From contig CAZYYJ010000015.1 of the NCBI GenBank assembly GCA_964651595.1, forward strand, positions 12,304 through 76,303: a DNA stretch of 64,000 nucleotides. The letters run 5' to 3'. Shown piece by piece: positions 1 through 64,000 of the stretch. Position 1 is the first letter of the stretch. The number at the start of each line of letters is the position of its first letter. The translations under genes and the position numbers were made by a program. This DNA is from an uncultured Pseudomonadales bacterium (lineage in GTDB: Bacteria; Pseudomonadota; Gammaproteobacteria; Pseudomonadales; Azotimanducaceae). The notes under the pieces are model-generated. The model saw nothing but the letters and a program-made list of their open reading frames with translations, did no database searches and was not told the DNA's origin.

Positions 1-1
1 C

Positions 2-706
2 TTTGCTCAGGAAGGTGCGTGGGTTGCCGTGCTGGACAGAGACCTCGCCAGCGCTGCGGATACCGTCGCCATGATCGAAGCCGAAGGCAATCGTGCCCTG
101 GCCCGCGAGCTGGACGTGACTGACGAGGCGGCGACGCAGCGGGTGCTGGGGGAGGTGCTGGAGGTCATGGGCCACGTGGACATCCTGCACAACAATGTGG
201 GCATTGGTCGGGGTGACGCCACACCTGGCCGCATCGAGGAGGCGGTGTGGGACAGAATTTTTTCCACCAACGCCAAGTCTGTGCTGTTCACGTGCAAAGC
301 CTTGTTGCCCGCCATGCGTGAACGGGGTCAGGGAGTCATCATCAACATCTCGTCGGTGGCGGCGGTGGCTAGCGCGGCCAACATCACGGCTTACAAAGCA
401 TCCAAGGCGGCGGTGAACGCCTATACGCAGGCGTTGGCCATCAACAACGCAAAGTACGGCGTGCGCGCCAATGTGATCATGCCGGGCCTCATGAATACGC
501 CCATGGCCATTGAAGGCTATGTGGCTGCGGGACAGAACCGGGACGAGGTGGTGGCGCGTCGCGACGCGGCCGTGCCCCTCAGAGCCACCATGGGCAGCGG
601 ATGGGACGTGGCCAATGCGGCGTTGTTTCTGGCTTCGGACGAAGCCGGATTCATCACCGGTGTCATGCTGCCGGTGGATGGCGGTCAGTCTGCCAAGATC
701 GGCTGA
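2..706 (+). CDS. SDR-family oxidoreductase (5'-truncated by window edge)
   Basis: Reading frame is open from window start. Classical SDR catalytic region (NISS...YKASKAA = S-Y-K triad, PG motif). N-terminal Gly-rich NAD(P) motif lies upstream of the window. Confidence 0.8.
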   Translation, partial: FAQEGAWVAVLDRDLASAADTVAMIEAEGNRALARELDVTDEAATQRVLGEVLEVMGHVDILHNNVGIGRGDATPGRIEEAVWDRIFSTNAKSVLFTCKALLPAMRERGQGVIINISSVAAVASAANITAYKASKAAVNAYTQALAINNAKYGVRANVIMPGLMNTPMAIEGYVAAGQNRDEVVARRDAAVPLRATMGSGWDVANAALFLASDEAGFITGVMLPVDGGQSAKIG

Positions 707-942
707 CCGCAGTCACGCTTAGCAGGTTTGGTTATAAGAAAATGCTGTTGATATGCACTTCAATTGTCCCCAACACAGATAGTCGGCGCCGTTGGTTGTA
801 GGAAAACATTACACATCTGCACAGACCCGACGCCTTTTTACATCACCGTGTCACTTTGTGTAACAAAAGTGTTGACTCCCCGACGAAGGTTAAGGGACAG
901 TATAAGAACTGGGCAGAGTTGGAATAAGACGGGCCTGTACGA

Positions 943-1380
943 ATGCGAATGTTGAACGTCATCATCGGCTGCGTGCTTCTGGCACTTGCGCTGCTTCATG
1001 CGTTCATTCCCCGTTCCTCTCCCGAAGTGCTCACGTTCATGGTCATGTACGCCGCAGGCGCTGTGTTTGCCTTCGCGTCGCTGCGCCGCAACATAAGCCT
1101 GCCGCTCGCCCGCGTGCTGGCCGTGGGCACTACCGCGATCATGTTTTTCTACTTTGCGGGCTTCTTCAAGATGGCCACGCACTTCACGGAAGCCTGGTAC
1201 CGCTCCGGCGCTGCGCTGGAAGGGGTGGGCATGCTGCTTTCCGCCTTTGCCATGATCCCCGTGCTGTCCTGCTACAGCTGCATTCTCAAAGCAGACTGCC
1301 GCGAAACCCTGCAGCGGCAGGACACCTCTCGACGCGCCTTTTTCAGCGTGCCCGAGAGCGTTCAGGAAAAAGCTCACTGA
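943..1380 (+). CDS. hypothetical integral membrane protein
   Basis: 145-aa ORF with 3-4 predicted hydrophobic helices. No recognisable family. Confidence 0.45.
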   Translation: MRMLNVIIGCVLLALALLHAFIPRSSPEVLTFMVMYAAGAVFAFASLRRNISLPLARVLAVGTTAIMFFYFAGFFKMATHFTEAWYRSGAALEGVGMLLSAFAMIPVLSCYSCILKADCRETLQRQDTSRRAFFSVPESVQEKAH

Positions 1381-1433
1381 AACAGGGCTGTCGCCCGCTG
1401 CTACCGCTCGTTTTTCTCTGCGCATGCGTCAGC

Positions 1434-2255
1434 GTGGGCGCCGCGGTTGCGTCGACGTCTGACAGCCGCGCGATTGCCCCTTATGTGGACACCGTGGAAG
1501 ACGACGTGGAGCTGATCCTCGACCTTGCCGGCGTTGTCGAAACCGACTATCTGATCGACCTGGGATCTGGCGACGGTCGCTTTGTCATCGCAGCTGCGCG
1601 CCGCGGCGCCGCCGGCTACGGTATCGACATCGACGCCGCGCTGGTGGCCGGGGCGAGAGCCAGGGCTGCCGCCGCGGGCCTGGGCCATCGCGCGGTGTTT
1701 CTTGAAGGAGACCTTTTCGGCGCGGACATCAGCCGGGCGACCGTGGTCACCATCTATCTCTTTCCTGACGCGAACCTGAAGCTGCGCCCCAAACTGCTGC
1801 GCGAGCTGCGCCCGGGGACCCGCCTCGTTTCCAACAGCTTCACCATGGGTGCCTGGGCGCCGGACGATCGCGCCCAGGGCCGTACCAGCGGTGGTGCGCT
1901 GCTATGGCACATCCCTGCGCACGTCGCAGGCACCTGGCACGTGAATGTGGGGGAGGCGCCGGTGGAGGTGGTGTTCACACAGTGCTTTCAGGAACTGACC
2001 GCCGCGGCTGCGGGGTTTACGGTCGACAACCTGCGGCTCGACGGCCGCCGCCTCTCGATGGAGCTCCGCAGCGATAACGGTACGAATTGGGCTTTACGCG
2101 TGGACATCGATGGTGAGCGCCTCGCCGGCGCTGCCAACGCGTCCGGTAACGGTCGCGAAGCAGTTGTCCCGGTGACCGGTCGGCGGCTGCATCACCCCGC
2201 GTTGGCGGGGGCCGAAGCGCCTGTTACGACAGGCTGCCCGCAATGGTCTCAATGA
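1434..2255 (+). CDS. class I SAM-dependent methyltransferase-like protein
   Basis: GTG start. Motif I-like LIDLGSGDGRF followed by acidic motif II (GIDID). Exact start uncertain. Confidence 0.55.
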   Translation: MGAAVASTSDSRAIAPYVDTVEDDVELILDLAGVVETDYLIDLGSGDGRFVIAAARRGAAGYGIDIDAALVAGARARAAAAGLGHRAVFLEGDLFGADISRATVVTIYLFPDANLKLRPKLLRELRPGTRLVSNSFTMGAWAPDDRAQGRTSGGALLWHIPAHVAGTWHVNVGEAPVEVVFTQCFQELTAAAAGFTVDNLRLDGRRLSMELRSDNGTNWALRVDIDGERLAGAANASGNGREAVVPVTGRRLHHPALAGAEAPVTTGCPQWSQ

Positions 2256-2877
2256 ACGGGGCGCGGCTGTCGCGTTTGTTGGCCGCGTAGGCTTCCGGCG
2301 GCAGTTTCGCAAGCTCGGTGGCCACGGCCAGAGCGTGCGTGTCGACACTGTCGGACGCTTCGTCCAGGAAACCGGCGTCCACGGCGGTGGCGGGATCGAA
2401 CAGGCGGGCCTGAATCACCGCCGCGGTCTGATGCCGGCGCGAGAGGCGCGCCGCAGCAAGCTGCAGCGCAAAGACCGGTAGGCCCATGCCGATCGCTGTC
2501 TCGTTGAGACCAATGCGGAATTCACCGTTTGCGCCGAGGCGGCTGTCGCAGGCGAGCAGCAGCAATGCCCCGGCGGCCACCGCATGCCCGGTGCAGGCTG
2601 CCACCACCGGTTGCGGGTGGGAAAAGAGCCGCAACAGCAGCCGGCCGCCGGCATTGACGAGCGTCTGCGTGGCCTCGGGGCCTTTCTCGAATTCTTTCAG
2701 GTCGAAGCCGGCGGAGAACATGCCGGGGCGGCCTTTGAGCAGCACCGCGCGCGCTTCGCTCTGCGCGCGGTCGAGGCCTGCGTTCACGGTGTCGATGAAG
2801 CTGTGGCCAACGGCGTTGGCTTTGCCGTCGTCCACTTCGATGATGGCCACGGCGTCGTTCAGGGTGTATGCACTCAT
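2224..2877 (-). CDS. enoyl-CoA hydratase/isomerase (crotonase) family protein
   Basis: Crotonase fold signature: oxyanion-hole segments FSAGFDLKEF and GHAVAAGALLLLACD. Start placed at MSAYTLND, the second Met of the 2224..2904 ORF. Confidence 0.75.
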   Translation of the reverse strand: MSAYTLNDAVAIIEVDDGKANAVGHSFIDTVNAGLDRAQSEARAVLLKGRPGMFSAGFDLKEFEKGPEATQTLVNAGGRLLLRLFSHPQPVVAACTGHAVAAGALLLLACDSRLGANGEFRIGLNETAIGMGLPVFALQLAAARLSRRHQTAAVIQARLFDPATAVDAGFLDEASDSVDTHALAVATELAKLPPEAYAANKRDSRAPFIETIAGSLS

Positions 2878-2953
2878 TGTCGGTCTCGCTGAATTCGCGC
2901 CCATTGTACGGTACTATCGCGCCGTTCCCATTTCCTCGAGAGGCCCCCTTCGC

Positions 2954-3820
2954 ATGTCGGCAGCGACCCGCGAGCTACGCAGCGCACGTCCCCAGGTGAG
3001 GAGCGTGATCATCGGAATGCTCATTTTTCATCTCGCCTGTTTCGGCGTCATCTTCACCGGCGTCAGCGCCACGGCCATCTGGGTGGCGGTGGGCATGTAC
3101 GTGTTTCGCGGCCTTGGTATCACCATCGGCTTTCATCGGCTGCTGGCGCACCGCTCCTTCAAAACGAATCGCTTCGTGCAGTTTGTGCTGGCGCTGCTCG
3201 GCAGCCTCGCCGTGCAGGGTGGGCCCCTGTGGTGGGTAGCGCATCATCGTGCGCATCATGCCACCACCGATACCGAAGCCGACGTGCACTCGCCTGTTAC
3301 TCATGGCATGTGGCAGGCGCACATGGGCTGGATGATGATGGACGAGGCGTTCAACGAGAAAGGCACCAACTCCCGGGACCTGCACAAGTATCCCGAGATC
3401 AAGTGGCTGCAGCGCCAGTACGTCTGGCTGATTGTTGCGCAGATCGCCCTGCTTTTTGCCGTCGGTGCCTGGCTGGGCGCGGCGTTTCCCGCCCTCGGCA
3501 CGTCTGGTGCGCAGCTCGTCGTGTGGGGCTTTTTCATCAGCACCGTGTTCACCTGGCACGTGACGTTCATGGTCAACTCCGTATGCCACCGCTGGGGCAG
3601 CCAGGCCTATGACACCGGAGATGCCAGCACCAACAACGTCTTCATCGGTGTGCTGGGCTTTGGGGAAGGCTGGCACAACAACCATCACTTCTATCCCAAC
3701 TCGGCGCGGCACGGTTTGCGCTGGTGGCAGGTGGATGTGTCCTGGTATCTGATCAAGGTCATGAGCTGGCTGAGACTGGCCAGCGATCTGAAGCTGCCCC
3801 GCGAGCTGCGCGAGGCCTGA
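2954..3820 (+). CDS. acyl-CoA (delta-9-type) fatty-acid desaturase
   Basis: Three His boxes (HRLLAH, HRAHH, HNNHH) and 4 TM segments. The longer ORF from 2486 overlaps the antisense crotonase, so the start is placed at the in-frame ATG at 2954. Confidence 0.85.
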   Translation: MSAATRELRSARPQVRSVIIGMLIFHLACFGVIFTGVSATAIWVAVGMYVFRGLGITIGFHRLLAHRSFKTNRFVQFVLALLGSLAVQGGPLWWVAHHRAHHATTDTEADVHSPVTHGMWQAHMGWMMMDEAFNEKGTNSRDLHKYPEIKWLQRQYVWLIVAQIALLFAVGAWLGAAFPALGTSGAQLVVWGFFISTVFTWHVTFMVNSVCHRWGSQAYDTGDASTNNVFIGVLGFGEGWHNNHHFYPNSARHGLRWWQVDVSWYLIKVMSWLRLASDLKLPRELREA

Positions 3821-3822
3821 GC

Positions 3823-4656
3823 GTGGATCATATCAGCGGCAAGTCGGTGGTGATTACCGGCGCCGCCAGCGGGTTTGGACGTTTGCTGGCAAGCAAGGCT
3901 GCCGCCAGAGGGGCGCGGGTAACCGGCGGTGACATCGCGGTGAACGAGCTGAACGCGCTGGTGAACGATGTCGCGGAAGCGGGCGGTGAGGCCCAGGGGA
4001 TCGAGACCGATGTGACCGATCTTGCGGCCATGCAGCGTCTCGTCGCCGCAGCGGTTGATCGCTACGGTGCCGTGGATGTCATGGTGAACAACGCGGGTAT
4101 CATGCCGCTGGCGTTTTTCTCCGACCACGCCTCTGCCGGTGACGCCTGGTCGCGGTGTATCGACATCAACATCAAAGGGGTGCTCAACGGCATCGTGGCC
4201 GTGTACGACACCATGCTGGCTCAGGGACGGGGTCATGTTGTGAATCTGTCTTCCATCTACGGCAACTTTCCCGTTGCCGGCGCGGGCGTGTACGGGGCGT
4301 CGAAGGCGGCGGTAGATTTTTTGTCCGCCTCGCTGCGCGTGGAAGCTCAGGGGCGTATCAAAGTCACCAACGTGAAACCCACCGGCGTGCCAGGCACAAA
4401 CCTCGCAAACGGCGTCGTCAATCCCGAGGCGATCGTTGGCATTCTGGGGCAATACGCGCCCGCATACATGCAGCAATTGCAGGGCCTTGCTACCGGCGAG
4501 GCACCTGTTGAGCTCGTTGACTCGGAACACATCGAGTACGCCGCCCTCGCGCCCGAGCACCTCGCGGAGCAGATTCTGTATGCCATCGATCAGCCGTGGG
4601 GGGTGAACATTGCCGAGTTGACCGTGCGCGCATCGGGGGATGCGTACATCCTCTGA
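3823..4656 (+). CDS. SDR-family oxidoreductase
   Basis: TGAASGFGR Rossmann motif, NNAG, and S...YxxxK (YGASKAA). GTG start immediately after the desaturase stop. Confidence 0.85.
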   Translation: MDHISGKSVVITGAASGFGRLLASKAAARGARVTGGDIAVNELNALVNDVAEAGGEAQGIETDVTDLAAMQRLVAAAVDRYGAVDVMVNNAGIMPLAFFSDHASAGDAWSRCIDINIKGVLNGIVAVYDTMLAQGRGHVVNLSSIYGNFPVAGAGVYGASKAAVDFLSASLRVEAQGRIKVTNVKPTGVPGTNLANGVVNPEAIVGILGQYAPAYMQQLQGLATGEAPVELVDSEHIEYAALAPEHLAEQILYAIDQPWGVNIAELTVRASGDAYIL

Positions 4657-4680
4657 CGCGGGTGGCACTGGGAGCTGACT

Positions 4681-5685
4681 ATGGCTGAGGCGACTCAGGA
4701 CATGCAGGCGGTCATTGGCAACGAGCTGGGGCCGCCGGAAAACTATCGGCTCACCACGCTGCCGGTGCCGCAGCCCGGTCCCCGGGACGTGCAGCTACGG
4801 GTGCGCGTATCCGGCATGGGCTTCGTGGATGCGCTTGTCTCGCGTGGTCTGTACCAGGTGAAACCCGACGTGCCGTATTGCCCCAGCCTCGAGTTTGCCG
4901 GCACGGTCACTGCCGTGGGCGAGCAGGTTACCGGCTTCGCCGTTGGCGATACCGTGGCAGCCTCGGCCTTCGGTGGCGGGCTGGCGGAGTATGCCGTGGT
5001 ACCGGCCGCGGCCGCTGTGCGCCTGCCGGATACCTTCGACATACGCGCCGCGGCAGGTTTCATCGTCAACTACACCACCGCGTGGCATGGCCTGCTGGAT
5101 CGCGGGCAGCTTGTAGCCGGAGAAACGCTGCTGGTGCTGGGCGCGGCCGGCGGCACCGGCATTGCCGCGATACAGGTGGCCCGCATGGCGGGCGCCCGTG
5201 TGATTGCCGGTGCTTCCAGCGACGCCAAGCGTGCGTACGCCCTCGAGCACGGTGCGCATGAGGTGCTGGACTATACCCAGCCCGAGTGGCGCAAAACGTT
5301 GAAGGCACAGACCGGCGGCCGCGGCGTGGACGTTGTCTTCGATCCGGTGGGCGGCGAGCTGCTGGAACCCGCCTTTCGCAGTCTCGGGTGGCGGGGACGT
5401 TACCTCGTGATCGGCTTCGCGGGCGGCCCGATCCCATCGCTGCCGGTGAATCTCGCGCTGCTGAAAGGTGCTGCGTTGATTGGTGTCGACTACCGTCAGT
5501 TCGGGTCTGTGTTCGAAGCCGACGCGGCCGCCGGGCTTCGCGAGCGGCTGTTCGACGCCGTTGCCAGAGGTGATCTGACCCCGCCGCTCGGCACGGATTT
5601 CGCGTTTGCGGACTATGCGGATGCCATGCGCCTTGCTGCGGCGCGGGACGGTCTGGGCAAGACCATCGTCACCGTGGCGGAGTGA
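4681..5685 (+). CDS. NADPH:quinone oxidoreductase / MDR-family zinc-type dehydrogenase
   Basis: GroES-like N-terminal region and GAAGGTG NAD(P)-binding motif. Typical Qor architecture. Confidence 0.85.
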   Translation: MAEATQDMQAVIGNELGPPENYRLTTLPVPQPGPRDVQLRVRVSGMGFVDALVSRGLYQVKPDVPYCPSLEFAGTVTAVGEQVTGFAVGDTVAASAFGGGLAEYAVVPAAAAVRLPDTFDIRAAAGFIVNYTTAWHGLLDRGQLVAGETLLVLGAAGGTGIAAIQVARMAGARVIAGASSDAKRAYALEHGAHEVLDYTQPEWRKTLKAQTGGRGVDVVFDPVGGELLEPAFRSLGWRGRYLVIGFAGGPIPSLPVNLALLKGAALIGVDYRQFGSVFEADAAAGLRERLFDAVARGDLTPPLGTDFAFADYADAMRLAAARDGLGKTIVTVAE

Positions 5686-5688
5686 AGG

Positions 5689-6105
5689 GTGACGCTCACG
5701 CCCTTTCATCTTGCGATTCCGGTGCACGACGTTGCCGAGGCAGCAGCGTTTTATGTGGACGTGCTGGGCTGCGGCGTGGGCCGACGAGGTAGCACGTGGG
5801 TGGACCTCGACCTCTATGGTCATCAGCTCGTCTGCCACGAAGCACCGCGCGGCGCCGAAAGCAGCAATCCCGTGGACGGAGACGACGTACCTGTACCCCA
5901 CTTCGGTGTGGTGCTGACCATGGATCGGTGGCACCAGCTGGCGGCACGCCTTGCCGGACGGGTGGCCTTTGTCATCGAGCCGCACGTGCGGTTCGAAGGC
6001 GAGCCCGGTGAGCAGGCCACGCTGTTCTTTCGCGACCCCAGCGGCAATGCGCTGGAGTTCAAAGCCTTCCGCGACATCGACCGGCAGCTCTTCCAAACCG
6101 CCTGA
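5689..6105 (+). CDS. VOC (glyoxalase/bleomycin-resistance/dioxygenase) family protein
   Basis: [17 protein letters not shown] at the N-terminus and ~138 aa size are typical of VOC proteins. GTG start, 4 bp after the upstream gene. Confidence 0.7.
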
Positions 6106-6261
6106 TACACGCGGTTCGCGCGCATCCAGCGTGCATGGTTCACGTTGTAAGCGGTCTGTGAAAGTTGTCACAACAACGTGAAACGTGAAGCAGCCCGCTG
6201 AGTCAGCCGGACGTTTGGGATGCAATAGCCCTCGTTGACAGTACTTGGGAAGGGCTTACAA

Positions 6262-7017
6262 ATGTTCCGCATCCTGCTTGCCATGACAGTTCTCCTCCTC
6301 GCGGTGCCCGCGGTGGCGGACAGGGACGATCGAGACGACCGTCGTTCCGCGAAAGCGGAGCGCAAAGCCGAGCGCCAGGCGGAACGCGCCGAGCGTCGCG
6401 CTGACCGCCAGCGCGCGAAAGCCGAGCGCCTCGCGCAGCGTCTGGAACGTCGCCAGGCCAGAGATCGCCGCGCCGAAGGGCGGGCGAAGACCAACATCTG
6501 CGATCCGGTGAAGGGCGCCACGCCCAGCCTGTACGGTTTGTGTGTGTCTTATTGTGAGGCCCGCGACATTGACGATGTCGTGCACAACCGCGGCAAACGG
6601 CAGATCAGCGCCGAGAAAATTGCGCAGCGCAAAGCACGTGTGCTCGAACGTTACAACAAGCGTAAAACCGCCAGCGATCCGGACATGCCGTGCGTGAGCC
6701 AGAGCGTTTGCCCCTGCTGGGAAACGAGCTACACGAGTTCGAGTTTCTGGCTGGGCAAAAGCAGCGCGCCCACGTGCCTCAGCACGGATCAGCCCACCAT
6801 TCGCTCTGCCGAGCTTCTCTCGGGGCCTGATGCATCGGCCCCTGACTATGCCAGCATGCAGACCTTCAGCGCGTCCACGGATGGCGTTTCCTTTCAGAAC
6901 TACTGCGCGTTGACCGACATGTCCCAGGGCATTTCCACCTTCCAGGAGATCAGCGATACGGACGCCATGGTCTGTGCCATGCAGGTGCAGTCCACCTGCA
7001 GCGTGGTGGCCAACTAG
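6262..7017 (+). CDS. secreted hypothetical protein with Arg/Glu/Ala-rich repeat region and Cys-rich C-terminal domain
   Basis: Signal peptide MFRILLAMTVLLLAVPAVA. GGGAAGGG Shine-Dalgarno 8 nt upstream of the ATG at 6262. The ORF caller's TTG start at 6235 is judged an extension. Confidence 0.6.
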   Translation: MFRILLAMTVLLLAVPAVADRDDRDDRRSAKAERKAERQAERAERRADRQRAKAERLAQRLERRQARDRRAEGRAKTNICDPVKGATPSLYGLCVSYCEARDIDDVVHNRGKRQISAEKIAQRKARVLERYNKRKTASDPDMPCVSQSVCPCWETSYTSSSFWLGKSSAPTCLSTDQPTIRSAELLSGPDASAPDYASMQTFSASTDGVSFQNYCALTDMSQGISTFQEISDTDAMVCAMQVQSTCSVVAN

Positions 7018-7048
7018 CAGACCGAAACTTCCGTCCGCAATGTTCGAA

Positions 7049-7077
7049 CGGCCGGTGCCATGCACCGGCCGTTTTTG
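7049..7077 (+). terminator. Rho-independent terminator
   Basis: GC-rich hairpin CGGCCGGTGCcatGCACCGGCCG followed by TTTTT, 30 bp after the stop at 7017. Confidence 0.6.
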
Positions 7078-7163
7078 CGTTTAGCCTCCCCGCGTGGCGC
7101 TGCGTGACCGTGAACGCTAAACTCGCCGGCTTTCGCCCGTAAAACAACAAATAGAGGCAAGCC

Positions 7164-8456
7164 GTGTCGTCCGTAGCCGCCCCCCTGATTTCCGACAACG
7201 TCAAGCGCTATACCCTCGGGGTGCTGGTCGTGGTGTACACCTTCAACTTCATCGACCGGCAGATCCTGTCAATTCTCATTGAACCCATCAAAGCGGATCT
7301 GGGCGTATCGGATTTCGGCATGGGCCTGCTGTCCGGCACGGCGTTCGCCATCTTCTATGCCACGCTGGGCATGCCGCTTGCACTCATTGCCGACCGCTGG
7401 AACCGGCGCAACCTCATCGGCATCTCCCTGGCGCTGTGGAGCGGCATGACCGCGTTGTCGGGGCTGGCGCAGAACTTCTGGCACCTGGCAATAGCACGCA
7501 TCGGTGTGGGAGTGGGGGAAGCGGGTTGCAGTCCCGCAGCCCATTCCATGATTGCCGATCTGTACGAAGCCAAAGAGCGGGCCACGGCCCTGGGTGTCTA
7601 TTCGCTGGGTATTCCCATCGGCATCATGTTCGGCCTCTTTGCGGGAGGTGCCATTGCAGACGCCTTCGGCTGGCGCCTGGCATTTTTTGTGGTGGGCGTG
7701 CCCGGCATTCTCCTCTCCGTGGTGGTGTTTCTCACGGTGAAGGAACCCCCCCGGGGGCACGCCGACGGACATACGGCCGCGTCGGATGAGCCGCCGCCAT
7801 CGATCAAAGAGGTGTTCCGGTACCTGTGGACCCGTCGCTCTTTCCTGCACCTGGCCACCGGTGGCGGCCTCACCGCTTTCGTGGGTTACGGGCTCATTAC
7901 CTGGGCGCCGACGTTTTTTGTGCGCAGCCACGAGATGAGTCTCACGGAGGCGGGCTTCTGGCTGGGCCTGGTGCTGGGTATTCCCGGCGGTTTGGGCATT
8001 GTCGCGGGTGGGTGGGTGTCAGACCGCTTCGGCGCCCGCGACACGCGCTGGTATCTGTGGGTGGTGGCCGTGGCACTGGCGGTTGCTGTACCGCTGGGCG
8101 CGGCGGCCTTTCTGGTGGAGGCGTGGTGGGCCTCGCTGCTGCTGCTGTCGCTGCCGATCATGCTGGGTAACTTCTACCAAGGCACCACGTTCGCGCAGGT
8201 GCAGGGTCTTGCACCGGTGCGCATGCGCGCCGTGGCGGCGGCCATTCTGCTGTTCATTCTCAACTTTATCGGCTTCGTCTTCGGGCCCCCGGCCGTCGGG
8301 ATTCTGTCCGATCAGCTTGTCGGCAGCTTCGGCGATGATTCGCTGCGCTACAGCCTCTTCACCTGGGGATTTGTGAACATCTGGGCAGCGTTTCATTACT
8401 GGCGTGCCGGTGGACACCTGCCGGGCGACCTGGCGCGGGCCGGGGAGAGTTCCTGA
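7164..8456 (+). CDS. MFS transporter
   Basis: 12 predicted TM helices and the MFS signature loop (ADRWNRRN). Paralog of the 16884..18158 gene. Confidence 0.85.
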   Translation: MSSVAAPLISDNVKRYTLGVLVVVYTFNFIDRQILSILIEPIKADLGVSDFGMGLLSGTAFAIFYATLGMPLALIADRWNRRNLIGISLALWSGMTALSGLAQNFWHLAIARIGVGVGEAGCSPAAHSMIADLYEAKERATALGVYSLGIPIGIMFGLFAGGAIADAFGWRLAFFVVGVPGILLSVVVFLTVKEPPRGHADGHTAASDEPPPSIKEVFRYLWTRRSFLHLATGGGLTAFVGYGLITWAPTFFVRSHEMSLTEAGFWLGLVLGIPGGLGIVAGGWVSDRFGARDTRWYLWVVAVALAVAVPLGAAAFLVEAWWASLLLLSLPIMLGNFYQGTTFAQVQGLAPVRMRAVAAAILLFILNFIGFVFGPPAVGILSDQLVGSFGDDSLRYSLFTWGFVNIWAAFHYWRAGGHLPGDLARAGESS

Positions 8457-8472
8457 AGGAGACCGGGCCCGG

Positions 8473-8503
8473 TGCCGGTCTGCGTGCGGGGCCGGCACTT
8501 TTC
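8473..8503 (+). terminator. Rho-independent terminator
   Basis: GTGCCGG...CCGGCAC hairpin followed by TTTT, just after the MFS stop. Confidence 0.5.
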
Positions 8504-8577
8504 CAAGGCGCGGACTTTGGTGGTATAAACAACCGCTCGTAAACGGCTGACGAACGGGGCAGGGAGCCGTCACGCCG

Positions 8578-11500
8578 ATGCGCAAAGCCACACAATGGGT
8601 CAAACCCTTCTCGTACACGCTGATTGCGCTGGTGCTGCCGGCGTTTGCCTATTTCATCGTGTTCATCGAGGTGCGCGAGGAAGCGCTCATTGAGCGCATC
8701 CACACGCAACTCGCCATGATTGCCACCCGCACCGAGAGTCGCCTCAATCAGGCGTTCCGCGTGGTGAAGAACGCTGACGCCCGGTACGACAAACGCAACA
8801 CCGTATATGCCCAGGGGGAGTTTGGCCTGGTCAACGCGGACTGTGCGGTCGATCGGCAAAACGAGACAGACCTGAAGGCGCGGCTCGACGGCATCGACGC
8901 CACGCTGGGTGAGGTGTGCATCAACGTTGATCTCGGCCTCGCCTACGAGGTCAGCGAATTTGGCGCAACGTTCTTCCACAATGCCGAAGGCACCGAGACA
9001 GATTCGCGGGAAGTGGTGACATCGGAGCAGCTCGACGGCCCCGAATACGAATTCCTGCAAACGTCCTACAAGCCGTCCGGACGCGCCGTACGCAGAGCGA
9101 GTGCGCCGGCAGCACAACTCGTGGGCTCGGTAGATGTTGCCGGGCGCTTTCACGACCTGCTGTTGATTTACGACGAGAAGACCGTCTACCAGAAGTTTCC
9201 CGAAAAGGGTCGGGTGGTGGACGTGGACGCCATTGATCCGGGTGCGGATGACGCGGAGGACGGCGATTCGGATGCTTCGCTGCAGCCCGTTGCGGATGCG
9301 CTGGACGGCATGCGCGTGAGTTACCAGGGCCGGACGTTTCTCGTGTTCGAGCAACCGATTGCGTTCAGCTTCACCGACAAGCAGTGGCGCATGCTGGGCC
9401 TCGTGGACGAGGCGGTGCTGAACGCGGAGAAGATGCGCTTCGAACGGGGCACGATGAGCCTGATTGTGCTCGCCGCAATCACCCTGCTTCTGTTGATTCC
9501 CTTTGCCAAAGTCTGGTTTCTGGGGCGCTACGGTTCCCTGACGCAGTCGGACATGCTGGCGCTGGTGGTGTGCGGCTTCAGCCTGGTTGCCCTTCTGACG
9601 CTCGTGCTGCTGCACTGGTGGACCGCTGAGCGGCTGCTGCACGCGTGGGATGCGCGCCTGGAGGCCGTGGCCACGGAAATGGCGGAGGATGTGGAAACCG
9701 AGATCCGCGGTGCCGTCACCCAGTTGGACGCAGCCATCCTGCCGATGCGCCAGGCGTTCGAGGCGACACTGGTCTACGGGGACAAGGCAAACTGGAGCAG
9801 CCGTTCCGGTTGTGACCGGCTCGCTAACTTCGAGGACAAGGAGGGGCTGGGCACCTTGGCCAGTAACCTTGCGGCCGGCGGCGCTGACTACGATGCCCGC
9901 GGTCTGACCATTGCGTATCCGCATCTGCGCATGGTGTACCTCATGGACCAGAAGGGCTGTCAGATCGTCAAATGGACCACCTACGACCGGTGGACGGCAC
10001 CGGGGCGGTTTGCAGATCGCGATTACTACCAGCGCCCGCGCCGTGACGGCCGGGTTGCACCGGCGTTGTACAGCATGGCCGACGTCCCCGACTTTTTTAT
10101 CGGTACCATCCAGTCGCGCACCACGGGAGACAAATCTGTCGTTTACAGCCTGCCGGTGGCAGACGTCTGCCCGCCCGAAGAAGCGGAAGGGGTCGAGGCG
10201 GCGTCGTGTGTCGCGGTGCTTTCCGCCACGGGTCTGCGCACCCTGGAGGCAGCCATGCCGAGTGGCTTCGGCTTTGCGCTCATAGACGGGCGGGGTGACA
10301 TTCTCTTTCACAGTGACGGCGGTACGACCGCGGAAACCAATCTGCGTGACGAGCTGGGCAATGGCATTCTACTGACCACGGCCATGCGCCAGGCTACGCC
10401 CCGGCCGGGGGCGGATTTCATCACCACCTACCGCGGGGTGACGCAGCGCTTCGAGGTGGTGCCGCTCACGGGCCTCAAAGGACCGAACTGGCACCTGGTG
10501 GTGTTTGCCGATCAGAACGCCGTGATACTGCCGTTGCTGGAAACTGCGGGCATCACCATTGTGTTGTGGCTGTTCGGCTTCGGCATCGCGTTGACCCTCT
10601 TCATGGGTTGGCTGCGGCGACGCCCCGTCGAAGCCAGGCGTAAGGGAGACGCAGACACCGCAGACGCGGCATCGGTCTCGCTGGCCGTGGTGATCGTCGC
10701 CGGCATGCTCTACCTCATTGCCATGCTCGCTTTTTCCCTCGACGAGCTGCTCGCGCTGGTGCTGGGCGGCTTATCCACGCTGCTGCTGATGGCTTGCGCG
10801 GTTCGCCACCTGCACAGCCACCTGCAGGACAAGACGCACAACGCGCGGCCCTTTGTGCTAGCGGGCATAGGCCTGTTACTGGGCGCGTCGATTCTGCCGG
10901 TGCACCTGCTGCATCAATACGTGGCGCGCGAAGCCGTGGACTCACTCACGAAGCTGCAGATCGACGAGCACTGGGTGGGGCAGGGGCGTCAGGCTCAGCT
11001 CAAGCGGGAGTGGCAGCGTCGGGTAGCGCTGCCCGAGGAAGCCAGCTATCGCGACGAGGCGCTCACGTTCTGGCCGACCTATTCGCTGTTCGGCGACAAG
11101 CTGGTGGCTGGAAGTGCGGCAGCGGATGCTCCGCTGGCTGCCCCGGACCGGAACCTGTTGGCGTTCATACCGGATTATTCCGCGGTGGCAGCCACCCAGC
11201 ATGCGATGTATCGCGTGCCCGATACGCGCTTTGCCGATGTCTGTCTCGAGGGTGCTACGAGCGTTTGCGGTGTCGGGGATCTGCGCCGGCAGATTCTGCG
11301 GGAGCGGGTGGAGAACTTTGCGTTCTACTTCTGGTTCTGGGTGGTAACGCTGCTGCTGGTGGGCGCGGTGTTGCTGACCTTGTGGTCGCTGCTGGTGCGC
11401 ACCCTGGGGATACGTGCCGAAGATTTTCTGCGCATCAGCAACTTCAGCCCGCCCGGTGAGAACGCGGGCGCGCGGGACATCATCTATGGGCTTGGAGAGT

Positions 11501-12426
11501 TCACCAAGCCGAAGTTTCTATCTGCCATTGCGGAAAGCCGGCGCGAGTGGGTTGACCTGCGCCTCGTTCCAGGCACAACGCCGGTGCAGAACGTGGCCGC
11601 CGATCCCGACAGAGATGTGGTGGTGCTGGATCACTTCGATGATTTTCTGATTGATCCGGCGGTGCTGAATCATCGGGTGATGTTGCTGGAACATCTCGTG
11701 CGCGATAAGCAGCGCTCAGTGATTCTTCTGCTCAGCGTGGATCCGCTCAACTTCGTGACATCCACTTACAGCGCCGCTGACAACGCGGCTCTGATCTCAC
11801 GCTTCGCATCGCTGCTGTCGCGCTTCCGGGCCTCTTACTACCAGGAATCGCGGCCACCGGAGCCCGGGGACAGCATCGGGGAAATCACGCTGCACGCCGA
11901 GTGTTTTCATCCCAATCTCGCAAAGATCCGCGAGAGTCTGCTGGCGCACGATGAGCAGCTGGGTCCTGACGAGATCATTCAGCAGGTTGGTCATCGAGCC
12001 AATGCCATTTATCAACATATGTGGGGGCTGTGCACGCGCGTGGAGAAGCTCACGCTCATAGAGCTCGCGCACGGAAACGTGGTTAACCCCAACAACTGGG
12101 ATGCAGCGCGGCGGTTGAAGCAGCGCGGCTACCTGCGCCGCGATCCCTTTCACCGGATCTTCAACGAGAGCTTCACGCGTTTCATTCTGCGTATGGAGCG
12201 CATAGAAGACGTGGATTCCTGGCGGGCCGAGAACCCGGGCATGTGGGCCAGTATCCGGCTGCCGCTGGTGGTGGCAGCTCTCGGCGGCATCGTCTTTCTC
12301 GGCGTGACGCAGCCGGCCTTTTTCAACAGCGCTTTTGCCTTCGCCGCGGCGGGTACAGCCGGGTTGCCATTTCTCACCAGCCTGCTGGTCTCTAGATTCA
12401 ACCGGTCTTCAGCGGACAAAGCCTGA
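8578..12426 (+). CDS. large (1282 aa) hypothetical multi-pass membrane protein
   Basis: Long ORF with several clear TM helices and plausible codon usage. No Walker, His-kinase or other catalytic motif recognised. The 650-aa antisense ORF looks like antisense noise. Confidence 0.6.
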   Translation: MRKATQWVKPFSYTLIALVLPAFAYFIVFIEVREEALIERIHTQLAMIATRTESRLNQAFRVVKNADARYDKRNTVYAQGEFGLVNADCAVDRQNETDLKARLDGIDATLGEVCINVDLGLAYEVSEFGATFFHNAEGTETDSREVVTSEQLDGPEYEFLQTSYKPSGRAVRRASAPAAQLVGSVDVAGRFHDLLLIYDEKTVYQKFPEKGRVVDVDAIDPGADDAEDGDSDASLQPVADALDGMRVSYQGRTFLVFEQPIAFSFTDKQWRMLGLVDEAVLNAEKMRFERGTMSLIVLAAITLLLLIPFAKVWFLGRYGSLTQSDMLALVVCGFSLVALLTLVLLHWWTAERLLHAWDARLEAVATEMAEDVETEIRGAVTQLDAAILPMRQAFEATLVYGDKANWSSRSGCDRLANFEDKEGLGTLASNLAAGGADYDARGLTIAYPHLRMVYLMDQKGCQIVKWTTYDRWTAPGRFADRDYYQRPRRDGRVAPALYSMADVPDFFIGTIQSRTTGDKSVVYSLPVADVCPPEEAEGVEAASCVAVLSATGLRTLEAAMPSGFGFALIDGRGDILFHSDGGTTAETNLRDELGNGILLTTAMRQATPRPGADFITTYRGVTQRFEVVPLTGLKGPNWHLVVFADQNAVILPLLETAGITIVLWLFGFGIALTLFMGWLRRRPVEARRKGDADTADAASVSLAVVIVAGMLYLIAMLAFSLDELLALVLGGLSTLLLMACAVRHLHSHLQDKTHNARPFVLAGIGLLLGASILPVHLLHQYVAREAVDSLTKLQIDEHWVGQGRQAQLKREWQRRVALPEEASYRDEALTFWPTYSLFGDKLVAGSAAADAPLAAPDRNLLAFIPDYSAVAATQHAMYRVPDTRFADVCLEGATSVCGVGDLRRQILRERVENFAFYFWFWVVTLLLVGAVLLTLWSLLVRTLGIRAEDFLRISNFSPPGENAGARDIIYGLGEFTKPKFLSAIAESRREWVDLRLVPGTTPVQNVAADPDRDVVVLDHFDDFLIDPAVLNHRVMLLEHLVRDKQRSVILLLSVDPLNFVTSTYSAADNAALISRFASLLSRFRASYYQESRPPEPGDSIGEITLHAECFHPNLAKIRESLLAHDEQLGPDEIIQQVGHRANAIYQHMWGLCTRVEKLTLIELAHGNVVNPNNWDAARRLKQRGYLRRDPFHRIFNESFTRFILRMERIEDVDSWRAENPGMWASIRLPLVVAALGGIVFLGVTQPAFFNSAFAFAAAGTAGLPFLTSLLVSRFNRSSADKA

Positions 12427-12458
12427 CCGTCAGCGGTGTTGCCGGCGCGACTCGGCGC

Positions 12459-13421
12459 TCAGGCGTGCGCCCGCAGCGTGTGCAGGGTGACCTCGGGGGG
12501 GCAGTTGATGCGGGCATCCACGAGGGAGGCGCCAGCCCCCGGAGAGGTGTAGCCGGACATGGCGCCATGCGTCCACGGGCCGCGACCGAGGCGCCGCGGA
12601 ACGTGCGCCTCGAGCACAACGGGGAAACCGCCGGGAAGACAGATCTGTCCGCCGTGGGTGTGACCGCAGAGGAACAGGTCGGCGCCCGCGTGCGCGGCCT
12701 CGCGGTAGACCTCCGGCGTGTGTGACAGAAACAGACAGAAGCCATCCCGGGGGACACTTTCCAGCGACTTCTGGATGTTGTGGGTTCTGAAGAAATGCGC
12801 ATCGTCGATGCCGGCCACGTGGATGGTAGCGCCCTGGTGGCCGAAAGCGCGATGTTCGTTCATCAGCACGTCAATGCCGAGGGCTTCCAGGGGTGGCACC
12901 AGCGTGACGCTGTCGTGATTGCCCAGCACGGCGTAGACGGGCTCGGTGAGGTGGTTGCGCAGCGCGGCCATGCCGCGTAGAACCTTGTCCTGGTTGCCGT
13001 GTGATCTGAAACGATAGTCGCCTGTCATCACGCAAAGGTCGTAGGTGAGATCGCGGGTGCAACTGATCAGGGCCTCGGCGATGCACTCGCTCATGTCGAT
13101 GTGCAGATCCGAGAGGTGCAGCACGCGCAGGCCATCGCAGTCCATAGGGAGCTTGGGTAGCCGTATCTCGTTGGTGACGACGCGAACGGCGTGGGCGTTG
13201 CGTCGGGCCCGCGCATACATGCCCGACAGCTTGAGTGCGCCGCGAATGAAACCCTGCGCCGAGTACCAGTTCTCCGGATGAAAGAAGCGGGTGCCGCGCA
13301 CGTGCGCTTCGTGCTCAGCTTCCAGACCCAGGCGCTGGCGGGCGTGAACCGCCCCCAGGCGTTGCTCCAGCAGAGCGTGGATGTCTTCCTTGAGAGGTTC
13401 GTCTGCTTGTTGCTCGGCCAT
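12459..13421 (-). CDS. metallophosphoesterase (calcineurin-like phosphoesterase)
   Basis: Motifs LHLSDLH, GDY, GNHD, SHTPE, GHTHGGQ. Start placed at MAEQQADEP rather than the longer upstream extension. Confidence 0.8.
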   Translation of the reverse strand: MAEQQADEPLKEDIHALLEQRLGAVHARQRLGLEAEHEAHVRGTRFFHPENWYSAQGFIRGALKLSGMYARARRNAHAVRVVTNEIRLPKLPMDCDGLRVLHLSDLHIDMSECIAEALISCTRDLTYDLCVMTGDYRFRSHGNQDKVLRGMAALRNHLTEPVYAVLGNHDSVTLVPPLEALGIDVLMNEHRAFGHQGATIHVAGIDDAHFFRTHNIQKSLESVPRDGFCLFLSHTPEVYREAAHAGADLFLCGHTHGGQICLPGGFPVVLEAHVPRRLGRGPWTHGAMSGYTSPGAGASLVDARINCPPEVTLHTLRAHA

Positions 13422-13545
13422 CCCGATCAGTATATCGAATTGGCCTGCCGCCGGTTTGTGGTGTCGCGGCACCGCGTGGGCCGGCTGGCTACACCCATTG
13501 TCCTGACGCATACTGCGGTGGCGACAACAGGGGAGCAGAAAGGCC

Positions 13546-14628
13546 ATGTTCGACTATGCCGACGCGCCGGAAACGTTTGCCGGCGCCATCCGCGAAGACA
13601 TCAAGGCTGCGCACCGGCGCTTCTGGGAACGGCTTGCGCAGCCTGGTTGCTGGTGGAACGGTGCAGAGCGGGTTGCGATCGCCCGTGAATCGCGCAACGC
13701 CCTCGGCGAAGCGGACAGCGATACCGACGGGAGTCTTCCGCCGCGCGCCATCGACGCTGCCCACACGATCATTCTCAATCAGGCGAGCATCAGCCGCGCC
13801 TGGGTGGAAGACAACGCGGCCAACGGATTGTCGAAGGAAGCGTACGTCGAGCTGGTGGGCATTGTCGTTGCTGTGTTCAGCATCGACGAGTTTCACCGTG
13901 CGCTCGGCCTGCCGCTGGAGCCGCTGCCGGTACCCGTTCCGGGTAATCCCTCGGGCTATCGCCCCGCGCATCTCGCCGAGGACATTGGTTTCGTACCGAC
14001 CGTTCCCCCCGATGGTGCCGTGGGCAATGAGGCGGACCTGTGGCAGCAGGGGCGCACTGCCAACGTCGTCCGTGCGTTGACCCTGGTGCCGGATGCGCTG
14101 CGCGATTGGCGCGATCTGGGCGGCGCGCAGTATCTGTCGTTCGAGGCTATGGGAAATTTTGTCGGTTTACCGGATCGCACGCTCAACCGCATGCAGGCGG
14201 AGCTGATTGCCGGTCGGGTGTCGGCGGTGAACGAGTGTTTCTACTGAACCAATGCTCACGCCACGATGCTCCGTGTGAGCGCGCAGACGACCGAGACCGA
14301 GATAGACGTACAGGGCATTGCCGGCGATGCGGCACGTGCCGCGGTAGGCATAGAGTTCGGCACCGAGCTGATGCAGTTCGGGGAAGCCGTGGCGCATCGC
14401 GCGGCCGAGGAGATCACGGCCACACGGCAGGCATTGCTCGATCGGGCCGGGGCGTCGGCGCTGGTCGAAGCAGCGGGCGTTGCCGCCAATTTCCAGCGCA
14501 TGGTGCGCATTGCTGATTCGATCGGCATTCCCGTCGACGACATGACTTCCGAGCTGGGACAGAACATTCGCGCGGAACTCGAGCTCGAGCGCTTCGCCAG
14601 CTCTCAGAACACGCTGGCAGCCACCTAG
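13546..14628 (+). CDS. AhpD/carboxymuconolactone-decarboxylase (CMD)-family protein with in-frame TGA (14245..14247): candidate selenoprotein (alternatively a pseudogene)
   Basis: ORFs 13546..14247 and 14266..14628 are in the same frame, separated only by one TGA. Read-through gives AVNECFY-U-TNAH, matching the CMD/AhpD catalytic motif NGCxYCxxxH with TGA at the second Cys. A hairpin GCTCACGC..GCGTGTGAGC starts 7 nt after the TGA. Confidence 0.55.
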
Positions 14629-14644
14629 GGCCGGGTTGCGCCGT

Positions 14645-15697
14645 TTACCGGTTGGGCCCCCGGTTCATGGGATAAGGCTGCCAGCGCTCCAGCGTCACTT
14701 TCGGCAGCACGGTGGGGTTGACGCAGCTCATGGGCCAGCGGCCGCGCAGCACCAGGGCAACTTCGCGCCCGACGCGACGTCTCGTTTCCGGGCGCATGCG
14801 CGTGGTGGCTGAGGCAACGTGGGGTGTCACCACCACGTTCTCCATGGCAAACAGGGGATTGTCCAGCTCGGGTGGTTCCTGCTCCAGCACGTCGAGGCCA
14901 GCGCCGGCTATCTGACCGGTGCGGAGCGCCTCGATGAGTGCAGCCTCGTCGATGATGGGACCTCGCGCGGTATTGATGATCACCGCGGTTTCCTGCATGC
15001 GCTCGAAGGCGCTGGCATTGAAGGCATGCTCGGTTTCTTCGTTGTGCGGGGAGTGGATGGACAGGTAGTCGCTGCGCTCCAGCAGTTCGTTGAAGCTGAC
15101 CGGTTCGACACCTTCCTTCGTGATTTCCAGCTCGCTCACGTAGGGGTCGCACGCGATCACCCGCATGCCGAAGGCTTTCGCGCGCCGGGCCGTGCAGTGG
15201 GCCACGTTGCCGAAGGCGAACAGCCCCAGCGTCTGTCCGTACAGACGGGGGATTTTACTGAGCAGCGGCCGTGCCTGGTACCAATCGCCGTCTTTTGCCA
15301 TGCGCACCATCGTGGGCGTGCGCCGCGCTAGATCCAGCAGCAGCGCCATGGCGTGATCGGCCACTTCTTCGATGAACACGTCCGGCACGTTGGTGACCAC
15401 CAGGCCCGCGGCCGTGGCGGCTTCGATGTCGACCATGTCCACGCCCACGCTGCCCACGCCGATGCACACGGCTTTCTCCAGCGCATCGATGACCTGCTTG
15501 TCGATGCGTAAACCCCAGGAGGTGATGATGGCGTCGACATCGCGCACGCCTTCGGCAAATTCTTCGGGCGTGTCGGCGCGGATCTCCACGATATCTGCGA
15601 TGGGTGCCAGCGCTTCCAGCTCCAGCGACCAGCGCTGCTCCACCGTCTGGTTCTGGGCCTGCCTGGGGAGCTGTATGCCGACTTTCTTCTTCGTCAT
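14645..15697 (-). CDS. D-isomer-specific 2-hydroxyacid dehydrogenase family protein
   Basis: NAD-binding GxGxxG (FGNVAHCTARRAKAFG). Catalytic R/E/H arrangement (NTARG, ...TPHVAS). Confidence 0.85.
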   Translation of the reverse strand: MTKKKVGIQLPRQAQNQTVEQRWSLELEALAPIADIVEIRADTPEEFAEGVRDVDAIITSWGLRIDKQVIDALEKAVCIGVGSVGVDMVDIEAATAAGLVVTNVPDVFIEEVADHAMALLLDLARRTPTMVRMAKDGDWYQARPLLSKIPRLYGQTLGLFAFGNVAHCTARRAKAFGMRVIACDPYVSELEITKEGVEPVSFNELLERSDYLSIHSPHNEETEHAFNASAFERMQETAVIINTARGPIIDEAALIEALRTGQIAGAGLDVLEQEPPELDNPLFAMENVVVTPHVASATTRMRPETRRRVGREVALVLRGRWPMSCVNPTVLPKVTLERWQPYPMNRGPNR

Positions 15698-15730
15698 GGA
15701 ACGGGTTTCCTGCTCGGTTGAACGGATGCG

Positions 15731-16729
15731 TTAGTAGGGCAGGCCCTGGGCTTCCACGTATAGCGCGTAGATGGATTGGGATGCCGTTATGAAGAGCCTG
15801 TTGCGTTTGACGCCACCAAAACAGAGGTTGGCGGCGCCTTCGGGGAGGTGGATGTGGCCGAGCTTGTCACCTTCGGGCGTGAACACGGCCACGCCGTCGT
15901 AGCCCGGGCCACCCCAGCCTGTGGCTGCCCAGACGTTGCCGTCCACGTCGACGCGGAAGCCGTCGGGCATGGCGCGGCCCAGATCGCAGAACACGTCGCG
16001 ATCACCGAGGGAACCGTCAGCGAGCACGTCGAAGACGTGGATCTGACGCGGATGCCCGGGCTGGTGTGATGCGCCGGTGTCTGCCACGTAGAGCCTGGTC
16101 TCGTCGGGCGAGAACGCAAGACCGTTGGGCTTGGCAAGAGATTCGTCCACCACCTTCAGTTCGTTGGACGCGGGATCCAGGCGATAGGTGCGCGTGGGCA
16201 GCTCGAAAGGGGCTTTGTCACCTTCGTAGTGCCAGTGAATACCGTAGCCCGGGTCTGTGAACCAGATGGAGCCATCGCTCTTTACCGCCACGTCGTTGGG
16301 GGCGTTCAGTCGCTTGCCGTCGAAATTGTCGGCCAGCACGGTGACGCTGCCGTCATGCTCCGTGCGGGTGACGCGCCGCGTGCGATGCTCGCAGGTGACC
16401 AGGCACCCCTGCTTGTCGCGGGTATTGCCGTTGGCGTTGTTGGAAGGCTGACGGAACACCGATACCTCACCGGTAGCGGCCTGCCAGCGCAGCATGCGGT
16501 TGTTGGGGATATCGCTCCAGACCAGGGCATCGTGATCGCCGAACCAGACAGGGCCCTCGTTCCAGCGCCCGCCGGTCCACACGCGCTCCAGCGCCGCGCT
16601 GCCCAGCACATATGCGCGGAAACGCTGGTCGATGACCTCTATGGCAGGATCCGGGTAGCGCAGGGGCTCGTTCCAGTTCCGGTCGAGCTGGCGATGGGCG
16701 ACGGTGTCGTTGGATGAATCCTGTGGCAT
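15731..16729 (-). CDS. SMP-30/gluconolactonase/LRE family protein
   Basis: Six-bladed beta-propeller signature (EGPVW, PNDVAV, PNGLAF, WFTD). Confidence 0.85.
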   Translation of the reverse strand: MPQDSSNDTVAHRQLDRNWNEPLRYPDPAIEVIDQRFRAYVLGSAALERVWTGGRWNEGPVWFGDHDALVWSDIPNNRMLRWQAATGEVSVFRQPSNNANGNTRDKQGCLVTCEHRTRRVTRTEHDGSVTVLADNFDGKRLNAPNDVAVKSDGSIWFTDPGYGIHWHYEGDKAPFELPTRTYRLDPASNELKVVDESLAKPNGLAFSPDETRLYVADTGASHQPGHPRQIHVFDVLADGSLGDRDVFCDLGRAMPDGFRVDVDGNVWAATGWGGPGYDGVAVFTPEGDKLGHIHLPEGAANLCFGGVKRNRLFITASQSIYALYVEAQGLPY

Positions 16730-16883
16730 GGCAAATTGTGTTCCCCGGCGCGGTACTATACAAAGGACGGGTCACGCCTCACAGGTGTGCCGACTGGAAG
16801 GGGAGACATCTTTGGCAGAATCTGAAGCAGGCGCGGCTGCTGGCGACGTCGTGGACGATGAAACCCGGGCTCGGGAGCAGCGC

Positions 16884-18158
16884 ATGCGGGAAGCCGGGTT
16901 TCCGCCGGGCTACCGCTACTACGCTCTGGGCCTGCTGACCGTCGTTTACGTGTTCAACTTCATCGACCGGCAGATCGTGGTGATTCTGCAGGAGTCGATC
17001 AAGGCTGATCTCGGCCTCATGGACTGGCAGCTGGGCATGCTCAGCGGCTTTGCGTTTGCGGTGTTCTACGTGACCATGGGCGTGCCCATTGCGCGTATTG
17101 CCGACAAGGGCGTGCGGCGGAATGTCATCGCCTTCTCGCTGGCGCTGTGGAGCGCCATGACTGCGCTGTGCGGCACGGTATCGAGCTTCTGGCAGTTGCT
17201 GCTCGCGCGTATAGGTGTGGGCGTGGGTGAAGCCGGTTGCAGTCCGCCGGCGCACTCGATCATTTCCGATCTGTTTCCGGTGGAACAACGGGCCACGGCC
17301 CTGTCCGTGTACAACATGGGCATCAACATCGGAGTGTTCATCGGGTTTCTGGCCGGTGGCTGGATCAACGAGTTTCTGGGCTGGCGATGGGCGTTCATCA
17401 CCGTGGGCGTGCCCGGCATACTGTTTGCGGTGTGGGTACGTTTCACTCTGAAAGAGCCCCCCAGGGGCCTTTCGGAGAAGAAGCTGGTGGACAACGAGCC
17501 GCCACCGCTCATGAACGTGTTCAAGCTGCTCTGGGATCGCGTGTCGTTCCGCCACATGGCCATGGCAGCCGGTCTGCATGCCTTTGTGTCTTATGGCGTG
17601 GGCGGATGGATGGCGCCGTTTCTGCAGCGCGTGCACGAGCTCGGCAGCGGAGAAACGGCCAATTGGCTCGCCCCCATCGCCGCGCTGCCGGCCGCTGTAG
17701 GCGCATTTCTGGGTGGTTATCTGTGCGACCGTTACGGCCGGGAAGACGCGCGCATGTACATCTGGATCCCCGCTGGCGCGATCATTGCGGCGCTGCCGTT
17801 TCAACTCGCAGCCTACTTCATCGCCGATCACCGCGTTGCCATGCTGGTGTATGCGATCCCGGTACTGCTGAATGCCTGTTATCTCGGCCCCATGCTTGCC
17901 ATGACACACGGGCTGGTGTCGCTGCGCATGCGGGCAGTGGCATCCAGCGTGCTGTTTCTGGTGCTGAACTTCATTGGCCTGGGGCTGGGCCCGCTGGTGA
18001 CCGGCATTCTCAGTGATGTGTTCGGCGCGCAGATTGGTGCTGGCGAGGGGTTGCGCTGGGCCCTGGTGATAGTGACGCTCACCAACGTGTGGGCTGCCGT
18101 GCACTATTTCTGGGCGGCGCGGACCTTGCGCGAAGACCTTGCCCGAGCGCCCGCATGA
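16884..18158 (+). CDS. MFS transporter (paralog of 7164..8456)
   Basis: High identity to the first MFS gene through the N-terminal half. The ORF opens at 16704, but that would overlap the convergent gluconolactonase gene. The ATG at 16884 (MREAGFPPGYRYY) matches the paralog's N-terminus. Confidence 0.75.
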   Translation: MREAGFPPGYRYYALGLLTVVYVFNFIDRQIVVILQESIKADLGLMDWQLGMLSGFAFAVFYVTMGVPIARIADKGVRRNVIAFSLALWSAMTALCGTVSSFWQLLLARIGVGVGEAGCSPPAHSIISDLFPVEQRATALSVYNMGINIGVFIGFLAGGWINEFLGWRWAFITVGVPGILFAVWVRFTLKEPPRGLSEKKLVDNEPPPLMNVFKLLWDRVSFRHMAMAAGLHAFVSYGVGGWMAPFLQRVHELGSGETANWLAPIAALPAAVGAFLGGYLCDRYGREDARMYIWIPAGAIIAALPFQLAAYFIADHRVAMLVYAIPVLLNACYLGPMLAMTHGLVSLRMRAVASSVLFLVLNFIGLGLGPLVTGILSDVFGAQIGAGEGLRWALVIVTLTNVWAAVHYFWAARTLREDLARAPA

Positions 18159-18231
18159 CACACCCCTTGCAAGAAATTGGACCACGCTACAATATTTCGC
18201 TGACTTTCTTTCCGATACCTGGAGCTAGCTG

Positions 18232-19830
18232 ATGAGCAGTACCACCACCAACGGCGTACGCACCATGGACGAGGCTTTCACCTCGATGCTGGATGCCGAT
18301 ACGCACGCCGAGAACATCATTCCAGCGCTGCGTCGCAACTCCCCGTTGCCGCCCGGCCCGTCCCTGATTCCGGTGGCGCGGTATACCGAGCGGCGCTACC
18401 ACGAGCTCGAGAAAGAAAAGCTGTGGAGCCGTGTGTGGCAGATGGCCGCCCACGAAGACGATTTTCCGAACGTCGGCGACGTGGTGCCCTACGACATCAC
18501 CACCATGTCGTTCCTGCTGGTGCGAACCGGCGAGGATGAGTACAAGGCGTATTACAACGCCTGTCTGCACCGTGGCCGCAAGTTGCGCGAAAGCCGCGCG
18601 AGCAGCCTCGAAGAGCTGCGCTGCCCTTTCCATGGCTGGGCGTGGAATCTCGACGGTTCCCTCAAGCAGGTTCCGTGTGCGTACGACTACGCTGGTCTCG
18701 AGCGCGCGGAGGAGTCGTTGCCGGAAGTGAAACTCGCTCGTTGGGGCCGCTTCCTGTTCATCAACCCCGACCCTGACGCGGCACCCCTGGAAGATCATCT
18801 GGGGGATCTCGGCACGAACTTCGAGATGCTGCCTTACGATCGCCGCTACAAGATGGCCCACGTGGCCAAGGTGATTCGCGCCAACTGGAAGACGGTGCAG
18901 GAAGCTTTCATGGAAAGCTATCACGTGCTCATGACGCATCCGCAGATCCTCACCGGTGGCGCCAACGACCTGTGCACCAAGTACGACGCGTTCGGCAACT
19001 ACTCCCGCGCGATCCGCTGCGGCGCGCTGGAAACGGAAGGGCTGCCTGGCTGGGACATGGATCCCGAAGAAAACGGCACGACGTGCCTCAGAAATCCTCT
19101 CAACGGCTGGTTGTACAAGCACGTGGGCGACGGCGTGGTGGAAGTTACAACACCCAAGGGATTGACCGGCAAGTTCACCACAGACGCGAAATGGCTCGAA
19201 GGTGAGCTGAAGGACGCCAATCCGCACCTGTGTCTCTGGGCGGGCGGTTTGCAGCTGCCGGCTGGCGGCCCCGCACCGCGCGCGCGGGATCACGAGCTGG
19301 CAGAAGACCTGAAAAACGACCTGGGTGACGTGCACCCGCGCGTGCTGCAGTCGGAGATGCAGCGGCGCATGCTCAAAGACGTGGTGCCGTCCATCGCCGA
19401 TGGCATCCCCGATGTGGAGCTGCATTCTTCCATGTTCTTCACAGTGTTCCCCAACTGGCACCCGTGGGGATCGTTCAACCTCATCAACTATCGCTTCCGG
19501 CCGAACGGCGACAACCATGAAGAGTGCATCATGGAGTGCATGTATCTTGCGCCCATTCCGGAAAACGGCGAGTACACGCCAGCGTCGGAGATTCACTGGC
19601 TGGGCGTGGACGAAGACTGGACCAATGCACCCGAGCTGGGCATGTTGACCAAGATCTTCAACCAGGATCTGCGCAACCTGCCCTATGTGTACGAGGGTAT
19701 GAAAGCCACGGCCCGCGAGCACCTGCGCGTAGGCGACTACAACGAGCTGAAGCTGCGTCACTTCCATGAGCTGTACGGTCGGCTGGTGGATGACGAGACG
19801 GCTTTGCCGCTGCCCGGGCTCGACGACTGA
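18232..19830 (+). CDS. Rieske (2Fe-2S) aromatic-ring-hydroxylating oxygenase alpha subunit
   Basis: Rieske motif CLHRG...CPFHGW. No cognate beta subunit or reductase adjacent. GbcA/CntA-like stand-alone type. Confidence 0.8.
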   Translation: MSSTTTNGVRTMDEAFTSMLDADTHAENIIPALRRNSPLPPGPSLIPVARYTERRYHELEKEKLWSRVWQMAAHEDDFPNVGDVVPYDITTMSFLLVRTGEDEYKAYYNACLHRGRKLRESRASSLEELRCPFHGWAWNLDGSLKQVPCAYDYAGLERAEESLPEVKLARWGRFLFINPDPDAAPLEDHLGDLGTNFEMLPYDRRYKMAHVAKVIRANWKTVQEAFMESYHVLMTHPQILTGGANDLCTKYDAFGNYSRAIRCGALETEGLPGWDMDPEENGTTCLRNPLNGWLYKHVGDGVVEVTTPKGLTGKFTTDAKWLEGELKDANPHLCLWAGGLQLPAGGPAPRARDHELAEDLKNDLGDVHPRVLQSEMQRRMLKDVVPSIADGIPDVELHSSMFFTVFPNWHPWGSFNLINYRFRPNGDNHEECIMECMYLAPIPENGEYTPASEIHWLGVDEDWTNAPELGMLTKIFNQDLRNLPYVYEGMKATAREHLRVGDYNELKLRHFHELYGRLVDDETALPLPGLDD

Positions 19831-19914
19831 CGCATCCGCAAGCGCTCGCGCCGGGACGCTGACGGTCGTTGCGCGGCCGTCAGTCTGTTCTGGCCCACGT
19901 TTCGGGAATGATCC

Positions 19915-21246
19915 GTGTCACCGATTGGCGCGCTCGTCGGCGGCGGCCGCGCGCGGTGCCTATACTCGAAGAGATGCAGTTCGAGTTCCCCCAAGATGGA
20001 TATCTCCCCGCTCAGAGCCGGCACGCTGGCTCGCATGCTTGCCGATAAGGCGTTTTTTGCCTCGTTACCCAGCGACATTTTCCGGCAGGGAGAGCAGAAC
20101 GCGCAGCTGGTGGAAATGACTGCGGGAGAAGAACTGGTGCCGGCAGGGGACAGCGCACCTTTCTCGTGGTTTCTGGTCGACGGTACGCTCTCGCTGGATG
20201 GCGCCGACAGCGGTGCTCTCCGCGAGCTGAGCGCGGCGGACTCGGATGCCGGCTATCCGGTGGCGAACCTGCGACCCACGCAGTATCGCGTGATCGCGGT
20301 GGACGATTGCCAGCTCGTGCGCTTCGAACACGCCTACATCCGAAGCCTGGTCAAAGCACCGCCGCCGGCGCGCTTTCTCGGGGGCAGTGAAATTGGCGGT
20401 GGGTCGTGGCAGAGCGAAGCCTATGCGATCGAAGCGCTGCAGCTTGCTCACGACGGAGAGTTCGAGGTGCCGTCCATGCCTGGCATCTCGGCGCGCATCC
20501 ACGACACCATCGTCAGGGACGACTTTTCCATTGAGGAAGTGGCGCGGCTGATCAGCGCCGATCCGTCCATCGCGGGGGGCCTGATCAACCTGGCAAACAG
20601 CGCGTTGTTTGCGGGGCGCGACAAGGTCACCACCCTGGAACGGGCTGTCGTGCGCCTGGGGGTGAAGCAGACCCACACGCTGGTGATGACGCTGGCCACC
20701 AAGGCCCTGTTCACCGCCCGGCAGCCGTGGCTGAAACAACGCCTGAAGGCGATCTGGCGTCACGCTGTGGACATGGGCGCCTATGCCGCGGTGCTGGCGG
20801 GTCTGTCCCCGCGCCTCGACAAAGCTCAGGCCATGCTGCTGGGGTTGTTGCACGAGATCGGTGCCATCCCGTTGCTGGAACTGGCAGACGGCTACGTGGA
20901 ACTGGAAGCAAAGCCGGGCGTGCTGGACGCGGTGCTTGCCAACGTGGCGCCGGAGCTCTCCGCGCGCACGCTGGTGAGCTGGGGGCTGGATGAGTTTGCG
21001 GAGGCAGCCCGGCACCAGGAAAACTGGTATTACGACCACCCTGACGAGCTGAATTACACCGACGTGCTGGTGGTGTCACACCTGCACGGACTGATGAAAG
21101 CACGTGAGTTTGCCAACCTACCGCGCCTGGACGAAACCCACGCCTGGCAGCGTATGGCGGCGCTTGGTCTGACGGCAGCCAAAAGCGTCGAAGTGTTTGC
21201 CGACGCGGCGGACGAGCTTGCACAGCTGAGGGCGCTGCTCTACTGA
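19915..21246 (+). CDS. HDOD-domain signalling protein with N-terminal cNMP-binding-like region
   Basis: HDOD-like helical region (LLHEIGAIPLL, conserved hydrophobic pattern). Start uncertain; alternative Mets lie downstream. Confidence 0.6.
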   Translation: MSPIGALVGGGRARCLYSKRCSSSSPKMDISPLRAGTLARMLADKAFFASLPSDIFRQGEQNAQLVEMTAGEELVPAGDSAPFSWFLVDGTLSLDGADSGALRELSAADSDAGYPVANLRPTQYRVIAVDDCQLVRFEHAYIRSLVKAPPPARFLGGSEIGGGSWQSEAYAIEALQLAHDGEFEVPSMPGISARIHDTIVRDDFSIEEVARLISADPSIAGGLINLANSALFAGRDKVTTLERAVVRLGVKQTHTLVMTLATKALFTARQPWLKQRLKAIWRHAVDMGAYAAVLAGLSPRLDKAQAMLLGLLHEIGAIPLLELADGYVELEAKPGVLDAVLANVAPELSARTLVSWGLDEFAEAARHQENWYYDHPDELNYTDVLVVSHLHGLMKAREFANLPRLDETHAWQRMAALGLTAAKSVEVFADAADELAQLRALLY

Positions 21247-21358
21247 TTTGCTCCGTTACCCGGCGCGCCTGGGCGATTTTGTAACAACGTCCGACAAAAC
21301 TGTTTCAATTGGTTACAGTGATCGCTATATTCGGCCCCCTCTAAACAGGGGAGATACC

Positions 21359-24300
21359 ATGTTTCGACGGGAAACGTGTGGTGCTATTGCTTTGCTGGCC
21401 GGGTTGTCGTTCGCCATCACGGCGCACGCCGAGCAGGATGGGGGCGTGGTCGAAGAGATCATTGTCACCGGTTCGTACATCAAAGGATCGCCCGAGGATG
21501 CACCTTCGCCGGTGCAGACCATTCGCCGCGACGATCTGGTTTCGTCCGGCGTCTCCGATATTGCTGAGTTTGTGCGCAATCTCGAGATAGCCTCCGGGTC
21601 GGATACCGCTCCGCAGAACGAATTTCGCTTCAACGGCAACTCCGGGAGCGGCCTGGCTAACGTGAATCTGCGCGGCGTGGGACCAACGGCGACGCTCGTG
21701 CTCATGGACGGCAAACGCATGCCGTTTGCGGGCCAGAAGCTCGCCGACGGCGACCGCTTCGTGGACATCAACACCATCCCCATCACCATGGTGGAGCGTG
21801 TAGAGGTGCTGAAAGACGGCGGCTCGGCGATCTACGGCTCCGATGCCATCGCCGGGGTGGTGAATTTCATCACCCGCTCTGATTTCGAAGGCTTCGAAAT
21901 CACGGGTAAGTACCAGGAAACGTCAGAAGGCTCCCAGGATGATGCCACCCTCGGCGCGATCTTCGGCTGGGCCAGTGACGATGCCAACACCCACTTTGTG
22001 ATTGGCGGCGAGTTTTTTGATCGGGGCAATCTCCTGTCGCGGGACCGCGAGGACCTCACCCGGGACGTGTTTCCCAAGCAGAATGCATCCATCGTGAACC
22101 GCTTCACGTTCAACGGCCCGGACCTGGGCTGTGAGGCCAACGGGTTCTTTGCGGACAATGGCTTCAGCTCGGATCCGAACGCCTGTTTCCGCAACGGCAG
22201 CGACACCGAGACGTTCATTCCCGAGCAGGAACGCACCAGTGTCATGGCAACGTTCTCTCATCTGTTTTCCGAAAGCGCCGAGGTTTATGCCCAGGCTTCC
22301 TGGTTCGATTCGCGCAGCGGTGAAAGCCAGCCCATCCATGTGGGACCCATCGAGCCGAAATACGCGCTGCCGGGGCTGCTGAACGCCCTGGTGCCGTTCG
22401 GCATAGGCTCGGACCCTGCCAATGATCCGTCGCTCATCACCAATGGCGGCAGCACCATTCCACCGATCCTGCCGATCGAGCTGGTGGACTACGAACTGCG
22501 CGTGCCCGGCATCGATGCCGACCGCAATTTCGACGTGCACAACGAACAGACCACCACACGTTTTCAGCTGGGGCTGCGCGGTGACGTGACCCTGGGCGAG
22601 CGCCCCTGGAGCTACGACTTTTCCGTGACCCGTGGTGACTCCGAGTTCTCCACCAACTTCCTGGGTCTGGACAGCGACCGGTTGGAGCTTGCGCACTACG
22701 GGCTGGGCGGACCCAACTGCACGCCGGACGGTACGCTGGATCCCACGGACCCGCGCGGTGCTGCGGCGCGGGGCCTGATTGCTGGCGGCGACGGTGTGTT
22801 CGACAGCGCCAGTGGCGTACCGGGGGCCGTAGGCCTTCTGGAAGGCACGTTCGAGGCGCTCATGGGCACGGTGCCCGGGCAACCGTTCATCAATCCCGAC
22901 AATGTGGTGCTGGCCATGACCAGCAGCAATCGCGGGGACAATGCGCAGGGCTGCTTTTTCTTCAACCCTTACCTCACGCGCGCGGGCGCGCCCGGGCTCA
23001 CCAACTCTGAGGAGCTGTTGCGCTGGCTCGAGGTGCCGATCAACGACGCGCAGCGGTCGGAAACATTCCTCACCTCCATCGACTTCGTGATGTCAGGAGA
23101 CCTCTTCGACCTGGATGCCGGCCCGGTATCGATGGCCGTGGGCCTGCAGTATCGCGAAGAAGGCCGCGAAACTTTCGTTAACCCGAAAACCGTCGGCGAG
23201 GTGAACAGCTTCGGTCAGCTCAGCGGACAGGAGTCGGTAGCGGGGTTGTCCGAAAACCGCGATTTCGACGCTGAAAGGGATATTGTGGCGGCGTTTGTGG
23301 AGTTCCAGCTGCCGCTGGGCGAGAAGGTCGACCTGCAGGTGGCGGCTCGTTACGAAGACTACGGCGGTGACATTGGTTCCACCTTCGACCCCAAGGTGGG
23401 TGTGCGCTGGCAGGCCACGGACTCTCTCGTTGTGCGCAGCTCAGCCAGCAGCTCGTTCCGTGGACCGGGGCTGGCGCAGGTAGAAGAGGGCACGGGCTTC
23501 AGCCTGGAGTTTGGCGTGGCTGACCTTCTGGGCGAGAACGCGAACCCCGCGGGGCAGAACTGTGTGCGTACCGGTCGTTGCGCCCTGCCGGACGCAGCCG
23601 ATGCGCCCAGCATCATCATCGTCAAGGAAGGTCTGCCCACGCCGGACCTGCAACCGGAAGAAGCAACCACCTTCAACCTGGGCGCCATCTGGTCGCCTGA
23701 GGGCGGACCCCTGGAAGGGCTGACGGTAGGGCTGGACTACTACATGATCCGGTTCGAAGAGAAGATCATCGATGTGCCCACGCAGTCGCTGCTGGCCGAA
23801 GAGCTGGTGCTCTTCGAAGCTGCGCTGGCAGCAAACGATTTCGTTATCGCCGTGCCGGGCCAGCCCGACCTGGGCGCAGCCTGTGATCCCAGCTCGGCCG
23901 AGTTCGATCCGTCGATCACCAACCCGCGTTCCGAGGTTTGTCAGGTGAATCCGGCGGCGTACGCGTTGACGGCCGATCGTTCCAGCTTCGAAGGCGGCCG
24001 CATCACGCGACGCGTGGACGCGTCCCGGGACCTGCAGATCATCGCCAGCGGTGCCATCAACACCGGCAAGGTGGAAACGGATGGCATCGACGCGAACCTC
24101 ACGTACACGTGGGGCAATGATCTCGGCACGTTCATCGTTGACGGACGCTTGAACTACATCCGCGAGTTCGAGGTGAAAGACTTTCCGGGCGGCCAGCCGG
24201 ACTTCGACGCGGCGGGTTTCACCAACAACGATCCTACGCGACGCCTTACCCGGTCCATGCCAGACCTGCGTGGCAATCTTGGCCTGTCCTGGCTGCGGGA

Positions 24301-24583
24301 GAATCACAGTGCGCGTCTGAACATGCGCTTCGTGGGCTCCTACGAGGACAATGGCGCTCCGGGCAACATCATCGGCGACGGAGACATCGATCCCTACTAC
24401 GCGTTCGATTTCAACTACAGCTACGCATGGCAGCTCGACGAGAGCGAGGTGCTGCTGACGCTGGGCGCCATCGACCTCTTCGACGAGGATCTGCCGGAGC
24501 TGAAGAACGCGAACGGCACGGACCTTTCCGTGTTCGATCCGCGCGGTCGACGCATCTACGCTTCGGTGAAGTACACGCTCTGA
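21359..24583 (+). CDS. TonB-dependent outer-membrane receptor
   Basis: Signal peptide ending AITAHA, TonB-box-like EEIIVTGSYI, plug plus long beta-barrel with C-terminal aromatic residue. Start set at the ATG at 21359 (MFRRETCGAIALLAGLSFA). Confidence 0.85.
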   Translation: MFRRETCGAIALLAGLSFAITAHAEQDGGVVEEIIVTGSYIKGSPEDAPSPVQTIRRDDLVSSGVSDIAEFVRNLEIASGSDTAPQNEFRFNGNSGSGLANVNLRGVGPTATLVLMDGKRMPFAGQKLADGDRFVDINTIPITMVERVEVLKDGGSAIYGSDAIAGVVNFITRSDFEGFEITGKYQETSEGSQDDATLGAIFGWASDDANTHFVIGGEFFDRGNLLSRDREDLTRDVFPKQNASIVNRFTFNGPDLGCEANGFFADNGFSSDPNACFRNGSDTETFIPEQERTSVMATFSHLFSESAEVYAQASWFDSRSGESQPIHVGPIEPKYALPGLLNALVPFGIGSDPANDPSLITNGGSTIPPILPIELVDYELRVPGIDADRNFDVHNEQTTTRFQLGLRGDVTLGERPWSYDFSVTRGDSEFSTNFLGLDSDRLELAHYGLGGPNCTPDGTLDPTDPRGAAARGLIAGGDGVFDSASGVPGAVGLLEGTFEALMGTVPGQPFINPDNVVLAMTSSNRGDNAQGCFFFNPYLTRAGAPGLTNSEELLRWLEVPINDAQRSETFLTSIDFVMSGDLFDLDAGPVSMAVGLQYREEGRETFVNPKTVGEVNSFGQLSGQESVAGLSENRDFDAERDIVAAFVEFQLPLGEKVDLQVAARYEDYGGDIGSTFDPKVGVRWQATDSLVVRSSASSSFRGPGLAQVEEGTGFSLEFGVADLLGENANPAGQNCVRTGRCALPDAADAPSIIIVKEGLPTPDLQPEEATTFNLGAIWSPEGGPLEGLTVGLDYYMIRFEEKIIDVPTQSLLAEELVLFEAALAANDFVIAVPGQPDLGAACDPSSAEFDPSITNPRSEVCQVNPAAYALTADRSSFEGGRITRRVDASRDLQIIASGAINTGKVETDGIDANLTYTWGNDLGTFIVDGRLNYIREFEVKDFPGGQPDFDAAGFTNNDPTRRLTRSMPDLRGNLGLSWLRENHSARLNMRFVGSYEDNGAPGNIIGDGDIDPYYAFDFNYSYAWQLDESEVLLTLGAIDLFDEDLPELKNANGTDLSVFDPRGRRIYASVKYTL

Positions 24584-24618
24584 GCGCGCCTGTGCATTCC
24601 GCGCGACGCTCGTGTTAA

Positions 24619-25527
24619 ATGCAGCACGAGCTTTCGCGCGGGAGACGCAAATTGCTGAGCATTGAAGCGACAGGTAGCGCCTGTGGGGCCACGGTGGCGG
24701 GTGTGGATCTGTCCCGCCCCTTGTCTGAAGACGTGGTGCGGGAGCTGCGCCGGGCCTGGATGCGTTACCACGTCCTTGTCTTCCCGGAACAGAAGCTCAC
24801 CGATGTGGACCTGGTGCGGGTGACGGGATGTTTCGGTCCCGTCGGGGAAGATCCGTTTTTCGAGGCGATCAGCGATACCAACCCCGTGGTGGCCCTGACG
24901 CGCCGGGCCGATGAGAAGGCCCCGGTGTTTGCCGAGAACTGGCACAGCGACTGGAGTTTCAAGGCCGTGCCGCCCATCGGTACGTGTCTGTATGCATTGA
25001 CGATTCCTCCCGTGGGCGGCAACACCGATTTCGTGAACCAGCACCTTGCGTACGCCGCCATGCCGGACACTCTGAAAGACCGGCTGGCTGACAAGGTGGC
25101 GGTGCACTCTGCGGCGCTGGCGTATGCACCGGACGGCACTTACGGCGACAAAGCCTGCGAGGACGATCGCAGCATCAAAATCCGCTGGTCGGAGTCGGCG
25201 CGAGATCAGCAGACGCACCCGCTCGTAGTCACGCATCCGGAGAACGGGCAGCCCGGCGTCTTCAGTACCGCCGGTTACATCGTGGGCATAGAGGGCATGG
25301 GCGATGCCGCTGCGCAGGCGCTGCTGGCTGAGGTGCGTGAGTGGCAGACCCGGGAAGAATTCGTGTACAGCCACCAGTGGCAGGAAGGCATGCTGGTTAT
25401 CTGGGACAACCGGTCGGTGCTGCATCGTGCCAATGGTGGCTACGATGGCTACGACCGGGAACTGCACCGGACCACCATTGCGGAGGACCGGGACCGGTTT
25501 GTGTCGCCTGAGGATCTTGCCGCCTGA
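24619..25527 (+). CDS. TauD/TfdA-family Fe(II)/2-oxoglutarate dioxygenase
   Basis: HxD...H facial triad context (WHSDWSF..., ...H near C-terminus). Size ~300 aa. Confidence 0.75.
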   Translation: MQHELSRGRRKLLSIEATGSACGATVAGVDLSRPLSEDVVRELRRAWMRYHVLVFPEQKLTDVDLVRVTGCFGPVGEDPFFEAISDTNPVVALTRRADEKAPVFAENWHSDWSFKAVPPIGTCLYALTIPPVGGNTDFVNQHLAYAAMPDTLKDRLADKVAVHSAALAYAPDGTYGDKACEDDRSIKIRWSESARDQQTHPLVVTHPENGQPGVFSTAGYIVGIEGMGDAAAQALLAEVREWQTREEFVYSHQWQEGMLVIWDNRSVLHRANGGYDGYDRELHRTTIAEDRDRFVSPEDLAA

Positions 25528-25593
25528 TCGCGCAGGGCGCTCTTGAGGGGGAGGGCTCGGCGCATTAGAATTGCGCGCTCGCCTGAGACATGT

Positions 25594-25670
25594 CGGAGTG
25601 TAGCTCAGCTTGGTAGAGCACTACGTTCGGGACGTAGGGGCCGGAGGTTCAAATCCTCTCACTCCGACCA
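25594..25670 (+). tRNA. tRNA-Pro (anticodon CGG)
   Basis: Perfect cloverleaf: 7-bp acceptor CGGAGTG/CACTCCG, D-arm GCTC/GAGC, anticodon loop TTCGGGA, T-arm GGAGG-TTCAAAT-CCTCT, discriminator A plus CCA. Confidence 0.9.
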
Positions 25671-25675
25671 ATTCC
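25626..25675 (+). repeat. attL-like direct repeat (3' part of tRNA-Pro)
   Basis: Identical 50-mer TTCGGGACGTAGGGGCCGGAGGTTCAAATCCTCTCACTCCGACCAATTCC. Confidence 0.85.
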
Positions 25676-26012
25676 ATCAATCCCTACAGCGTTAACACGC
25701 ACTAACCCGAAACGTTCTCGAAAACTTTTCGATAACGCTAGTTCACCACTCTCAAAATCGTTCTTCGCTCGTCCAAGATCGACTCTGCAGCCATCAGCAA
25801 TCGCTCTATATCGGGCGTAGCGTATTGCCTACTCAGCCTACCCTGTCTTGAGCCATCCGCGGGTCCCACCCCTTAACCCTTTGGGGCAATTCGTTCTGAG
25901 TTGTCGCTTTCTTATCGACAAACCGCCTATTTTAGATCGCATGGGGTTTGTAACTACAACGACTAAGTAGGCTTTACGTGCGCGAGGGGGTGTGTCCTCG
26001 CCTGGTACCCAA

Positions 26013-27620
26013 TTAGGCCCGCGAAATCTGCTCAAACGAAACGCCGAACTTGTCTAGATACCGCTTCAATCTGTGCGAGTCATTGGTACTCGCTTTTTTC
26101 TCGCGAGAGACAGCAAACAACTGCCGACCTGCTTCCGCCATCGATCTGGACTTTCTACAAACACTGGCGACGTATCCCAGCTGAACACGATCAAATGGAT
26201 CTATCCCTAGTACAGCTTCAGCCCCAAGCAGCGTTGCCAAGAACTCTTCTCCTTCATTGCCGCCAGCAGCTCCGGCCTGCCATCGTAGCTTTAGTAAATC
26301 TATTTCTTGATCGACAATATCCTTGGAGATACGCCCGCCATCTGCCAATGTCGACATCCGCAAAACACTCGAGTTGAGATCGCGAAAGTTGGCGCGCCAT
26401 TCAGCTTCCCCAATGGCAAATTGAACGTAGCGGTCGCGAGCTTCCCGACTGAACCTAATCATAGTGCCAAGTCTCGACCGAGCGTTTTCGACTTCAAAGT
26501 CCAGGTTCGGTTCGATGTCTTCTACACGCTCCTTGAGAGGCGGAAGGTGATAAGTCCAGAGGTCGAGGCGGGCGATTAAATCTTCTCTAAACCGCCCCTC
26601 GCCCACCATCTGCCACAAGTTCTGATTTGTGCCAGCAATAAGCTGAAAGTTGCTGCTGACTTCTTTATCACTGCCGAGCGGAAAGAAGTGTTTCGTCTCA
26701 ATCGCATTGAGCAACATCGCTTGCTCTTCCACGCCCAGCTCGCCGATTTCATCTAGAAACAGAAGCCCATCGTCGGCCTCTCGTAACAGTCCGGCTCGAT
26801 CAGTTGTGGCGCCTGTGAAGGCACCTTTTGCGTGACCAAACAAAGTGGAACTCACCGCGTCTCCTCTTAGCGTCGCGCAGTTCACTGAGACAAAGTTACC
26901 GCCAAATTGAGTACGTTGTTTTTTTAACTCAAAGATCTGCTTCGCCAACTGCGACTTTCCTGCGCCAGTAGGACCGGTTAATAAGATTGGTTCGCTTGAT
27001 CGAATTGATACCTTCTCAATTTGCTCGATCATTGTGTTGAACGCTTTGTTTTTTGTTTGAATACCCTGCTTCAGGTACTCGGTACCCTCTAATTGTTCCA
27101 ATCGAAATCTTGAGGCGATCTGATCATATTTTGAGAGATCTAGATCGATGACATGATATTCGCCTACAGGAAGATCACCTTCCGTTGGCCGGCTGTTCGG
27201 TGGTGAGGTCTGGATTAAGGTTCCAGGCACGTATCGAGCTTCGGTTAGCAGGAACCAACAAATCTGAGCAACGTGAGTGCCCGTTGTCATATGAACCAGA
27301 TAACGCTCTGACTCTATGTCGAATTGATAGTCATCCGTAAAGGATCGAAGTACCCCATATACGTTCGCAAAGTCCCAAGGATCATCTTGCTTAATGACGT
27401 GCTGCACGACCATCGTTTCCGGCGAGATAGTTTCGATATCCCTGGTTACTTGGTCCGCAAGTGATTGGTAGCGCTCTTCTAGAAGCAATTCCAAGCGATC
27501 AACAACAAAGTCATCGTGCTGGCAGAGCGAAACCGTTGGCCGCCACGCATTCCATCTTTTTGAACCTCGCCCCCTGCGATCAAGGTTCGTACCCAACATG
27601 CCAATCACTACTGTCTTCAT
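26013..27620 (-). CDS. rtcR: RtcR, sigma-54-dependent transcriptional activator with N-terminal CARF domain
   Basis: AAA+ sigma-54 activator motifs (LLTGPTGAGKS, the GAFTGA loop as GAFTGATTD, ESELFGH-like), a C-terminal HTH, and a CARF-type N-terminus like RtcR. Divergently placed from rtcBA. Confidence 0.9.
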   Translation of the reverse strand: MKTVVIGMLGTNLDRRGRGSKRWNAWRPTVSLCQHDDFVVDRLELLLEERYQSLADQVTRDIETISPETMVVQHVIKQDDPWDFANVYGVLRSFTDDYQFDIESERYLVHMTTGTHVAQICWFLLTEARYVPGTLIQTSPPNSRPTEGDLPVGEYHVIDLDLSKYDQIASRFRLEQLEGTEYLKQGIQTKNKAFNTMIEQIEKVSIRSSEPILLTGPTGAGKSQLAKQIFELKKQRTQFGGNFVSVNCATLRGDAVSSTLFGHAKGAFTGATTDRAGLLREADDGLLFLDEIGELGVEEQAMLLNAIETKHFFPLGSDKEVSSNFQLIAGTNQNLWQMVGEGRFREDLIARLDLWTYHLPPLKERVEDIEPNLDFEVENARSRLGTMIRFSREARDRYVQFAIGEAEWRANFRDLNSSVLRMSTLADGGRISKDIVDQEIDLLKLRWQAGAAGGNEGEEFLATLLGAEAVLGIDPFDRVQLGYVASVCRKSRSMAEAGRQLFAVSREKKASTNDSHRLKRYLDKFGVSFEQISRA

Positions 27621-27754
27621 ATCTTTCTAAATATATAGCTATCTTTTTGGATAGGTTATTCCAGACTTCTCTGAGAAGATAGAGGGGTGCTGCGGACTAG
27701 AAGATCTATATATATCAAAGGGTTACTGAAACGAGAATGCAAATTTTTATAAGT

Positions 27755-27770
27755 TGGCACGCTTATCGCT
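27755..27770 (+). promoter_or_regulatory. sigma-54 (-24/-12) promoter for rtcBA
   Basis: TGGCACgcttaTCGCT: GG-N10-GC spacing matches the RpoN consensus TGGCAC-N5-TTGC. Lies 50-65 bp upstream of the rtcB ATG and divergent from rtcR. Confidence 0.6.
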
Positions 27771-27821
27771 ATACAGATAACAATCGGAAAATGGCAAGCA
27801 AGTAAGACCAAAGGAATAAAC

Positions 27822-29066
27822 ATGAGCAACGAAGCAGACAGCATTGATCCTTCCTACGAATTGACCCGTGGAAGCGAGGTGGACATTAAGTCTTGGACTA
27901 GGGGCGTCGCTTTTGAAGACGAAGCCCGTGAGCAACTTAAGAACATCTCAACGTTGCCTTTCATTCATAAGTGGATCGCAGTCATGCCCGATGTCCATTT
28001 GGGCAAAGGCGCGACTATCGGCAGCGTTGTACCAACCATTGGCGCGGTGATTCCCGCTGCAGTTGGAGTGGATATCGGGTGCGGCATGATGGCTGTACGC
28101 ACCAGTCTTGTCGCAAATGACTTGCCCGATAGTTTGAGCGGGGTGCGCACCGCTGTTGAAGCAGCGGTCCCGCACGGGCGCTCGGGACGTGCCCGAGGCT
28201 CGAGAGATAAAGGTGCTTGGGGAAATGTTCCCGAAGACGTAGCCGCTGCTTGGACTGACTTGTCTGAAAAGTTCAGCGTGCTGTGTGACAAGCACCCTGT
28301 ATTGAAGAACACGAACAACGTTATTCACTTGGGTACGTTGGGAACCGGGAATCACTTCATCGAGATTTGTCTAGATGAAAAGGACTCTGTTTGGTTCATG
28401 TTGCACAGTGGATCGAGAGGAGTAGGTAACCGTATCGGTACTTACTTCATCGAGCAGGCGAGAAAGGAAATGGAGCGACACCAAATCAACTTGCCTGATC
28501 GTGACTTGGCCTACTTGTCCGAAGGCAGCGAAGGCTTTGGTGACTATGTCGAAGCAGTCGAGTGGGCGCAGACTTTTGCGCGCATCAACCGAGAAGTCAT
28601 GATGGCTCGAGTCATCGGGGCTGTTCGCAGCGAACTCGACATCGCCTTTGAGGCTCGACTGGAAGCCGTAAATTGCCACCACAACTACGTGAATCGTGAA
28701 ACTCACTATGGTGAAGATGTGTTGGTGACCAGGAAAGGTGCCGTGTCTGCTCGCAAGGGTCAGATGGGCATCATTCCCGGAAGCATGGGTGCTCGTTCAT
28801 TTATTGTTCGAGGACTTGGAAACGAAGAGAGTTTCTGTAGCTGCAGCCATGGTGCTGGTCGTGTCATGTCGCGTACAAAGGCAAAGAAACTGGTGAGCTT
28901 GGACGAACATGTCAAAGCAACCGAAGGAGTCGAATGTCGGAAGGACGCTGGAGTGATCGATGAAACGCCTGCCGCATACAAAGACATTGATGCAGTGATG
29001 GCTGCTCAGTCCGACCTTGTCGAAGTGGTTTACACGCTTAAGCAGGTTGTCTGTGTAAAAGGTTAG
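27822..29066 (+). CDS. rtcB: RtcB RNA-splicing ligase (3'-phosphate/5'-OH ligase)
   Basis: Conserved RtcB motifs: MPDVHLGKG, GTGNHF, HNY, SHGAGR. AAGGA Shine-Dalgarno. Confidence 0.92.
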   Translation: MSNEADSIDPSYELTRGSEVDIKSWTRGVAFEDEAREQLKNISTLPFIHKWIAVMPDVHLGKGATIGSVVPTIGAVIPAAVGVDIGCGMMAVRTSLVANDLPDSLSGVRTAVEAAVPHGRSGRARGSRDKGAWGNVPEDVAAAWTDLSEKFSVLCDKHPVLKNTNNVIHLGTLGTGNHFIEICLDEKDSVWFMLHSGSRGVGNRIGTYFIEQARKEMERHQINLPDRDLAYLSEGSEGFGDYVEAVEWAQTFARINREVMMARVIGAVRSELDIAFEARLEAVNCHHNYVNRETHYGEDVLVTRKGAVSARKGQMGIIPGSMGARSFIVRGLGNEESFCSCSHGAGRVMSRTKAKKLVSLDEHVKATEGVECRKDAGVIDETPAAYKDIDAVMAAQSDLVEVVYTLKQVVCVKG

Positions 29067-29137
29067 CCCATTGTCTATTCACTTTAGTGGGAGGGGCTGG
29101 CCAACCCCAATCGAAACTAAACCTAACGGTGACGAAA

Positions 29138-30190
29138 ATGGCAGCAATGGAAATTGACGGCAGTATGGGTGAAGGCGGCGGGCAAGTGCTCAGAACCGCC
29201 CTTACGCTGTCTATGTGCCTGACGCAGCCTATCGCCGTCACTAACATCCGCTCAGGGCGTAAAAAGTCAGGGTTGCTACGCCAACATCTCGCCGCCTTAA
29301 AAGCGGCTGCTGAGATATCGGATGCAGAACTAGAAGGTGCCGAGCTGGGATCTACAGAGATTAGGTTTTTGCCTGGTGTCGTGAAGTCTGGCTCTTACGA
29401 ATTCAAAATTGGTTCAGCTGGTAGTACGACGCTTTTGGCTCAAACGATCATACCTGCACTGAGCATGTTGAAGGAGCAAAGCAGCGTGACCGTGCATGGT
29501 GGTACTCACAACGGCATGGCTCCAAGTGTTGAGTTCGTAGAACTGGCTCTGGTCCCTTTGCTGAAGCGCGCCGGATTAGGCATGGATTCTGACTTGTTGC
29601 GATATGGATTTTATCCAAACGGGGGTGGCACCTGGAAAGCGACAGTCGAACCATGGACCAATGCTCGGTTTGTTGAACTCATCGTACGAGGCAAACCGGT
29701 TTCGAGAGAAGCAGTTGCCACTATCAGCAACCTGCAATCTCACATTGGTGAGCGTGAGCTTGAAAGAGTTGCCAAAAAGCTGGCCTGGACGAACGAAGAA
29801 CTGGTCCTCAAAGAGGTATCAGCGCCGGGCCCCGGGAACTTGCTTTCGTTGAGGTGCGTTTACGAAAACGTCACCGAGGTCTTCGAATCAGTGGGTTCCA
29901 TTGGTTTAAGCGCGGAGAGAGTGGCAGGAAGAGCAATAAGAGATGCTAAGCAATATGTTCAAGGTCGGCATGTTGTTGGTGAGTACTTGGCTGATCAGTT
30001 GCTTCTACCTCTGGTTTTAGGCGCTGGCGGCGTGTTCACCACCGGAGCGCTTAGCAGCCACTGTCGCACCAACATGGCTCTGATAAATCAGATGTTGGGC
30101 GCGGACTATTTCGAGATCGTCGAAGAGATGACAGAGGTGGGGCCGCACTCGACGATAAGAATCCCGAAAGGTTTAGCGCTGGCCCGTTAG
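29138..30190 (+). CDS. rtcA: RtcA RNA 3'-terminal phosphate cyclase
   Basis: N-terminal GEGGGQVLRTALTLS and LRQHL motifs of the RtcA family. Start chosen at MAAMEIDGS, in-frame within the 29087 ORF. Confidence 0.88.
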   Translation: MAAMEIDGSMGEGGGQVLRTALTLSMCLTQPIAVTNIRSGRKKSGLLRQHLAALKAAAEISDAELEGAELGSTEIRFLPGVVKSGSYEFKIGSAGSTTLLAQTIIPALSMLKEQSSVTVHGGTHNGMAPSVEFVELALVPLLKRAGLGMDSDLLRYGFYPNGGGTWKATVEPWTNARFVELIVRGKPVSREAVATISNLQSHIGERELERVAKKLAWTNEELVLKEVSAPGPGNLLSLRCVYENVTEVFESVGSIGLSAERVAGRAIRDAKQYVQGRHVVGEYLADQLLLPLVLGAGGVFTTGALSSHCRTNMALINQMLGADYFEIVEEMTEVGPHSTIRIPKGLALAR

Positions 30191-30304
30191 ACCCAAAGGA
30201 AAACCAGATGGTTTGTTAGCGGAACTGGCTCGTGAGTCCAGCCCGGCGAATGATGCAGCTGAACCTTGGTATTCATTCGTACCAACGAAACAATCTGAAG
30301 CAAT

Positions 30305-30377
30305 AGCTTGTTAGCTCAGTTGGTAGAGCGATCCATTTAGATTGGATTTGTCCCAGGTTCAATTCCTGGACAAGCAC
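30305..30377 (+). ncRNA. tRNA-like element (pseudo-tRNA / possible Y-RNA-like tRNA mimic), anticodon-position UAG, no CCA
   Basis: Cloverleaf: acceptor AGCTTGT/ACAAGCA with an A-A mismatch at 1-72, D-arm GCTC-AGTTGGTA-GAGC, anticodon arm ATCCA-TTTAGAT-TGGAT, 5-nt variable loop, T-arm CCAGG-TTCAATT-CCTGG. Lies immediately downstream of rtcA. Confidence 0.5.
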
Positions 30378-30827
30378 ATTGGGAAAAGCCCTATAACGGC
30401 TTGGGGTTCGACTCCCCTCGAAGGTGATTCCTTCAAAAAGACGGTGGCGCTCGCACATATGAGCTATGGCTTGTGTGTGTTTGCAAGAGCTCGAAGAACC
30501 GTATGGTCCGAGTGCGAAAGCCTTACTCTGGCCTCGCACATTCTGGCTTCACGCAGATTCGAGTTCCGGCTGGGTCGAACTGGCGTCAGTTCCCCTCGTC
30601 TGTTTTAGGAAGAGAGCTGCATTCTATAGTGAAAGCGTGCCGCTGATATGTATTCAACCCGTTGACGTGCAGCTGCACAAACGCGCGTTGACAACTTGAT
30701 GCTGCTGCTAAGTCTAAATGGGGATATGTCTCTTCTTACACAGAGGGTAACCACGTTCCAGAACGACAGAGTGCCACTCTTACTGTGACCGCCCCCACCC
30801 ATGGGGGAAATTTGAGGAGACATACAC

Positions 30828-31970
30828 ATGGTCACGAAAACGATCCGTGTGGCAGAAAATCAGCGGGTACTCTGGTTCCGCGACGGCAACCTAATGGGTG
30901 TGTTGGCTCCTGGAAAGTACAAATTCTGGAAGCGAACACGACATTTGCGATTTGAGTCCTACGACGTCGCAGACGGCGAAGCCGTTTTGCCCAACGCTCA
31001 GTACTTGATTCGTGAGCACAGCGAAATGTTGGGGCAGCACTTGGAAATTCGAGAACTCGAACAGAACCAAGTTGCCTTGATCTCCGTGAACAAGCTAGTC
31101 AAACGTCTGGCCTTGCCCGGTGAAGTGATCGCTTTCTGGAAGAATTCGGTCGATTCCAGCATCGAGGTCGAGAACTTCGCTGAAAGCCTGACCGTTCCCG
31201 ATGAATGGGTTAAGGCTATCAATCAAAGTGGTGACGCTGTTGCGCTGGCAACGCTTAACAAAGCGATATTGCCCGTTACGGTAGATCAGGGTTTCGAAGC
31301 ACTGTTGGTGAACGATGGCGAGATCGCGAGAAGCCTCGCTCCTGGCCGTTATGCGTTTTGGAAACTGGGAAGAGACATAAAAGTCCTCTCAGTAGACAAG
31401 CGTGTGCAGGAAATTGAGATCAACGGTCAGGAGATTCTGACCCGAGATCGGGTTTCACTACGCACCAACGCATCGCTTCAATATCGCATCACGGACGCTG
31501 TTAAAGCGGTTGTTGATACGCCTGATGTGGTCGGATTGGCTTATCGAGCAGTTCAGTTTGCCCTGCGTCGAACGATTGGTTCGCTCACGTTGGACGAACT
31601 ATTGGGTGACAAAACCAAGCTTGGAGACGACGTTCAATCCCAGGTAAGCAGTGAGCTCGCAAATGTGGGTATAGCGGTCACCATGGTTGGCATCAAGGAC
31701 TTCATCTTGCCCGGCGAGATGAAAACGATTTTGAACCAAGTGGTTGAAGCCGAGAAAGTCGCCGAGGCGAATGCAATTCGCCGACGTGATGAAACCCAGG
31801 CAGTCCGAGCACTGGCTAACACGGCAAAGCAGCTGGAAAGCAATGCAATGATGGCCAGGCTTAAGGAGCTAGAAGCACTGCAAACCGTTTCTTCTAGCGT
31901 CGATACCTTGAACGTCTATAACGGACTGGATGGCGTGATGGGTCAACTTGTGAAACTCCAATCCGAATAG
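30828..31970 (+). CDS. SPFH/band-7 (stomatin/prohibitin/flotillin-like) domain protein with N-terminal triple repeat
   Basis: C-terminal SPFH-like region plus coiled-coil (EAEKVAEANAIRRRDETQAV...). Three N-terminal copies of a LAPG-Y-FWK motif. Confidence 0.7.
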   Translation: MVTKTIRVAENQRVLWFRDGNLMGVLAPGKYKFWKRTRHLRFESYDVADGEAVLPNAQYLIREHSEMLGQHLEIRELEQNQVALISVNKLVKRLALPGEVIAFWKNSVDSSIEVENFAESLTVPDEWVKAINQSGDAVALATLNKAILPVTVDQGFEALLVNDGEIARSLAPGRYAFWKLGRDIKVLSVDKRVQEIEINGQEILTRDRVSLRTNASLQYRITDAVKAVVDTPDVVGLAYRAVQFALRRTIGSLTLDELLGDKTKLGDDVQSQVSSELANVGIAVTMVGIKDFILPGEMKTILNQVVEAEKVAEANAIRRRDETQAVRALANTAKQLESNAMMARLKELEALQTVSSSVDTLNVYNGLDGVMGQLVKLQSE

Positions 31971-32029
31971 GAGCGGAGTAAGCTGGCGGTAGCGCTTCGG
32001 CGCTGCCGTAGTTCTATCTGGAATGATCG

Positions 32030-32476
32030 ATGGATAACCGCAAAAAAACCTATGTCTTTGATATGGACGGTACGCTGGCGTTGGTGGACCATCGGCGAGG
32101 ACTCCTGGAGGGAGAGAAGCCAGACTGGCATAGCTTCAATAAGGCATCCCTACTTGATCCCCCGAACGAGCCTGTAAGCAATGTTCTCAAATCCTTGTTT
32201 GCGGCAGGCTTTCAGATTTGGATCGTTAGCGGTAGGAGCGATATTGCAGAGTTAGAAACTCGAGGGTGGCTTACAAAATACGAGATTCCCTTCCACCAAC
32301 TGTTGATGCGATCTGCTTCAGACAACAGACCAGACGATATCCTGAAAAAGGAGTGGGCGCTGAAGTATCAGTTTCCGGAAACAGTTTTAGCGGTTTTCGA
32401 TGACCGTAACTCCGTTGTAAATATGTGGCGAGACCTAAACATTCCTTGTTTCCAGGTCGCCGAAGGAGACTTTTAG
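32030..32476 (+). CDS. stand-alone HAD-family polynucleotide 3'-phosphatase (T4 Pnkp phosphatase-domain-like)
   Basis: DxDGT motif (FDMDGTL). C-terminal AVFDDRNSVVNMWRDLNIPCFQVAEGDF closely matches the C-terminus of the phage T4 Pnkp phosphatase domain (...DDR..VVEMWRR.GV.CWQVASGDF). Confidence 0.75.
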   Translation: MDNRKKTYVFDMDGTLALVDHRRGLLEGEKPDWHSFNKASLLDPPNEPVSNVLKSLFAAGFQIWIVSGRSDIAELETRGWLTKYEIPFHQLLMRSASDNRPDDILKKEWALKYQFPETVLAVFDDRNSVVNMWRDLNIPCFQVAEGDF

Positions 32477-33273
32477 TGTCAATTCCACAGGGTGTTCGAG
32501 ATGAGATCATTCGAAGGCTGAACGCCTGTGAACTAGAACACGGCGTCCGAATCATCTATTGCGCGGAATCTGGATCCAGGGCTTGGGGATTTGCCTCCCC
32601 CGACTCAGACTATGACGTGCGCTTTATTTACGTGCGGCCTAGCGATTGGTACTTGTCATTTGACGTTGAACGCAGGAGAGACGTCATCGAGTATCCGATT
32701 GTCGACGAAATCGATATCAATGGCTGGGACTTACGAAAAGCTCTCTATCTGTTTACTCGTACCAACGGCGCCTTATTGGAGTGGTTGGGAAGCCCTATTG
32801 TGTATAGAGAAATCGGAGAAACCGCTGCGAACCTTCGAGAACTGGCACGCTCACATATCAGCGATATCGCACTCTGTTACCACTACAGTCACATGGCCCG
32901 TCGCAACGCTCAACAATTCCTTGAGAAAGATGAAGTGAAACTCAAGAAATACTTCTACGTGCTGCGACCATTACTCGCGATTCGGTGGATTCAGAACGGT
33001 AAGGGAGTACCCCCTGTTCCGTTTGAAGAACTACTACACGCAGAAGCGCCAGCAAGCCTAATCGGTGAGGTAGAGAAGCTTCTTGAAGTGAAGAAGAGAA
33101 CCCCGGAGCTAGGAGTCGGACCTAGGATTCAGGAGATTAATGACTTCGTGTTTGGTGAGTTTGAGCGCTATGGAGACCAGTTCTCGGGGCAAGGTAGACC
33201 AGAGCAGGAAAGCTCGGAGCGACGGGAAGAACTTAACGATGTATTTCGGAGTGCGGTGAATACACAGCCCTAA
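32476..33273 (+). CDS. Pol-beta-superfamily nucleotidyltransferase (COG3541-like)
   Basis: GS-x9-DSDYD nucleotidyltransferase motif (ESGSRAWGFASPDSDYDVRF). GTG start overlaps the phosphatase stop (TAGTG), indicating translational coupling. Confidence 0.6.
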   Translation: MSIPQGVRDEIIRRLNACELEHGVRIIYCAESGSRAWGFASPDSDYDVRFIYVRPSDWYLSFDVERRRDVIEYPIVDEIDINGWDLRKALYLFTRTNGALLEWLGSPIVYREIGETAANLRELARSHISDIALCYHYSHMARRNAQQFLEKDEVKLKKYFYVLRPLLAIRWIQNGKGVPPVPFEELLHAEAPASLIGEVEKLLEVKKRTPELGVGPRIQEINDFVFGEFERYGDQFSGQGRPEQESSERREELNDVFRSAVNTQP

Positions 33274-33354
33274 CGTACCTCCAGCAAGCTGTGAGCCGCT
33301 AGCAAGTCGCTCAGTACTATATATCTATCCAGTTTTGTGGCTTAGTATTAGGCC

Positions 33355-35853
33355 ATGATCAATCCCGAAGAAGGCAGCAGCAACACAGACAACAACCTCG
33401 TAGCCGCAGAGTTACTGGACCGGTATGCGCAGCTCGATTTGTCCGACGCAAACGAAGCAGAGACGCGACTCAAACTAATAGATCGGATTTTCTTTGAGCT
33501 TTTAGGATGGTCACATGACGATGTTACTGTGGAGGAGCGTGTAACAGAGGATTCTGGGCTTGCATACACAGACTACGTTTTCCGAACCGCTAACACAGCC
33601 TTCATAGTTGAGGCCAAGCGGGTCGGCCAAACCTTCAAGTCTGTAGGAGATATGCGTCGTTCCAAACTTACAGGCAACTTGGTGAAAGGCCAGTCCGGGG
33701 ACGCGATCAAACAAGTCCGAGATTACTGCAGACAAAAGTCTATTCAATTTGCAGTCGCGACAAATGGAGCTCAGTGGGTCGTGTTTCCAGCAGTTCGAAC
33801 TGATCAGGTTAGTTTTGCAAACTCTTCTGCAATCATCTTCGACTCTCTGGCCACTGTTTTAGGCCAGGAGTTCGACGACTTCTACGAGCTGCTATCGCGC
33901 GACGCAGTTATAAATGGACATCTAGAACTCGAGCTTCTCGGTAGAAGTGAAGACCAGATCGAAGAACGAAGACTGAACGCATTTTATGGTTCGACTGGAA
34001 GATCAAAACGAAACCCCATCTATCCCCTGATTCAAGACGCTATTACGGAGGCATTTACTGACTCAATAATCGACAAGGACGATCAATTACTAGAGAAGTG
34101 CTACGTACCATCTGCCGATAGGATCAGGTTCGACAAAAAAATCAAAATGCATCTGCAGCGAGCGGATAGCCTATTTAGCAGGCAAGCGGCGAGACCGCTC
34201 CGCCGAAGCTCCGATGCCAAAGTACTTTCCGAATCAGTGGAGGCAGCTCGCGGCCTTGGGCGTCCTCTTGCAGTACTCGTTCTTGGGCCAGTTGGGGCGG
34301 GTAAGACAACTTACCTAAACTACTCCAGACGAGTTTCGGCGAAGGCGTTCTTTTCAGAGAAGAAAGACCGACTTTACCCTCAATGGATTCAAATTGATTT
34401 CCGCAAGCTCAGTGGTTCGGAATCGCCAACTGACTTTGTGTACTCATGCCTGCTGGAATACATGCGTGACGAGCCGCTCTTAAAAGATTGGGGGCGCGCT
34501 GTTCGGCCAGCTTACGGGAAGGACATCGAATCGCTAAAGGCCGGTCCCTTACATCTTTTGGCGAAGAACGAAGAAAAATTCGAAGAGAAAATCTCTGAAC
34601 TGGTGCTGAAAGACTATGAGTCTGTAACTCCGTATGTGGACAAAGTCCTTGGATGGCTTGGGGGTCACGAACCTATTTTCTTAGTTGTCGACAATGTGGA
34701 TCAATTTGAGTCCTCTGATTTTCAATCAAAGATTTTCTCCGAATGTATTGCGATCGCCAGCCGAATTGGACTGAATCTGGTGATGTCGATGCGCGAATCA
34801 ACCTATATCGAACATCGTCACTCAGCGACATTTGACGCGTTCGATTTCGACCCAATTCAGATCGAACCCCCTCAGATTGGGCCGGTTCTTTCTAGGCGCT
34901 TTTTCGTTGCAAAAAACATCCTCAAAAATCGGCCCGGCGAGTTTCGTACACAGAGTGGACCGCTGTTTCGCGCTGCCGATTTGTCGGTTTTCATGGATGT
35001 CGTACAGAGTTCGGTTCTCGGCACCGAAGTTGGAACACGGATAGAAGTCCTTGCTGACGGCGATGTGAGGCTAGCGTTGCGCATGACCAGGGAGTTTCTA
35101 GAGTCCGGCTATTCAGATCCCGCAAAAGCAATTGCAGTAGTCGAACGCGGAGAGACTTACACAATGCCCAAACACGAGGCCCTCCGCTCGATCATCCTGG
35201 GGAACAAAACAACATACTCTGAGGAATTGTCTGTATTGGGGAACCCCTTTGACTCACGCCAAGGTATTACCAATCTCCAGTTGTTAAGAACGTTCATTTT
35301 AAATGCGTTAGTGAGCCTGAGCAGTGATGGAAGATTTAAGAAACTTGATGGCCCGACTATAAGGGATGAGTGCAACAAGATAGGCGTTTCTCAGGACATA
35401 ACGCTAAACACACTAAAGGACCTGTGTCGCCTGAACTTTGTCAGCACGTCGTCCCACGCAGAAGCTGATTTCACCTCGAGCTTCTTCCCGAGCCGATTGG
35501 GCGGCTTCATCATCCGCGACTTAATGGCAGATATGACTTTCGTGGAGAACGTGCTTCTAGATACATTTATCGACGAAAAAGAGACCTGGGAAATCCTGAG
35601 AAAGCTAAGCGACGAAATACAGGCGGAACGACAGCCAACAAAACGACTCAAAGTCAGGGTCAAACGTGTTAAAGCTTTCTACGAATACATGGAGGAGCTA
35701 TACACTCCACTAGCAGCCGAAGCCCAACGGAGAGCTCTACCAAAAGAGTGGTGTAGTAATCCGCTTAAAGAGAACAAGACTCGGCTCTGGAACAACTGTA
35801 ATCAGGCGATCAAGTCCTCCACCAGGCACTATCCCGCAAAGGCCAAAAGGTAA
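33355..35853 (+). CDS. PD-(D/E)xK nuclease (HsdR-N/Mrr-like) / P-loop NTPase fusion protein, 832 aa
   Basis: N-terminal EAETRLKLIDRIFFELLGW...YTDYVF...FIVEAKR, a restriction-endonuclease-like D...EAK motif. Central Walker A VLGPVGAGKTT and Walker B IFLVVDNVDQFE. Long alpha-helical C-terminus. Confidence 0.6.
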   Translation: MINPEEGSSNTDNNLVAAELLDRYAQLDLSDANEAETRLKLIDRIFFELLGWSHDDVTVEERVTEDSGLAYTDYVFRTANTAFIVEAKRVGQTFKSVGDMRRSKLTGNLVKGQSGDAIKQVRDYCRQKSIQFAVATNGAQWVVFPAVRTDQVSFANSSAIIFDSLATVLGQEFDDFYELLSRDAVINGHLELELLGRSEDQIEERRLNAFYGSTGRSKRNPIYPLIQDAITEAFTDSIIDKDDQLLEKCYVPSADRIRFDKKIKMHLQRADSLFSRQAARPLRRSSDAKVLSESVEAARGLGRPLAVLVLGPVGAGKTTYLNYSRRVSAKAFFSEKKDRLYPQWIQIDFRKLSGSESPTDFVYSCLLEYMRDEPLLKDWGRAVRPAYGKDIESLKAGPLHLLAKNEEKFEEKISELVLKDYESVTPYVDKVLGWLGGHEPIFLVVDNVDQFESSDFQSKIFSECIAIASRIGLNLVMSMRESTYIEHRHSATFDAFDFDPIQIEPPQIGPVLSRRFFVAKNILKNRPGEFRTQSGPLFRAADLSVFMDVVQSSVLGTEVGTRIEVLADGDVRLALRMTREFLESGYSDPAKAIAVVERGETYTMPKHEALRSIILGNKTTYSEELSVLGNPFDSRQGITNLQLLRTFILNALVSLSSDGRFKKLDGPTIRDECNKIGVSQDITLNTLKDLCRLNFVSTSSHAEADFTSSFFPSRLGGFIIRDLMADMTFVENVLLDTFIDEKETWEILRKLSDEIQAERQPTKRLKVRVKRVKAFYEYMEELYTPLAAEAQRRALPKEWCSNPLKENKTRLWNNCNQAIKSSTRHYPAKAKR

Positions 35854-35968
35854 CTCGATAAAATCTCGATAACTCAGTCCTGCTTAGTCCTGCTCTGTCG
35901 TGCAATTCGCTACAGTCGCACTCTAAATAAAGTTAATTAAATCAATAGGTTAGATAGTATATTTAACT

Positions 35969-36018
35969 TTCGGGACGTAGGGGCCGGAGGTTCAAATCCT
36001 CTCACTCCGACCAATTCC
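35969..36018 (+). repeat. attR-like direct repeat (copy of tRNA-Pro 3' end)
   Basis: Exact 50-bp match to 25626..25675. Flanking sequence diverges immediately on both sides. Confidence 0.85.
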
Positions 36019-36078
36019 TCCAGACTCCTGCGTTCATTCAGGGCTAACCGAAACGCCCCGAAGGGGAAACGTCGAGCG

Positions 36079-36987
36079 TTAACTCCGTAGCAGATTGGTT
36101 ATTGGCACCGTGATGCACGCCTGTGTATCAGCCAGTTGCTTGTCGCCAATGATCCCCTGAAACCAGGTGCTGCTGGCCAGATCGTGAAAGTACTGACTGC
36201 CCGGATAGTAAACCAGCATCGCCTGGTCGAATTTGTGATCGTGCTCCAGCGCTACCGTTGCTCCGATGTGCATCGGGCCGTAACGCAGGTCGGCCATCAA
36301 ACCGAGCATGGCTGAACCATAGGAATCATTGGCTGCTTGCTGTTCAGCGCTGCCGTTGCGGGCCAGATTGACAATCAGAATCGCATCGCGCCCCAGGCTG
36401 CTTGCGTGCTGCAGCAGTGCCGATGAGGCGCCGGCAGGATTCGGTTCCGAGCTTGGTTCAAAGGGCAGAACGTCCGGCGCAAACGTCACTCCCCGCCATA
36501 GCTTCATGGCCAGGAACATCTGGTGCAGCAACACGTTGAGGCTGGCAGAGCGCTCGAACCCGTGTGTGTATTTTGCCGCGAACTGCGCGAGAGCAGCCCC
36601 GATCTCCGGGCGCTTGAGGTAATCCCGATAGGCTTCCCGGCTGGCAAACTGCTGCAACAGGATTGCTTGCCACTCCAGAGACTCGCCAAAGGTCTGCGAA
36701 ATCTGCCGGGACCGAATGCCGGTGTGGATGACCTGGCCGGCGTAGATCAGCGTCGCCTCGGTGTCTGCTGCGGCATTCACCAGGGCTGTCAGTGGTGTCA
36801 TGTATGCCTCACTTTCGCGCGCGCGCACGAAAGTGAGGACGTGAAACGCGTCGCCATGGAACGGGTTCTGGTAGTCCTGTACGGCATTGAGCCGCGCATC
36901 CATGTAGTGGTTGTGCTGATTGACCATGAGCGCGATCACGATCAGAAGGAACACGAAGCCCAGCAAGCCGAGTGTTTTGATTTTCAC
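36079..36987 (-). CDS. hypothetical exported/membrane-anchored protein
   Basis: GTG start preceded by a GGAGGGAG Shine-Dalgarno. N-terminal hydrophobic anchor (LGLLGFVFLLIVIALMV). No recognisable family. Confidence 0.55.
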   Translation of the reverse strand: MKIKTLGLLGFVFLLIVIALMVNQHNHYMDARLNAVQDYQNPFHGDAFHVLTFVRARESEAYMTPLTALVNAAADTEATLIYAGQVIHTGIRSRQISQTFGESLEWQAILLQQFASREAYRDYLKRPEIGAALAQFAAKYTHGFERSASLNVLLHQMFLAMKLWRGVTFAPDVLPFEPSSEPNPAGASSALLQHASSLGRDAILIVNLARNGSAEQQAANDSYGSAMLGLMADLRYGPMHIGATVALEHDHKFDQAMLVYYPGSQYFHDLASSTWFQGIIGDKQLADTQACITVPITNLLRS

Positions 36988-37076
36988 GTCACTCCCTCCT
37001 CGGTGGGTTGGCCCTTCCGTTGCAATACTAACCCAACGCAGAGAGCGTGGTTGCAGACGGGGCACCGAGACCGAAT

Positions 37077-38129
37077 CTAACGGTCGATCTCGAGAACGAT
37101 GTTGCCGATATGGGTTTTCGTTTGGAACGCGCGTTGCGCGTCCGAGATGGAGGCGAGCGGATAGGTGGCAGCAACCAGCGGTAAAACCTGCTCCTGTTCA
37201 ATCAGCTTCAGGAGCTTGCCGAACACGGCTGGTTCCAGCACCGTGCACCCGAAGAAGCTCAGGTCTTTCAGGTACAACGTCCTGATATCGAGAGACACGA
37301 TCGGACCTGCGATAGCGCCAGCAACGGCGTAGCGGCCACCATGGCGAAGCACTTCCAGCAAGCCGGGCCAGGCAGCGCCAGCGACCAGATCGATCACCAC
37401 ATCTACGCTGTTCGCGCCAAGACTGACGGTGAGATCCTCGTCGCGCGTCATAGTTTGATCAGCCCCCAGCTCTCTCAGCTTGCCGGCTTTGGGCTCGCTG
37501 GTAACAGCGACAACTTCAGCACCTCGCGCTCTGGCCAGCTGGACGGCCGCCGAACCAACGCCACCCGATGCACCTGTAACGAGCACTCTGTCCTGTTCCG
37601 TCACGGCAGCGCGCGTCAGCATGTTTTCTGCGGTCGAATAGGAGCACGGGAATGTGGCCAGCTCCACGCTGGTATAGCGACTGTCGATCTTGTGCGCATG
37701 TCGAGATGCAACGACGGTGTATTGTGCAAAGCCTCCGTCGCACTCGGATCCGAAGTACCACGGCTTCTGCAGGACGTGTCCGTTTGCCTCCCGCAACAGA
37801 GGTTCGACGAGAACGCGCTCGCCGATGCGAGATTGGTCGACATCACTTCCCGCTTCTACGATCGATCCGCAGACGTCGGCGCCTTGAATGCGCGGAAACG
37901 TCAGCGGGTTTCCTGACCAGGTGGCGTCTGCTGCCTGCTGGCTGTTCTTTGAATACCAGGCCTGGCGTGTGTTGATGTCGGTGTTGTTCACGCCCGCCGC
38001 TGCAACACGAATCAGCACGTCACGAGGGCCCGGCCGCGGGATCGGAACGTTCTCTCGATAGACCAGGTTCTCAGGTCCCCCATGGCCTACGAGGACTGCT
38101 GCCTTCATCAATCGTGGAATGTCGACCAC
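37077..38129 (-). CDS. MDR-family zinc-type alcohol dehydrogenase / quinone oxidoreductase-like protein
   Basis: GroES-like N-terminal region and Rossmann GASGGVGS motif. Confidence 0.8.
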   Translation of the reverse strand: MVDIPRLMKAAVLVGHGGPENLVYRENVPIPRPGPRDVLIRVAAAGVNNTDINTRQAWYSKNSQQAADATWSGNPLTFPRIQGADVCGSIVEAGSDVDQSRIGERVLVEPLLREANGHVLQKPWYFGSECDGGFAQYTVVASRHAHKIDSRYTSVELATFPCSYSTAENMLTRAAVTEQDRVLVTGASGGVGSAAVQLARARGAEVVAVTSEPKAGKLRELGADQTMTRDEDLTVSLGANSVDVVIDLVAGAAWPGLLEVLRHGGRYAVAGAIAGPIVSLDIRTLYLKDLSFFGCTVLEPAVFGKLLKLIEQEQVLPLVAATYPLASISDAQRAFQTKTHIGNIVLEIDR

Positions 38130-38277
38130 CTGCTTTCCACACCGGATAAACCGGGTTGATGCTCGACGTTGGTGTCGACAGCGTCAAGCGCGCGCCCGCT
38201 TGCGCCTGTAGTGGTGGGTTGGCGTAAAGTGCAACGACGGCACATGCCGTTGAGTTCGGCCCTGCAGGAGGTGGAAG

Positions 38278-38997
38278 GTGGATACCAGCATTGAACCGGA
38301 ACAACACTACGCGAAGCATGGATATGCCGTTTTTCGCGATCAGCTGTCTCCGGCGCTGGTAGCGGATCTGACGCACGAGTACCGGAAGGTCCCCGAAACC
38401 TCGTATCTGCTGGAGCCGCATTTCCGTTCGTACCGTCACGTCTCGCAGCACAGTGAGCTGTTTCGCTCTCTTGCGCTGCGGGGCTTTTTTCCACAACTGG
38501 CGGCCGCGTTGATCGGTGTGCCTGCGGTTCGTCTCCTTTTCGATCAGTTCATCGTCAAACCGGCCGGGGTGGAAGGAACGCCATGGCATCAGGATCAACC
38601 GAGTCTGTGTTTCGACAGTTTTGGCATCTGCACTTTCTGGATTCCGCTGGTTGATATCCGCGTCGGGTCGGGCGGCGTGCAGTTCTTTCACGACGACCGA
38701 AGAGCAAAGGGACCAGTGGACGGTATTGGTTTGAGAGTAGAAACCACTAAGCAGGGGCTGAGCGCTCAATCCCTCCCGCTCGTAACAGGTTCTTTCACGG
38801 TGCACGATGGCTGGGCGATTCACCGGGCGGAAGCCAACGCCACGCCTAACGATCGCCCCGCCATCAATCTGGTTTACTTTGATGCCGGCGCGCGTGTGGA
38901 GGCGTTGTCCGGACGAGACTGGCGAGCGGCTCGCGACAAGTTTTTCCCGGGTCGGGAACCCGGAGACGTGGCTGACAACTGCCCGGTTGCCGGGTGA
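38278..38997 (+). CDS. phytanoyl-CoA dioxygenase (PhyH)-family protein
   Basis: PhyH-like N-terminus (HYAKHGYAVFRDQL) and WHQD...H iron-ligand pattern. Confidence 0.65.
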   Translation: MDTSIEPEQHYAKHGYAVFRDQLSPALVADLTHEYRKVPETSYLLEPHFRSYRHVSQHSELFRSLALRGFFPQLAAALIGVPAVRLLFDQFIVKPAGVEGTPWHQDQPSLCFDSFGICTFWIPLVDIRVGSGGVQFFHDDRRAKGPVDGIGLRVETTKQGLSAQSLPLVTGSFTVHDGWAIHRAEANATPNDRPAINLVYFDAGARVEALSGRDWRAARDKFFPGREPGDVADNCPVAG

Positions 38998-39034
38998 AAT
39001 CTCTCGTTCGCTCGGGTGTGACGGTGCGCGAGCG

Positions 39035-39421
39035 TTACGTCATTTCCATGAGCTGAACCAGGTTGCCGCAGGTGTTGTCCAGCACAGCCATGCGGACGGA
39101 ACCTGCATCTACGGGCGCCTGGGTGAACGTCACGCCGAGGCTGCTCAATCGCTCGTACTCGGCATCCAGGTTGTCCACCTGAAACGACGTCGCGGGGATG
39201 CCGTCGGCAACGAGGGCTTCCCGGTAGGGCCTGACGGCAGGATGTTCGCTGGGTTCCAGCAGCAGTTCGGGGCCATGAGGCGCGTCTGGAGAGACAAGGG
39301 TCAGCCAGCGATGCTTCCCCATGGGAACATCGTTTTTTACAACGAAACCGAGTTTTTCCGTATAGAAATCATGGGCTTGCGCCTGATTGTGGACAAATAC
39401 GCTCGTGATGTGGATTTTCAT
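39035..39421 (-). CDS. VOC/glyoxalase-family protein
   Basis: 128 aa. MKIHITSVFVHNQAQAHDFYTEKLGF is a typical glyoxalase-fold N-terminus. Confidence 0.75.
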   Translation of the reverse strand: MKIHITSVFVHNQAQAHDFYTEKLGFVVKNDVPMGKHRWLTLVSPDAPHGPELLLEPSEHPAVRPYREALVADGIPATSFQVDNLDAEYERLSSLGVTFTQAPVDAGSVRMAVLDNTCGNLVQLMEMT

Positions 39422-39480
39422 GGTTCCGGTTCTCTCAGAAAAGGCGTCGGCAATCGGCCGCCCTTATTTCAGCGACGAGG

Positions 39481-39903
39481 TCAGGTGTGGGCCACAGCAG
39501 TGAGTCGCCGGTGCGACAGCACGAGATACATGGCTACCGCCACGTCCACTAACGCACAGAATGCCGGATACCAGCTGAATACGCCCGGGTTGATAAAGAA
39601 GACGTCGTGATAGAAATCGTACAAGCCATGGCTGAACCAGCCGGCAGCGACGACGAGCAGCGTCCAGTGGGATCGTATGCGCCAGACCAGGAAGCCGGTA
39701 AGGGTGTATGGCACGCCATACAGCAGCTCTTTGAGAATGACTGAGCCATCCAGGGCCAGCATGCCGAACAACATGTAGTACACCGGCAGGGTAGCAAGGA
39801 ACAGCGGCCAGGCAGCCGAATCCCACTGCCTTTTGCGGATGAGATAGATGGTGGGAATGATGAACACAATCCCGACAATCATGCCGATGACGTCAGGCGA
39901 CAC
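39481..39903 (-). CDS. hypothetical small membrane protein
   Basis: 4 predicted TM helices. Start overlaps the GST stop by 11 nt. Confidence 0.5.
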   Translation of the reverse strand: MSPDVIGMIVGIVFIIPTIYLIRKRQWDSAAWPLFLATLPVYYMLFGMLALDGSVILKELLYGVPYTLTGFLVWRIRSHWTLLVVAAGWFSHGLYDFYHDVFFINPGVFSWYPAFCALVDVAVAMYLVLSHRRLTAVAHT

Positions 39904-40813
39904 GTTTGAGGACCTCTTTTTTCAGTCCGATACCGAACAAGTGTTCAACGCCGGCCTTGACGCGGAAAGCTGTGCTCATGGTCTTGTGTCTGCCCATGAC
40001 GCCTTCGCGGAAAGACGGACGTTGAGAGATTCGCTGGAACCAGGAGAAGTAGGCCGGAAACAGCTCGTCGAACGGGTAGTCGCACTCGATCAAGCGAAGG
40101 GTTTTCATGGCCCAGATGATATCTGCCATTGTCAGCTCGTTGCCGGTCATGAAGCTTCTTCCATCCTGCAATCGCTGCTCGTGCGCCTGAAATGCCGCGT
40201 TCAGTTTGTCCAGATGTTCCATGTACACCGTGTCGGGAATCGAACGGTTGTCGTAGCCCGTGTAGAAACTGACGAGTTTCTCGCCGTCGTCAGCGTCTCT
40301 GAGCAGGGCCTTCAAGTGTGCCTCCTCCGCGCTCGACAGGCGAGCGAGCCCTCGAAGCCCCCAGCGGAACGTCACGAAGCGGATTGAGCGATGCAGGGCT
40401 TTGCCCAGATCGGTCAGGGCCTGGGCATCGGCCATCACTTCCGGGTTGTGCTTCGGCACCAGCGGGGTGCCACCGAACGCGTCATCGAGGTAGGCCACGA
40501 TATCCATGGATTCGATGTGCAGCTCACCGTCGTGCACAAGCGCGGGCACTACCAGGTTGGGTTGGATCTGAGCGTAGGTTTCGGTCATGTGTTCTTTCTT
40601 CACCAGCGATACCTGCCTGCTTACCCAGGCGCCATCCTGACCGGCGAGGGAGGCGGCATCGTCCGCATCAAAGCGAACTTCCCGCCCGCGTACCAGGCCC
40701 TTCTCGTGCAGGGCAAAGCGAACCCGCTGAGCGCACGGGGCCGCATCGAAGTGAAACAGGTGCACACCTTCCAGTTTGTCGACGATCGGGCTTTCTGGAT
40801 TTTCGATCTTCAT
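39893..40813 (-). CDS. glutathione S-transferase-family protein
   Basis: Thioredoxin-like N-terminal GST domain and helical C-terminal domain. ~300 aa, larger than classical GSTs. Confidence 0.75.
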   Translation of the reverse strand: MKIENPESPIVDKLEGVHLFHFDAAPCAQRVRFALHEKGLVRGREVRFDADDAASLAGQDGAWVSRQVSLVKKEHMTETYAQIQPNLVVPALVHDGELHIESMDIVAYLDDAFGGTPLVPKHNPEVMADAQALTDLGKALHRSIRFVTFRWGLRGLARLSSAEEAHLKALLRDADDGEKLVSFYTGYDNRSIPDTVYMEHLDKLNAAFQAHEQRLQDGRSFMTGNELTMADIIWAMKTLRLIECDYPFDELFPAYFSWFQRISQRPSFREGVMGRHKTMSTAFRVKAGVEHLFGIGLKKEVLKRVA

Positions 40814-40829
40814 TTCAATTCTCCGCTGT

Positions 40830-40851
40830 ATTTATGTACCGTATCGCATAA
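40830..40851 (+). promoter_or_regulatory. candidate TetR operator (inverted repeat) in the GST/tetR divergent intergenic region
   Basis: TTTATG-N10-CATAAA inverted repeat. Confidence 0.35.
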
Positions 40852-40892
40852 AATAAATGGCGGTCAACGATTAATTTGCGAAAAGGTACAAA

Positions 40893-41483
40893 ATGACCAG
40901 GGGCAGACCAAGAAAGTTCGATGAGGACGAGGCGCTGAATGGCGCGATGCGGCTGTTCTGGGAAAAAGGCCTGTCGGCGACTTCTCTCGATGAGCTGTCT
41001 CAAGCCATGAAGATGAAGCGCCCCAGCATCTACAACGCCTTCGGGAACAAAGACGAAATCTACCGCAAAGCGCTAGGCCGCTTCTGCGGCCAGCTGGACC
41101 AGGGCATGGCGGAAACCTTCGACAGCATGCCCGATCTGCGGGAAGGTCTGCGCGCTTTCTTCGATCGCGCCATTGACGTCTATAGTGGTACCGATCCAGC
41201 CATGGGGTGTCTGATGATATGCACGGCGCCCGCAGAAGCGTTTTCGCATCCGGAGGTTGGTGAAGACCTGCGCAGTCTCATAGCGCGGCTCGACCGGGGG
41301 TTTGCGCGGCGCCTGCGCAGAGCGCAGAAAGAAAACGCCTTTCCGGCAGATGGAAGTCCTGAGCTGACGGCTTCTCTCTTTCAGGCAACGTTGCAGACCG
41401 TGGCCCTCAGAGCCAGGACCGGAAGCTCTAAACAGGCGTTGCGGAAGATTGCGTTCTTCGCCGTCGAGAGACTGACAGCCTGA
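40893..41483 (+). CDS. TetR-family transcriptional regulator
   Basis: N-terminal HTH (LFWEKGLSATSLDELSQAMKMKRPSIYNAFGNKDEIY). Confidence 0.85.
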   Translation: MTRGRPRKFDEDEALNGAMRLFWEKGLSATSLDELSQAMKMKRPSIYNAFGNKDEIYRKALGRFCGQLDQGMAETFDSMPDLREGLRAFFDRAIDVYSGTDPAMGCLMICTAPAEAFSHPEVGEDLRSLIARLDRGFARRLRRAQKENAFPADGSPELTASLFQATLQTVALRARTGSSKQALRKIAFFAVERLTA

Positions 41484-41547
41484 TTGTGCCGGTACATCGT
41501 TACGCGGGTTTGCTAGGCTGAAAGAAGCGCCGTAAGGCAGGCACCGT

Positions 41548-43533
41548 ATGCCACCGACAGATCCCGGCCAACGAGCCACTCAAGTTCCCGAGTCGCCCGA
41601 CAGCAGGCTTGCCCGGCTGGAGCGCGAGAACGCCATGCTGCGCGCTGCCATCCGTGCTTGTCCTGCCGGCATTCTCATCGCGAGCGCCCCGGACGGTGTC
41701 ATACAGGAGTGGAACCCGGCGGCTCTGGGCATCCGTGGTGCCGAAGCCGCCGAATTGACACAGATTCCTCTGGCTCAGCATCCCGACCAATGGCAGACCT
41801 TTCACCCGAGCGGAGAGATTTACGCGCCTGAAGATCTGCCGCTGTCGCGGGCATTGCTGAAAGGGGAAGTGGTGGATGGCGACGAGGTGATCATTCGCGA
41901 CACCTCGGGCGCCGACCGCTGGGTGTTGGGGCATGCGGCCCCGGTGTACGACGACCATGGGAATTTGATCGCAGGGGTTGTGGTGTTCCCGGACGTTACC
42001 GAGCGCATGCACATCGAGCGCCAGGCGCGCCGGCTGCAGGCGATGATAGAGGCGACCCCCAGCGCAGTGATTCAGGCGAACCTGGATGGCACGGTGGATT
42101 ATCTCAATCCGGCCGCTTATGCGATGTGTAAGTTGCCGGAGACGACGGCGCCCGGCGACGTGCAGCTGCGCGATCTGTTTACCGTGGCGGGTGCGCGGGT
42201 TGTCTTCGAAGATTGTTTGCCCGCTGCGCTGCGGGATGGTTTCTGTCGCCTGGAAGCCGAACTGGCGGCTGCGGACGGTGTAACAGTGCCCGTGAGCGGT
42301 CTGGTTACCGTCACTGCAGACGACCGGGGCGAGCTCAATCAGCTTTCGCTGATCGTGGGTGACGTATCGGAGATTCGTCGCCTCGAGGCGCAGTTTGCTC
42401 AGAGTCAGCGTATGGAGGCCATCGGGCGCCTTGCCGGTGGCGTAGCCCATGATTTCAATAATCTGCTGACCCTGATCATCAACTACACGTTGATGACTCA
42501 GGAGACCCTGGAGCCCGGGTCGCCGGGCCATGACGACCTGGAGCAGGTAGTGATGGCGTCCGAGCGCGCTGCAGATCTGTGCCGCAACCTGCTTGGCTTT
42601 GCGCGCCGGCAGATCATCGAACCCAAAATTCTCCATCTGGGCGACGTCATCGCCGACATGGAGAAGCTGCTGCAGCGTTCTCTGGGTGAGGACGTGCGGT
42701 TGAAAACCGATATTGAACACCAGCTGTGGCGGGTGCGCATGGATCGGTCGCAGCTCGACCAGGTGCTCATCAACCTGGTGGTAAACGCCCGCGAGGCGAT
42801 GCCCGCCGGCGGTGAGCTGACGATCGCTGCCCGGAACGCGGTGCTGGATGAACGCTACGCGTCTGAGCACCCGGAGGTGGCGCCGGGTGAGTACGTGATG
42901 ATGACAGTGGCAGACACCGGGGTGGGTATCGGCCCGGAGTTGTTGCCGGTAGTGTTCGAACCGTTCTTTTCCACGAAGGAGCGCGGTCACTCCAGCGGTC
43001 TGGGCCTGGCGACGGTGCATGGCGCGGTGAAGCAGAACGGCGGGCAAATCGCCGTGCACTCCGAGCGCGACCAAGGCACCACGTTCGAACTGTATTGGCC
43101 CAGAGCCGAGGGCCTCGTGGAGCCCGCGGTGGATACGGATCTCACGGCGCGGGTCGATGCAGCAGGTGTGGTCATGGTGGTGGAAGACGAGGCGGAAATC
43201 CGCAAGCTTGCCGAAAAGCTCCTGGCTGACGCTGGCTATCAGGTGCTGGCCGCTTCGGACGGTCACACGGCGTTGCAGATGGAAGCCGACCACGACGGCG
43301 CCATTGACCTGCTGGTCACCGACGTGGTGCTGCCACACATGAATGGCAGGCAGGTCGCAGATGCCATGCGCTCGCGTCGGCCCGCGCTCAAAGTCCTGTT
43401 CATGTCGGGATACACCGAAGATGCGATTGTGGATCGCGGTGAGGTTGCCGGTGATCTGGAATTTCTGGCAAAACCGTTCGCGCGTGATGCGTTCCTGACA
43501 CGTGTGCGTGCGCTGGTTACCGAGGAGCCTTGA
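41548..43533 (+). CDS. hybrid sensor histidine kinase/response regulator with PAS domains
   Basis: PAS repeats, H-box (AHDFNNLLT), HATPase N/G boxes (VVNAREAM, DTGVGI, GSGLGLA), C-terminal receiver domain (VVEDE...D...K). Confidence 0.85.
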   Translation: MPPTDPGQRATQVPESPDSRLARLERENAMLRAAIRACPAGILIASAPDGVIQEWNPAALGIRGAEAAELTQIPLAQHPDQWQTFHPSGEIYAPEDLPLSRALLKGEVVDGDEVIIRDTSGADRWVLGHAAPVYDDHGNLIAGVVVFPDVTERMHIERQARRLQAMIEATPSAVIQANLDGTVDYLNPAAYAMCKLPETTAPGDVQLRDLFTVAGARVVFEDCLPAALRDGFCRLEAELAAADGVTVPVSGLVTVTADDRGELNQLSLIVGDVSEIRRLEAQFAQSQRMEAIGRLAGGVAHDFNNLLTLIINYTLMTQETLEPGSPGHDDLEQVVMASERAADLCRNLLGFARRQIIEPKILHLGDVIADMEKLLQRSLGEDVRLKTDIEHQLWRVRMDRSQLDQVLINLVVNAREAMPAGGELTIAARNAVLDERYASEHPEVAPGEYVMMTVADTGVGIGPELLPVVFEPFFSTKERGHSSGLGLATVHGAVKQNGGQIAVHSERDQGTTFELYWPRAEGLVEPAVDTDLTARVDAAGVVMVVEDEAEIRKLAEKLLADAGYQVLAASDGHTALQMEADHDGAIDLLVTDVVLPHMNGRQVADAMRSRRPALKVLFMSGYTEDAIVDRGEVAGDLEFLAKPFARDAFLTRVRALVTEEP

Positions 43534-43577
43534 GCGTCTGGGACCCTCGGTACCCTGAAAAGCCGGCCTGGCGCCGG

Positions 43578-43955
43578 CTAGAGCAGAGGCAACCCGTAGG
43601 CGGCAGCCAGTCCCAGCAGCCACATGGCACCTGCCATGACAACAAAGCGGCCGTTCCAGCGTTGCGCGCGTGCGCAGGCGGCGGCGAGCTCGGGATCCGC
43701 GGGACAGCGCCGTCCAGGCCGGTATACAGCCCAGACAGCGCCGGCGATCAACAACCCAGACAGGCTGAACACCCAGACTTTGTGAAGGCTCAGCGTCACC
43801 AGCCATGGAGCTGCGCTCACCATGGCTGCGACCGCAGCGCCGAAGCCCAGCGCCACCAGGGTGATGGGAACGGCGCAGCACACCAGGGTGGTGGCGGTTG
43901 TGAACAGCAGCACCCATGTCCACCGTCGCGGGGCGCGAGCGTTCTCCGCAGCCAC
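43578..43955 (-). CDS. MerT-like metal-ion transport membrane protein
   Basis: TM1 with vicinal Cys pair (LVCCAVPITLVALGFGAAV, cf. MerT CCLGPLVLIALGFSGAW) and a cytoplasmic-loop Cys pair (CPADPELAAAC). GTG start overlaps the upstream stop (TAGTG). Confidence 0.6.
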   Translation of the reverse strand: MAAENARAPRRWTWVLLFTTATTLVCCAVPITLVALGFGAAVAAMVSAAPWLVTLSLHKVWVFSLSGLLIAGAVWAVYRPGRRCPADPELAAACARAQRWNGRFVVMAGAMWLLGLAAAYGLPLL

Positions 43956-44605
43956 TAGAACACCCACCCGATGCCGACGTTTACGAAGCCACCGCGCCAG
44001 TTGCTGTCGCGTTCGTAGGCGAGATGTTTGTACTCTGCCCGAAGCATCATGTTCCGATTGAAGTACACGAAGACCGGGCCCGTCTGCACGCGATCGCCGT
44101 CTTCGCTGGTTAACGCGGAGATGTCCCACAAGGCGAAGCGACCGCTGCCTGTGCCGGGGAAGGCGAAACCGAAGTTGATATCGACGCCGGTGCGGTCGCC
44201 CCAGGAGTACACGTCATAAAGCTGGTAGAACGATGCTGTTTCGGTGCTGTAGGAGATACTCACGCCCGTGTCCCATGCACCGCTCTCGCTGGTGGGTAGC
44301 TGTACCGAGGGGGTAAAGCTCCAGTTGCCGGTTCTGGGGCCTTCGTTGAAGTACTTCTTCAATGGCAGACCCAGGATGAGATCGCCGAGTCCGTCGTCGC
44401 GATAAGGCAGCTTGAACGTGGCGCGAATGGACCTGTCCCAGGTGTACACACCCTCCAGCCAGGTAGTTGTGACGCCGTCGAATCGCTCGACCCGGGTCTG
44501 TATCCCGTAGCCACCGTCCCAGCGCGGGGCCATGTCCATCACGGGTTGATGAGCCAGAACGCCGCTGCTGGCCGCAAGCAGCAGCGCGGCGACGCTAACT
44601 CTCAC
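43955..44605 (-). CDS. outer-membrane beta-barrel protein (hypothetical)
   Basis: Signal peptide AALLLAASSGVLA. Alternating amphipathic pattern with C-terminal aromatic residue (GIGWVF). Confidence 0.55.
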   Translation of the reverse strand: MRVSVAALLLAASSGVLAHQPVMDMAPRWDGGYGIQTRVERFDGVTTTWLEGVYTWDRSIRATFKLPYRDDGLGDLILGLPLKKYFNEGPRTGNWSFTPSVQLPTSESGAWDTGVSISYSTETASFYQLYDVYSWGDRTGVDINFGFAFPGTGSGRFALWDISALTSEDGDRVQTGPVFVYFNRNMMLRAEYKHLAYERDSNWRGGFVNVGIGWVF

Positions 44606-44936
44606 TGGTAAGACTCGTCAGAGAGCCATCGGCGGCGCGCTCGAACAATTCAATGGGTTCATAGCCGCCATCTTTGATGGCGCGGTAGAGCGCCTGCCTG
44701 TCGAGGGTGGCGCCGGGTTTCACAGCGACGGTAACGCGTTGGTTTTCTATCGCGACCAGTACCCCTTTGTTGTACCTGGAGCGGTCTACGAAGGGGAGTC
44801 TGGCGACTTTCTTGGATACGCCGAGCGCACAGAACTCACAGACGATGCCGTGTACGTGAACGACGTAGTCCCGGGCGTGCGCATCGTTGGCGAGGAGCGC
44901 CAGCAGCAACGCCAGCGCGCGAATGCAGTTAGACAT
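44595..44936 (-). CDS. periplasmic heavy-metal-associated (HMA) domain protein, MerP/CopZ-like
   Basis: Signal peptide plus metal-binding GIVCEFCA (xxCxxC) in a ferredoxin-like HMA fold. Confidence 0.7.
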   Translation of the reverse strand: MSNCIRALALLLALLANDAHARDYVVHVHGIVCEFCALGVSKKVARLPFVDRSRYNKGVLVAIENQRVTVAVKPGATLDRQALYRAIKDGGYEPIELFERAADGSLTSLTSES

Positions 44937-44985
44937 GACAATACCTTTCGTTTGATTGGGTTCGGGGCAGAGCCCCGGCGGTCAA

Positions 44986-45330
44986 CTACGAAAGGTGGGC
45001 GATTGGAGGGCGAAAGAGCGTTTCGGGGGCCGCGAGCATGAGCGGTCGAGCCGGAGCGGTCGCGGGTACGGGCGGCAGGTGCAGCCCTGGCTGAATCGGC
45101 TCTGGATGTTGCAGTGCGGGGAGACACATCAGGCAGCATTCGCCGGCGGCATGCTCATCGCCCTGCGGGTCCTGCTCACCCGCGCCGCGGTCCATCTGAT
45201 GGCAGGGCGGCTGAGGCGCGGCGTCGTCTTCAGCAGGCGCAAAGCAGCACGCGCCGTACGCGCTGAACGAGTTCAGCAGGAACAACACGGCCGCAAACTG
45301 CAGCCAGACTTTGCCGGATGGGACCTTCAT
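44986..45330 (-). CDS. hypothetical small secreted Cys/His-rich protein
   Basis: Signal peptide; CC...C...CC..C pattern. Weak call in a GC-rich region. Confidence 0.35.
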   Translation of the reverse strand: MKVPSGKVWLQFAAVLFLLNSFSAYGACCFAPAEDDAAPQPPCHQMDRGAGEQDPQGDEHAAGECCLMCLPALQHPEPIQPGLHLPPVPATAPARPLMLAAPETLFRPPIAHLS

Positions 45331-45471
45331 GCGGCGATTTCACCATGCCTCGTGGGAAAAGTCCGCTAACTCCGTAGCAAAAACGCCAGAATTTGAAGAA
45401 TTTGAGGACACCAGGCTTACAGAGTGCGTGCTTTGGCTTACAGCCGTGTGAGCCGGATTTTGTGTGTGTCC

Positions 45472-46104
45472 TCAACTGGCTTGTACGTTGTGAGACGCCG
45501 GCCAGCGGCTGTGCAGGGCCTGGTAGAGCAGCGGGGCGAACGAACCAAGGATCAGGGCGAATACAACCCAGCCCCAGGGGTTACGGCCGTTGGCGCGGGC
45601 GTCCTGCATCAGCCACGCCAGCCAGAACACGATCATGATCACCAGGTCCACCCAGATCTGGACGTTTGACCACGAGTGCATCACCACGCCGGGCACGTCG
45701 GTGCCGTCAACGACGAGAGCTGCGATCGTCAGCAGGGCGAAGAGCGCGAAAGCGACGGTGGCGCCCACGCGGCGGGACGTGGCAGATCCGCCGCCGTTCT
45801 GCGCGCCCGGCGATGCCGGCCAGCGTTCGTAGACGATGATGTAGATCAGGGGCACGAAGGCGCCGAAAATCAGGGCGCCCACAATCCATGGCCAGGGATT
45901 GCGGCCTGCCGCCCGCGCTTCCGGCACGAGCCAGGCGCACCAGATCACCATGGCCAGCACCAGATCCAGCCAGATCTGCAGGGAAATCAGGTTGTAGGTG
46001 ATGGCATTCGGGAAGCCGTTCGTGCCGTCGGCTACCATGGCCAGAATGGTGAGTGCGGCAAAAGGAATCAGGGCGATGATGGCGCCGGTACGAAGGCTGA
46101 GCAT
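45472..46104 (-). CDS. hypothetical membrane protein with internal tandem duplication
   Basis: Two ~100-aa halves with the same pattern (...QIW-DLV-..W-AWL..-ARAxGRNPW-W.VGALIFG.F.PL-Y). Confidence 0.55.
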   Translation of the reverse strand: MLSLRTGAIIALIPFAALTILAMVADGTNGFPNAITYNLISLQIWLDLVLAMVIWCAWLVPEARAAGRNPWPWIVGALIFGAFVPLIYIIVYERWPASPGAQNGGGSATSRRVGATVAFALFALLTIAALVVDGTDVPGVVMHSWSNVQIWVDLVIMIVFWLAWLMQDARANGRNPWGWVVFALILGSFAPLLYQALHSRWPASHNVQAS

Positions 46105-46124
46105 GGCCGATATCTCACGAGGTT

Positions 46125-46161
46125 TGTAGTGGAGACTACAATAATCGTAGTGCTCACTACA
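46125..46161 (+). promoter_or_regulatory. twin palindromic operators (GTAGT-N4-ACTAC x2), probable TetR binding sites
   Basis: tGTAGTggagACTACa and cGTAGTgctcACTACa, 21 bp apart, in the divergent intergenic region upstream of the TetR gene. Confidence 0.4.
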
Positions 46162-46197
46162 ATCAAGCGGGAGGAGTTGTTAGAGTGACAGGCAACC

Positions 46198-46734
46198 ATG
46201 GGCCATAAATACACCAAGACCGAGTTGCTCGAAGGTGCCCTTGCCGTTGCCCGCGAGCAGGGTCTCAGCCAGCTCAGCTTCGGTCGCGTCGCTAAACATC
46301 TCGGCACCAGCGACCGCGTCATCGTTTACTACTTCCCCAGGAAGGAAGATCTGTACGTCGAAGTAATCCAGGCCCTCGGGCAGGAGCTGCAGACCCGCCT
46401 GGCAGCCGCCGTGCCGGCTGCGCCCGGTGATCATCGCGAGCTCTGCCGGGCGGCGTGGCCGGTGCTTGCCCATCCCGACGCCGATCGCGCCTTCGGGCTG
46501 TTCTTCGAAGCCAACGGCCTGGCTGCGTCGGGTGTCAGCCCGTTCGACCAACTCGTGCCCACCCTGGTCACCGCGTGGATCGACTGGGTGGCGGCGCTAC
46601 TGCCGGGAACGACAGCACACCGGCGCCGCGAAGCCGAGCTGACGGTAGCGCTGCTCGACGGGCTGCTCCTCTTCCGCCAGACCGCGGGGGCTGCCGCCGC
46701 CAACCGCGTTGCGCGTTCGCTGGGCATCCTTTGA
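46198..46734 (+). CDS. TetR-family transcriptional regulator
   Basis: HTH LAVAREQGLSQLSFGRVAKHLGTSDRVIVYYF. Confidence 0.85.
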   Translation: MGHKYTKTELLEGALAVAREQGLSQLSFGRVAKHLGTSDRVIVYYFPRKEDLYVEVIQALGQELQTRLAAAVPAAPGDHRELCRAAWPVLAHPDADRAFGLFFEANGLAASGVSPFDQLVPTLVTAWIDWVAALLPGTTAHRRREAELTVALLDGLLLFRQTAGAAAANRVARSLGIL

Positions 46735-46759
46735 CGGCGGGCTGCGGTAAGCTCTCGTC

Positions 46760-47707
46760 ATGAAAACCCTCCTCATCGTTCTGGCCATCGTGCTGGTGCT
46801 GGGCGTCGTGGCCGTCGACCAGCGCCACTACCTCCTGTACCAGTCCATGAGGCTCGGAGGTGGTGCTCCGCCGGCGCTGCTGGACGCGGGACAGGAGTTG
46901 TCCAGCACAGTCTGGTTCGACGACTACTACACCATCGACCGGCTCGCGCCGGATACCTACGCCATCGGCGAACCGCGTTATGCCCAGCAGAACATCAACT
47001 ATCTCATCGTGGGTACGGAGCGGGCCCTGCTTTTCGATGCCGGGCCCGGGGTAAGAGACATCACGCCGGTGGTTGAGTCGCTCACGACGCTGCCGGTCGT
47101 GTTCCTGCCCTCACATTTTCACTACGACCATGTGGGCAACGGTGTCGAGTTTGCACAGCGTGCCGTGGTGGACCTGCCTTATCTGCGGGACCGCGCTGAG
47201 GGTAACCAGCTGGCATTCACGGATATGGAGCACCTCGGCCCCGTGGAGGGCTTTGCGGTGCCCACGTGGCGTGTGGATCACTGGTGGGCGCCGGGCATGC
47301 CCATCAGCCTGGGCGGCCGGGAGGTGACGATTGTGCATACCCCCGGGCACTCCCCCGAGTCTATCTCCCTCTATGACGTGGCCAACAACGCCATCTACGC
47401 GGGCGACTATCTCTACGAAGGCCCGCTCTATGCCTTTGTGCCCGGCGCCAGCGTGCAGGATTACCTGACAACGGCGCAGAAGCTCCTGAAAACCTATGCC
47501 CAGACGGAGGTGTACTACGGCGCGCACCGCATGGGACCCCCGGGGCCGCCCACCTTGAGCCGCCAGGATGTCGTGGATCTCGAGCGCACGCTGCTGGCCA
47601 TGCGAGCCGGTTCCCTGACAGGCTCGGGCACATGGCCGGTGAGCTTCGTCGTCAACGATCGCATCACACTGCTTGCGGATCCGGCGCTGCTCCAGGACTG
47701 GGATTGA
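46760..47707 (+). CDS. MBL-fold metallo-hydrolase
   Basis: HxHxDH motif (SHFHYDHVGN) and downstream HTPGHSPES. Confidence 0.8.
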   Translation: MKTLLIVLAIVLVLGVVAVDQRHYLLYQSMRLGGGAPPALLDAGQELSSTVWFDDYYTIDRLAPDTYAIGEPRYAQQNINYLIVGTERALLFDAGPGVRDITPVVESLTTLPVVFLPSHFHYDHVGNGVEFAQRAVVDLPYLRDRAEGNQLAFTDMEHLGPVEGFAVPTWRVDHWWAPGMPISLGGREVTIVHTPGHSPESISLYDVANNAIYAGDYLYEGPLYAFVPGASVQDYLTTAQKLLKTYAQTEVYYGAHRMGPPGPPTLSRQDVVDLERTLLAMRAGSLTGSGTWPVSFVVNDRITLLADPALLQDWD

Positions 47708-47800
47708 CGCGCGCCGGCCCCTGATCACCAGCTCGGACAGGTCCCGGGTGCGTCGAAAATCCGGTCCGGGCCAGCCCCGGACCGGCAACGCTCAAACCGC

Positions 47801-49147
47801 CTACAACAGATTCTTGATGTCGCTCGAGAACGTGGGAAAGGCGAACATCGAGTTTTTCAGAGCAGTTGCGGTAATGCCGTGCTGCATGGCGAGGCTGAAG
47901 GTGTGGATCAGCTCTTCGCCGCGATGGCCCACGAGGTGCGCGCCCAGAAGCTGGTCGGTGTCCTCGTCGATCAGCACCTTCGCCCAGGCGACAGGCTCTG
48001 CATAGCTCTTGCCCGAGAACCACTCACGCATGTCGTTGGTGCTCACGCGCACGCGAAGACCACCGGCACGCGCATCAGCTTCTGTGAGGCCCACCGTCGC
48101 CAGTGCAGGAATGGTGTACACAGCGCTGGGTATCACCCGGTAGTCCGGACTTTCGGCAGGTCCCGCAACGATGTTCTCGCCCACGATGCGGCCCTCGTAG
48201 GTTGCCAGCGGCGAGAGCTGGGCAGAGTACACCAGCGCATCCCCCGCTACCCACACATGCGGGTTCGAGCGGGCGCGCAGATGCTCGTCCACGTCGATGC
48301 GTACGCCGTCGTGGACGATGCCGGCAGCGTCTAGGTCGAGCGTATCCACGTTGGCAACACGCCCGGCACCGTTCACGACCCGGTCCGCGCGAACCACGTG
48401 GGTCCTGTCACCCAGGCGATAGCTCACCGCAAATTCACCGTCGACCGCCTCGATCGCGTCCACGGTCACTTCGGTGTGCACGGTGGCGCCGAGACGTTCC
48501 GTATCTTCGCGCAGCACAGCCACCGCGTCGGCTTCCAGCCGGGGCAGAAGCCGAGGCATGGCCTCCAGAATGGTCACTTCACTGCCCGCGCGCAGAAACA
48601 CGTGGCCGAACTCCAGGGCAATCACGCCGCCGCCGATGAACACCACACGCTCGGGGCGGGTGGGGTCGGACAGCAGCTCGTCTGACGTCACGAGGTGCTC
48701 GGCGCCGGGTATGGGCAGTGGTCGCGGTTTCGATCCGGTGGCGATCACGATGTGCCCTGCCTCCAGACGCTCACCGTTTACTTCCACGGCGTTCCTGCCG
48801 ACGAAGCGGGCGGTTCCTTCGTAGACGTCACCGCGTTTTTCGGCGACGCCTTTCATGGCGTCGGGAATGAACGACACCATTGCCTGCTCGCGGCGGATCA
48901 ACGCCGACCAGTCGAGCTCGGCGCCGTCCACGTGAATGCCGTGGGCCGATGCGCGTGCGATCTCGTCGAGACTGTGGGCAGCCGCCACCAGCACTTTCTT
49001 GGGCGTGCAGCCGCGGTTGGGGCACGTGCCGCCGAAATCCCGGGCCTCGATGAACGCGACGGATTTTCCGGCTTCCTGCACCACGCTGGATACGGCGAAA
49101 CCGGCGTTGCCGCCGCCGATGATGATGACGTCGTAGAAATGGGTCAT
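47801..49147 (-). CDS. class I FAD-dependent pyridine-nucleotide-disulfide oxidoreductase
   Basis: FAD motif GGGNAGF, redox-active GGTCPNRGCTPKK, second Rossmann GGGVIALE, C-terminal dimerisation HP...E motif. Not called MerA, because it lacks both NmerA and the C-terminal CC pair. Confidence 0.85.
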   Translation of the reverse strand: MTHFYDVIIIGGGNAGFAVSSVVQEAGKSVAFIEARDFGGTCPNRGCTPKKVLVAAAHSLDEIARASAHGIHVDGAELDWSALIRREQAMVSFIPDAMKGVAEKRGDVYEGTARFVGRNAVEVNGERLEAGHIVIATGSKPRPLPIPGAEHLVTSDELLSDPTRPERVVFIGGGVIALEFGHVFLRAGSEVTILEAMPRLLPRLEADAVAVLREDTERLGATVHTEVTVDAIEAVDGEFAVSYRLGDRTHVVRADRVVNGAGRVANVDTLDLDAAGIVHDGVRIDVDEHLRARSNPHVWVAGDALVYSAQLSPLATYEGRIVGENIVAGPAESPDYRVIPSAVYTIPALATVGLTEADARAGGLRVRVSTNDMREWFSGKSYAEPVAWAKVLIDEDTDQLLGAHLVGHRGEELIHTFSLAMQHGITATALKNSMFAFPTFSSDIKNLL

Positions 49148-49173
49148 GGTTTTTCTCCTCGATGTGAAGCTGG

Positions 49174-49443
49174 TTAACGAACCGCCGTGCTGGCGCGGCC
49201 CAGCAGGGTGTCCAGCGCGCCGGTCTGAGCCAGAGCGGCAAGCTCGTCCGATCCGCCGAGCGATATGCCGTTGGCGAACACCTGCGGCACCGTGAACGCG
49301 CCGGAACGGGCGCGCATTTCAGCCTGGCCGGCGGGATCCCGGGTGACGTCGTACTCGACGTATGCGATGTCGTGGGCGTCCAGCAGCGCCTTGGCGCGGT
49401 GGCAATAGGGGCAATAGTCTTTCGTGTAAATCTCGACGGTCAT
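49174..49443 (-). CDS. glutaredoxin
   Basis: CPYC active site and TVPQVF...GG glutathione-binding motifs; 89 aa. Confidence 0.85.
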   Translation of the reverse strand: MTVEIYTKDYCPYCHRAKALLDAHDIAYVEYDVTRDPAGQAEMRARSGAFTVPQVFANGISLGGSDELAALAQTGALDTLLGRASTAVR

Positions 49444-49568
49444 GGCTGTGCTTCCGCGGTTGTTGTCTGTACGGTGCGCAGTTTGTGCGGCATTTGATGG
49501 CGTTTGTATGCCATAAATGCCGTAAAATATGTCTGAACGTCCGGACTACACGCCATGAGAGATTGACC

Positions 49569-50447
49569 ATGGATTGTCTCAGCACCGTCATTACGCAGAT
49601 GCGCCTCTCCGCCGGGGTGTTCGTCCACGCCCGCTTCTGTGGCCGTTGGGCGGTGGACACGTCGGGGCAGCGCATGGCGACTTTTCACCTCATCGAGCAC
49701 GGTGCGTGCTGGCTGCATGTGCCCGGAGAAACACCGCGCCCCCTTGCCGCGGGTGATCTGGTGGTGTTTCCCCGCGACGGCGCGCACGTGGTCAGCGACG
49801 CGGCCGAAAGGCCGGCTGATGTCGACATCAACGCCACACCCATGGCCGGCCCGGGGGAGACACCGGACAGCGCCATGCTGTGCGGATACTTCGAGTTTCA
49901 GGGCGCTGCGCTGGTGCCGTTGCTGCATGGCCTGCCGGATGCCATTGTCATCAGCGTTGACAACCCCTACACACAACCGCTCATACAGCTGCTGATGCGC
50001 GAACTGGCGGACGACGCGCCCGGCGCGGAAGCGGTCATCGAGTTCTACGCCCATGCGCTGTTTGTGCAGACCCTGCGGGCCGTAGGCGACGGCCGCCTGG
50101 ATCAGGGTCTGGTGGCCGCCTTGCGGGATCCGGCGCTGGCCCGGGCCCTGGCAGCCATTCACAGCACTCCCGGCGAACGCTGGACGCTGACGCGCCTCGC
50201 AGCGCTGGCCCACCTTGGTCGCACCGCGTTCGCTGAGCGCTTTCGTCGCTTCGTGGGAGTGCCACCCATGCGTTATCTGCAGCGATGGCGCCTGCAGCTG
50301 GCCGCAGAGCAACTGAAATCCACGCGCAGGTCCATGGCGGCCATTGCCGAAGAGGTCGGTTACGCATCAGAGGTTGCGTTCCGCAAGGCGTTCAAGCGCG
50401 AAATGGACATCGCCCCGGGCCGGCTCAGACGCGAATCTGCTGCCTGA
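49569..50447 (+). CDS. AraC-family transcriptional regulator with N-terminal cupin domain
   Basis: C-terminal double HTH (AraC signature region). Start at MDCLSTVI, within the longer ORF that begins at 49362. Confidence 0.8.
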   Translation: MDCLSTVITQMRLSAGVFVHARFCGRWAVDTSGQRMATFHLIEHGACWLHVPGETPRPLAAGDLVVFPRDGAHVVSDAAERPADVDINATPMAGPGETPDSAMLCGYFEFQGAALVPLLHGLPDAIVISVDNPYTQPLIQLLMRELADDAPGAEAVIEFYAHALFVQTLRAVGDGRLDQGLVAALRDPALARALAAIHSTPGERWTLTRLAALAHLGRTAFAERFRRFVGVPPMRYLQRWRLQLAAEQLKSTRRSMAAIAEEVGYASEVAFRKAFKREMDIAPGRLRRESAA

Positions 50448-50483
50448 GGTATGCTTCGCTACTCACCACGAAGGAACGTTGTC

Positions 50484-50909
50484 ATGAGAAAGGTTGTCGT
50501 CGTATTGCTGCTGGTTTGCGGTGCAAGTGCAGGCGCCTGGGCAGACGGCTACCCCAAGCCGGGTTTGTACAAGGTCACCGCGGAGTTGTCTTCAAAGCAG
50601 TTGCCCATGACCCGCACCCACGAGATGGAAGAGTGTCTGTCAGAGAACGAGTTTCTCAACGACCCGGCAAGCTGGGCGTCCAAGCAACCGGGACAGGAAT
50701 GTAAAGCCATCCGGGCGGACGTCGGCGGAGGCAAAGTGGACATCGAGCTCGAGTGTGTTCTGGATGACGGCGGTAAGGCGCGCATGGTAGGCACCGGCAC
50801 GTACACCAGCGACAGCTACCAGATGACCAACGTCATGCGCGTTCAGGCCCATGGCATGGACGTGGAAATGAACACGAACATGAAAGCCGTTTACGCCGGC
50901 GACTGCTGA
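50484..50909 (+). CDS. hypothetical periplasmic protein (DUF3617-like)
   Basis: Signal peptide MRKVVVVLLLVCGASAGAWA. ~140 aa. Confidence 0.45.
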   Translation: MRKVVVVLLLVCGASAGAWADGYPKPGLYKVTAELSSKQLPMTRTHEMEECLSENEFLNDPASWASKQPGQECKAIRADVGGGKVDIELECVLDDGGKARMVGTGTYTSDSYQMTNVMRVQAHGMDVEMNTNMKAVYAGDC

Positions 50910-50916
50910 AGCGCTG

Positions 50917-51768
50917 GTGGCCCTGATCCGATTCGTACCGGTCCGACTGGCACCGGTCCTGCTGGCCCTGCTGCTGGCTGGCTGCGGCGGATCCAGCGAT
51001 TGCCCGAAAGTGGTGGTGCTGACGGGCTACTGGCCCAACACCAACGAGATGCTGCGGCGCTGGAGCACGGATCCGGCGCAGAATCCCCAGGGCTGGGCGG
51101 GCGCAGACTGGGGTGGCTATGGCTACGACGTGCATGCGTTCTTTCCCGAGTTTCCTCCGGATGGCGACCCCATGAACGATCCCTTCGGCTCTGATGGCTG
51201 GGTGGGTGCACCGGCGTCCGATCTGAAGGTGGATTTCCAGGACACCAGCGCCGATTTCTGGCGCATCATGGACACCCTCCAGCCGCACATTCTCATCACC
51301 ACCAGTCGTGGCGGCGAGATCGGCTGGGAGGTGGAAGCGCTAGAAGGCGGGCACTTCGGCGGCACGGACGATCCCGCTGAAGACTGGGCTGGCGACCGGC
51401 ACGGTGCGGAGACACTGCCAACGCGCACGAGCATCGACCACCGCAGCTGGGAGGCGATCAGTACCTATCGCGACGGCCGGCGGCTGCCCAGCCGGTTGCC
51501 CATGGACGCCATCGTAGCGGCAACCGAAGCGCTGGGCCTGGTCGACGTGGCAATCGATCACACGGGCACCAGCGGCAACTACCTGTCCGGATTCATGGGT
51601 CTGCACGGGTTGTACTTCAACCAGATCACGCCCCACAACGTAGCGGCCGGGCACATTCACGTGGGTGTCGACGTTACTATCGCGGACGCCGAACGGCTCA
51701 TGACGGCCACCCTTGCTGCCGTGCTGGCCCGCTTCGACGCCCGCGACCTGACCTGCCCGGAAAGCTAG
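50917..51768 (+). CDS. hypothetical lipoprotein
   Basis: Lipobox LLLAGCGG after a hydrophobic leader. Confidence 0.55.
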   Translation: MALIRFVPVRLAPVLLALLLAGCGGSSDCPKVVVLTGYWPNTNEMLRRWSTDPAQNPQGWAGADWGGYGYDVHAFFPEFPPDGDPMNDPFGSDGWVGAPASDLKVDFQDTSADFWRIMDTLQPHILITTSRGGEIGWEVEALEGGHFGGTDDPAEDWAGDRHGAETLPTRTSIDHRSWEAISTYRDGRRLPSRLPMDAIVAATEALGLVDVAIDHTGTSGNYLSGFMGLHGLYFNQITPHNVAAGHIHVGVDVTIADAERLMTATLAAVLARFDARDLTCPES

Positions 51769-51813
51769 GGTAGGCTGTCTGCGGTCACCACATACAACCA
51801 ACTGAAGGGGCTC

Positions 51814-52293
51814 ATGAGTAAATTCAAATTATCCGTTAACGGCGAGCAGCACGAGGTGGATGTGAATCCGCAGATGCCGCTCCTGTGGGTGCTGCGCGAC
51901 AAGCTGAAGCTCACTGGCAGCAAGTTCGGCTGCGGCATTGCCCAGTGCGGCGCCTGCACGGTGCACGTCGACGGCGTGCCTGTTCGCTCCTGCGTGCTGC
52001 CGGTAGCTGCCGTGAGCGGGGCTGTCACTACCATCGAGGGGTTGGCTGCGGGTGGCGACCTGCATCCGCTGCAGACCGCGTGGATCGAGAACGACGTGCC
52101 GCAATGTGGTTACTGTCAATCCGGGCAGATCATGAGCGCCGCGGCGCTGCTGGCCACCAATGCGGCGCCCAGTGACGACGAGATCGATCAGGCACTGGCA
52201 GGAAACTACTGCCGCTGTGGCACGTACGTTCGCATCCGCAAAGCGATCCACGCTGCCGCAGACGACATGGCCCAGACGGGAGGTCGCTCATGA
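51814..52293 (+). CDS. (2Fe-2S)-binding small subunit of a molybdopterin-dependent oxidoreductase (IorA/CoxS-like)
   Basis: Plant-type ferredoxin Cys cluster ([11 protein letters not shown]) and second cluster (CGYCQSG...CRCGTY). Confidence 0.9.
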
Positions 52294-54515
52294 ACGACAT
52301 ACGCCTGGATCGTCGCCGTTTTCTGAAAGTATCCGCGCTGGCGGGTGGCGGACTCATGCTGCAGATGACGTTGCCGGGTACGGCGGTCGGTGAGGAAGCG
52401 ACCACGCTGGTCCGCTCCAAGGAACTCAACGTGTTCGTGCAGATCGCGTCGGACGGTGAGATCACCATCTTTTCCAGCCTGCCGGAAATGGGCCAGGGCG
52501 TGAAGACCAGCCTGCCCATGATCATTGCCGAAGAAATGGGTGCCCGATGGGAAGATGTGACGGTGCTCGAGGCGCCGCTGGATCCCAAGTTCGGCCTGCA
52601 GGGCGCCGGCGGCTCCACGTCCATTCCCCGCGAGTTCAACGCCATGCGTCGCATGGGGGCATCCGCGCGCGAGATGCTGATCGGGGCGGCGTCGCTGCTG
52701 ATGGAAGTGGACCGGGAAGGCCTCGAGGCGCGGGACAGCAAGGTGGTGCACAGCTCCGGCGAGAGCCGCAGCTTCGGCCAGCTCGCGGCCCTGGCAGCTG
52801 AACAGCCCGTGCCGGAACCGGAGATGCTGTCGTACAAAGACCCGCGTTCGTACACCATCATCGGCACCTCGGTGGGCGGTGTCGATAACCTTGTCATCGC
52901 CACGGGCCTGTCGGACTTCGGCATCGATGTGGACGTACCGGGTATGCAGTACGCCACCTACACGCGCTGTCCGCGTGTGGGCGGCCGCGCCATCAGCTTC
53001 AACGAGGCGGAAATCAAGAAGCTGCCCGGCATCACCGATGCGTTTGTGCTGGCGCCCGATGAGCGTTCGGGGGAAGCCTCCATGCCGTTTCTGAAAGGGC
53101 TGGCCGTACTGCGCGGTGGTGTTGCCATCGTCGGCGAAGACACCTGGTCGGTCATGAACGCCAAAGCGCAGCTCGACGTGACATGGGACTACACCGGTGC
53201 GTCGGAAGACAGCTGGACCGGCATGGTGGCCGAGGCGAAGAAAATTGCCGCGGCGGGCGGGGGCGAAGTAACGGTGGATGGGCCGGTGGAGGCGGCCTTT
53301 GCCGATGACGCGAACCGGGTGCACGAGGCGTTCTACGATTTTCCCTACGTTGCTCACGTATGTATGGAACCCATGAACTGCACCGTGCACATCACGAAAG
53401 GGCAGCCGGATACCATGGAAATCTGGCTGGGCAGCCAGTTTCCAGGGCAGGTGAAAGAAATTGCCATGAACATGCTCGGCATCGAGCCTGGCAACGTCAC
53501 GGTGCATCCGCAGCGCCTGGGCGGCGGTTTCGGACGCCGGGCGGTGCACGACTTTGCGGCGGAAGCCATGGCCATCGCCCATCGGGTTGAGGTGCCGGTC
53601 AAGCTCACGTGGACGCGCCCGGACGACATTCACAACGACTTTTTCCGTGTCGGCGGCTTCGAGAACATGAAAGCGGCGGTGGACGGCGACGGCAAACTCG
53701 TCGCCTGGGACCAGCACTACATCGGCTTCGGCAATAACGGCCGGCCGGTGATCGGCTCCGGGCTGCGCGGTTACGAAATGCCCGCCGTCACCTCGAAGAA
53801 CGCGCGGGTGCGCCAGTCGCTGATGCCCGTGGCCACCCCGTGCGGAGCCTGGCGGGCTCCGGGATCCAACACCAACGCCTTCGTTGAACAGAGCTTCATT
53901 CACGAGCTGGCCGCGCTGGCCGGGCGGGACCACCTGGAATTTCTCCTCGAGATGCTGGGCGAGCCACGATGGATCAAGGAAGGCGACGTCAATGCGTTGA
54001 ACACGGGCCGAGCGGCCGACGTGCTGCGCCTCGTTGCCGACAAGGCGCAGTGGGGCAGAACCATGGCGCCGGGCAAGGGCATGGGGCTGGCGTTCTATTT
54101 CTGTCATGCGGCCCATGTGGCGGAAATTGCGGAAGTTACCGTGGATGCGCAGCGCAACTTCAGCGTCGACAAGGTCACCGTGGCGGTGGATGTGGGACCC
54201 ATCATCAATATGAGTGGCGCCCTCAACCAGGTGCAGGGCTCCATCGTCGATGGGCTCAGCACCATGGCGCTGCAACAGATCACCATGGAAGGCGGCGTCA
54301 TCCAGGAAGACAACTTCGATCAGTATCAGGTCATGCGAATCGCTGCCACGCCTGAGATCGACGTGCACTTCCTTCAGAGCGAAAACCCCTCCACGGGTCT
54401 GGGCGAGCCTGCGCTGCCTCCGCTGGCGCCGGCCGTGACCAACGCCATCTTTTCCGCCAGCGGCGAGCGGATTCGCTCCATGCCGTTGAGTGCGGCGGGC
54501 TTCAAGCTGGTTTAG
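52290..54515 (+). CDS. molybdopterin-binding large subunit of an aldehyde oxidase / xanthine dehydrogenase-family oxidoreductase (IorB-like)
   Basis: Tat signal [15 protein letters not shown]. Overlaps the small-subunit stop (ATGA). Large Moco-binding domain architecture. Confidence 0.88.
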
Positions 54516-54564
54516 CCCGCCGGGCGTTCGCGACCCTGCCGCAGGGCAGGGTCGAGCGCCAGGG

Positions 54565-55335
54565 CTAGCCGCGGTTGAAGCGGTCCCGGGCAGAGCGGGC
54601 GTCGTTGGTACCCGCGGTGAGCTGGCTCTGATCGGCGTCCGCAAAGCTCACGGCGCGGTTGAGCGCCGTCGCCGTGGCATTGACGGCTTCCTTGATCATC
54701 GTCACGGCCACGGGCGGCATCTCCGCGGCGGCTCCCGCGAGCGCCAGCGCTGCTTCCAATGCCTCTCCATCGGGGGCGATCTCTTCCACCAGCCCCCAGT
54801 TCAACGCGGTGGCTGCGTCCATCTTTTCGCACAGAATGCAGATGCGTTTGGCCCGGGCGGGGCCAACGAGGTTCACCAGGCGGGGCAGCGCTCCCCACTG
54901 CAGATTCAGGCCGATTTTGGCCTCTGGCACGTAGAGGTAGCAGCTCTCACCCATTACCCGCCAGTCACATGCCAGCGGCAGGGCCACGCCTGCGCCGACG
55001 GCGAGCCGTTCCATGGCGGCGACGGTGATCTGAGGCATGGCTTCCCAGGCCTCGCATAGACGCACGCCCCGGAAGTACACCTGGCGTTTCTCCATGTCGG
55101 ACGACTCCGTGGCGTTGCGGGCTGCCAGGTCCTCGATATCGGCTCCGGCGGAAAAATAATTCCTGGAGCCGGTCAGAACGACCGCGCGGGTGTCCAGATC
55201 GTCGTGGAAAGATCGGGCCACATCGGTGAGCTCGAGGATGAGCTTGCCGTCAAAGGCGTTCAGGTTTTTGTGACGGTCGAAGGTGACGGTGGCGATGGGG
55301 CCGTCGCGTTCGACGGTGCAGTAATCGTAGGTCAT
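54565..55335 (-). CDS. enoyl-CoA hydratase/isomerase family protein
   Basis: Crotonase motifs (FSAGADI, AVGAGVALPLACD). Confidence 0.85.
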   Translation of the reverse strand: MTYDYCTVERDGPIATVTFDRHKNLNAFDGKLILELTDVARSFHDDLDTRAVVLTGSRNYFSAGADIEDLAARNATESSDMEKRQVYFRGVRLCEAWEAMPQITVAAMERLAVGAGVALPLACDWRVMGESCYLYVPEAKIGLNLQWGALPRLVNLVGPARAKRICILCEKMDAATALNWGLVEEIAPDGEALEAALALAGAAAEMPPVAVTMIKEAVNATATALNRAVSFADADQSQLTAGTNDARSARDRFNRG

Positions 55336-55438
55336 GCAATTTCCGGTGTTCCAGGTGGCTCGGCGAGTTTGCCCTCACGCGCTTGATGGCGTCTACTCAG
55401 GTGTAGCTGCACAACAATCCACAGAGGGGAGTGATGCC

Positions 55439-55819
55439 ATGCCGCAATACCTACTCATTGGTCTCTGCGAACCCAAAAGCGACGAGGGCCAGGCTGCCTT
55501 CGACGAATGGTTCATCGACCAGCACATCGAGGACACGACGCACTGCCCGAACTTCATTCGTGGCCGGGTCTACGAACTGAAAGGGCCGCACCTCGAGATT
55601 CCCACCGTGTCCCGTTACATCTCGGTGTACGAGGTGGAAGCCGAGAGTTACGAGGAGGCGGAGCGCGTGTTGAACGAGTGGCAGGCGAATCCGGACGCGT
55701 GGTCCGGGCGCAGGCACCACAGCGAGACCGGCGACCGCCTGGGCGGCATTCCCATGAACATCGGGGGTTCCGGATGGTATGAGCTGCTGCGCTCCTACGA
55801 CGGTCCGGCTGCTGGCTGA
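55439..55819 (+). CDS. hypothetical protein
   Basis: ATG with AGGGGAG Shine-Dalgarno inside the 55334 ORF. ~126 aa, no known motif. Confidence 0.4.
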   Translation: MPQYLLIGLCEPKSDEGQAAFDEWFIDQHIEDTTHCPNFIRGRVYELKGPHLEIPTVSRYISVYEVEAESYEEAERVLNEWQANPDAWSGRRHHSETGDRLGGIPMNIGGSGWYELLRSYDGPAAG

Positions 55820-55823
55820 GCCG

Positions 55824-56663
55824 CTACAGCAGTTCTGCAGCCATGGCGTCGAGCGCGCTCAGCACGTTGTCCTCGTCGTAAAACCCGAGCATGGGAATCA
55901 CCCGGGATACGCCCAGGGCCGCATAGTCTTCCAGCATGGCTCTGGTCGGTGGTTTGGGCGGCGTGATCGACAGCTCGAGAGCGCCGAGGTCAGCCGGTCG
56001 CTCGAAGCGCGCTTGTGCCAGGGTCAGCCCCTCCACCGCTTTCGCGGTGGCGGTCACGTCCATGGCGAAGCCGTACCAGCCATGGCCGTGCGTCACAGCG
56101 CGGCGCATGGCGGCCGGGCTGGCGCCACCGATGATCAACGGTGGGCCCTCGGGACGCGTGGGTCGGGGCTGGGCCTGGATATTGTCAAAATTCACGTAGC
56201 GGCCACTGAACGTGGGTTTCGGCTCGCGCCACAGCACGCGCATGGCGTCGATGTACTCGTCCGTGCGCGGACCCCGGGAGGCGAAATCTACGCCAAGGGC
56301 GGCAAACTCCTGGTGTAGATAGCCCGCGCCGATGCCGAACAGGAGCCTGCCGTCGCACAGCACGTCGAGCGAGCCGATCTCCTTGGCGAGGACCACCGGG
56401 TTGCGCTGCGCGATGAGCGTGATGCCGGTCCCCAGCTTCAACGTGGTCGTGGCTGACGCCAGATAGGCGAGCAGCGCCGGCGGATGCAGCATGGGGGTCT
56501 CGGGCGGGGCGGGGGAAGGAGCCTCGCGCGGGTCGGGCAGCACCACGTGCTCCCCGGTCCATACGCTCTCGAACCCCAGCGTTTCCGCGTGCTGAGCTAC
56601 TTTCATAGCCCAGGCCGGCTGGGCCATGAAATTCATGTTGATACCAAAGAGCCCGATGTGCAT
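55824..56663 (-). CDS. LLM-class (luciferase-like) flavin-dependent oxidoreductase
   Basis: TIM-barrel LLM signature regions (WTGEHV, FGIGAGY). Confidence 0.85.
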   Translation of the reverse strand: MHIGLFGINMNFMAQPAWAMKVAQHAETLGFESVWTGEHVVLPDPREAPSPAPPETPMLHPPALLAYLASATTTLKLGTGITLIAQRNPVVLAKEIGSLDVLCDGRLLFGIGAGYLHQEFAALGVDFASRGPRTDEYIDAMRVLWREPKPTFSGRYVNFDNIQAQPRPTRPEGPPLIIGGASPAAMRRAVTHGHGWYGFAMDVTATAKAVEGLTLAQARFERPADLGALELSITPPKPPTRAMLEDYAALGVSRVIPMLGFYDEDNVLSALDAMAAELL

Positions 56664-56796
56664 GGCTTCTCTCCCCGTGATTCGCTGCGATGCGCACGGA
56701 ACATACCATCGAACGCACCGGCTGTGTGCCCGATGGCCGCCAGCTTGTTCGCGCGCAGCCTCTCGCGCACAATCGGGTGGCTGTCAGGGGAGAGAC

Positions 56797-58497
56797 ATGA
56801 ACGCTATCAAGCAAGGGCTGCTGACCGCAGCCACCATCTGGGTTACACACGGTGCTCTGGCGCTGACGCCCGCGGAGCGGGTCGCAGATTTCCGCCTGTT
56901 CGATGATGCGGGCGCCTCGCATCATCTGCACTACTTCACCCACAAACGTGCCGTGGTGCTGCTGGTGCAGGACAGCACCTGCGCCACCGGCAGGGCCCCG
57001 CTGGCGGCGTTGCCCGAGCTGCAGCGCCAGCACGAGAACGTACAGTTCTTTGCCATCAGCCCCACAGACAGCCGTTCCGCCGCGGCTGCTCTGGACGCAG
57101 CCGTGCCCGTGCTGGTGGACGATGCCCAGCTGGTGGGGCGTACGCTCGGCTTGAATCGGGCGGGCGAAGCGCTGGTAGTGGACACAACCGACTGGACGCT
57201 GGCCTACCGCGGCGATGCCGATGCAGGCCTCAAAGCCGCGCTGAACGCCATGGCAGCCGGCGAGAGTATCGAGGTGCCGCAAACCACTGCCCGCGGCTGC
57301 GATATCGTCTACACCGCGCACGACGGCGCACAGATCTCCTATGCGGACACCGTTGCGCCGATCCTCGCCGACAACTGTGTGAGCTGTCACCGCGAAGGCG
57401 GCATTGGCCCCTGGGCCATGACGGGCTATGACATGGTGCGGGGCTTCTCGCTGATGATCCGTGAAGTTCTCATGAACAAGCGGATGCCGCCCTGGCATGC
57501 GGATCCGCAGGTGGGTCATTGGGCCAATGATCGCAGTCTCAGCCGCGAGCAGCTGCAGTCGCTCGTCTCGTGGATCGATGCAGGCGCTCCGAGGGGCGAG
57601 GGCGATGATCCGCTGCAGGGCATTGCCGGACCGCAATCAGTCTGGGGCGCGCTGGGAGAGCCGGATCTGATCATCGACATCCCGCCCACCGACGTGCCCT
57701 CCACCGGCGTGGTCGACTACCAATACAAGTACGTGGCGAACCCACTGGACCGTGACGTGTGGGTACGCGCATCGCAGATTGTGCCGGGCGACCGCACTGT
57801 GCTGCACCATGTGATCACGCGCTTCGGCCAGCGCGTGACGGAAGGCCCCCGCAAGGGCCGTATCTCCAATCGCGGCATTGGTGGCGGGCTGGCCGGATAC
57901 GTCCCCGGCGCCGAAGCACGACCGCTCCCGGCTGATACCGGCACGTTCTTCCCGGCCGGCAGCACCATCGAGTTTCAGATGCACTACACCACCTCGGGGG
58001 TTGCCACCACCGACCACTCCAGGATTGGCATCTACTTCCACGAAGACAAGCCCGCACACGCGTATAAAGGGATGGTGCTCGCCGATCCGCGCATCCGCAT
58101 ACCGGCGCATGCCGCCAACCACGGGGAGACCACCACCCGGGCGTTCAAAAGCGATGCGCTCATCTACAGTTTTCTGCCGCACTCGCACTATCGCGGTAAG
58201 GCTGCCCGCTTCGTGGCCGCGTATCCGGACGGCACCGAAGAGGTGCTGCTGAATGTGCCCAACTACGATTTCAACTGGCAGACCACGTACCGGCTTGCGG
58301 AACCGAAGCTGGTACCGGCCGGCACCAGGATCATCTACACCAACTGGTGGGACAACTCGGCACAGAATCCCGCTAATCCCGACCCGACACGCGAGGTGCC
58401 CTGGGGCCAGCAGTCCTTCGACGAGATGATCTTCGGCGTGGTGAGTTACCGTGAGGTAACCGACGCCGAAGGCGAGCAGCTTGCGGGGGGCGAATGA
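56797..58497 (+). CDS. thioredoxin-like / mono-haem cytochrome c / copper type-II monooxygenase-like fusion protein
   Basis: Signal peptide. CxxCH haem motif (ADNCVSCHREGG). C-terminal region with HxH (LPHSHYRG) and Met (DEMIF) patterns resembling the PHM/DBH CuM site. Confidence 0.65.
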   Translation: MNAIKQGLLTAATIWVTHGALALTPAERVADFRLFDDAGASHHLHYFTHKRAVVLLVQDSTCATGRAPLAALPELQRQHENVQFFAISPTDSRSAAAALDAAVPVLVDDAQLVGRTLGLNRAGEALVVDTTDWTLAYRGDADAGLKAALNAMAAGESIEVPQTTARGCDIVYTAHDGAQISYADTVAPILADNCVSCHREGGIGPWAMTGYDMVRGFSLMIREVLMNKRMPPWHADPQVGHWANDRSLSREQLQSLVSWIDAGAPRGEGDDPLQGIAGPQSVWGALGEPDLIIDIPPTDVPSTGVVDYQYKYVANPLDRDVWVRASQIVPGDRTVLHHVITRFGQRVTEGPRKGRISNRGIGGGLAGYVPGAEARPLPADTGTFFPAGSTIEFQMHYTTSGVATTDHSRIGIYFHEDKPAHAYKGMVLADPRIRIPAHAANHGETTTRAFKSDALIYSFLPHSHYRGKAARFVAAYPDGTEEVLLNVPNYDFNWQTTYRLAEPKLVPAGTRIIYTNWWDNSAQNPANPDPTREVPWGQQSFDEMIFGVVSYREVTDAEGEQLAGGE

Positions 58498-59546
58498 TGC
58501 GCGTGCTGACCAGTGCGTGTGTGCTGCTCCTGGCAGCGTCCGGGGTTGCTGCAGACATTCCTCGCCTGCCAGATGGCAAACCCGATCTGAACGGAACTTA
58601 CGATGTTGCGACGCTGACGCCGTTGCAGCGCCCCGTGGATTTTGGCGACAACCTGTATCTCACGCCGGAAGACGCGGCAAAGCTCGCTGCGGCGGATCGT
58701 GCCCGGGAGGATGCAGATTCCCTGCAGAGCGACCCGGACCGCGAAGCGCCCCCTGAAGGCGGCGATGGCTCTCCGGGCGCGGCGGGAAATGTGGGTGGAT
58801 ACAACGCCTTCTGGATCGACAACGGCGATCAGGCGTTCACGGTGGACGGTAAGTTCCGCACGTCCATCATCACATCCCCCGCAAACGGCCGTTATCCGGC
58901 GCTCACCCCCGCTGGCCGGGCACGCGCGCTGCAGCGGCGCAGTCTCTTTCCCGCCAACACCGGCAGGGCGACCTGGCTGGACGAAGAAGGTCCTGGTCCT
59001 TATGACAACATGGAGATGCGGCCGCTGGCGGAACGTTGCCTGCTGGGTTTTGGACCCGTCGCAGGCCCGCCCATGGTGCCTGCGCTGTACAACAACCTGA
59101 AACGGATCGTGCAGACCGACGAGTACGTGATGATTCTGGCCGAGATGGTGCACGATGCGCGGGTGGTGCGCATGAACGCCACCCATCGTCCGGACAGCTT
59201 ACGCACCTGGCTCGGAGACTCCATCGGCTGGTGGGAAGGCGATACGCTGGTGGTGGAGACCGTCAACTTCAAAGCCCGGCCCGCCCTGTCTCTGGCGGAT
59301 GAGCATCTGAAGGTGACAGAACGGTTTACGCTGACCGAAGAGAATGGCCTGGTGTATGCCTTCACCGTCGACAATCCCACGGTCTGGACCGAGCCCTGGA
59401 GTGGCGACTATCCGTGGCCGCGTACCGACAGCAAGGTGTTCGAGTATGCGTGTCATGAAGGCAACTATGCCCTCGGCAACATCATGCGCGGCGCGCGCCT
59501 GCTCGAGGCAGACCTGGAGAGTGCCGGGGCGGGCGGCGAAGACTGA
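58494..59546 (+). CDS. hypothetical secreted protein
   Basis: Signal peptide MMRVLTSACVLLLAASGVAA. ATGA overlap with the upstream gene, so probably co-functional. Confidence 0.6.
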   Translation: MMRVLTSACVLLLAASGVAADIPRLPDGKPDLNGTYDVATLTPLQRPVDFGDNLYLTPEDAAKLAAADRAREDADSLQSDPDREAPPEGGDGSPGAAGNVGGYNAFWIDNGDQAFTVDGKFRTSIITSPANGRYPALTPAGRARALQRRSLFPANTGRATWLDEEGPGPYDNMEMRPLAERCLLGFGPVAGPPMVPALYNNLKRIVQTDEYVMILAEMVHDARVVRMNATHRPDSLRTWLGDSIGWWEGDTLVVETVNFKARPALSLADEHLKVTERFTLTEENGLVYAFTVDNPTVWTEPWSGDYPWPRTDSKVFEYACHEGNYALGNIMRGARLLEADLESAGAGGED

Positions 59547-59547
59547 G

Positions 59548-60717
59548 CTAGCCCAGAATACCTTCGCGGCGGTAGAGCAGTACCGACAGCCACGCGAGCA
59601 ACGCGGCGTAGACGGTGGTGGCTGCCATGCTGGTGGCAACGTGCAGCGGTAAAACCACTTCGCCTTTGATGATGTCTGTCATCAGGTTCGCCTGCGCCAG
59701 ACTCGGCACCAGCATGTTCACCAGGGTGGTTTCCACGCCGGTGAGTTGCGCGAAGATCAGCGGAATGGTGGGTACCAGAATGACCAGCGTGAGATAGGTC
59801 TGCGCCTCTTTGTAGCTCTTGGCAAAGCTCGCCACCACCGTCAGTAACGCGGCAGCAAAGAGGATCAGGGGCAGGCAGATCAGGAACACGCCGGCAAGCT
59901 GTCCCGGGCCGATCTCCAGCGCCATACCGATGCGTTCGAACGGCACAAAGGGCACCGCAAATGCCAGGCTTACCAGAAAAATCACGAGACTGGCGGCGCC
60001 GAACACGGCCGTCGCGGCGATCTTGCCGAGCACCAGCTGCGCCCGTGATGCCGGTTGTGACAGCAGCGGTTCCAGCGAGCCGTGCTCCCGCTCACCGGCA
60101 GTGGTGTCGATGGCGAGATAGAAACCGCCCATGAAAATCACCATGACCAGGAAGTAGGGCAGCGACGCCAGCACCGTCAATGCGCGGGCCGCGGGCGAGG
60201 CGACGTCTACCTCCTGGGTGTTGATGGGCCGCGAAAGATTCGGGTCCACGCCCCTCAGCTGCAGCCGCAGGTAGCCGATGATGCGACTGTACTGGTTGAT
60301 GTAAGCCCTGAGCTGTCCCAGGTGCCGGCGCGTGGACGAAAGCTGGCTCGAGTCGTGGATCAGCACCAGCGTGTTGAGGTTGCCTTCGCTGTAGCGCGCC
60401 GCGTAGTCGGGGCTGATGACCAGCACCAGCTCATGCTCGCCGTTGCGCACCAGTGCCTGAGGGTCGTCACTTTCCACCGCCTCGATGGTGGCGTTCTGTC
60501 CGCGCAGATAACTCATCAGCTCAGGCGCGTACTGCTCACCGACCACGGTGAACTCTATGGCGTCGTCCGACTCGCCCAGAGCCCGCTCCAGCACGAACAC
60601 CATGATGCCGACGAAGAACACGGGGCCGAGGATGGCCAGAGAAAACGACGACATGATCGTGCGCCGGTCGCGCAGGTTGTCGGTGCACTCTTTTTTGAGA
60701 ACCACTCCGAAGCTCAC
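59548..60717 (-). CDS. ABC-2-type transporter permease
   Basis: 6 TM helices in the C-terminal half with a long N-terminal periplasmic loop. Follows an ABC ATPase gene with a 4-bp overlap. Confidence 0.75.
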   Translation of the reverse strand: MSFGVVLKKECTDNLRDRRTIMSSFSLAILGPVFFVGIMVFVLERALGESDDAIEFTVVGEQYAPELMSYLRGQNATIEAVESDDPQALVRNGEHELVLVISPDYAARYSEGNLNTLVLIHDSSQLSSTRRHLGQLRAYINQYSRIIGYLRLQLRGVDPNLSRPINTQEVDVASPAARALTVLASLPYFLVMVIFMGGFYLAIDTTAGEREHGSLEPLLSQPASRAQLVLGKIAATAVFGAASLVIFLVSLAFAVPFVPFERIGMALEIGPGQLAGVFLICLPLILFAAALLTVVASFAKSYKEAQTYLTLVILVPTIPLIFAQLTGVETTLVNMLVPSLAQANLMTDIIKGEVVLPLHVATSMAATTVYAALLAWLSVLLYRREGILG

Positions 60718-61505
60718 GGGTGATCCTCGCTGTCCATGCCGGTCAACGATATAAATGCATCTTCCAGGTTGTCTGTGCCGGCCCGGGTGCGCAGTTCGTC
60801 CAGCGTGCCGTTGAAGCGCACCTCTCCTGCGCCGATGATGACCACGTCGTCACACAGCGCTTCCACCTCCTGCATGATGTGGCTGGAGAACAGCACACAT
60901 TTGCCGGCCTCTTTGAGCTCGAAAATGATCTCGCGCAGAGCGCGCGTGGCCATGACGTCGAGGCCGTTCGTCGGCTCGTCCAGAATCACGTGCCCCGGGT
61001 TGTGCACCAGGGCTCTGGCCAGCGCAACCTTGATGCGCTGCCCCTGAGAAAAGCCTGCGGTTCGCCGCGTCGCGAACTCGGCCATGCCGAGCTGATTCAC
61101 CAGCGTGTCGATGCGTGCGGCGAGCGCGTCGCCGCTCAGCCCCTGCAGCTGGCCGAAGTAGCGGATGTTCTCGATTGCGGTGAGGCGGCCGTACAGGCCT
61201 GAATCGTGCGGCAGCACGCCGATCTGACGGCGCACCTCCATGGGATCCTCGGCCACGCTCACACCGGCTACCCGAGCGGTGCCGCTGTCGGGTTTGATCA
61301 TGGTGGACAGCACGCGCAGCGTCGTCGATTTACCTGCGCCGTTGGGCCCCAGAAGTGCCGTGATGCGGCTGTCGGCGGCGCTAAAGGAGACCCGTTTCAC
61401 CGCCTGGACCTTCTGAAAGCGCTTGGCGATCTCGCTCACCTCGATCACGGCGGCGGCCCCATGAGATTGACGAAGAACGGGCTGGGCGAGAGGTATTGCG
61501 TACAT
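60714..61505 (-). CDS. ABC transporter ATP-binding protein
   Basis: Walker A GPNGAGKST, signature LSGGQ-like (FSQGQRIKV), Walker B ILDEPT. The true start is probably at the internal GTG (VIEVSEI). Confidence 0.85.
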   Translation of the reverse strand: MYAIPLAQPVLRQSHGAAAVIEVSEIAKRFQKVQAVKRVSFSAADSRITALLGPNGAGKSTTLRVLSTMIKPDSGTARVAGVSVAEDPMEVRRQIGVLPHDSGLYGRLTAIENIRYFGQLQGLSGDALAARIDTLVNQLGMAEFATRRTAGFSQGQRIKVALARALVHNPGHVILDEPTNGLDVMATRALREIIFELKEAGKCVLFSSHIMQEVEALCDDVVIIGAGEVRFNGTLDELRTRAGTDNLEDAFISLTGMDSEDHP

Positions 61506-62929
61506 TCGCTGTCGACCACCTCGGGATCGGCTGCTTCCACGAACTCCAGCGCGAGGCGCGGGATGCAGCCGCGGGCGATCACGCCATGGCCTTGTCCCGG
61601 AGCAACCACGTGCACCGCGCGACTGAGGCCTGCCATGGCGCGCTCCCCCCAGGCAGGCGGGGTGATCGGATCAAACTCCCCGGACAGCACCAGGGTGGGC
61701 ACGGACGAGGTGAACGGTGCTTTGATGTCCTCGTGACGGACCCCTTCCGGCCAGATCGAGCACATGATCTGCATCGTGTCGTAAAGGTCGCGGCCGAGAT
61801 AAGCCCGGTCCATGGCCGCGTAGTCCACAGTGTCGTCGTAAAACGGCGCGTCTTCCGTGCACACCACGGCGTTGTGCATGCCGTAGTTGAGCGCGGTGCT
61901 GAAGTCGTGCACCAGACGCACGGCGTTTGCCGCGATGGGCAGGTACCGCTGCTGATGGGCGGCCTGGGAGACGATCAACGGCACCAGGGCGGTGGTTTCG
62001 GGCGCATACAGGGAGAAGCGCAGCCAGATCGCGAGGTGCGCGTAGCTGAGCTCAATCTCTGTGGGTTCGCCGGTGATGGGATGGGCCAGTGTGAGCGGCG
62101 CCGGGGGTGTGTCTCTGAGCGTGGTGGCCAGCCGGGCAAAGTCGTCACCCAGCGTTGGAAAGGCTTCGGCGCAGCCTGCACTGGCCGCGCACCGGGCGGC
62201 CACGGCGTCAAAGGCGTTCTGGCTGTGCACCGCTATGTCCCGGCCCAGGCGCTGGTCGGTGGGCACCACGCCATCGATCACCAGCGTGCGCGTGCTGGCC
62301 GGATAGCGCCGCGCAAAGTGCTGCGCTACGCGGGTGCCGTAAGACACACCGTACAGGCTCCACTGGTTGTACCCGAGCGTTGCGCGCAGCGATTCCAGAT
62401 CTTCCACCGCGGCGCTGGTGGTGAAAAATCGCGGGTCGTGGGGCAGCGCGTTGAGGCAGTCCCTGGTAATGGTCAGCGTCTCATCGCTGGTGGGCTCGTT
62501 GGCGGTGTCGGTGACGGCGTCGCACGTCATGGGTGCTGAACGACCGGTGCCGCGTTGATCGATGACCACCACGTCCCGTTCCCGCGTGAACATGCGCCAG
62601 ACGCCGGCAAAGTCCACCAGCAGATCGATGGATGATCCACCGGGGCCGCCGTTGATGATCGTCAACGCATCTGCTGCCGGTTCCAGGGCGGTGGATGGCA
62701 GGCGGGCGATGAAAAGCTCGATAGCTTCGCCACCCGGATCGTTGCGATCGAGGGGTTGTCGCCACGTCGCGCATTCAGCGTGCAGGTTGCCGTTGCCGCC
62801 GCTGCCGGCCAGGGAACAGCTCTTGAACGCCGGTGCCGATGCGGCTGCCGGGCCTTCAGCGGCAGTTGCGCCCGCAAGGGGAAACACGGCGATCGTTGCC
62901 GCCAGGAAACGCCGCCACGGCCAGGGCAT
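61445..62929 (-). CDS. secreted alpha/beta-hydrolase (S33 prolyl/tripeptidyl aminopeptidase-like)
   Basis: Signal peptide and nucleophile elbow GVSYG. Confidence 0.8.
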   Translation of the reverse strand: MPWPWRRFLAATIAVFPLAGATAAEGPAAASAPAFKSCSLAGSGGNGNLHAECATWRQPLDRNDPGGEAIELFIARLPSTALEPAADALTIINGGPGGSSIDLLVDFAGVWRMFTRERDVVVIDQRGTGRSAPMTCDAVTDTANEPTSDETLTITRDCLNALPHDPRFFTTSAAVEDLESLRATLGYNQWSLYGVSYGTRVAQHFARRYPASTRTLVIDGVVPTDQRLGRDIAVHSQNAFDAVAARCAASAGCAEAFPTLGDDFARLATTLRDTPPAPLTLAHPITGEPTEIELSYAHLAIWLRFSLYAPETTALVPLIVSQAAHQQRYLPIAANAVRLVHDFSTALNYGMHNAVVCTEDAPFYDDTVDYAAMDRAYLGRDLYDTMQIMCSIWPEGVRHEDIKAPFTSSVPTLVLSGEFDPITPPAWGERAMAGLSRAVHVVAPGQGHGVIARGCIPRLALEFVEAADPEVVDSECTQYLSPSPFFVNLMGPPP

Positions 62930-63975
62930 CAGAACAGCCTTGACGTGCTGTACTCGGTGAGGGCGCGCAGCGCCTCGACGTAGGGGTTGGGGAACAGCCC
63001 GTCCAGGCAGTCGAGCGCAAGTTGCGCTTCGCGGCAGGCCGCCTCGTGGGTGAACGCGAGCGCGCCGCTTGAGCGAACAATGGTCAGAATGTCGTCCAGG
63101 CGTTCTGCGGACTGCTGCTCCACAGCATCCCGTATCACCTGCCGGGAGGGCTCGTCGGCGCAGCGCAGGGCCTGAATGAGCGGCAGGGTGAGCTTGCCCT
63201 CGGCCAGGTCGTCGCCGGCGTTCTTGCCCATGGTGTCGCTGTCCCCGGCGTAGTCGAGCCAGTCGTCCACGAGTTGATAGGTCATGCCGAAGTGTAGCCC
63301 GAAACGTTGCATCTGCCGGGTGTGCTCACTTTCCAGCGCGGTGTTTTCGGCACGGGCCAGCAACGCCGCCGTATGCGTGGCCGCTTCGAACAGCAGTGCT
63401 GTCTTGCTGCGGATCACGTCCCGGTACTGGGCCTCGGTCAGCTGCGCATTGCCGATGTTGGACAACTGCAGCACCTCGCCCTCGGCAATACGGTTGGTGG
63501 CCTCCGACAGCACCGCCATGATGTCCATTTCTCCCACGTCCACCATGAGCTGGAACGCGCGGGAGTACAGGAAATCGCCCACCAGCACGCTTGGGGCGTT
63601 GCCCCAGCGTTCATTGGCAGTGAGCCGGCCGCGGCGCATGCCCGAATGATCGACGACGTCGTCGTGCAGCAGCGTTGCCGTGTGCAGAAACTCGATGATG
63701 GCCGCCAGTTGTACGTGGCGTGCGCCCTGGTAACCCAGAGCCCCGCTGGTCAGCAGCACCATCAGCGGGCGCAGGCGCTTACCGCCGCTTTCCACGATGT
63801 AAGTGCCGATCTCTTCCACCAGAGCGACGTCGGACGTGAGACGGGTGGGGATGAGCTGGTTTACGGCGGCGAAGTCGCTTTCGACCAGGGCGTAAACGGG
63901 CTGCAACGCTTCAATGGAGGCGGCTGCACGGCTGACATGCACGGTGGAATCTTTCTGTCTGGCTGGGTCGGTCAC
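62929..63975 (-). CDS. ispB: polyprenyl-diphosphate synthase (octaprenyl-type)
   Basis: First (LLHDDVVD) and second (GDFLY...DD) Asp-rich FARM/SARM motifs, typical of IspB. Confidence 0.85.
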   Translation of the reverse strand: MTDPARQKDSTVHVSRAAASIEALQPVYALVESDFAAVNQLIPTRLTSDVALVEEIGTYIVESGGKRLRPLMVLLTSGALGYQGARHVQLAAIIEFLHTATLLHDDVVDHSGMRRGRLTANERWGNAPSVLVGDFLYSRAFQLMVDVGEMDIMAVLSEATNRIAEGEVLQLSNIGNAQLTEAQYRDVIRSKTALLFEAATHTAALLARAENTALESEHTRQMQRFGLHFGMTYQLVDDWLDYAGDSDTMGKNAGDDLAEGKLTLPLIQALRCADEPSRQVIRDAVEQQSAERLDDILTIVRSSGALAFTHEAACREAQLALDCLDGLFPNPYVEALRALTEYSTSRLF

Positions 63976-64000
63976 GGCAGCGGCCTATGGTACCAGGCCT

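Follow-up and report, generated by a model that had tools for sequence, protein, structure and literature searches.

The last two genes of an RtcR-controlled operon in the window (the whole stretch of 64,000 nucleotides analysed here, from an uncultured Pseudomonadales bacterium) encode a predicted polynucleotide 3'-phosphatase of the T4 Pnkp type and an RlaP nucleotidyltransferase. The operon runs rtcB, rtcA, a tRNA-like RNA, a Band-7 gene, the phosphatase gene and the RlaP gene, and it belongs to the RtcB / Band-7 / tRNA-like RNA / RlaP type of RNA-repair operon. We favour, with moderate confidence, the explanation that this pair, closing an operon under RtcR and sigma-54 control, acts in succession on broken RNA, the phosphatase healing the end and RlaP refilling it. 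The coordinates of all features are collected in Table 1, and the loci used for comparison are referred to by L numbers.

Table 1. Features of the rtc island in the window
Feature	Position	Strand	Evidence or remark
tRNA-Pro(CGG), island integration site	25594..25670	+	Called by both ARAGORN and Rfam
rtcR, sigma-54 activator with RtcR (CARF-type) N-terminal domain	26013..27620	-	Pfam RtcR 1.8e-80, Sigma54_activat 8.7e-49
Sigma-54-like -24/-12 element TGGCACGCTTATCGC	27755..27769	+	53 nt upstream of rtcB ATG
rtcB, 3'-phosphate/5'-OH RNA ligase	27822..29066	+	Pfam RtcB 2.6e-129
rtcA, RNA 3'-terminal phosphate cyclase	29087..30190	+	Pfam RTC 1.7e-69, RTC_insert 2.1e-11
tRNA-like RNA of the b7a-tRNA type, 73-nt cloverleaf	30305..30377	+	Rfam tRNA 59 bits; ARAGORN
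SPFH/Band-7 protein, 380 aa	30828..31970	+	Pfam Band_7 1.7e-26
GC-rich 10-bp hairpin	31986..32009	+	Terminator-like scan match, between Band-7 stop and phosphatase start
Stand-alone T4-Pnkp-type (DxDxT/HAD) predicted polynucleotide 3'-phosphatase, 148 aa	32030..32476	+	Pfam, PDB, fold
AAGGAG ribosome-binding site for RlaP	32463..32468	+	Within phosphatase 3' end, 7 nt upstream of GTG
RlaP (RNA-ligase-associated Pol-beta) nucleotidyltransferase, 265 aa	32476..33273	+	Pfam RlaP
Right-hand copy of the tRNA-Pro 3' end, island boundary	35966..36018	+	Direct repeat family D1, 98% identity

Identity and active site of the phosphatase

The phosphatase, a protein that starts MDNRKKTYVFDMDGTLALV and ends AVFDDRNSVVNMWRDLNIPCFQVAEGDF, was placed by Pfam in the family HAD_PNKP (PF25109) with an E-value of 1e-29 and 104 bits, against a curated cut-off of 27.6 bits, over model positions 2-143 of 143; the next-best family was LNS2 at 25 bits. 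Sequence searches of the PDB recovered Pnkp1 of C. gingivalis (4xrp; 3.7e-20, 39% identity) and T4 Pnkp (1ltq, 9.5e-14; 5uj0, 1.5e-14; identity about 30-33%), and the alignments to both enzymes ran full length, with the C-terminal GDF included. When the AF2 model of the protein (pLDDT 92.6) was compared with the PDB by Foldseek, the top 21 matches were Pnkp1 or T4 Pnkp only (E 2e-13 to 4e-9), and the first other HAD enzyme appeared only at 9e-7. The HMM, the PDB sequence search and the predicted fold thus agreed on the likeness to the T4 Pnkp phosphatase domain that a sequence-only reading of this DNA had proposed. NCBIfam and PADLOC returned no match for the phosphatase, and likewise none for RlaP.

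The catalytic residues of T4 Pnkp have been described, with D165 as the nucleophile, D167 as the general acid, S211 and K258 as phosphate contacts and D278 in Mg binding (PMC3592404). The DxDxT motif of the window phosphatase reads FDMDGT; its D11 and D13 align with D165 and D167 of T4 Pnkp, and S67 (VSGR), K106 and D124-D125 (FDDR) align with S211, K258 and the Mg-binding pair D277 and D278. Among 25 homologues, D11 and D13 are invariant; K106, D124 and D125 are also invariant in the homologues, and S67 is at least 90% conserved. Together, the alignments and the predicted fold show that 32030-32476 encodes a homologue of the phosphatase domain of T4 Pnkp that stands alone and retains an intact DxDxT active site. 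A bifunctional Pnkp was rejected because the 148 residues cover the phosphatase domain only and the P-loop 5'-kinase domain is absent, while longer relatives of the protein carry AAA_33 kinase domains. In addition, 3440 phage records matched the phosphatase, and those listed were mostly annotated as polynucleotide kinase/phosphatase or pseT.

Identity of RlaP and its overlap with the phosphatase gene

The Pol-beta-type nucleotidyltransferase recognised in the sequence-only reading could be specified as RlaP, since it matched Pfam PF10127 with an E-value of 1.2e-85 (287.6 bits, cut-off 23; model positions 2-248 of 249). Its GS motif, ESGSR (S32, G33, S34), is unchanged across 18 homologues (38-92% identity), as are D45, D47 and D80. 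Three aspartates are strictly conserved in RlaP (PMC12776372), and we tentatively assign D45, D47 and D80 as the catalytic ones; D69 is invariant too. No match was found in a PDB sequence search with the window RlaP, and a fold search gave generic nucleotidyltransferases only, as weak matches. An aminoglycoside nucleotidyltransferase was rejected, as there was no ANT Pfam match and Foldseek related the protein to ANT(4'') and similar enzymes only weakly, with E-values of at least 2e-3, TM-scores of 0.3-0.4 and 11% identity. Neither protein of the pair fell into the clade that the earlier reading had named as contradicting it, a deoxyribonucleotidase or sugar-phosphatase clade for the HAD protein and an aminoglycoside clade for the nucleotidyltransferase.

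An earlier GTG at 32425 was considered as the RlaP start and dropped. With the start at 32476, the Pfam alignment sets in at residue 8, and homologues of 261-268 aa begin at the equivalent position, so GTG 32476 is the better start. Conservation of the C-terminal codons also creates the same -52 phantom ORF downstream of unrelated HAD_PNKP genes.

The TAG of the phosphatase gene (32474-32476) and the GTG of RlaP (32476-32478) have one base in common, giving TAGTG. This one-base overlap, together with a Shine-Dalgarno box, is found in the window and in L081, L002 and L165, where the ribosome-binding site of RlaP reads GAAGGAG or GAGGGAG. To judge from the sequence, the two genes are arranged for coupled translation. 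Chance ORFs were ruled out by the E-values and by homologues that keep the gene order and are 60-93% identical. The overlap reported in the sequence-only reading is real and kept in the other three loci, and the remaining statements that it made on the letters (the ORF ends, the DxDGT motif, the GTG start and the rtcB and rtcA neighbours) were all borne out.

The operon and its island

The operon is carried by an island of 10.3 kb inserted in tRNA-Pro. The 3' part of this tRNA gene (25623-25675) recurs at the right-hand boundary as a 53-nt direct repeat, and the GC content is about 0.50 between the repeats, compared with 0.58-0.65 outside. The rtcR gene is divergent from rtcB and rtcA. The sigma-54-like element upstream of rtcB has one mismatch relative to TGGCAC-N5-TTGC and is not significant across the window; it is plausible by its position only. 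A sigma-70 promoter scan of 27.5-33.5 kb returned no site. The stem of the hairpin that precedes the phosphatase gene is kept in L081 with a different loop, and this element could act as attenuator or stabiliser. The rtcB gene lies 3.4 kb upstream of RlaP on the same strand, with no opposite-strand gene between them, and RlaP is likewise associated with an RNA ligase in L081, L165, L049, L075 and L138-162. According to Pfam, the island encodes neither a 5'-kinase nor an ATP-dependent ligase. An ORF of 832 aa (33355-35853) was dropped as a member of the system, being missing after RlaP in L081, L165 and L166. It resembles a restriction-type N-terminal domain joined to a P-loop NTPase.

The tRNA-like RNA sits between rtcA and the Band-7 gene, and its cloverleaf is the minimum-free-energy fold. 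It was rejected as a genuine tRNA-Leu: the anticodon is UAG, but the long variable arm is missing. Homologues occupy equivalent operon positions in at least 15 loci. Among 16 copies, compensatory changes were found in 15 of the 21 pairs and the anticodon loop is variable, so the cloverleaf structure is supported by covariation. The RtcB / Band-7 / b7a-tRNA system is defined, in bioRxiv 10.1101/312249, by RtcB, Band-7 and an adjacent tRNA-like RNA, and all three were found in the window.

Recurrence of the pair

The complete operon of the window type was found again in L081 and L165. In Undibacterium (L049, L075), the phosphatase and RlaP lie within one rtc operon, and on an Elusimicrobiaceae contig (L077) the two genes share a strand beside a divergently oriented rtcB. 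The phosphatase is thus associated with rtc operons in three distant lineages. Close relatives without RlaP have the phosphatase beside rtcA (L007, L082, L169-171) or beside Band-7 (L166-168, L006), and RlaP occurs alone in L164 and L163, at 83% and 65% identity. None of the 80 RlaP loci from metagenomes contains a HAD_PNKP gene, nor does any of the 14 Band-7/RtcB loci reached through RlaP contain a stand-alone one, and such a gene is present in a minority of the sampled RtcB/Band-7/b7a-tRNA operons. Conversely, most of 80 HAD_PNKP loci from GTDB species genomes have unrelated contexts, such as dUTPase or response-regulator-like neighbours. A search for phosphatase-RlaP fusions found none among the best 150 of 8921 cluster representatives, and the longer proteins checked were all kinase-phosphatase fusions.

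These distributions qualify the sequence-only reading. The co-occurrence of the pair with rtcB, which it proposed to check, was found in L081, L165, L049, L075 and L077; most of the HAD_PNKP loci sampled from GTDB species genomes lie in other contexts. The overlap that makes the two genes a coupled pair is conserved, but the link to rtcBA is looser, with close relatives keeping the phosphatase beside rtcBA in the absence of RlaP. As for the enzymatic combination that had seemed unusual, RlaP in RtcB operons is common and already published (Burroughs and Aravind 2016, cited by PMC12776372 and PMC7824862), and the Band-7 gene and tRNA-like RNA of such operons have been described too (bioRxiv 10.1101/312249). 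The stand-alone Pnkp-type phosphatase is the sole uncommon part of the operon. Our literature searches on a Pnkp-type HAD phosphatase in rtc operons and on RtcB/RtcR with Band-7 gave nothing specific to either.

Function of the pair

The RlaP proteins of Pseudomonas fluorescens and P. aeruginosa add one or two NMPs to RNA 3'-OH ends, do not use 3'-phosphorylated RNAs as substrates and prefer the anticodon-loop break in an annealed tRNA mimic; aminoacylation of repaired tRNA was higher when RlaP had been applied beforehand (PMC12776372, a 2025 preprint). T4 Pnkp strips the 3'-phosphate, the 2'-phosphate and the 2',3'-cyclic phosphate from RNA and also hydrolyses 3'-dTMP (PMC3592404). By analogy with these enzymes, the window phosphatase is probably the source of the 3'-OH ends on which RlaP depends. 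RNA cut by a ribotoxin, most likely tRNA, would end in a 2',3'-cyclic, 3'- or 2'-phosphate; working through an aspartyl-phosphate intermediate in the manner of T4 Pnkp, the phosphatase would strip this phosphate and leave a 3'-OH. RlaP would then add one or two NMPs to the new end and so make up for nucleotides missing from the break or from the tRNA 3' terminus. Because RlaP refuses 3'-phosphorylated RNA, action of the phosphatase before RlaP is chemically required for ends of the ribotoxin type, and coupled translation would ensure that both enzymes are made together. The generation of 3'-OH ends followed by tailing, one of the routes suggested in the sequence-only reading, fits the RlaP chemistry in PMC12776372.

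RtcB strictly requires a 3'-phosphate (PMC3592404), so the product of the phosphatase and RlaP is not an RtcB substrate, an incompatibility that the RlaP preprint itself flagged (PMC12776372). Alternatively, the targets of the phosphatase/RlaP branch may be lesions for which no joining step is required, for instance damage at tRNA 3' termini. Several observations speak against healing followed by refilling, namely the phosphatase loci without RlaP, the loci with RlaP only, the 0 of 80 metagenome RlaP loci with HAD_PNKP, the unrelated contexts of most of the 80 HAD_PNKP loci from GTDB species genomes, the lack of a 5'-kinase or an ATP-dependent ligase on the island, and the lack of a phosphatase-RlaP fusion among the best 150 representatives.

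An unlikely explanation is that the phosphatase works mainly with RtcR, RtcB and RtcA. It could erase the signal, taking the 2',3'-cyclic phosphate off the tRNA fragments by which the CARF-like domain of RtcR is activated and so exerting negative feedback, or clean up ends unsuitable for RtcB, for example those with a 2'-phosphate. Retention of the phosphatase beside rtcA or Band-7 within its own clade, even when RlaP is missing, agrees with such a role. PMC7790460 likewise describes regulation of the rtc operon by damaged tRNAs through the divergent CARF domain of RtcR and an accumulation of tRNA fragments with 2',3'-cyclic phosphate under activating conditions, and both the cyclic phosphate and the 2'-phosphate are removed by the T4 Pnkp phosphatase (PMC3592404). 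However, conservation of the one-base overlap across four loci suggests that the phosphatase is produced together with RlaP, and conversion of the 2'-phosphate to the cyclic phosphate is already the job of RtcA (PMC3854526). That the phosphatase would be the off-switch of the Rtc response more than a repair enzyme, ending the signal of the tRNA fragments sensed by RtcR in the way that ring nucleases do for CARF effectors, and also passing the 3'-OH ends to RlaP, we consider unlikely. Healing followed by refilling, in turn, may imply an undiscovered re-phosphorylation of 3'-OH ends, or another way of sealing, in RtcB systems.

Exonucleases are hindered by 3'-phosphate ends, and the pair might dispose of irreparable fragments, unblocking them and adding a short tail that hands them to 3'-5' exonucleases, or stopping their mis-ligation by RtcB. 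Such a role would suit a 3'-OH product that RtcB cannot use and an island from which both the kinase and the ATP-dependent ligase are absent. It is nevertheless very unlikely in our view, given that RlaP adds only 1-2 nt, prefers the anticodon-loop break and raises the aminoacylation of the repaired tRNA (PMC12776372), and that the neighbouring genes encode repair enzymes. We regard as highly improbable a small-molecule or mononucleotide phosphatase (acting on 3'-NMP or pNp) that adjoins RlaP only incidentally: although distant stand-alone HAD_PNKP genes adjoin dUTPase/dCTP-deaminase-like and other unrelated genes, and T4 Pnkp also acts on 3'-dTMP (PMC3592404), the closest structural and sequence relatives of the window protein are all polynucleotide end-healing enzymes of RNA-repair systems, and both the association with rtc operons in three distant lineages and the conserved translational coupling to RlaP argue against it.

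Comparison with known systems

The phosphatase domain of T4 Pnkp (PseT; 1ltq, 5uj0) shares its fold and DxDxT site with the window phosphatase (TM 0.74-0.82), and the same chemistry on RNA 3'-, 2'- and 2',3'-cyclic phosphates would be expected (PMC3592404). Unlike T4 Pnkp, however, the window phosphatase lacks both the kinase domain and the ATP-dependent ligase partner (Rnl1), and it lies in an RtcB operon, the ligase of which needs the phosphate that is being removed. The best solved relative (Foldseek 2e-13) is a bacterial RNA-repair phosphatase domain, that of C. gingivalis Pnkp1 in the Pnkp1-Rnl-Hen1 complex (4xrp, 4xru); Pnkp1 is a kinase-phosphatase fusion whose partners are an ATP-dependent ligase and the methylase Hen1, and the window phosphatase has neither the kinase part nor these partners. 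The RlaP of P. fluorescens and P. aeruginosa shares the family, the conserved aspartates and the RtcB/RtcA/RtcR association with that of the window (PMC12776372), and the P. aeruginosa rtc locus also has a Band-7 gene (PMC13086221). The Pseudomonas operons were described as rtcB-rlaP-rtcA without a phosphatase, whereas RlaP is the last gene of the window operon and is coupled to a Pnkp-type phosphatase. The systems of Burroughs and Aravind 2016 have the same ligase, Band-7, tRNA-like RNA and RlaP, going by bioRxiv 10.1101/312249, PMC12776372 and PMC7824862, which cite them, and the window operon also has the stand-alone HAD_PNKP gene that only a minority of the operons sampled here carry. The window locus is a rare variant of a known system, and the gain is incremental rather than conceptual because the components and the system type were already known.

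In the sister operons L138-141 and L147-150, RlaP also stands at the end of an RtcR / b7a-tRNA / Band-7 / RtcB / RtcA operon, but the gene abutting it upstream encodes a class II CCA-adding nucleotidyltransferase with an HD domain, so that the phosphoesterase is an HD domain fused to the CCA-adding enzyme and not a HAD protein. In addition, Band-7 precedes rtcB in these operons and the leader holds two or three tandem tRNA-like genes. In the CCA-adding enzyme of E. coli, the HD domain acts on tRNA ends and removes their 2',3'-cyclic phosphate (PMC6961547, citing Yakunin 2004).

The RlaP study of December 2025 left two gaps: ends made by ribotoxins, with a 3'- or cyclic phosphate, cannot be extended by RlaP, and the 3'-OH products of RlaP cannot be sealed by RtcB. 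The window locus addresses the former with a Pnkp-type 3'-phosphatase directly upstream of RlaP and translationally coupled to it, and it sharpens the latter, as the operon both makes and destroys the substrate of RtcB. Together with the HD-CCA sister operons, it offers a natural and testable 'heal then refill' module, and from rtcR to RlaP the operon is compact and could be reconstituted whole.

Identity of the phosphatase and RlaP

The interval 32030-33273 holds two ORFs on the same strand, which the sequence-only reading had taken for a T4-Pnkp-like 3'-phosphatase and a translationally coupled nucleotidyltransferase next to RtcB/RtcA. The first product matched the Pfam family HAD_PNKP (PF25109) over the entire model (1e-29), and its second-best family reached only 25 bits. 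Searches of PDB sequences matched only three proteins: C. gingivalis Pnkp1 (4xrp, 3.7e-20), T4 Pnkp (1ltq, 9.5e-14) and the T4 Pnkp phosphatase on its own (5uj0, 1.5e-14), with an end-to-end alignment in each case. An AlphaFold model with 25 homologues as input had a pLDDT of 92.6; its best 21 matches in the PDB were all Pnkp1 or T4 Pnkp (TM 0.74-0.82), and the E-values of other HAD enzymes were worse by a factor of more than 100. Family, sequence matches and predicted fold thus bore out the assignment to the T4-Pnkp type. The T4 Pnkp catalytic residues (roles from PMC3592404) were mapped onto the protein by alignment: the nucleophile D165 corresponds to D11, the general acid D167 to D13, the phosphate contacts S211 and K258 to S67 and K106, D277, which pairs with D278, to D124, and the Mg-binding D278 to D125. 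These residues were invariant or nearly so in the 25 homologues. With an E-value limit of 0.001, HAD_PNKP comprised 8921 cluster representatives, of which the closest 150 were mostly stand-alone proteins of ~150 aa; the longer ones checked among them were kinase-phosphatase fusions. In a phage collection, 3440 records matched the phosphatase, and the matches listed were mostly annotated as polynucleotide kinase/phosphatase or pseT.

The second ORF covers the full RlaP model (PF10127, 1.2e-85), and its family assignment as an RlaP agrees with the nucleotidyltransferase proposed earlier. The GS motif and D45, D47 and D80 showed no variation across homologues of 38-92% identity, no ANT-family sequence signal was found in the protein, and a fold search returned generic nucleotidyltransferases only, all weakly. 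The proposed overlap is real: the G of the RlaP GTG start is the last base of the phosphatase TAG stop, with an AAGGAG box 7 nt 5' of the GTG. The box and the one-base overlap also occur in the homologous loci L081 (TAATG), L002 (TGATG) and L165 (TAGTG).

The two genes are the last of an rtc cluster in the order rtcR (divergent strand), rtcB, rtcA, spacer, Band-7/SPFH gene, hairpin, phosphatase and RlaP. According to PMC12776372 and PMC7824862, Burroughs and Aravind (2016) gave RlaP its name because it is associated with RNA ligases, and they predicted that it restores nucleotides lost before ligation; bioRxiv 10.1101/312249 assigns RtcB beside a Band-7 protein and a "band 7-associated tRNA" to the same 2016 work. 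The system type of the operon is already published. What is rare is the variant seen here, with a stand-alone Pnkp-type phosphatase whose translation is coupled to that of RlaP; no description of it was found in the searchable literature, the 2016 survey itself aside.

Features of the window and of homologous loci (L numbers) in other genomes or metagenomes
Feature	Position	Strand	Remarks
Window: direct repeats	25623-25675 and 35966-36018		53 nt, tRNA-Pro(CGG) 3' end; flank island
Window: sigma-54-like element	53 nt upstream of rtcB
Window: spacer	rtcA to Band-7 gene		640 nt; contains cloverleaf
Window: conserved blocks	~30213-30250 and 30385-30445
Window: tRNA-like cloverleaf	30305-30377	+	73 nt
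Window: hairpin	31986-32009	+	10 bp, GC-rich, UUCG-type loop; Band-7 stop to phosphatase start
Window: phosphatase	32030-32476	+	148 aa; FDMDGT near N terminus; C-terminal end AVFDDRNSVVNMWRDLNIPCFQVAEGDF
Window: RlaP	32476-33273	+	265 aa; GTG start
Window: further ORF	33355-35853	+	832 aa
CCA-adding-type enzyme	L138 4020-5285; L139, L140 6675-7958; L147-L150 equivalents
Tandem tRNA-like arrays	L139 2232-2449; L140 2700-2913; L142 2076-2302; L148, L149 ~2706-2923; L155 2900-3043
SpoU methylase	L140 8887-9486		after RlaP
zf_Tbcl protein	L144 355-756; L159 978-1403		small, treble-clef zinc finger; directly upstream of RlaP
RtcB paralogues	L149 10930-14832; L150 8857-9978; L155 13894-15009; L156 13337-14452; L139 15929-16777	-	some appear split
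Thg1-like and HAD_PNKP genes	L058 9180-9971 and 10007-10447
rtcB, two ORFs	L082 7621-8864		overlapping, 160 + 268 aa

Distribution of the pair

Among 80 metagenome loci of RlaP (48-70% identity), none had a HAD_PNKP gene, and 14 carried Band-7 and/or rtc genes. At 9 of these 14, the gene upstream of RlaP encodes a CCA-adding-type nucleotidyltransferase with an HD domain. In 7 of the 9 this gene is intact (421-439 aa; PolyA_pol, RNA-binding and HD domains) and its end coincides with the RlaP start, so that it fills the same slot as the phosphatase of the window; in L155 and L156 it is split into two ORFs, and 86-104 nt separate the nearer one from RlaP. RlaP also occurs alone (L163, L164). Some rtc operons are followed, a few kb further downstream and on the opposite strand, by extra RtcB paralogues that are more divergent.

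From the phosphatase side, 403 relatives were found in GTDB species genomes. In the best 80 of these, rtcB lay within 10 kb in 6 cases and RlaP in 4, and distant relatives stood mostly in unrelated contexts. In the window's own clade (at least 65% identity), the full operon is present in the window, L081 and L165, and phosphatase and RlaP are probably on one contig in four further cases, because their contigs are equally long. In L002, the 10 kb before the pair contain no rtc gene, and the contig stops within RlaP. The phosphatase follows Band-7 without RlaP in L166-168 and L006, follows rtcA without Band-7 or RlaP in L007, L082 and L169-171, is separated from rtc genes and Band-7 by a 4.5-kb insertion in L003, accompanies decayed rtc remnants in L008 and is alone in L001, L004 and L005. 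The rtcB of L082, called as two ORFs, may reflect a frameshift or assembly error; its rtcA and phosphatase are intact.

The phosphatase recurs in rtc operons of three lineages. Two Undibacterium loci (L049, L075) have rtcR and, on the other strand, Band-7, phosphatase, rtcB, rtcA and RlaP, with a band 7-associated tRNA called 5' of Band-7 in L075 only. On an Elusimicrobiaceae contig (L077), rtcB points away from a group made up of RlaP, a 223-aa ORF and the phosphatase. In L058, the neighbour is another RNA-end enzyme: a Thg1-like gene (3'-5' nucleotidyltransferase) lies directly 5' of the HAD_PNKP gene, near rtcB.

Possible role of the pair

A December 2025 preprint (PMC12776372), which never mentions a phosphatase, reported that RlaP of Pseudomonas extends RNA 3'-OH ends by one or two NMPs, that it requires a 3'-OH and does not use 3'-phosphorylated RNA, and that its 3'-OH product is unusable by RtcB. 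[quoted passage not shown] The analysis itself shows to which families the two proteins belong, that their active sites are intact, how the genes are ordered, that the overlap is there and conserved, and that the phosphatase recurs in rtc operons of three lineages. The best explanation, which we favour on balance, is that the phosphatase would heal an RNA end and RlaP would then refill one or two nucleotides; in the sister operons, the HD-CCA enzyme would heal analogously. However, this scheme leaves RtcB no way of sealing a 3'-OH end and has no kinase and no ATP-dependent ligase, and the phosphatase is bound more tightly to rtcBA than to RlaP. Because of this tighter tie, a regulatory role stays alive, in which the phosphatase would erase the cyclic-phosphate tRNA-fragment signal that activates RtcR, although we hold it to be rather unlikely. 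Disposal of fragments by the pair seems improbable, and a mononucleotide phosphatase slightly more so.

The island and its tRNA-like RNA

Because it is bracketed by the tRNA-Pro direct repeats and its GC (~0.50) is lower than that outside (~0.60), the region is a 10.3-kb island. The repeats enclose the entire rtc cluster and one further ORF; of the ORFs listed for the island, the larger of which were scanned against protein families, none was noticed to encode an integrase-like product. The further ORF combines a restriction-endonuclease-like N-terminal part (weak HSDR_N; PADLOC Type IIG REase, 1.5e-07) with an NTPase part of the P-loop/STAND-like type. This cargo of the island is unrelated to the rtc cluster, is not kept after RlaP in L081, L165 and L166, and may be a defence gene. 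L081 keeps the stem of the hairpin before the phosphatase with a different loop; since the T tail is weak, the hairpin may not be a full terminator and may instead act as an attenuator or a stabiliser.

The cloverleaf between rtcA and the Band-7 gene was called tRNA-Leu(tag) by ARAGORN but lacks the long variable arm, and it fits the published description of the band 7-associated tRNA. Many related operons have homologues at the corresponding place, frequently 2 or 3 of them in tandem. In 16 copies, 15 of 21 pairs showed compensatory changes, and the anticodon loop varied in sequence and length; the L081 copy has a different anticodon loop and a compensatory change in a stem. An alignment of five relatives revealed conserved blocks on both sides of the cloverleaf, with an invariant hairpin upstream, CTGGCTCGTGAGTCCAG, and a half-tRNA like an anticodon arm plus T arm downstream. 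These blocks suggest a larger structured RNA. The tandem genes (~72 nt each, 2 or 3 per array) lie head to tail in the leader from rtcR to the Band-7 gene, with overlaps of 1-4 nt and odd anticodons (tta, two-base loops, tag, tcg), and an encoded ACCA ends the first copy in four arrays (L139-L142).

Follow-up and report, generated by a model that had tools for sequence, protein, structure and literature searches.

A candidate defence gene at the edge of a tRNA-Pro island: a nuclease-NTPase, probably stand-alone, from a widespread family without a name

The 64,000-nucleotide stretch of DNA analysed here (the window) carries, next to a set of RNA-repair genes, a gene whose product joins a restriction-type nuclease to a P-loop NTPase, and this locus raises the question of whether such a protein works with its RNA-repair neighbours, belongs to a restriction-modification (R-M) system or acts on its own. 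The gene is complete, lies on the forward strand and starts at ATG, and its coordinates agreed with those given in the initial annotation (Table 1). The antisense strand across the ORF was riddled with stop codons, and an identical protein was encoded on four metagenome contigs alongside the same genes of the island.

The island spans 10.3 kb, is seated in tRNA-Pro, lacks an integrase and is low in G+C, with values of 0.45–0.53 inside versus about 0.57–0.65 in the flanks. The attR repeat begins 113 nt past the stop codon (ending at 35853), and this short distance, together with the G+C step at the flanks, bore out the earlier placement of the gene at the island edge, as the last one before attR. 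The other island genes comprise only rtcR, rtcB, rtcA, a tRNA-like gene, SPFH, HAD-PNKP and RlaP; the island genes are alike in G+C (0.48–0.53), and neither a methyltransferase nor a specificity partner gene was found among them. The nuclease-NTPase gene is one cargo gene among others in this tRNA-Pro island, and because only 81 nt separate it from the gene upstream and 113 nt from attR, the window has no room for a partner gene.

Table 1. Positions of the nuclease-NTPase gene, its domains and motifs, and the island boundaries in the window.
Feature	Residues	Position	Strand	Remarks
tRNA-Pro(CGG) gene		25594-25670
attL copy, 53-nt direct repeat		25623..25675	+	3' half of tRNA-Pro(CGG)
Nuclease-NTPase gene, complete	832 aa	33355..35853	+	ATG start, stop codon included; from ORF list and translation
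PD-(D/E)xK nuclease domain, HsdR / type IIG type	27-195	33433..33939	+
NEAETR helix motif	33-38	33451..33468	+	N33, E34, A35, T37 and R38 invariant in 31 homologues
Catalytic D73...E86-A-K88		33571..33618	+	beta2 and beta3 of core; invariant in 31 homologues
Q120-x-x-x-Y124		33712..33726	+	helix alpha2; both invariant in 31 homologues, kept in distant consensus
Helical linker	196-300	33940..34254	+	mean pairwise identity 0.52
P-loop NTPase core	301-505	34255..34869	+
Walker A GPVGAGKTT	311-319	34285..34311	+	invariant in 31 homologues
Walker B LVVDNVDQ	443-450	34681..34704	+	hhhhD-N-x-D-Q form
R480, sensor-1-like Arg (SMRES)	480	34792..34794	+	end of strand beta4; invariant in 31 homologues, nearly so in 56 distant members
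Lid/helical domain and winged-helix domain	506-600 and 601-713	34870..35493	+	model
C-terminal three long helices	714-832	35494..35850	+	net charge +7
attR copy, 53-nt direct repeat		35966..36018	+	52/53 identical

Conservation was assessed in two alignments, one of 31 full-length homologues and one of 56 distant members that are 19–30% identical to the window protein. In the former, D73, E86, A87, K88, Q120 and Y124 were invariant (31/31), and the DY and EAK motifs were kept in the consensus of the latter. The predicted structures place the catalytic motif (DYVF, residues 73–76; EAK, residues 86–88) in strands 70–77 and 82–90 and NEAETR in a helix spanning residues 32/34–49, of which the invariant E34 may bind metal. 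The modelled core follows an alpha-beta-beta-beta-alpha-beta fold, nearest to HsdR and type IIG nucleases, and carries the QxxxY motif, which we take to be the RecB-family motif of Type I HsdR nucleases known from the EcoR124I literature. The four best structural matches of this domain (HsdR, BpuSI, EcoR124I HsdR and DrdV) are all DNA-cleaving restriction enzymes, which lends no support to the earlier suggestion of a possibly RNA-targeting effector and points to DNA as the probable substrate. At the level of profiles, the window protein stayed below the Pfam gathering thresholds for HSDR_N (17.8 bits, cut-off 25.1) and HSDR_N_2 (16.3 bits, cut-off 25); HSDR_N_2 matches are on record for many homologues, and six of the 56 distant members matched at E <= 0.001. 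Taken together, the restriction-endonuclease-like N-terminus first proposed from its motifs, with D-EAK invariant on proper alignment, is supported as a nuclease with the restriction-endonuclease fold, closest to the HsdR/type IIG group. One public record bears, by automatic annotation, the label 'Predicted type IV restriction endonuclease' for the N-terminus.

The nuclease domain is followed by a helical linker with seven invariant residues (R205, R206, C249, Y250, V251, F259 and D260), modelled partly at low confidence (pLDDT < 50 at 197–216, 270–285 and 294–301), and then by the NTPase core. In the core, G311, G314, G316, K317, T318, T319, D446, N447, D449 and Q450 were invariant in 31/31 homologues, and G316, K317, D446, N447 and D449 were still invariant across the 56 distant members. 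All the motif strings to which the initial annotation had pointed (NEAETR, DYVF, EAK, GPVGAGKTT and LVVDNVDQ) were thus present as conserved features and not by chance, and the fusion to a P-loop NTPase that it described was upheld by the invariant Walker motifs and by a Cdc6/STAND-like fold. The D-N-x-D-Q form of Walker B appears to resemble the NACHT DGxDE pattern; N447 fills the usual second-acidic position of many P-loop NTPases, so that NTP hydrolysis may be slow or absent. R480, which directly follows strand beta4 (residues 474–479 in the model), is a putative equivalent of the STAND sensor-1 Arg. An 88-residue insert of soluble helices (residues 351–438) sits between beta2 and the Walker B strand.

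What had been described as a long helical C-terminus was resolved in the model as a lid domain followed by a winged helix and, at the very end, by three long helices. Approximately 235–275 residues align with Cdc6, Orc1 and Orc4, following their layout of AAA+, lid and winged helix, and R515 and N630 were invariant across the 56 distant members. In the C-terminus, the model places helices at 714–731, 742–757, 761–792 and 803–825; W745, R768, F775, R793 and W799 are invariant, mean pairwise identity is 0.49, and these helices are a possible sensor or oligomerisation element.

How widespread such proteins are was evident from a protein search, which returned 431 proteins at E <= 0.001, with a query coverage of 96–100% in all 120 homologues listed among them. 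Clustering at 50% identity gave at least 1277 representatives from many bacterial phyla, and mean pairwise identity per domain was rather even (0.43–0.65), the C-terminus included. No effector swapping, in the sense of a shared NTPase and C-terminus behind a different N-terminal domain, was seen in the top 150 representatives: the full-length matches were nearly all about 780–900 aa long and began to align near residue 270–315, and the consensus of the 56 distant members retains the nuclease motifs. The shorter matches among these 150 look like fragments or truncated gene calls. As judged from the alignments, the architecture is fixed throughout this widespread family, which has no name, and the window gene is one of its intact members. 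No conserved partner gene was found among ORFs of at least 80 aa in 49 related loci, each taken with up to 10 kb of flank per side where the contig allowed; the protein was therefore regarded as a single-gene system. No match was present among 50,697 deposited phage genomes, and the literature searched, with seven RefSeq accessions of family members included, returned no experimental work on any member.

The comparison with known defence families that the initial annotation had proposed was carried out with PADLOC, and no named family matched; a family-level score was reached in none of PADLOC, Pfam and NCBIfam. With PADLOC v2.0.0 at E <= 1, the window protein matched only type IIG and DrmMI N-termini, the type IIG match (E 1.5e-7) covering profile positions 26–185 of 1011. 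For the 56 distant members at E <= 0.001, weak, unrelated matches only were obtained, most commonly to mad8 (best E, 6e-6). The NTPase matches AAA_16, NACHT, nSTAND5 and Cdc6-like folds; the Pfam model nSTAND_NTPase5 (PF25199) scored 24.4 bits (cut-off 34), over residues 280–321 only, and 16/56 members matched it weakly. ResIII, helicase, N6_Mtase and repeat-family Pfam models gave no match in the window protein. Searches of PDB sequences with whole-family and N-terminal-domain profiles were without a significant match, the best being P-loop fragments and HhaI/HsdR at E ~1.

With regard to restriction enzymes, the nuclease domain is like those of Type I HsdR and type IIG/IIL proteins (EcoR124I HsdR, BpuSI and DrdV; MmeI-like). 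However, Type I HsdR has an SF2 translocase and hsdM/hsdS partners, neither of which accompanies the window protein, and type IIG enzymes have a fused methyltransferase and target-recognition domain in place of which an AAA+/STAND-type switch is found here. A classical R-M system was ruled out: there is no SF2 motor, no hsdM or hsdS nearby and no conserved neighbour. The same conclusion had been drawn in the initial annotation from the absence of a methyltransferase or specificity partner, and it follows from the gene content of the island and from the lack of a conserved neighbour in the 49 loci.

Walker A, Walker B and the tripartite module of nucleotide-binding, helical and winged-helix domains are all present, and the fold of this central module matches Apaf-1, CED-4, plant NLRs and EfAvs5. 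Like Avs/AVAST proteins (Avs1-4), the window protein combines in one polypeptide an N-terminal PD-(D/E)xK nuclease, a P-loop NTPase and helical and winged-helix domains, and it shares with them carriage on mobile elements and defence neighbourhoods. A recent STAND census distinguished 589 clades, analysed sensors of at least 400 residues and named Mrr and Cap4 as nuclease-type effectors (Lee et al. 2026, PMC13581612). This contrasts with the HsdR/type IIG-like nuclease found here and with the only ~120 residues that follow the winged helix, where characterised Avs proteins carry a large TPR-like sensor; moreover, Avs families are modular, whereas the present architecture is fixed over at least 1277 representatives. 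The best reading is that the protein is related in logic to Avs/NLR-like proteins and stands outside every named family. Among other known systems, RADAR RdrA differs from the window protein, which lacks an RdrB-like partner and has a fused nuclease as effector instead of a separate deaminase, and KAP NTPases have a transmembrane insert in the P-loop domain, of which there is none here (highest 19-residue Kyte-Doolittle mean, 1.38). Two candidates were rejected on architecture and gave no sequence match, namely Upx (Gao_Upx), which has no STAND NTPase and a C-terminal nuclease, and Avs5, in which a Sir2 effector is joined to an nSTAND3 NTPase and to repeats at the C-terminus.

The genomic contexts of the relatives make the defence role put forward in the initial annotation plausible. 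One relative adjoins integrase, GmrSD and Type I R-M genes, others lie beside HsdM_N, IS66 or toxin-antitoxin genes, and ORFs flanking relatives match models of Septu PtuA/PtuB, DRT8, PD-Lambda-1, MzaA and methyltransferases, as counted per family and not per locus. Relatives also occur on Klebsiella IncF conjugative plasmids (WP_047062017.1), on an IncFIB plasmid that in addition bears phage-type methyltransferase and exonuclease genes, and inside a Vibrio prophage, right after a peptidase M15_4 (lysis-type) gene. In E. coli, a 44%-identical copy is present in 8/5426 complete genomes. Both loci inspected there (n=2; prophage copy WP_001349602.1) lie in lambdoid prophages, where a DUF977 gene and hokD flank the copy, and in nine other prophages sampled blind, this hotspot held PD-T7-1, SMODS+SLATT, KwaB-like or AIPR genes in four cases (PD-T7-1 match, E 7e-157). 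Some copies of the family are interrupted by IS903B or IS1A, as would be typical of costly accessory genes.

We therefore lean, with moderate confidence, towards a stand-alone, mobile-element-borne defence protein in which a PD-(D/E)xK DNA endonuclease of the HsdR/type IIG type is controlled by an ORC/Cdc6-STAND-type NTPase switch, and the gene is probably an anti-phage defence gene. At rest, such a protein would be a nucleotide-bound, auto-inhibited monomer. A cue derived from infection may be sensed by the non-catalytic regions (linker, helical insert, winged helix and the basic helices of the C-terminus), and would lead to NTP-dependent oligomerisation; the oligomer would gather the nuclease domains and thereby license double-strand DNA cleavage, by which either the invader would be destroyed or the infected cell killed (abortive infection). 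If it acts in defence, the protein represents a compact (~820 residues), strongly conserved and widespread addition to the NLR-like/Avs repertoire, and the union of a Type I/type IIG nuclease with an ORC/Cdc6-STAND switch without a large sensor raises the question of what so small a protein senses. With natural copies in lambdoid prophages of E. coli and on conjugative plasmids of Klebsiella pneumoniae, the defence reading is directly testable. The even conservation of the whole protein is unlike that of sensors in an arms race and counts against this reading. Further observations on the opposite side are that the searches gave no phage-genome match, no experimental work on a member and no family-level model score, that the protein has no large repeat-type sensor, that many relatives have housekeeping flanks, that the central module resembles DNA-binding initiator-clade proteins at least as closely as it does NLR-like STANDs, and that N447 may make hydrolysis slow or absent.

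Conservation as even and strong as this in every domain would suit a ligand that does not vary, such as DNA, and a DNA-sensing, ATP-dependent restriction-like enzyme, although unlikely, is the alternative that survives best. Here, the ORC/Cdc6-like module, in place of a protein-ligand sensor, would bind and assemble on invading DNA, as in ORC/Cdc6, TnsC and MuB, and position the nuclease to cut; the cue would be free ends, replication intermediates or unusual or modified DNA, and self would be told from non-self by a DNA feature and not by a cognate methyltransferase (Type IV-like logic). Structurally, the central module is no more distant from ORC/Cdc6 and TnsC, which bind DNA, than from STANDs of the NLR-like type; ORC/Cdc6 and TnsC both belong to the initiator-clade AAA+ with a lid, ORC/Cdc6 having a winged helix as well. 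The position of the helical insert is, presumably, also that of the initiator-specific motif of ORC/Cdc6. The C-terminal helices are basic (24 K/R versus 17 D/E) with invariant arginines, the nuclease is of a type used by DNA-tracking restriction enzymes, and the automatic label on one record points the same way. Nevertheless, identity to ORC/Cdc6 and TnsC is about 12–17%, with no sequence-level match; the insert is net acidic (-4), the winged helix is net neutral, and the helix at its recognition position (680–692) shows conserved L/D/L/C and no basic residues, which would suit a winged helix that has a regulatory role and does not bind DNA. These features, together with the sensor-1 Arg and the D-N-x-D-Q Walker B, which seem more STAND/NACHT-like than initiator-like, set the protein apart from ORC/Cdc6; the latter is, furthermore, essential, whereas the present protein is nuclease-fused, sporadic and borne on mobile elements.

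A rather improbable reading is that the protein has no defence role and serves mobile elements in some accessory way, in DNA processing or in maintenance, for instance as a recombination/repair nuclease, an addiction or exclusion factor in plasmid/prophage competition or a selfish element. Many related loci indeed sit among ordinary housekeeping genes, most neighbours match no defence model, plasmid copies lie near maintenance genes, and the strong conservation and fixed architecture without effector swapping are unlike modular Avs. Against this reading stand the sporadic spread in E. coli genomes, the validated or annotated defence genes that occupy the prophage slot elsewhere, the relative adjoining GmrSD and Type I R-M genes, and the lack of conserved synteny with repair or replication genes.

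Two other ideas are, taken jointly, quite improbable. The protein could represent a minimal class of NTPase-gated nucleases without a repeat-type protein sensor, in which the ORC/Cdc6-like module would directly recognise and assemble on a nucleic-acid feature of the invader; this could amount to a methyltransferase-independent 'restriction' distinct from R-M and Avs. The other is read-through from an rtc operon controlled by RtcR and sigma-54, by which RNA damage, for instance tRNA cleavage by a phage or toxin, might induce a DNA-degrading effector along with the repair enzymes. The gene lies on the same strand as rtcB, rtcA, SPFH, HAD-PNKP and RlaP, and since a sigma-54-like promoter was predicted upstream of rtcB, co-transcription with the rtc genes is possible. 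A scan around the gene gave no sigma-70-like promoter and, over 6.1 kb, only two terminator-like sites, a number below that obtained with shuffles; the result is uninformative on co-transcription.

That the protein is an RNA-targeting abortive-infection toxin paired with an Rtc module that would reverse its damage is highly improbable and largely refuted, for although the gene starts 81 nt downstream of RlaP, with no sigma-70-like promoter or terminator predicted in the gap, the sigma-54-like promoter further upstream and the G+C content shared across the island, tblastn found RtcR, RtcB, RtcA, SPFH, HAD and RlaP in 0/49 related loci, the annotated contexts of relatives held no RNA-repair genes, no neighbour at all is conserved, and rtc and RlaP are known to occur together where no such nuclease-NTPase gene is present (PMC12776372). 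The functional link to RNA repair that the initial annotation drew from this adjacency was accordingly not borne out, and the adjacency looks like a peculiarity or accident of this one island. For the window, the annotation becomes that of a candidate stand-alone defence nuclease-NTPase and not of a member of an RNA-repair operon.

To judge from its sequence, the nuclease-NTPase ORF is a genuine, intact gene that is under selection. The opposite strand of 33355-35853 carries many stops, an identical protein is encoded on four metagenome contigs with the same island genes, and a protein search retrieved 431 relatives at E <= 0.001, the 120 listed of which are 48-67% identical to the query over 96-100% of its length. 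The motifs quoted in the initial annotation were all recovered, namely NEAETR (residues 33-38), DYVF (73-76), EAK (86-88), GPVGAGKTT (311-319) and LVVDNVDQ (443-450). In an alignment of 31 of these relatives, the putative catalytic and nucleotide-binding residues (N33, E34, D73, E86, A87, K88, Q120, Y124, the G311-T319 P-loop, D446, N447, D449, Q450 and R480) were invariant.

An AlphaFold2 model computed from the 31-sequence alignment (mean pLDDT 78.9) gave the domain layout compiled in the table below. The earlier structural reading of a nuclease joined to a P-loop NTPase is supported. We call the NTPase ORC/Cdc6-STAND-type, a name that covers either clade, since sequence features and fold scores differ: a conserved Arg following beta4 and the Walker B D-N-x-D-Q point to STAND/NACHT, whereas the fold scores of the module point to ORC/Cdc6. 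No solved structure was detectable by sequence for the family.

Features of the island (window positions) and of the nuclease-NTPase protein (residues, AlphaFold2 model)
Feature	Position	Strand	Remarks
tRNA-Pro(CGG) gene	25594-25670		
tRNA-like gene	30305-30377	+	between rtcA and SPFH gene; Rfam tRNA 59 bits
nuclease-NTPase ORF	33355-35853	+	ATG start, 832 residues
repeat of tRNA-Pro(CGG) 3' half (attR)	35966-36018		52/53 nt identical
alpha/beta domain	residues 27-195		
helical linker	residues 196-300		part at low confidence
P-loop domain	residues 301-505		88-residue helical insert 351-438 ahead of Walker B strand
helical lid	residues 506-600		
winged helix	residues 601-713		
three long basic helices	residues 714-832		

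We regard the protein as a probable NTPase-gated DNA endonuclease. Beyond domain identity, we infer that an infection cue would trigger nucleotide-dependent oligomerisation, which would bring the HsdR-type nuclease domains together and license cleavage, so that either the invader would be destroyed or the infected cell would die. This gating logic is that of nuclease-bearing Avs proteins (PMC13581612, PMC12931631), and by analogy the protein would work like Avs/NLR-like effector-NTPase fusions. The main rival is an ORC/Cdc6-like assembly that senses DNA directly, in line with the fold ranking, the position of the insert, a C-terminus that is basic and conservation that is even across the domains; however, the insert is acidic, the helix at the winged-helix recognition position is non-basic, and the sequence features are STAND-like.

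A profile of residues 286-832, run against 1.84 billion representative proteins, matched 1277 proteins at E <= 0.001, of which 848 passed a cut-off of 1e-10 and 243 one of 1e-30. Among the best 150 of these, the full-length proteins were nearly all about 780-900 residues long and matched from around residue 270-315 onwards. Ahead of the NTPase, the consensus EADTR..DY..EAK..QxxxYC..TNG persisted in 56 distant members sharing 19-30% identity with the query, which argues that the architecture is old and fixed; the effector swapping that characterises Avs families was seen neither among these full-length matches nor in the alignment of the 56 members. The hosts of 49 related loci from species-representative genomes comprised several Pseudomonadota classes, Acidobacteriota, Spirochaetales, Ignavibacteriales, Aminicenantes, Obscuribacterales and other lineages.

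Members are named 'P-loop NTPase fold protein' or 'hypothetical protein' at NCBI, and no described function was found for the family in the literature searched. Membership tests placed the protein in neither AVAST nor other PADLOC families, nor in KAP, Upx or Avs5; scores for Pfam nSTAND5 and HSDR_N fell below thresholds, and the protein did not fit the definitions of Type I and type IIG R-M systems. The family may well figure among the 589 STAND clades of a catalogue from 2026 (PMC13581612). It is compact, conserved, widespread and without a repeat sensor, and easily testable in E. coli.

The evidence for a defence role comes from genomic context, and its most telling part is an E. coli prophage slot. 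Among 5426 complete E. coli genomes, eight have a family copy (44% identical, full length, every motif retained), which in the two loci inspected lies in a lambdoid prophage, between hokD and the DUF977 gene that comes after the replication genes. The DUF977 gene was present in 4042 genomes, and nine other prophages were picked from an evenly spread list, their content unseen beforehand. Here, the slot was occupied by PD-T7-1 (PADLOC E 7e-157), a SMODS nucleotidyltransferase with a SLATT protein, a KwaB-like (Kiwa) gene, AIPR genes, QueH alone (two prophages) or unknown proteins (two prophages), a further prophage being truncated. The DUF977-hokD slot (loci L063-L073) is a variable cargo position, often with anti-phage genes. 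No PADLOC match was obtained for the occupants 6614-7576 and 7592-8593 of L066 (320 and 333 aa) or 6552-7496 and 10673-11653 of L065, which could be unrecognised defence genes.

The genomic contexts of other relatives likewise support the defence role guessed at in the initial annotation. When 126 ORFs flanking 35 loci were scanned against PADLOC models (E <= 1e-10), matches to Septu PtuA, PtuB, DRT8, PD-Lambda-1, MzaA, mad2 and methyltransferases were found; the majority of flanking genes at these loci were ordinary ones. The family also occurs on 28 plasmid records, half of them conjugative (14/28), with Klebsiella pneumoniae IncF plasmids among the carriers, and one IncFIB plasmid with a member also bears phage-type methyltransferase and exonuclease genes. 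The Marinomonas copy adjoins HigB-like and Fic toxin genes, and that of Pseudomonas syringae adjoins MvaT, a DUF87 ATPase and a GIY-YIG gene. In Vibrio europaeus (L062, gene 8001-10457), the copy lies in a prophage, where a peptidase M15_4 gene and two small ORFs directly precede it. This block contains many small genes, including one for a protein with P2_N/P2_C domains; the spike protein of the corticovirus PM2 has these domains, and the element may therefore be a PM2-like prophage. On Serratia marcescens plasmids (matches H5 and H6) family copies are interrupted by IS903B, and the copy of E. coli strain H7 (H28) is interrupted by IS1A, which suggests recurrent gene inactivation and fits a dispensable, possibly costly gene.

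The island is flanked by two 53-nt direct repeats of the tRNA-Pro(CGG) 3' end, attL and attR; between them, G+C is 0.45-0.53, versus about 0.57-0.65 in the flanks. The 10.3-kb island carries, in order, rtcR (minus strand), rtcB, rtcA, the tRNA-like gene, the SPFH/Band-7, PNKP-type HAD phosphatase and RlaP genes and the nuclease-NTPase gene, which was thus correctly described as the last gene before attR, beside the RNA-repair genes; 113 nt separate its end from attR. No integrase or other recombinase gene was found in the island (window 25623-36018), with only 337 nt between attL and the end of rtcR, and the island is an integrative element that either has decayed or is mobilised in trans. The first ORF beyond attR (36079-37065, minus strand) has 328 aa in the ORF listing and 302 aa as called on the metagenome contigs; it gave no Pfam or PADLOC match.

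The suggested targeting of RNA found no support, and the proposed functional tie to the Rtc module did not hold: RtcR, RtcB, RtcA, SPFH, HAD and RlaP of the window gave zero tblastn matches in the 49 related loci (flanks up to 10 kb per side), and clustering of all ORFs of at least 80 aa revealed no neighbour common to more than five loci. The settings of the three closest relatives (64-67% identical) also differ from that of the window, one copy lying between csrA and an HsdM_N gene, another adjoining integrase, GmrSD and Type I R-M genes, and the third adjoining IS66. Moreover, rtc operons with RlaP exist independently (PMC12776372). The 81-nt gap upstream of the nuclease-NTPase gene contains no predicted promoter or terminator, and rtcB is preceded by a sigma-54-like promoter; co-transcription of the gene with the upstream genes is conceivable in the window, and would be a local arrangement rather than a family property.

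The RNA-repair cluster itself (26013-33273) is extended, with rtcR divergent from rtcB-rtcA and the following SPFH/Band-7, HAD phosphatase and RlaP genes all on the same strand. The region upstream of rtcB contains a sigma-54-like promoter, TGGCACGCTTATCGC (27755-27769), at a distance of 53 nt from the gene, and a G+C-rich hairpin (31986-32009) lies 3' of the SPFH gene. The longest RlaP ORF starts with GTG at 32425 and overlaps the HAD phosphatase gene at its end; RlaP as called on the identical metagenome contigs starts at the equivalent of 32476 and has 265 aa. The anticodon of the tRNA-like gene is UAG (Leu), but its variable loop is short and of class I, the acceptor stem has an A1-A72 mismatch at its top, and the discriminator is C73; it is therefore not a normal tRNA-Leu. 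As a candidate spare or decoy tRNA within an RNA-repair operon it is worth a look; the Salmonella rsr-rtcBA operon, for comparison, has tRNA-like Y RNAs.
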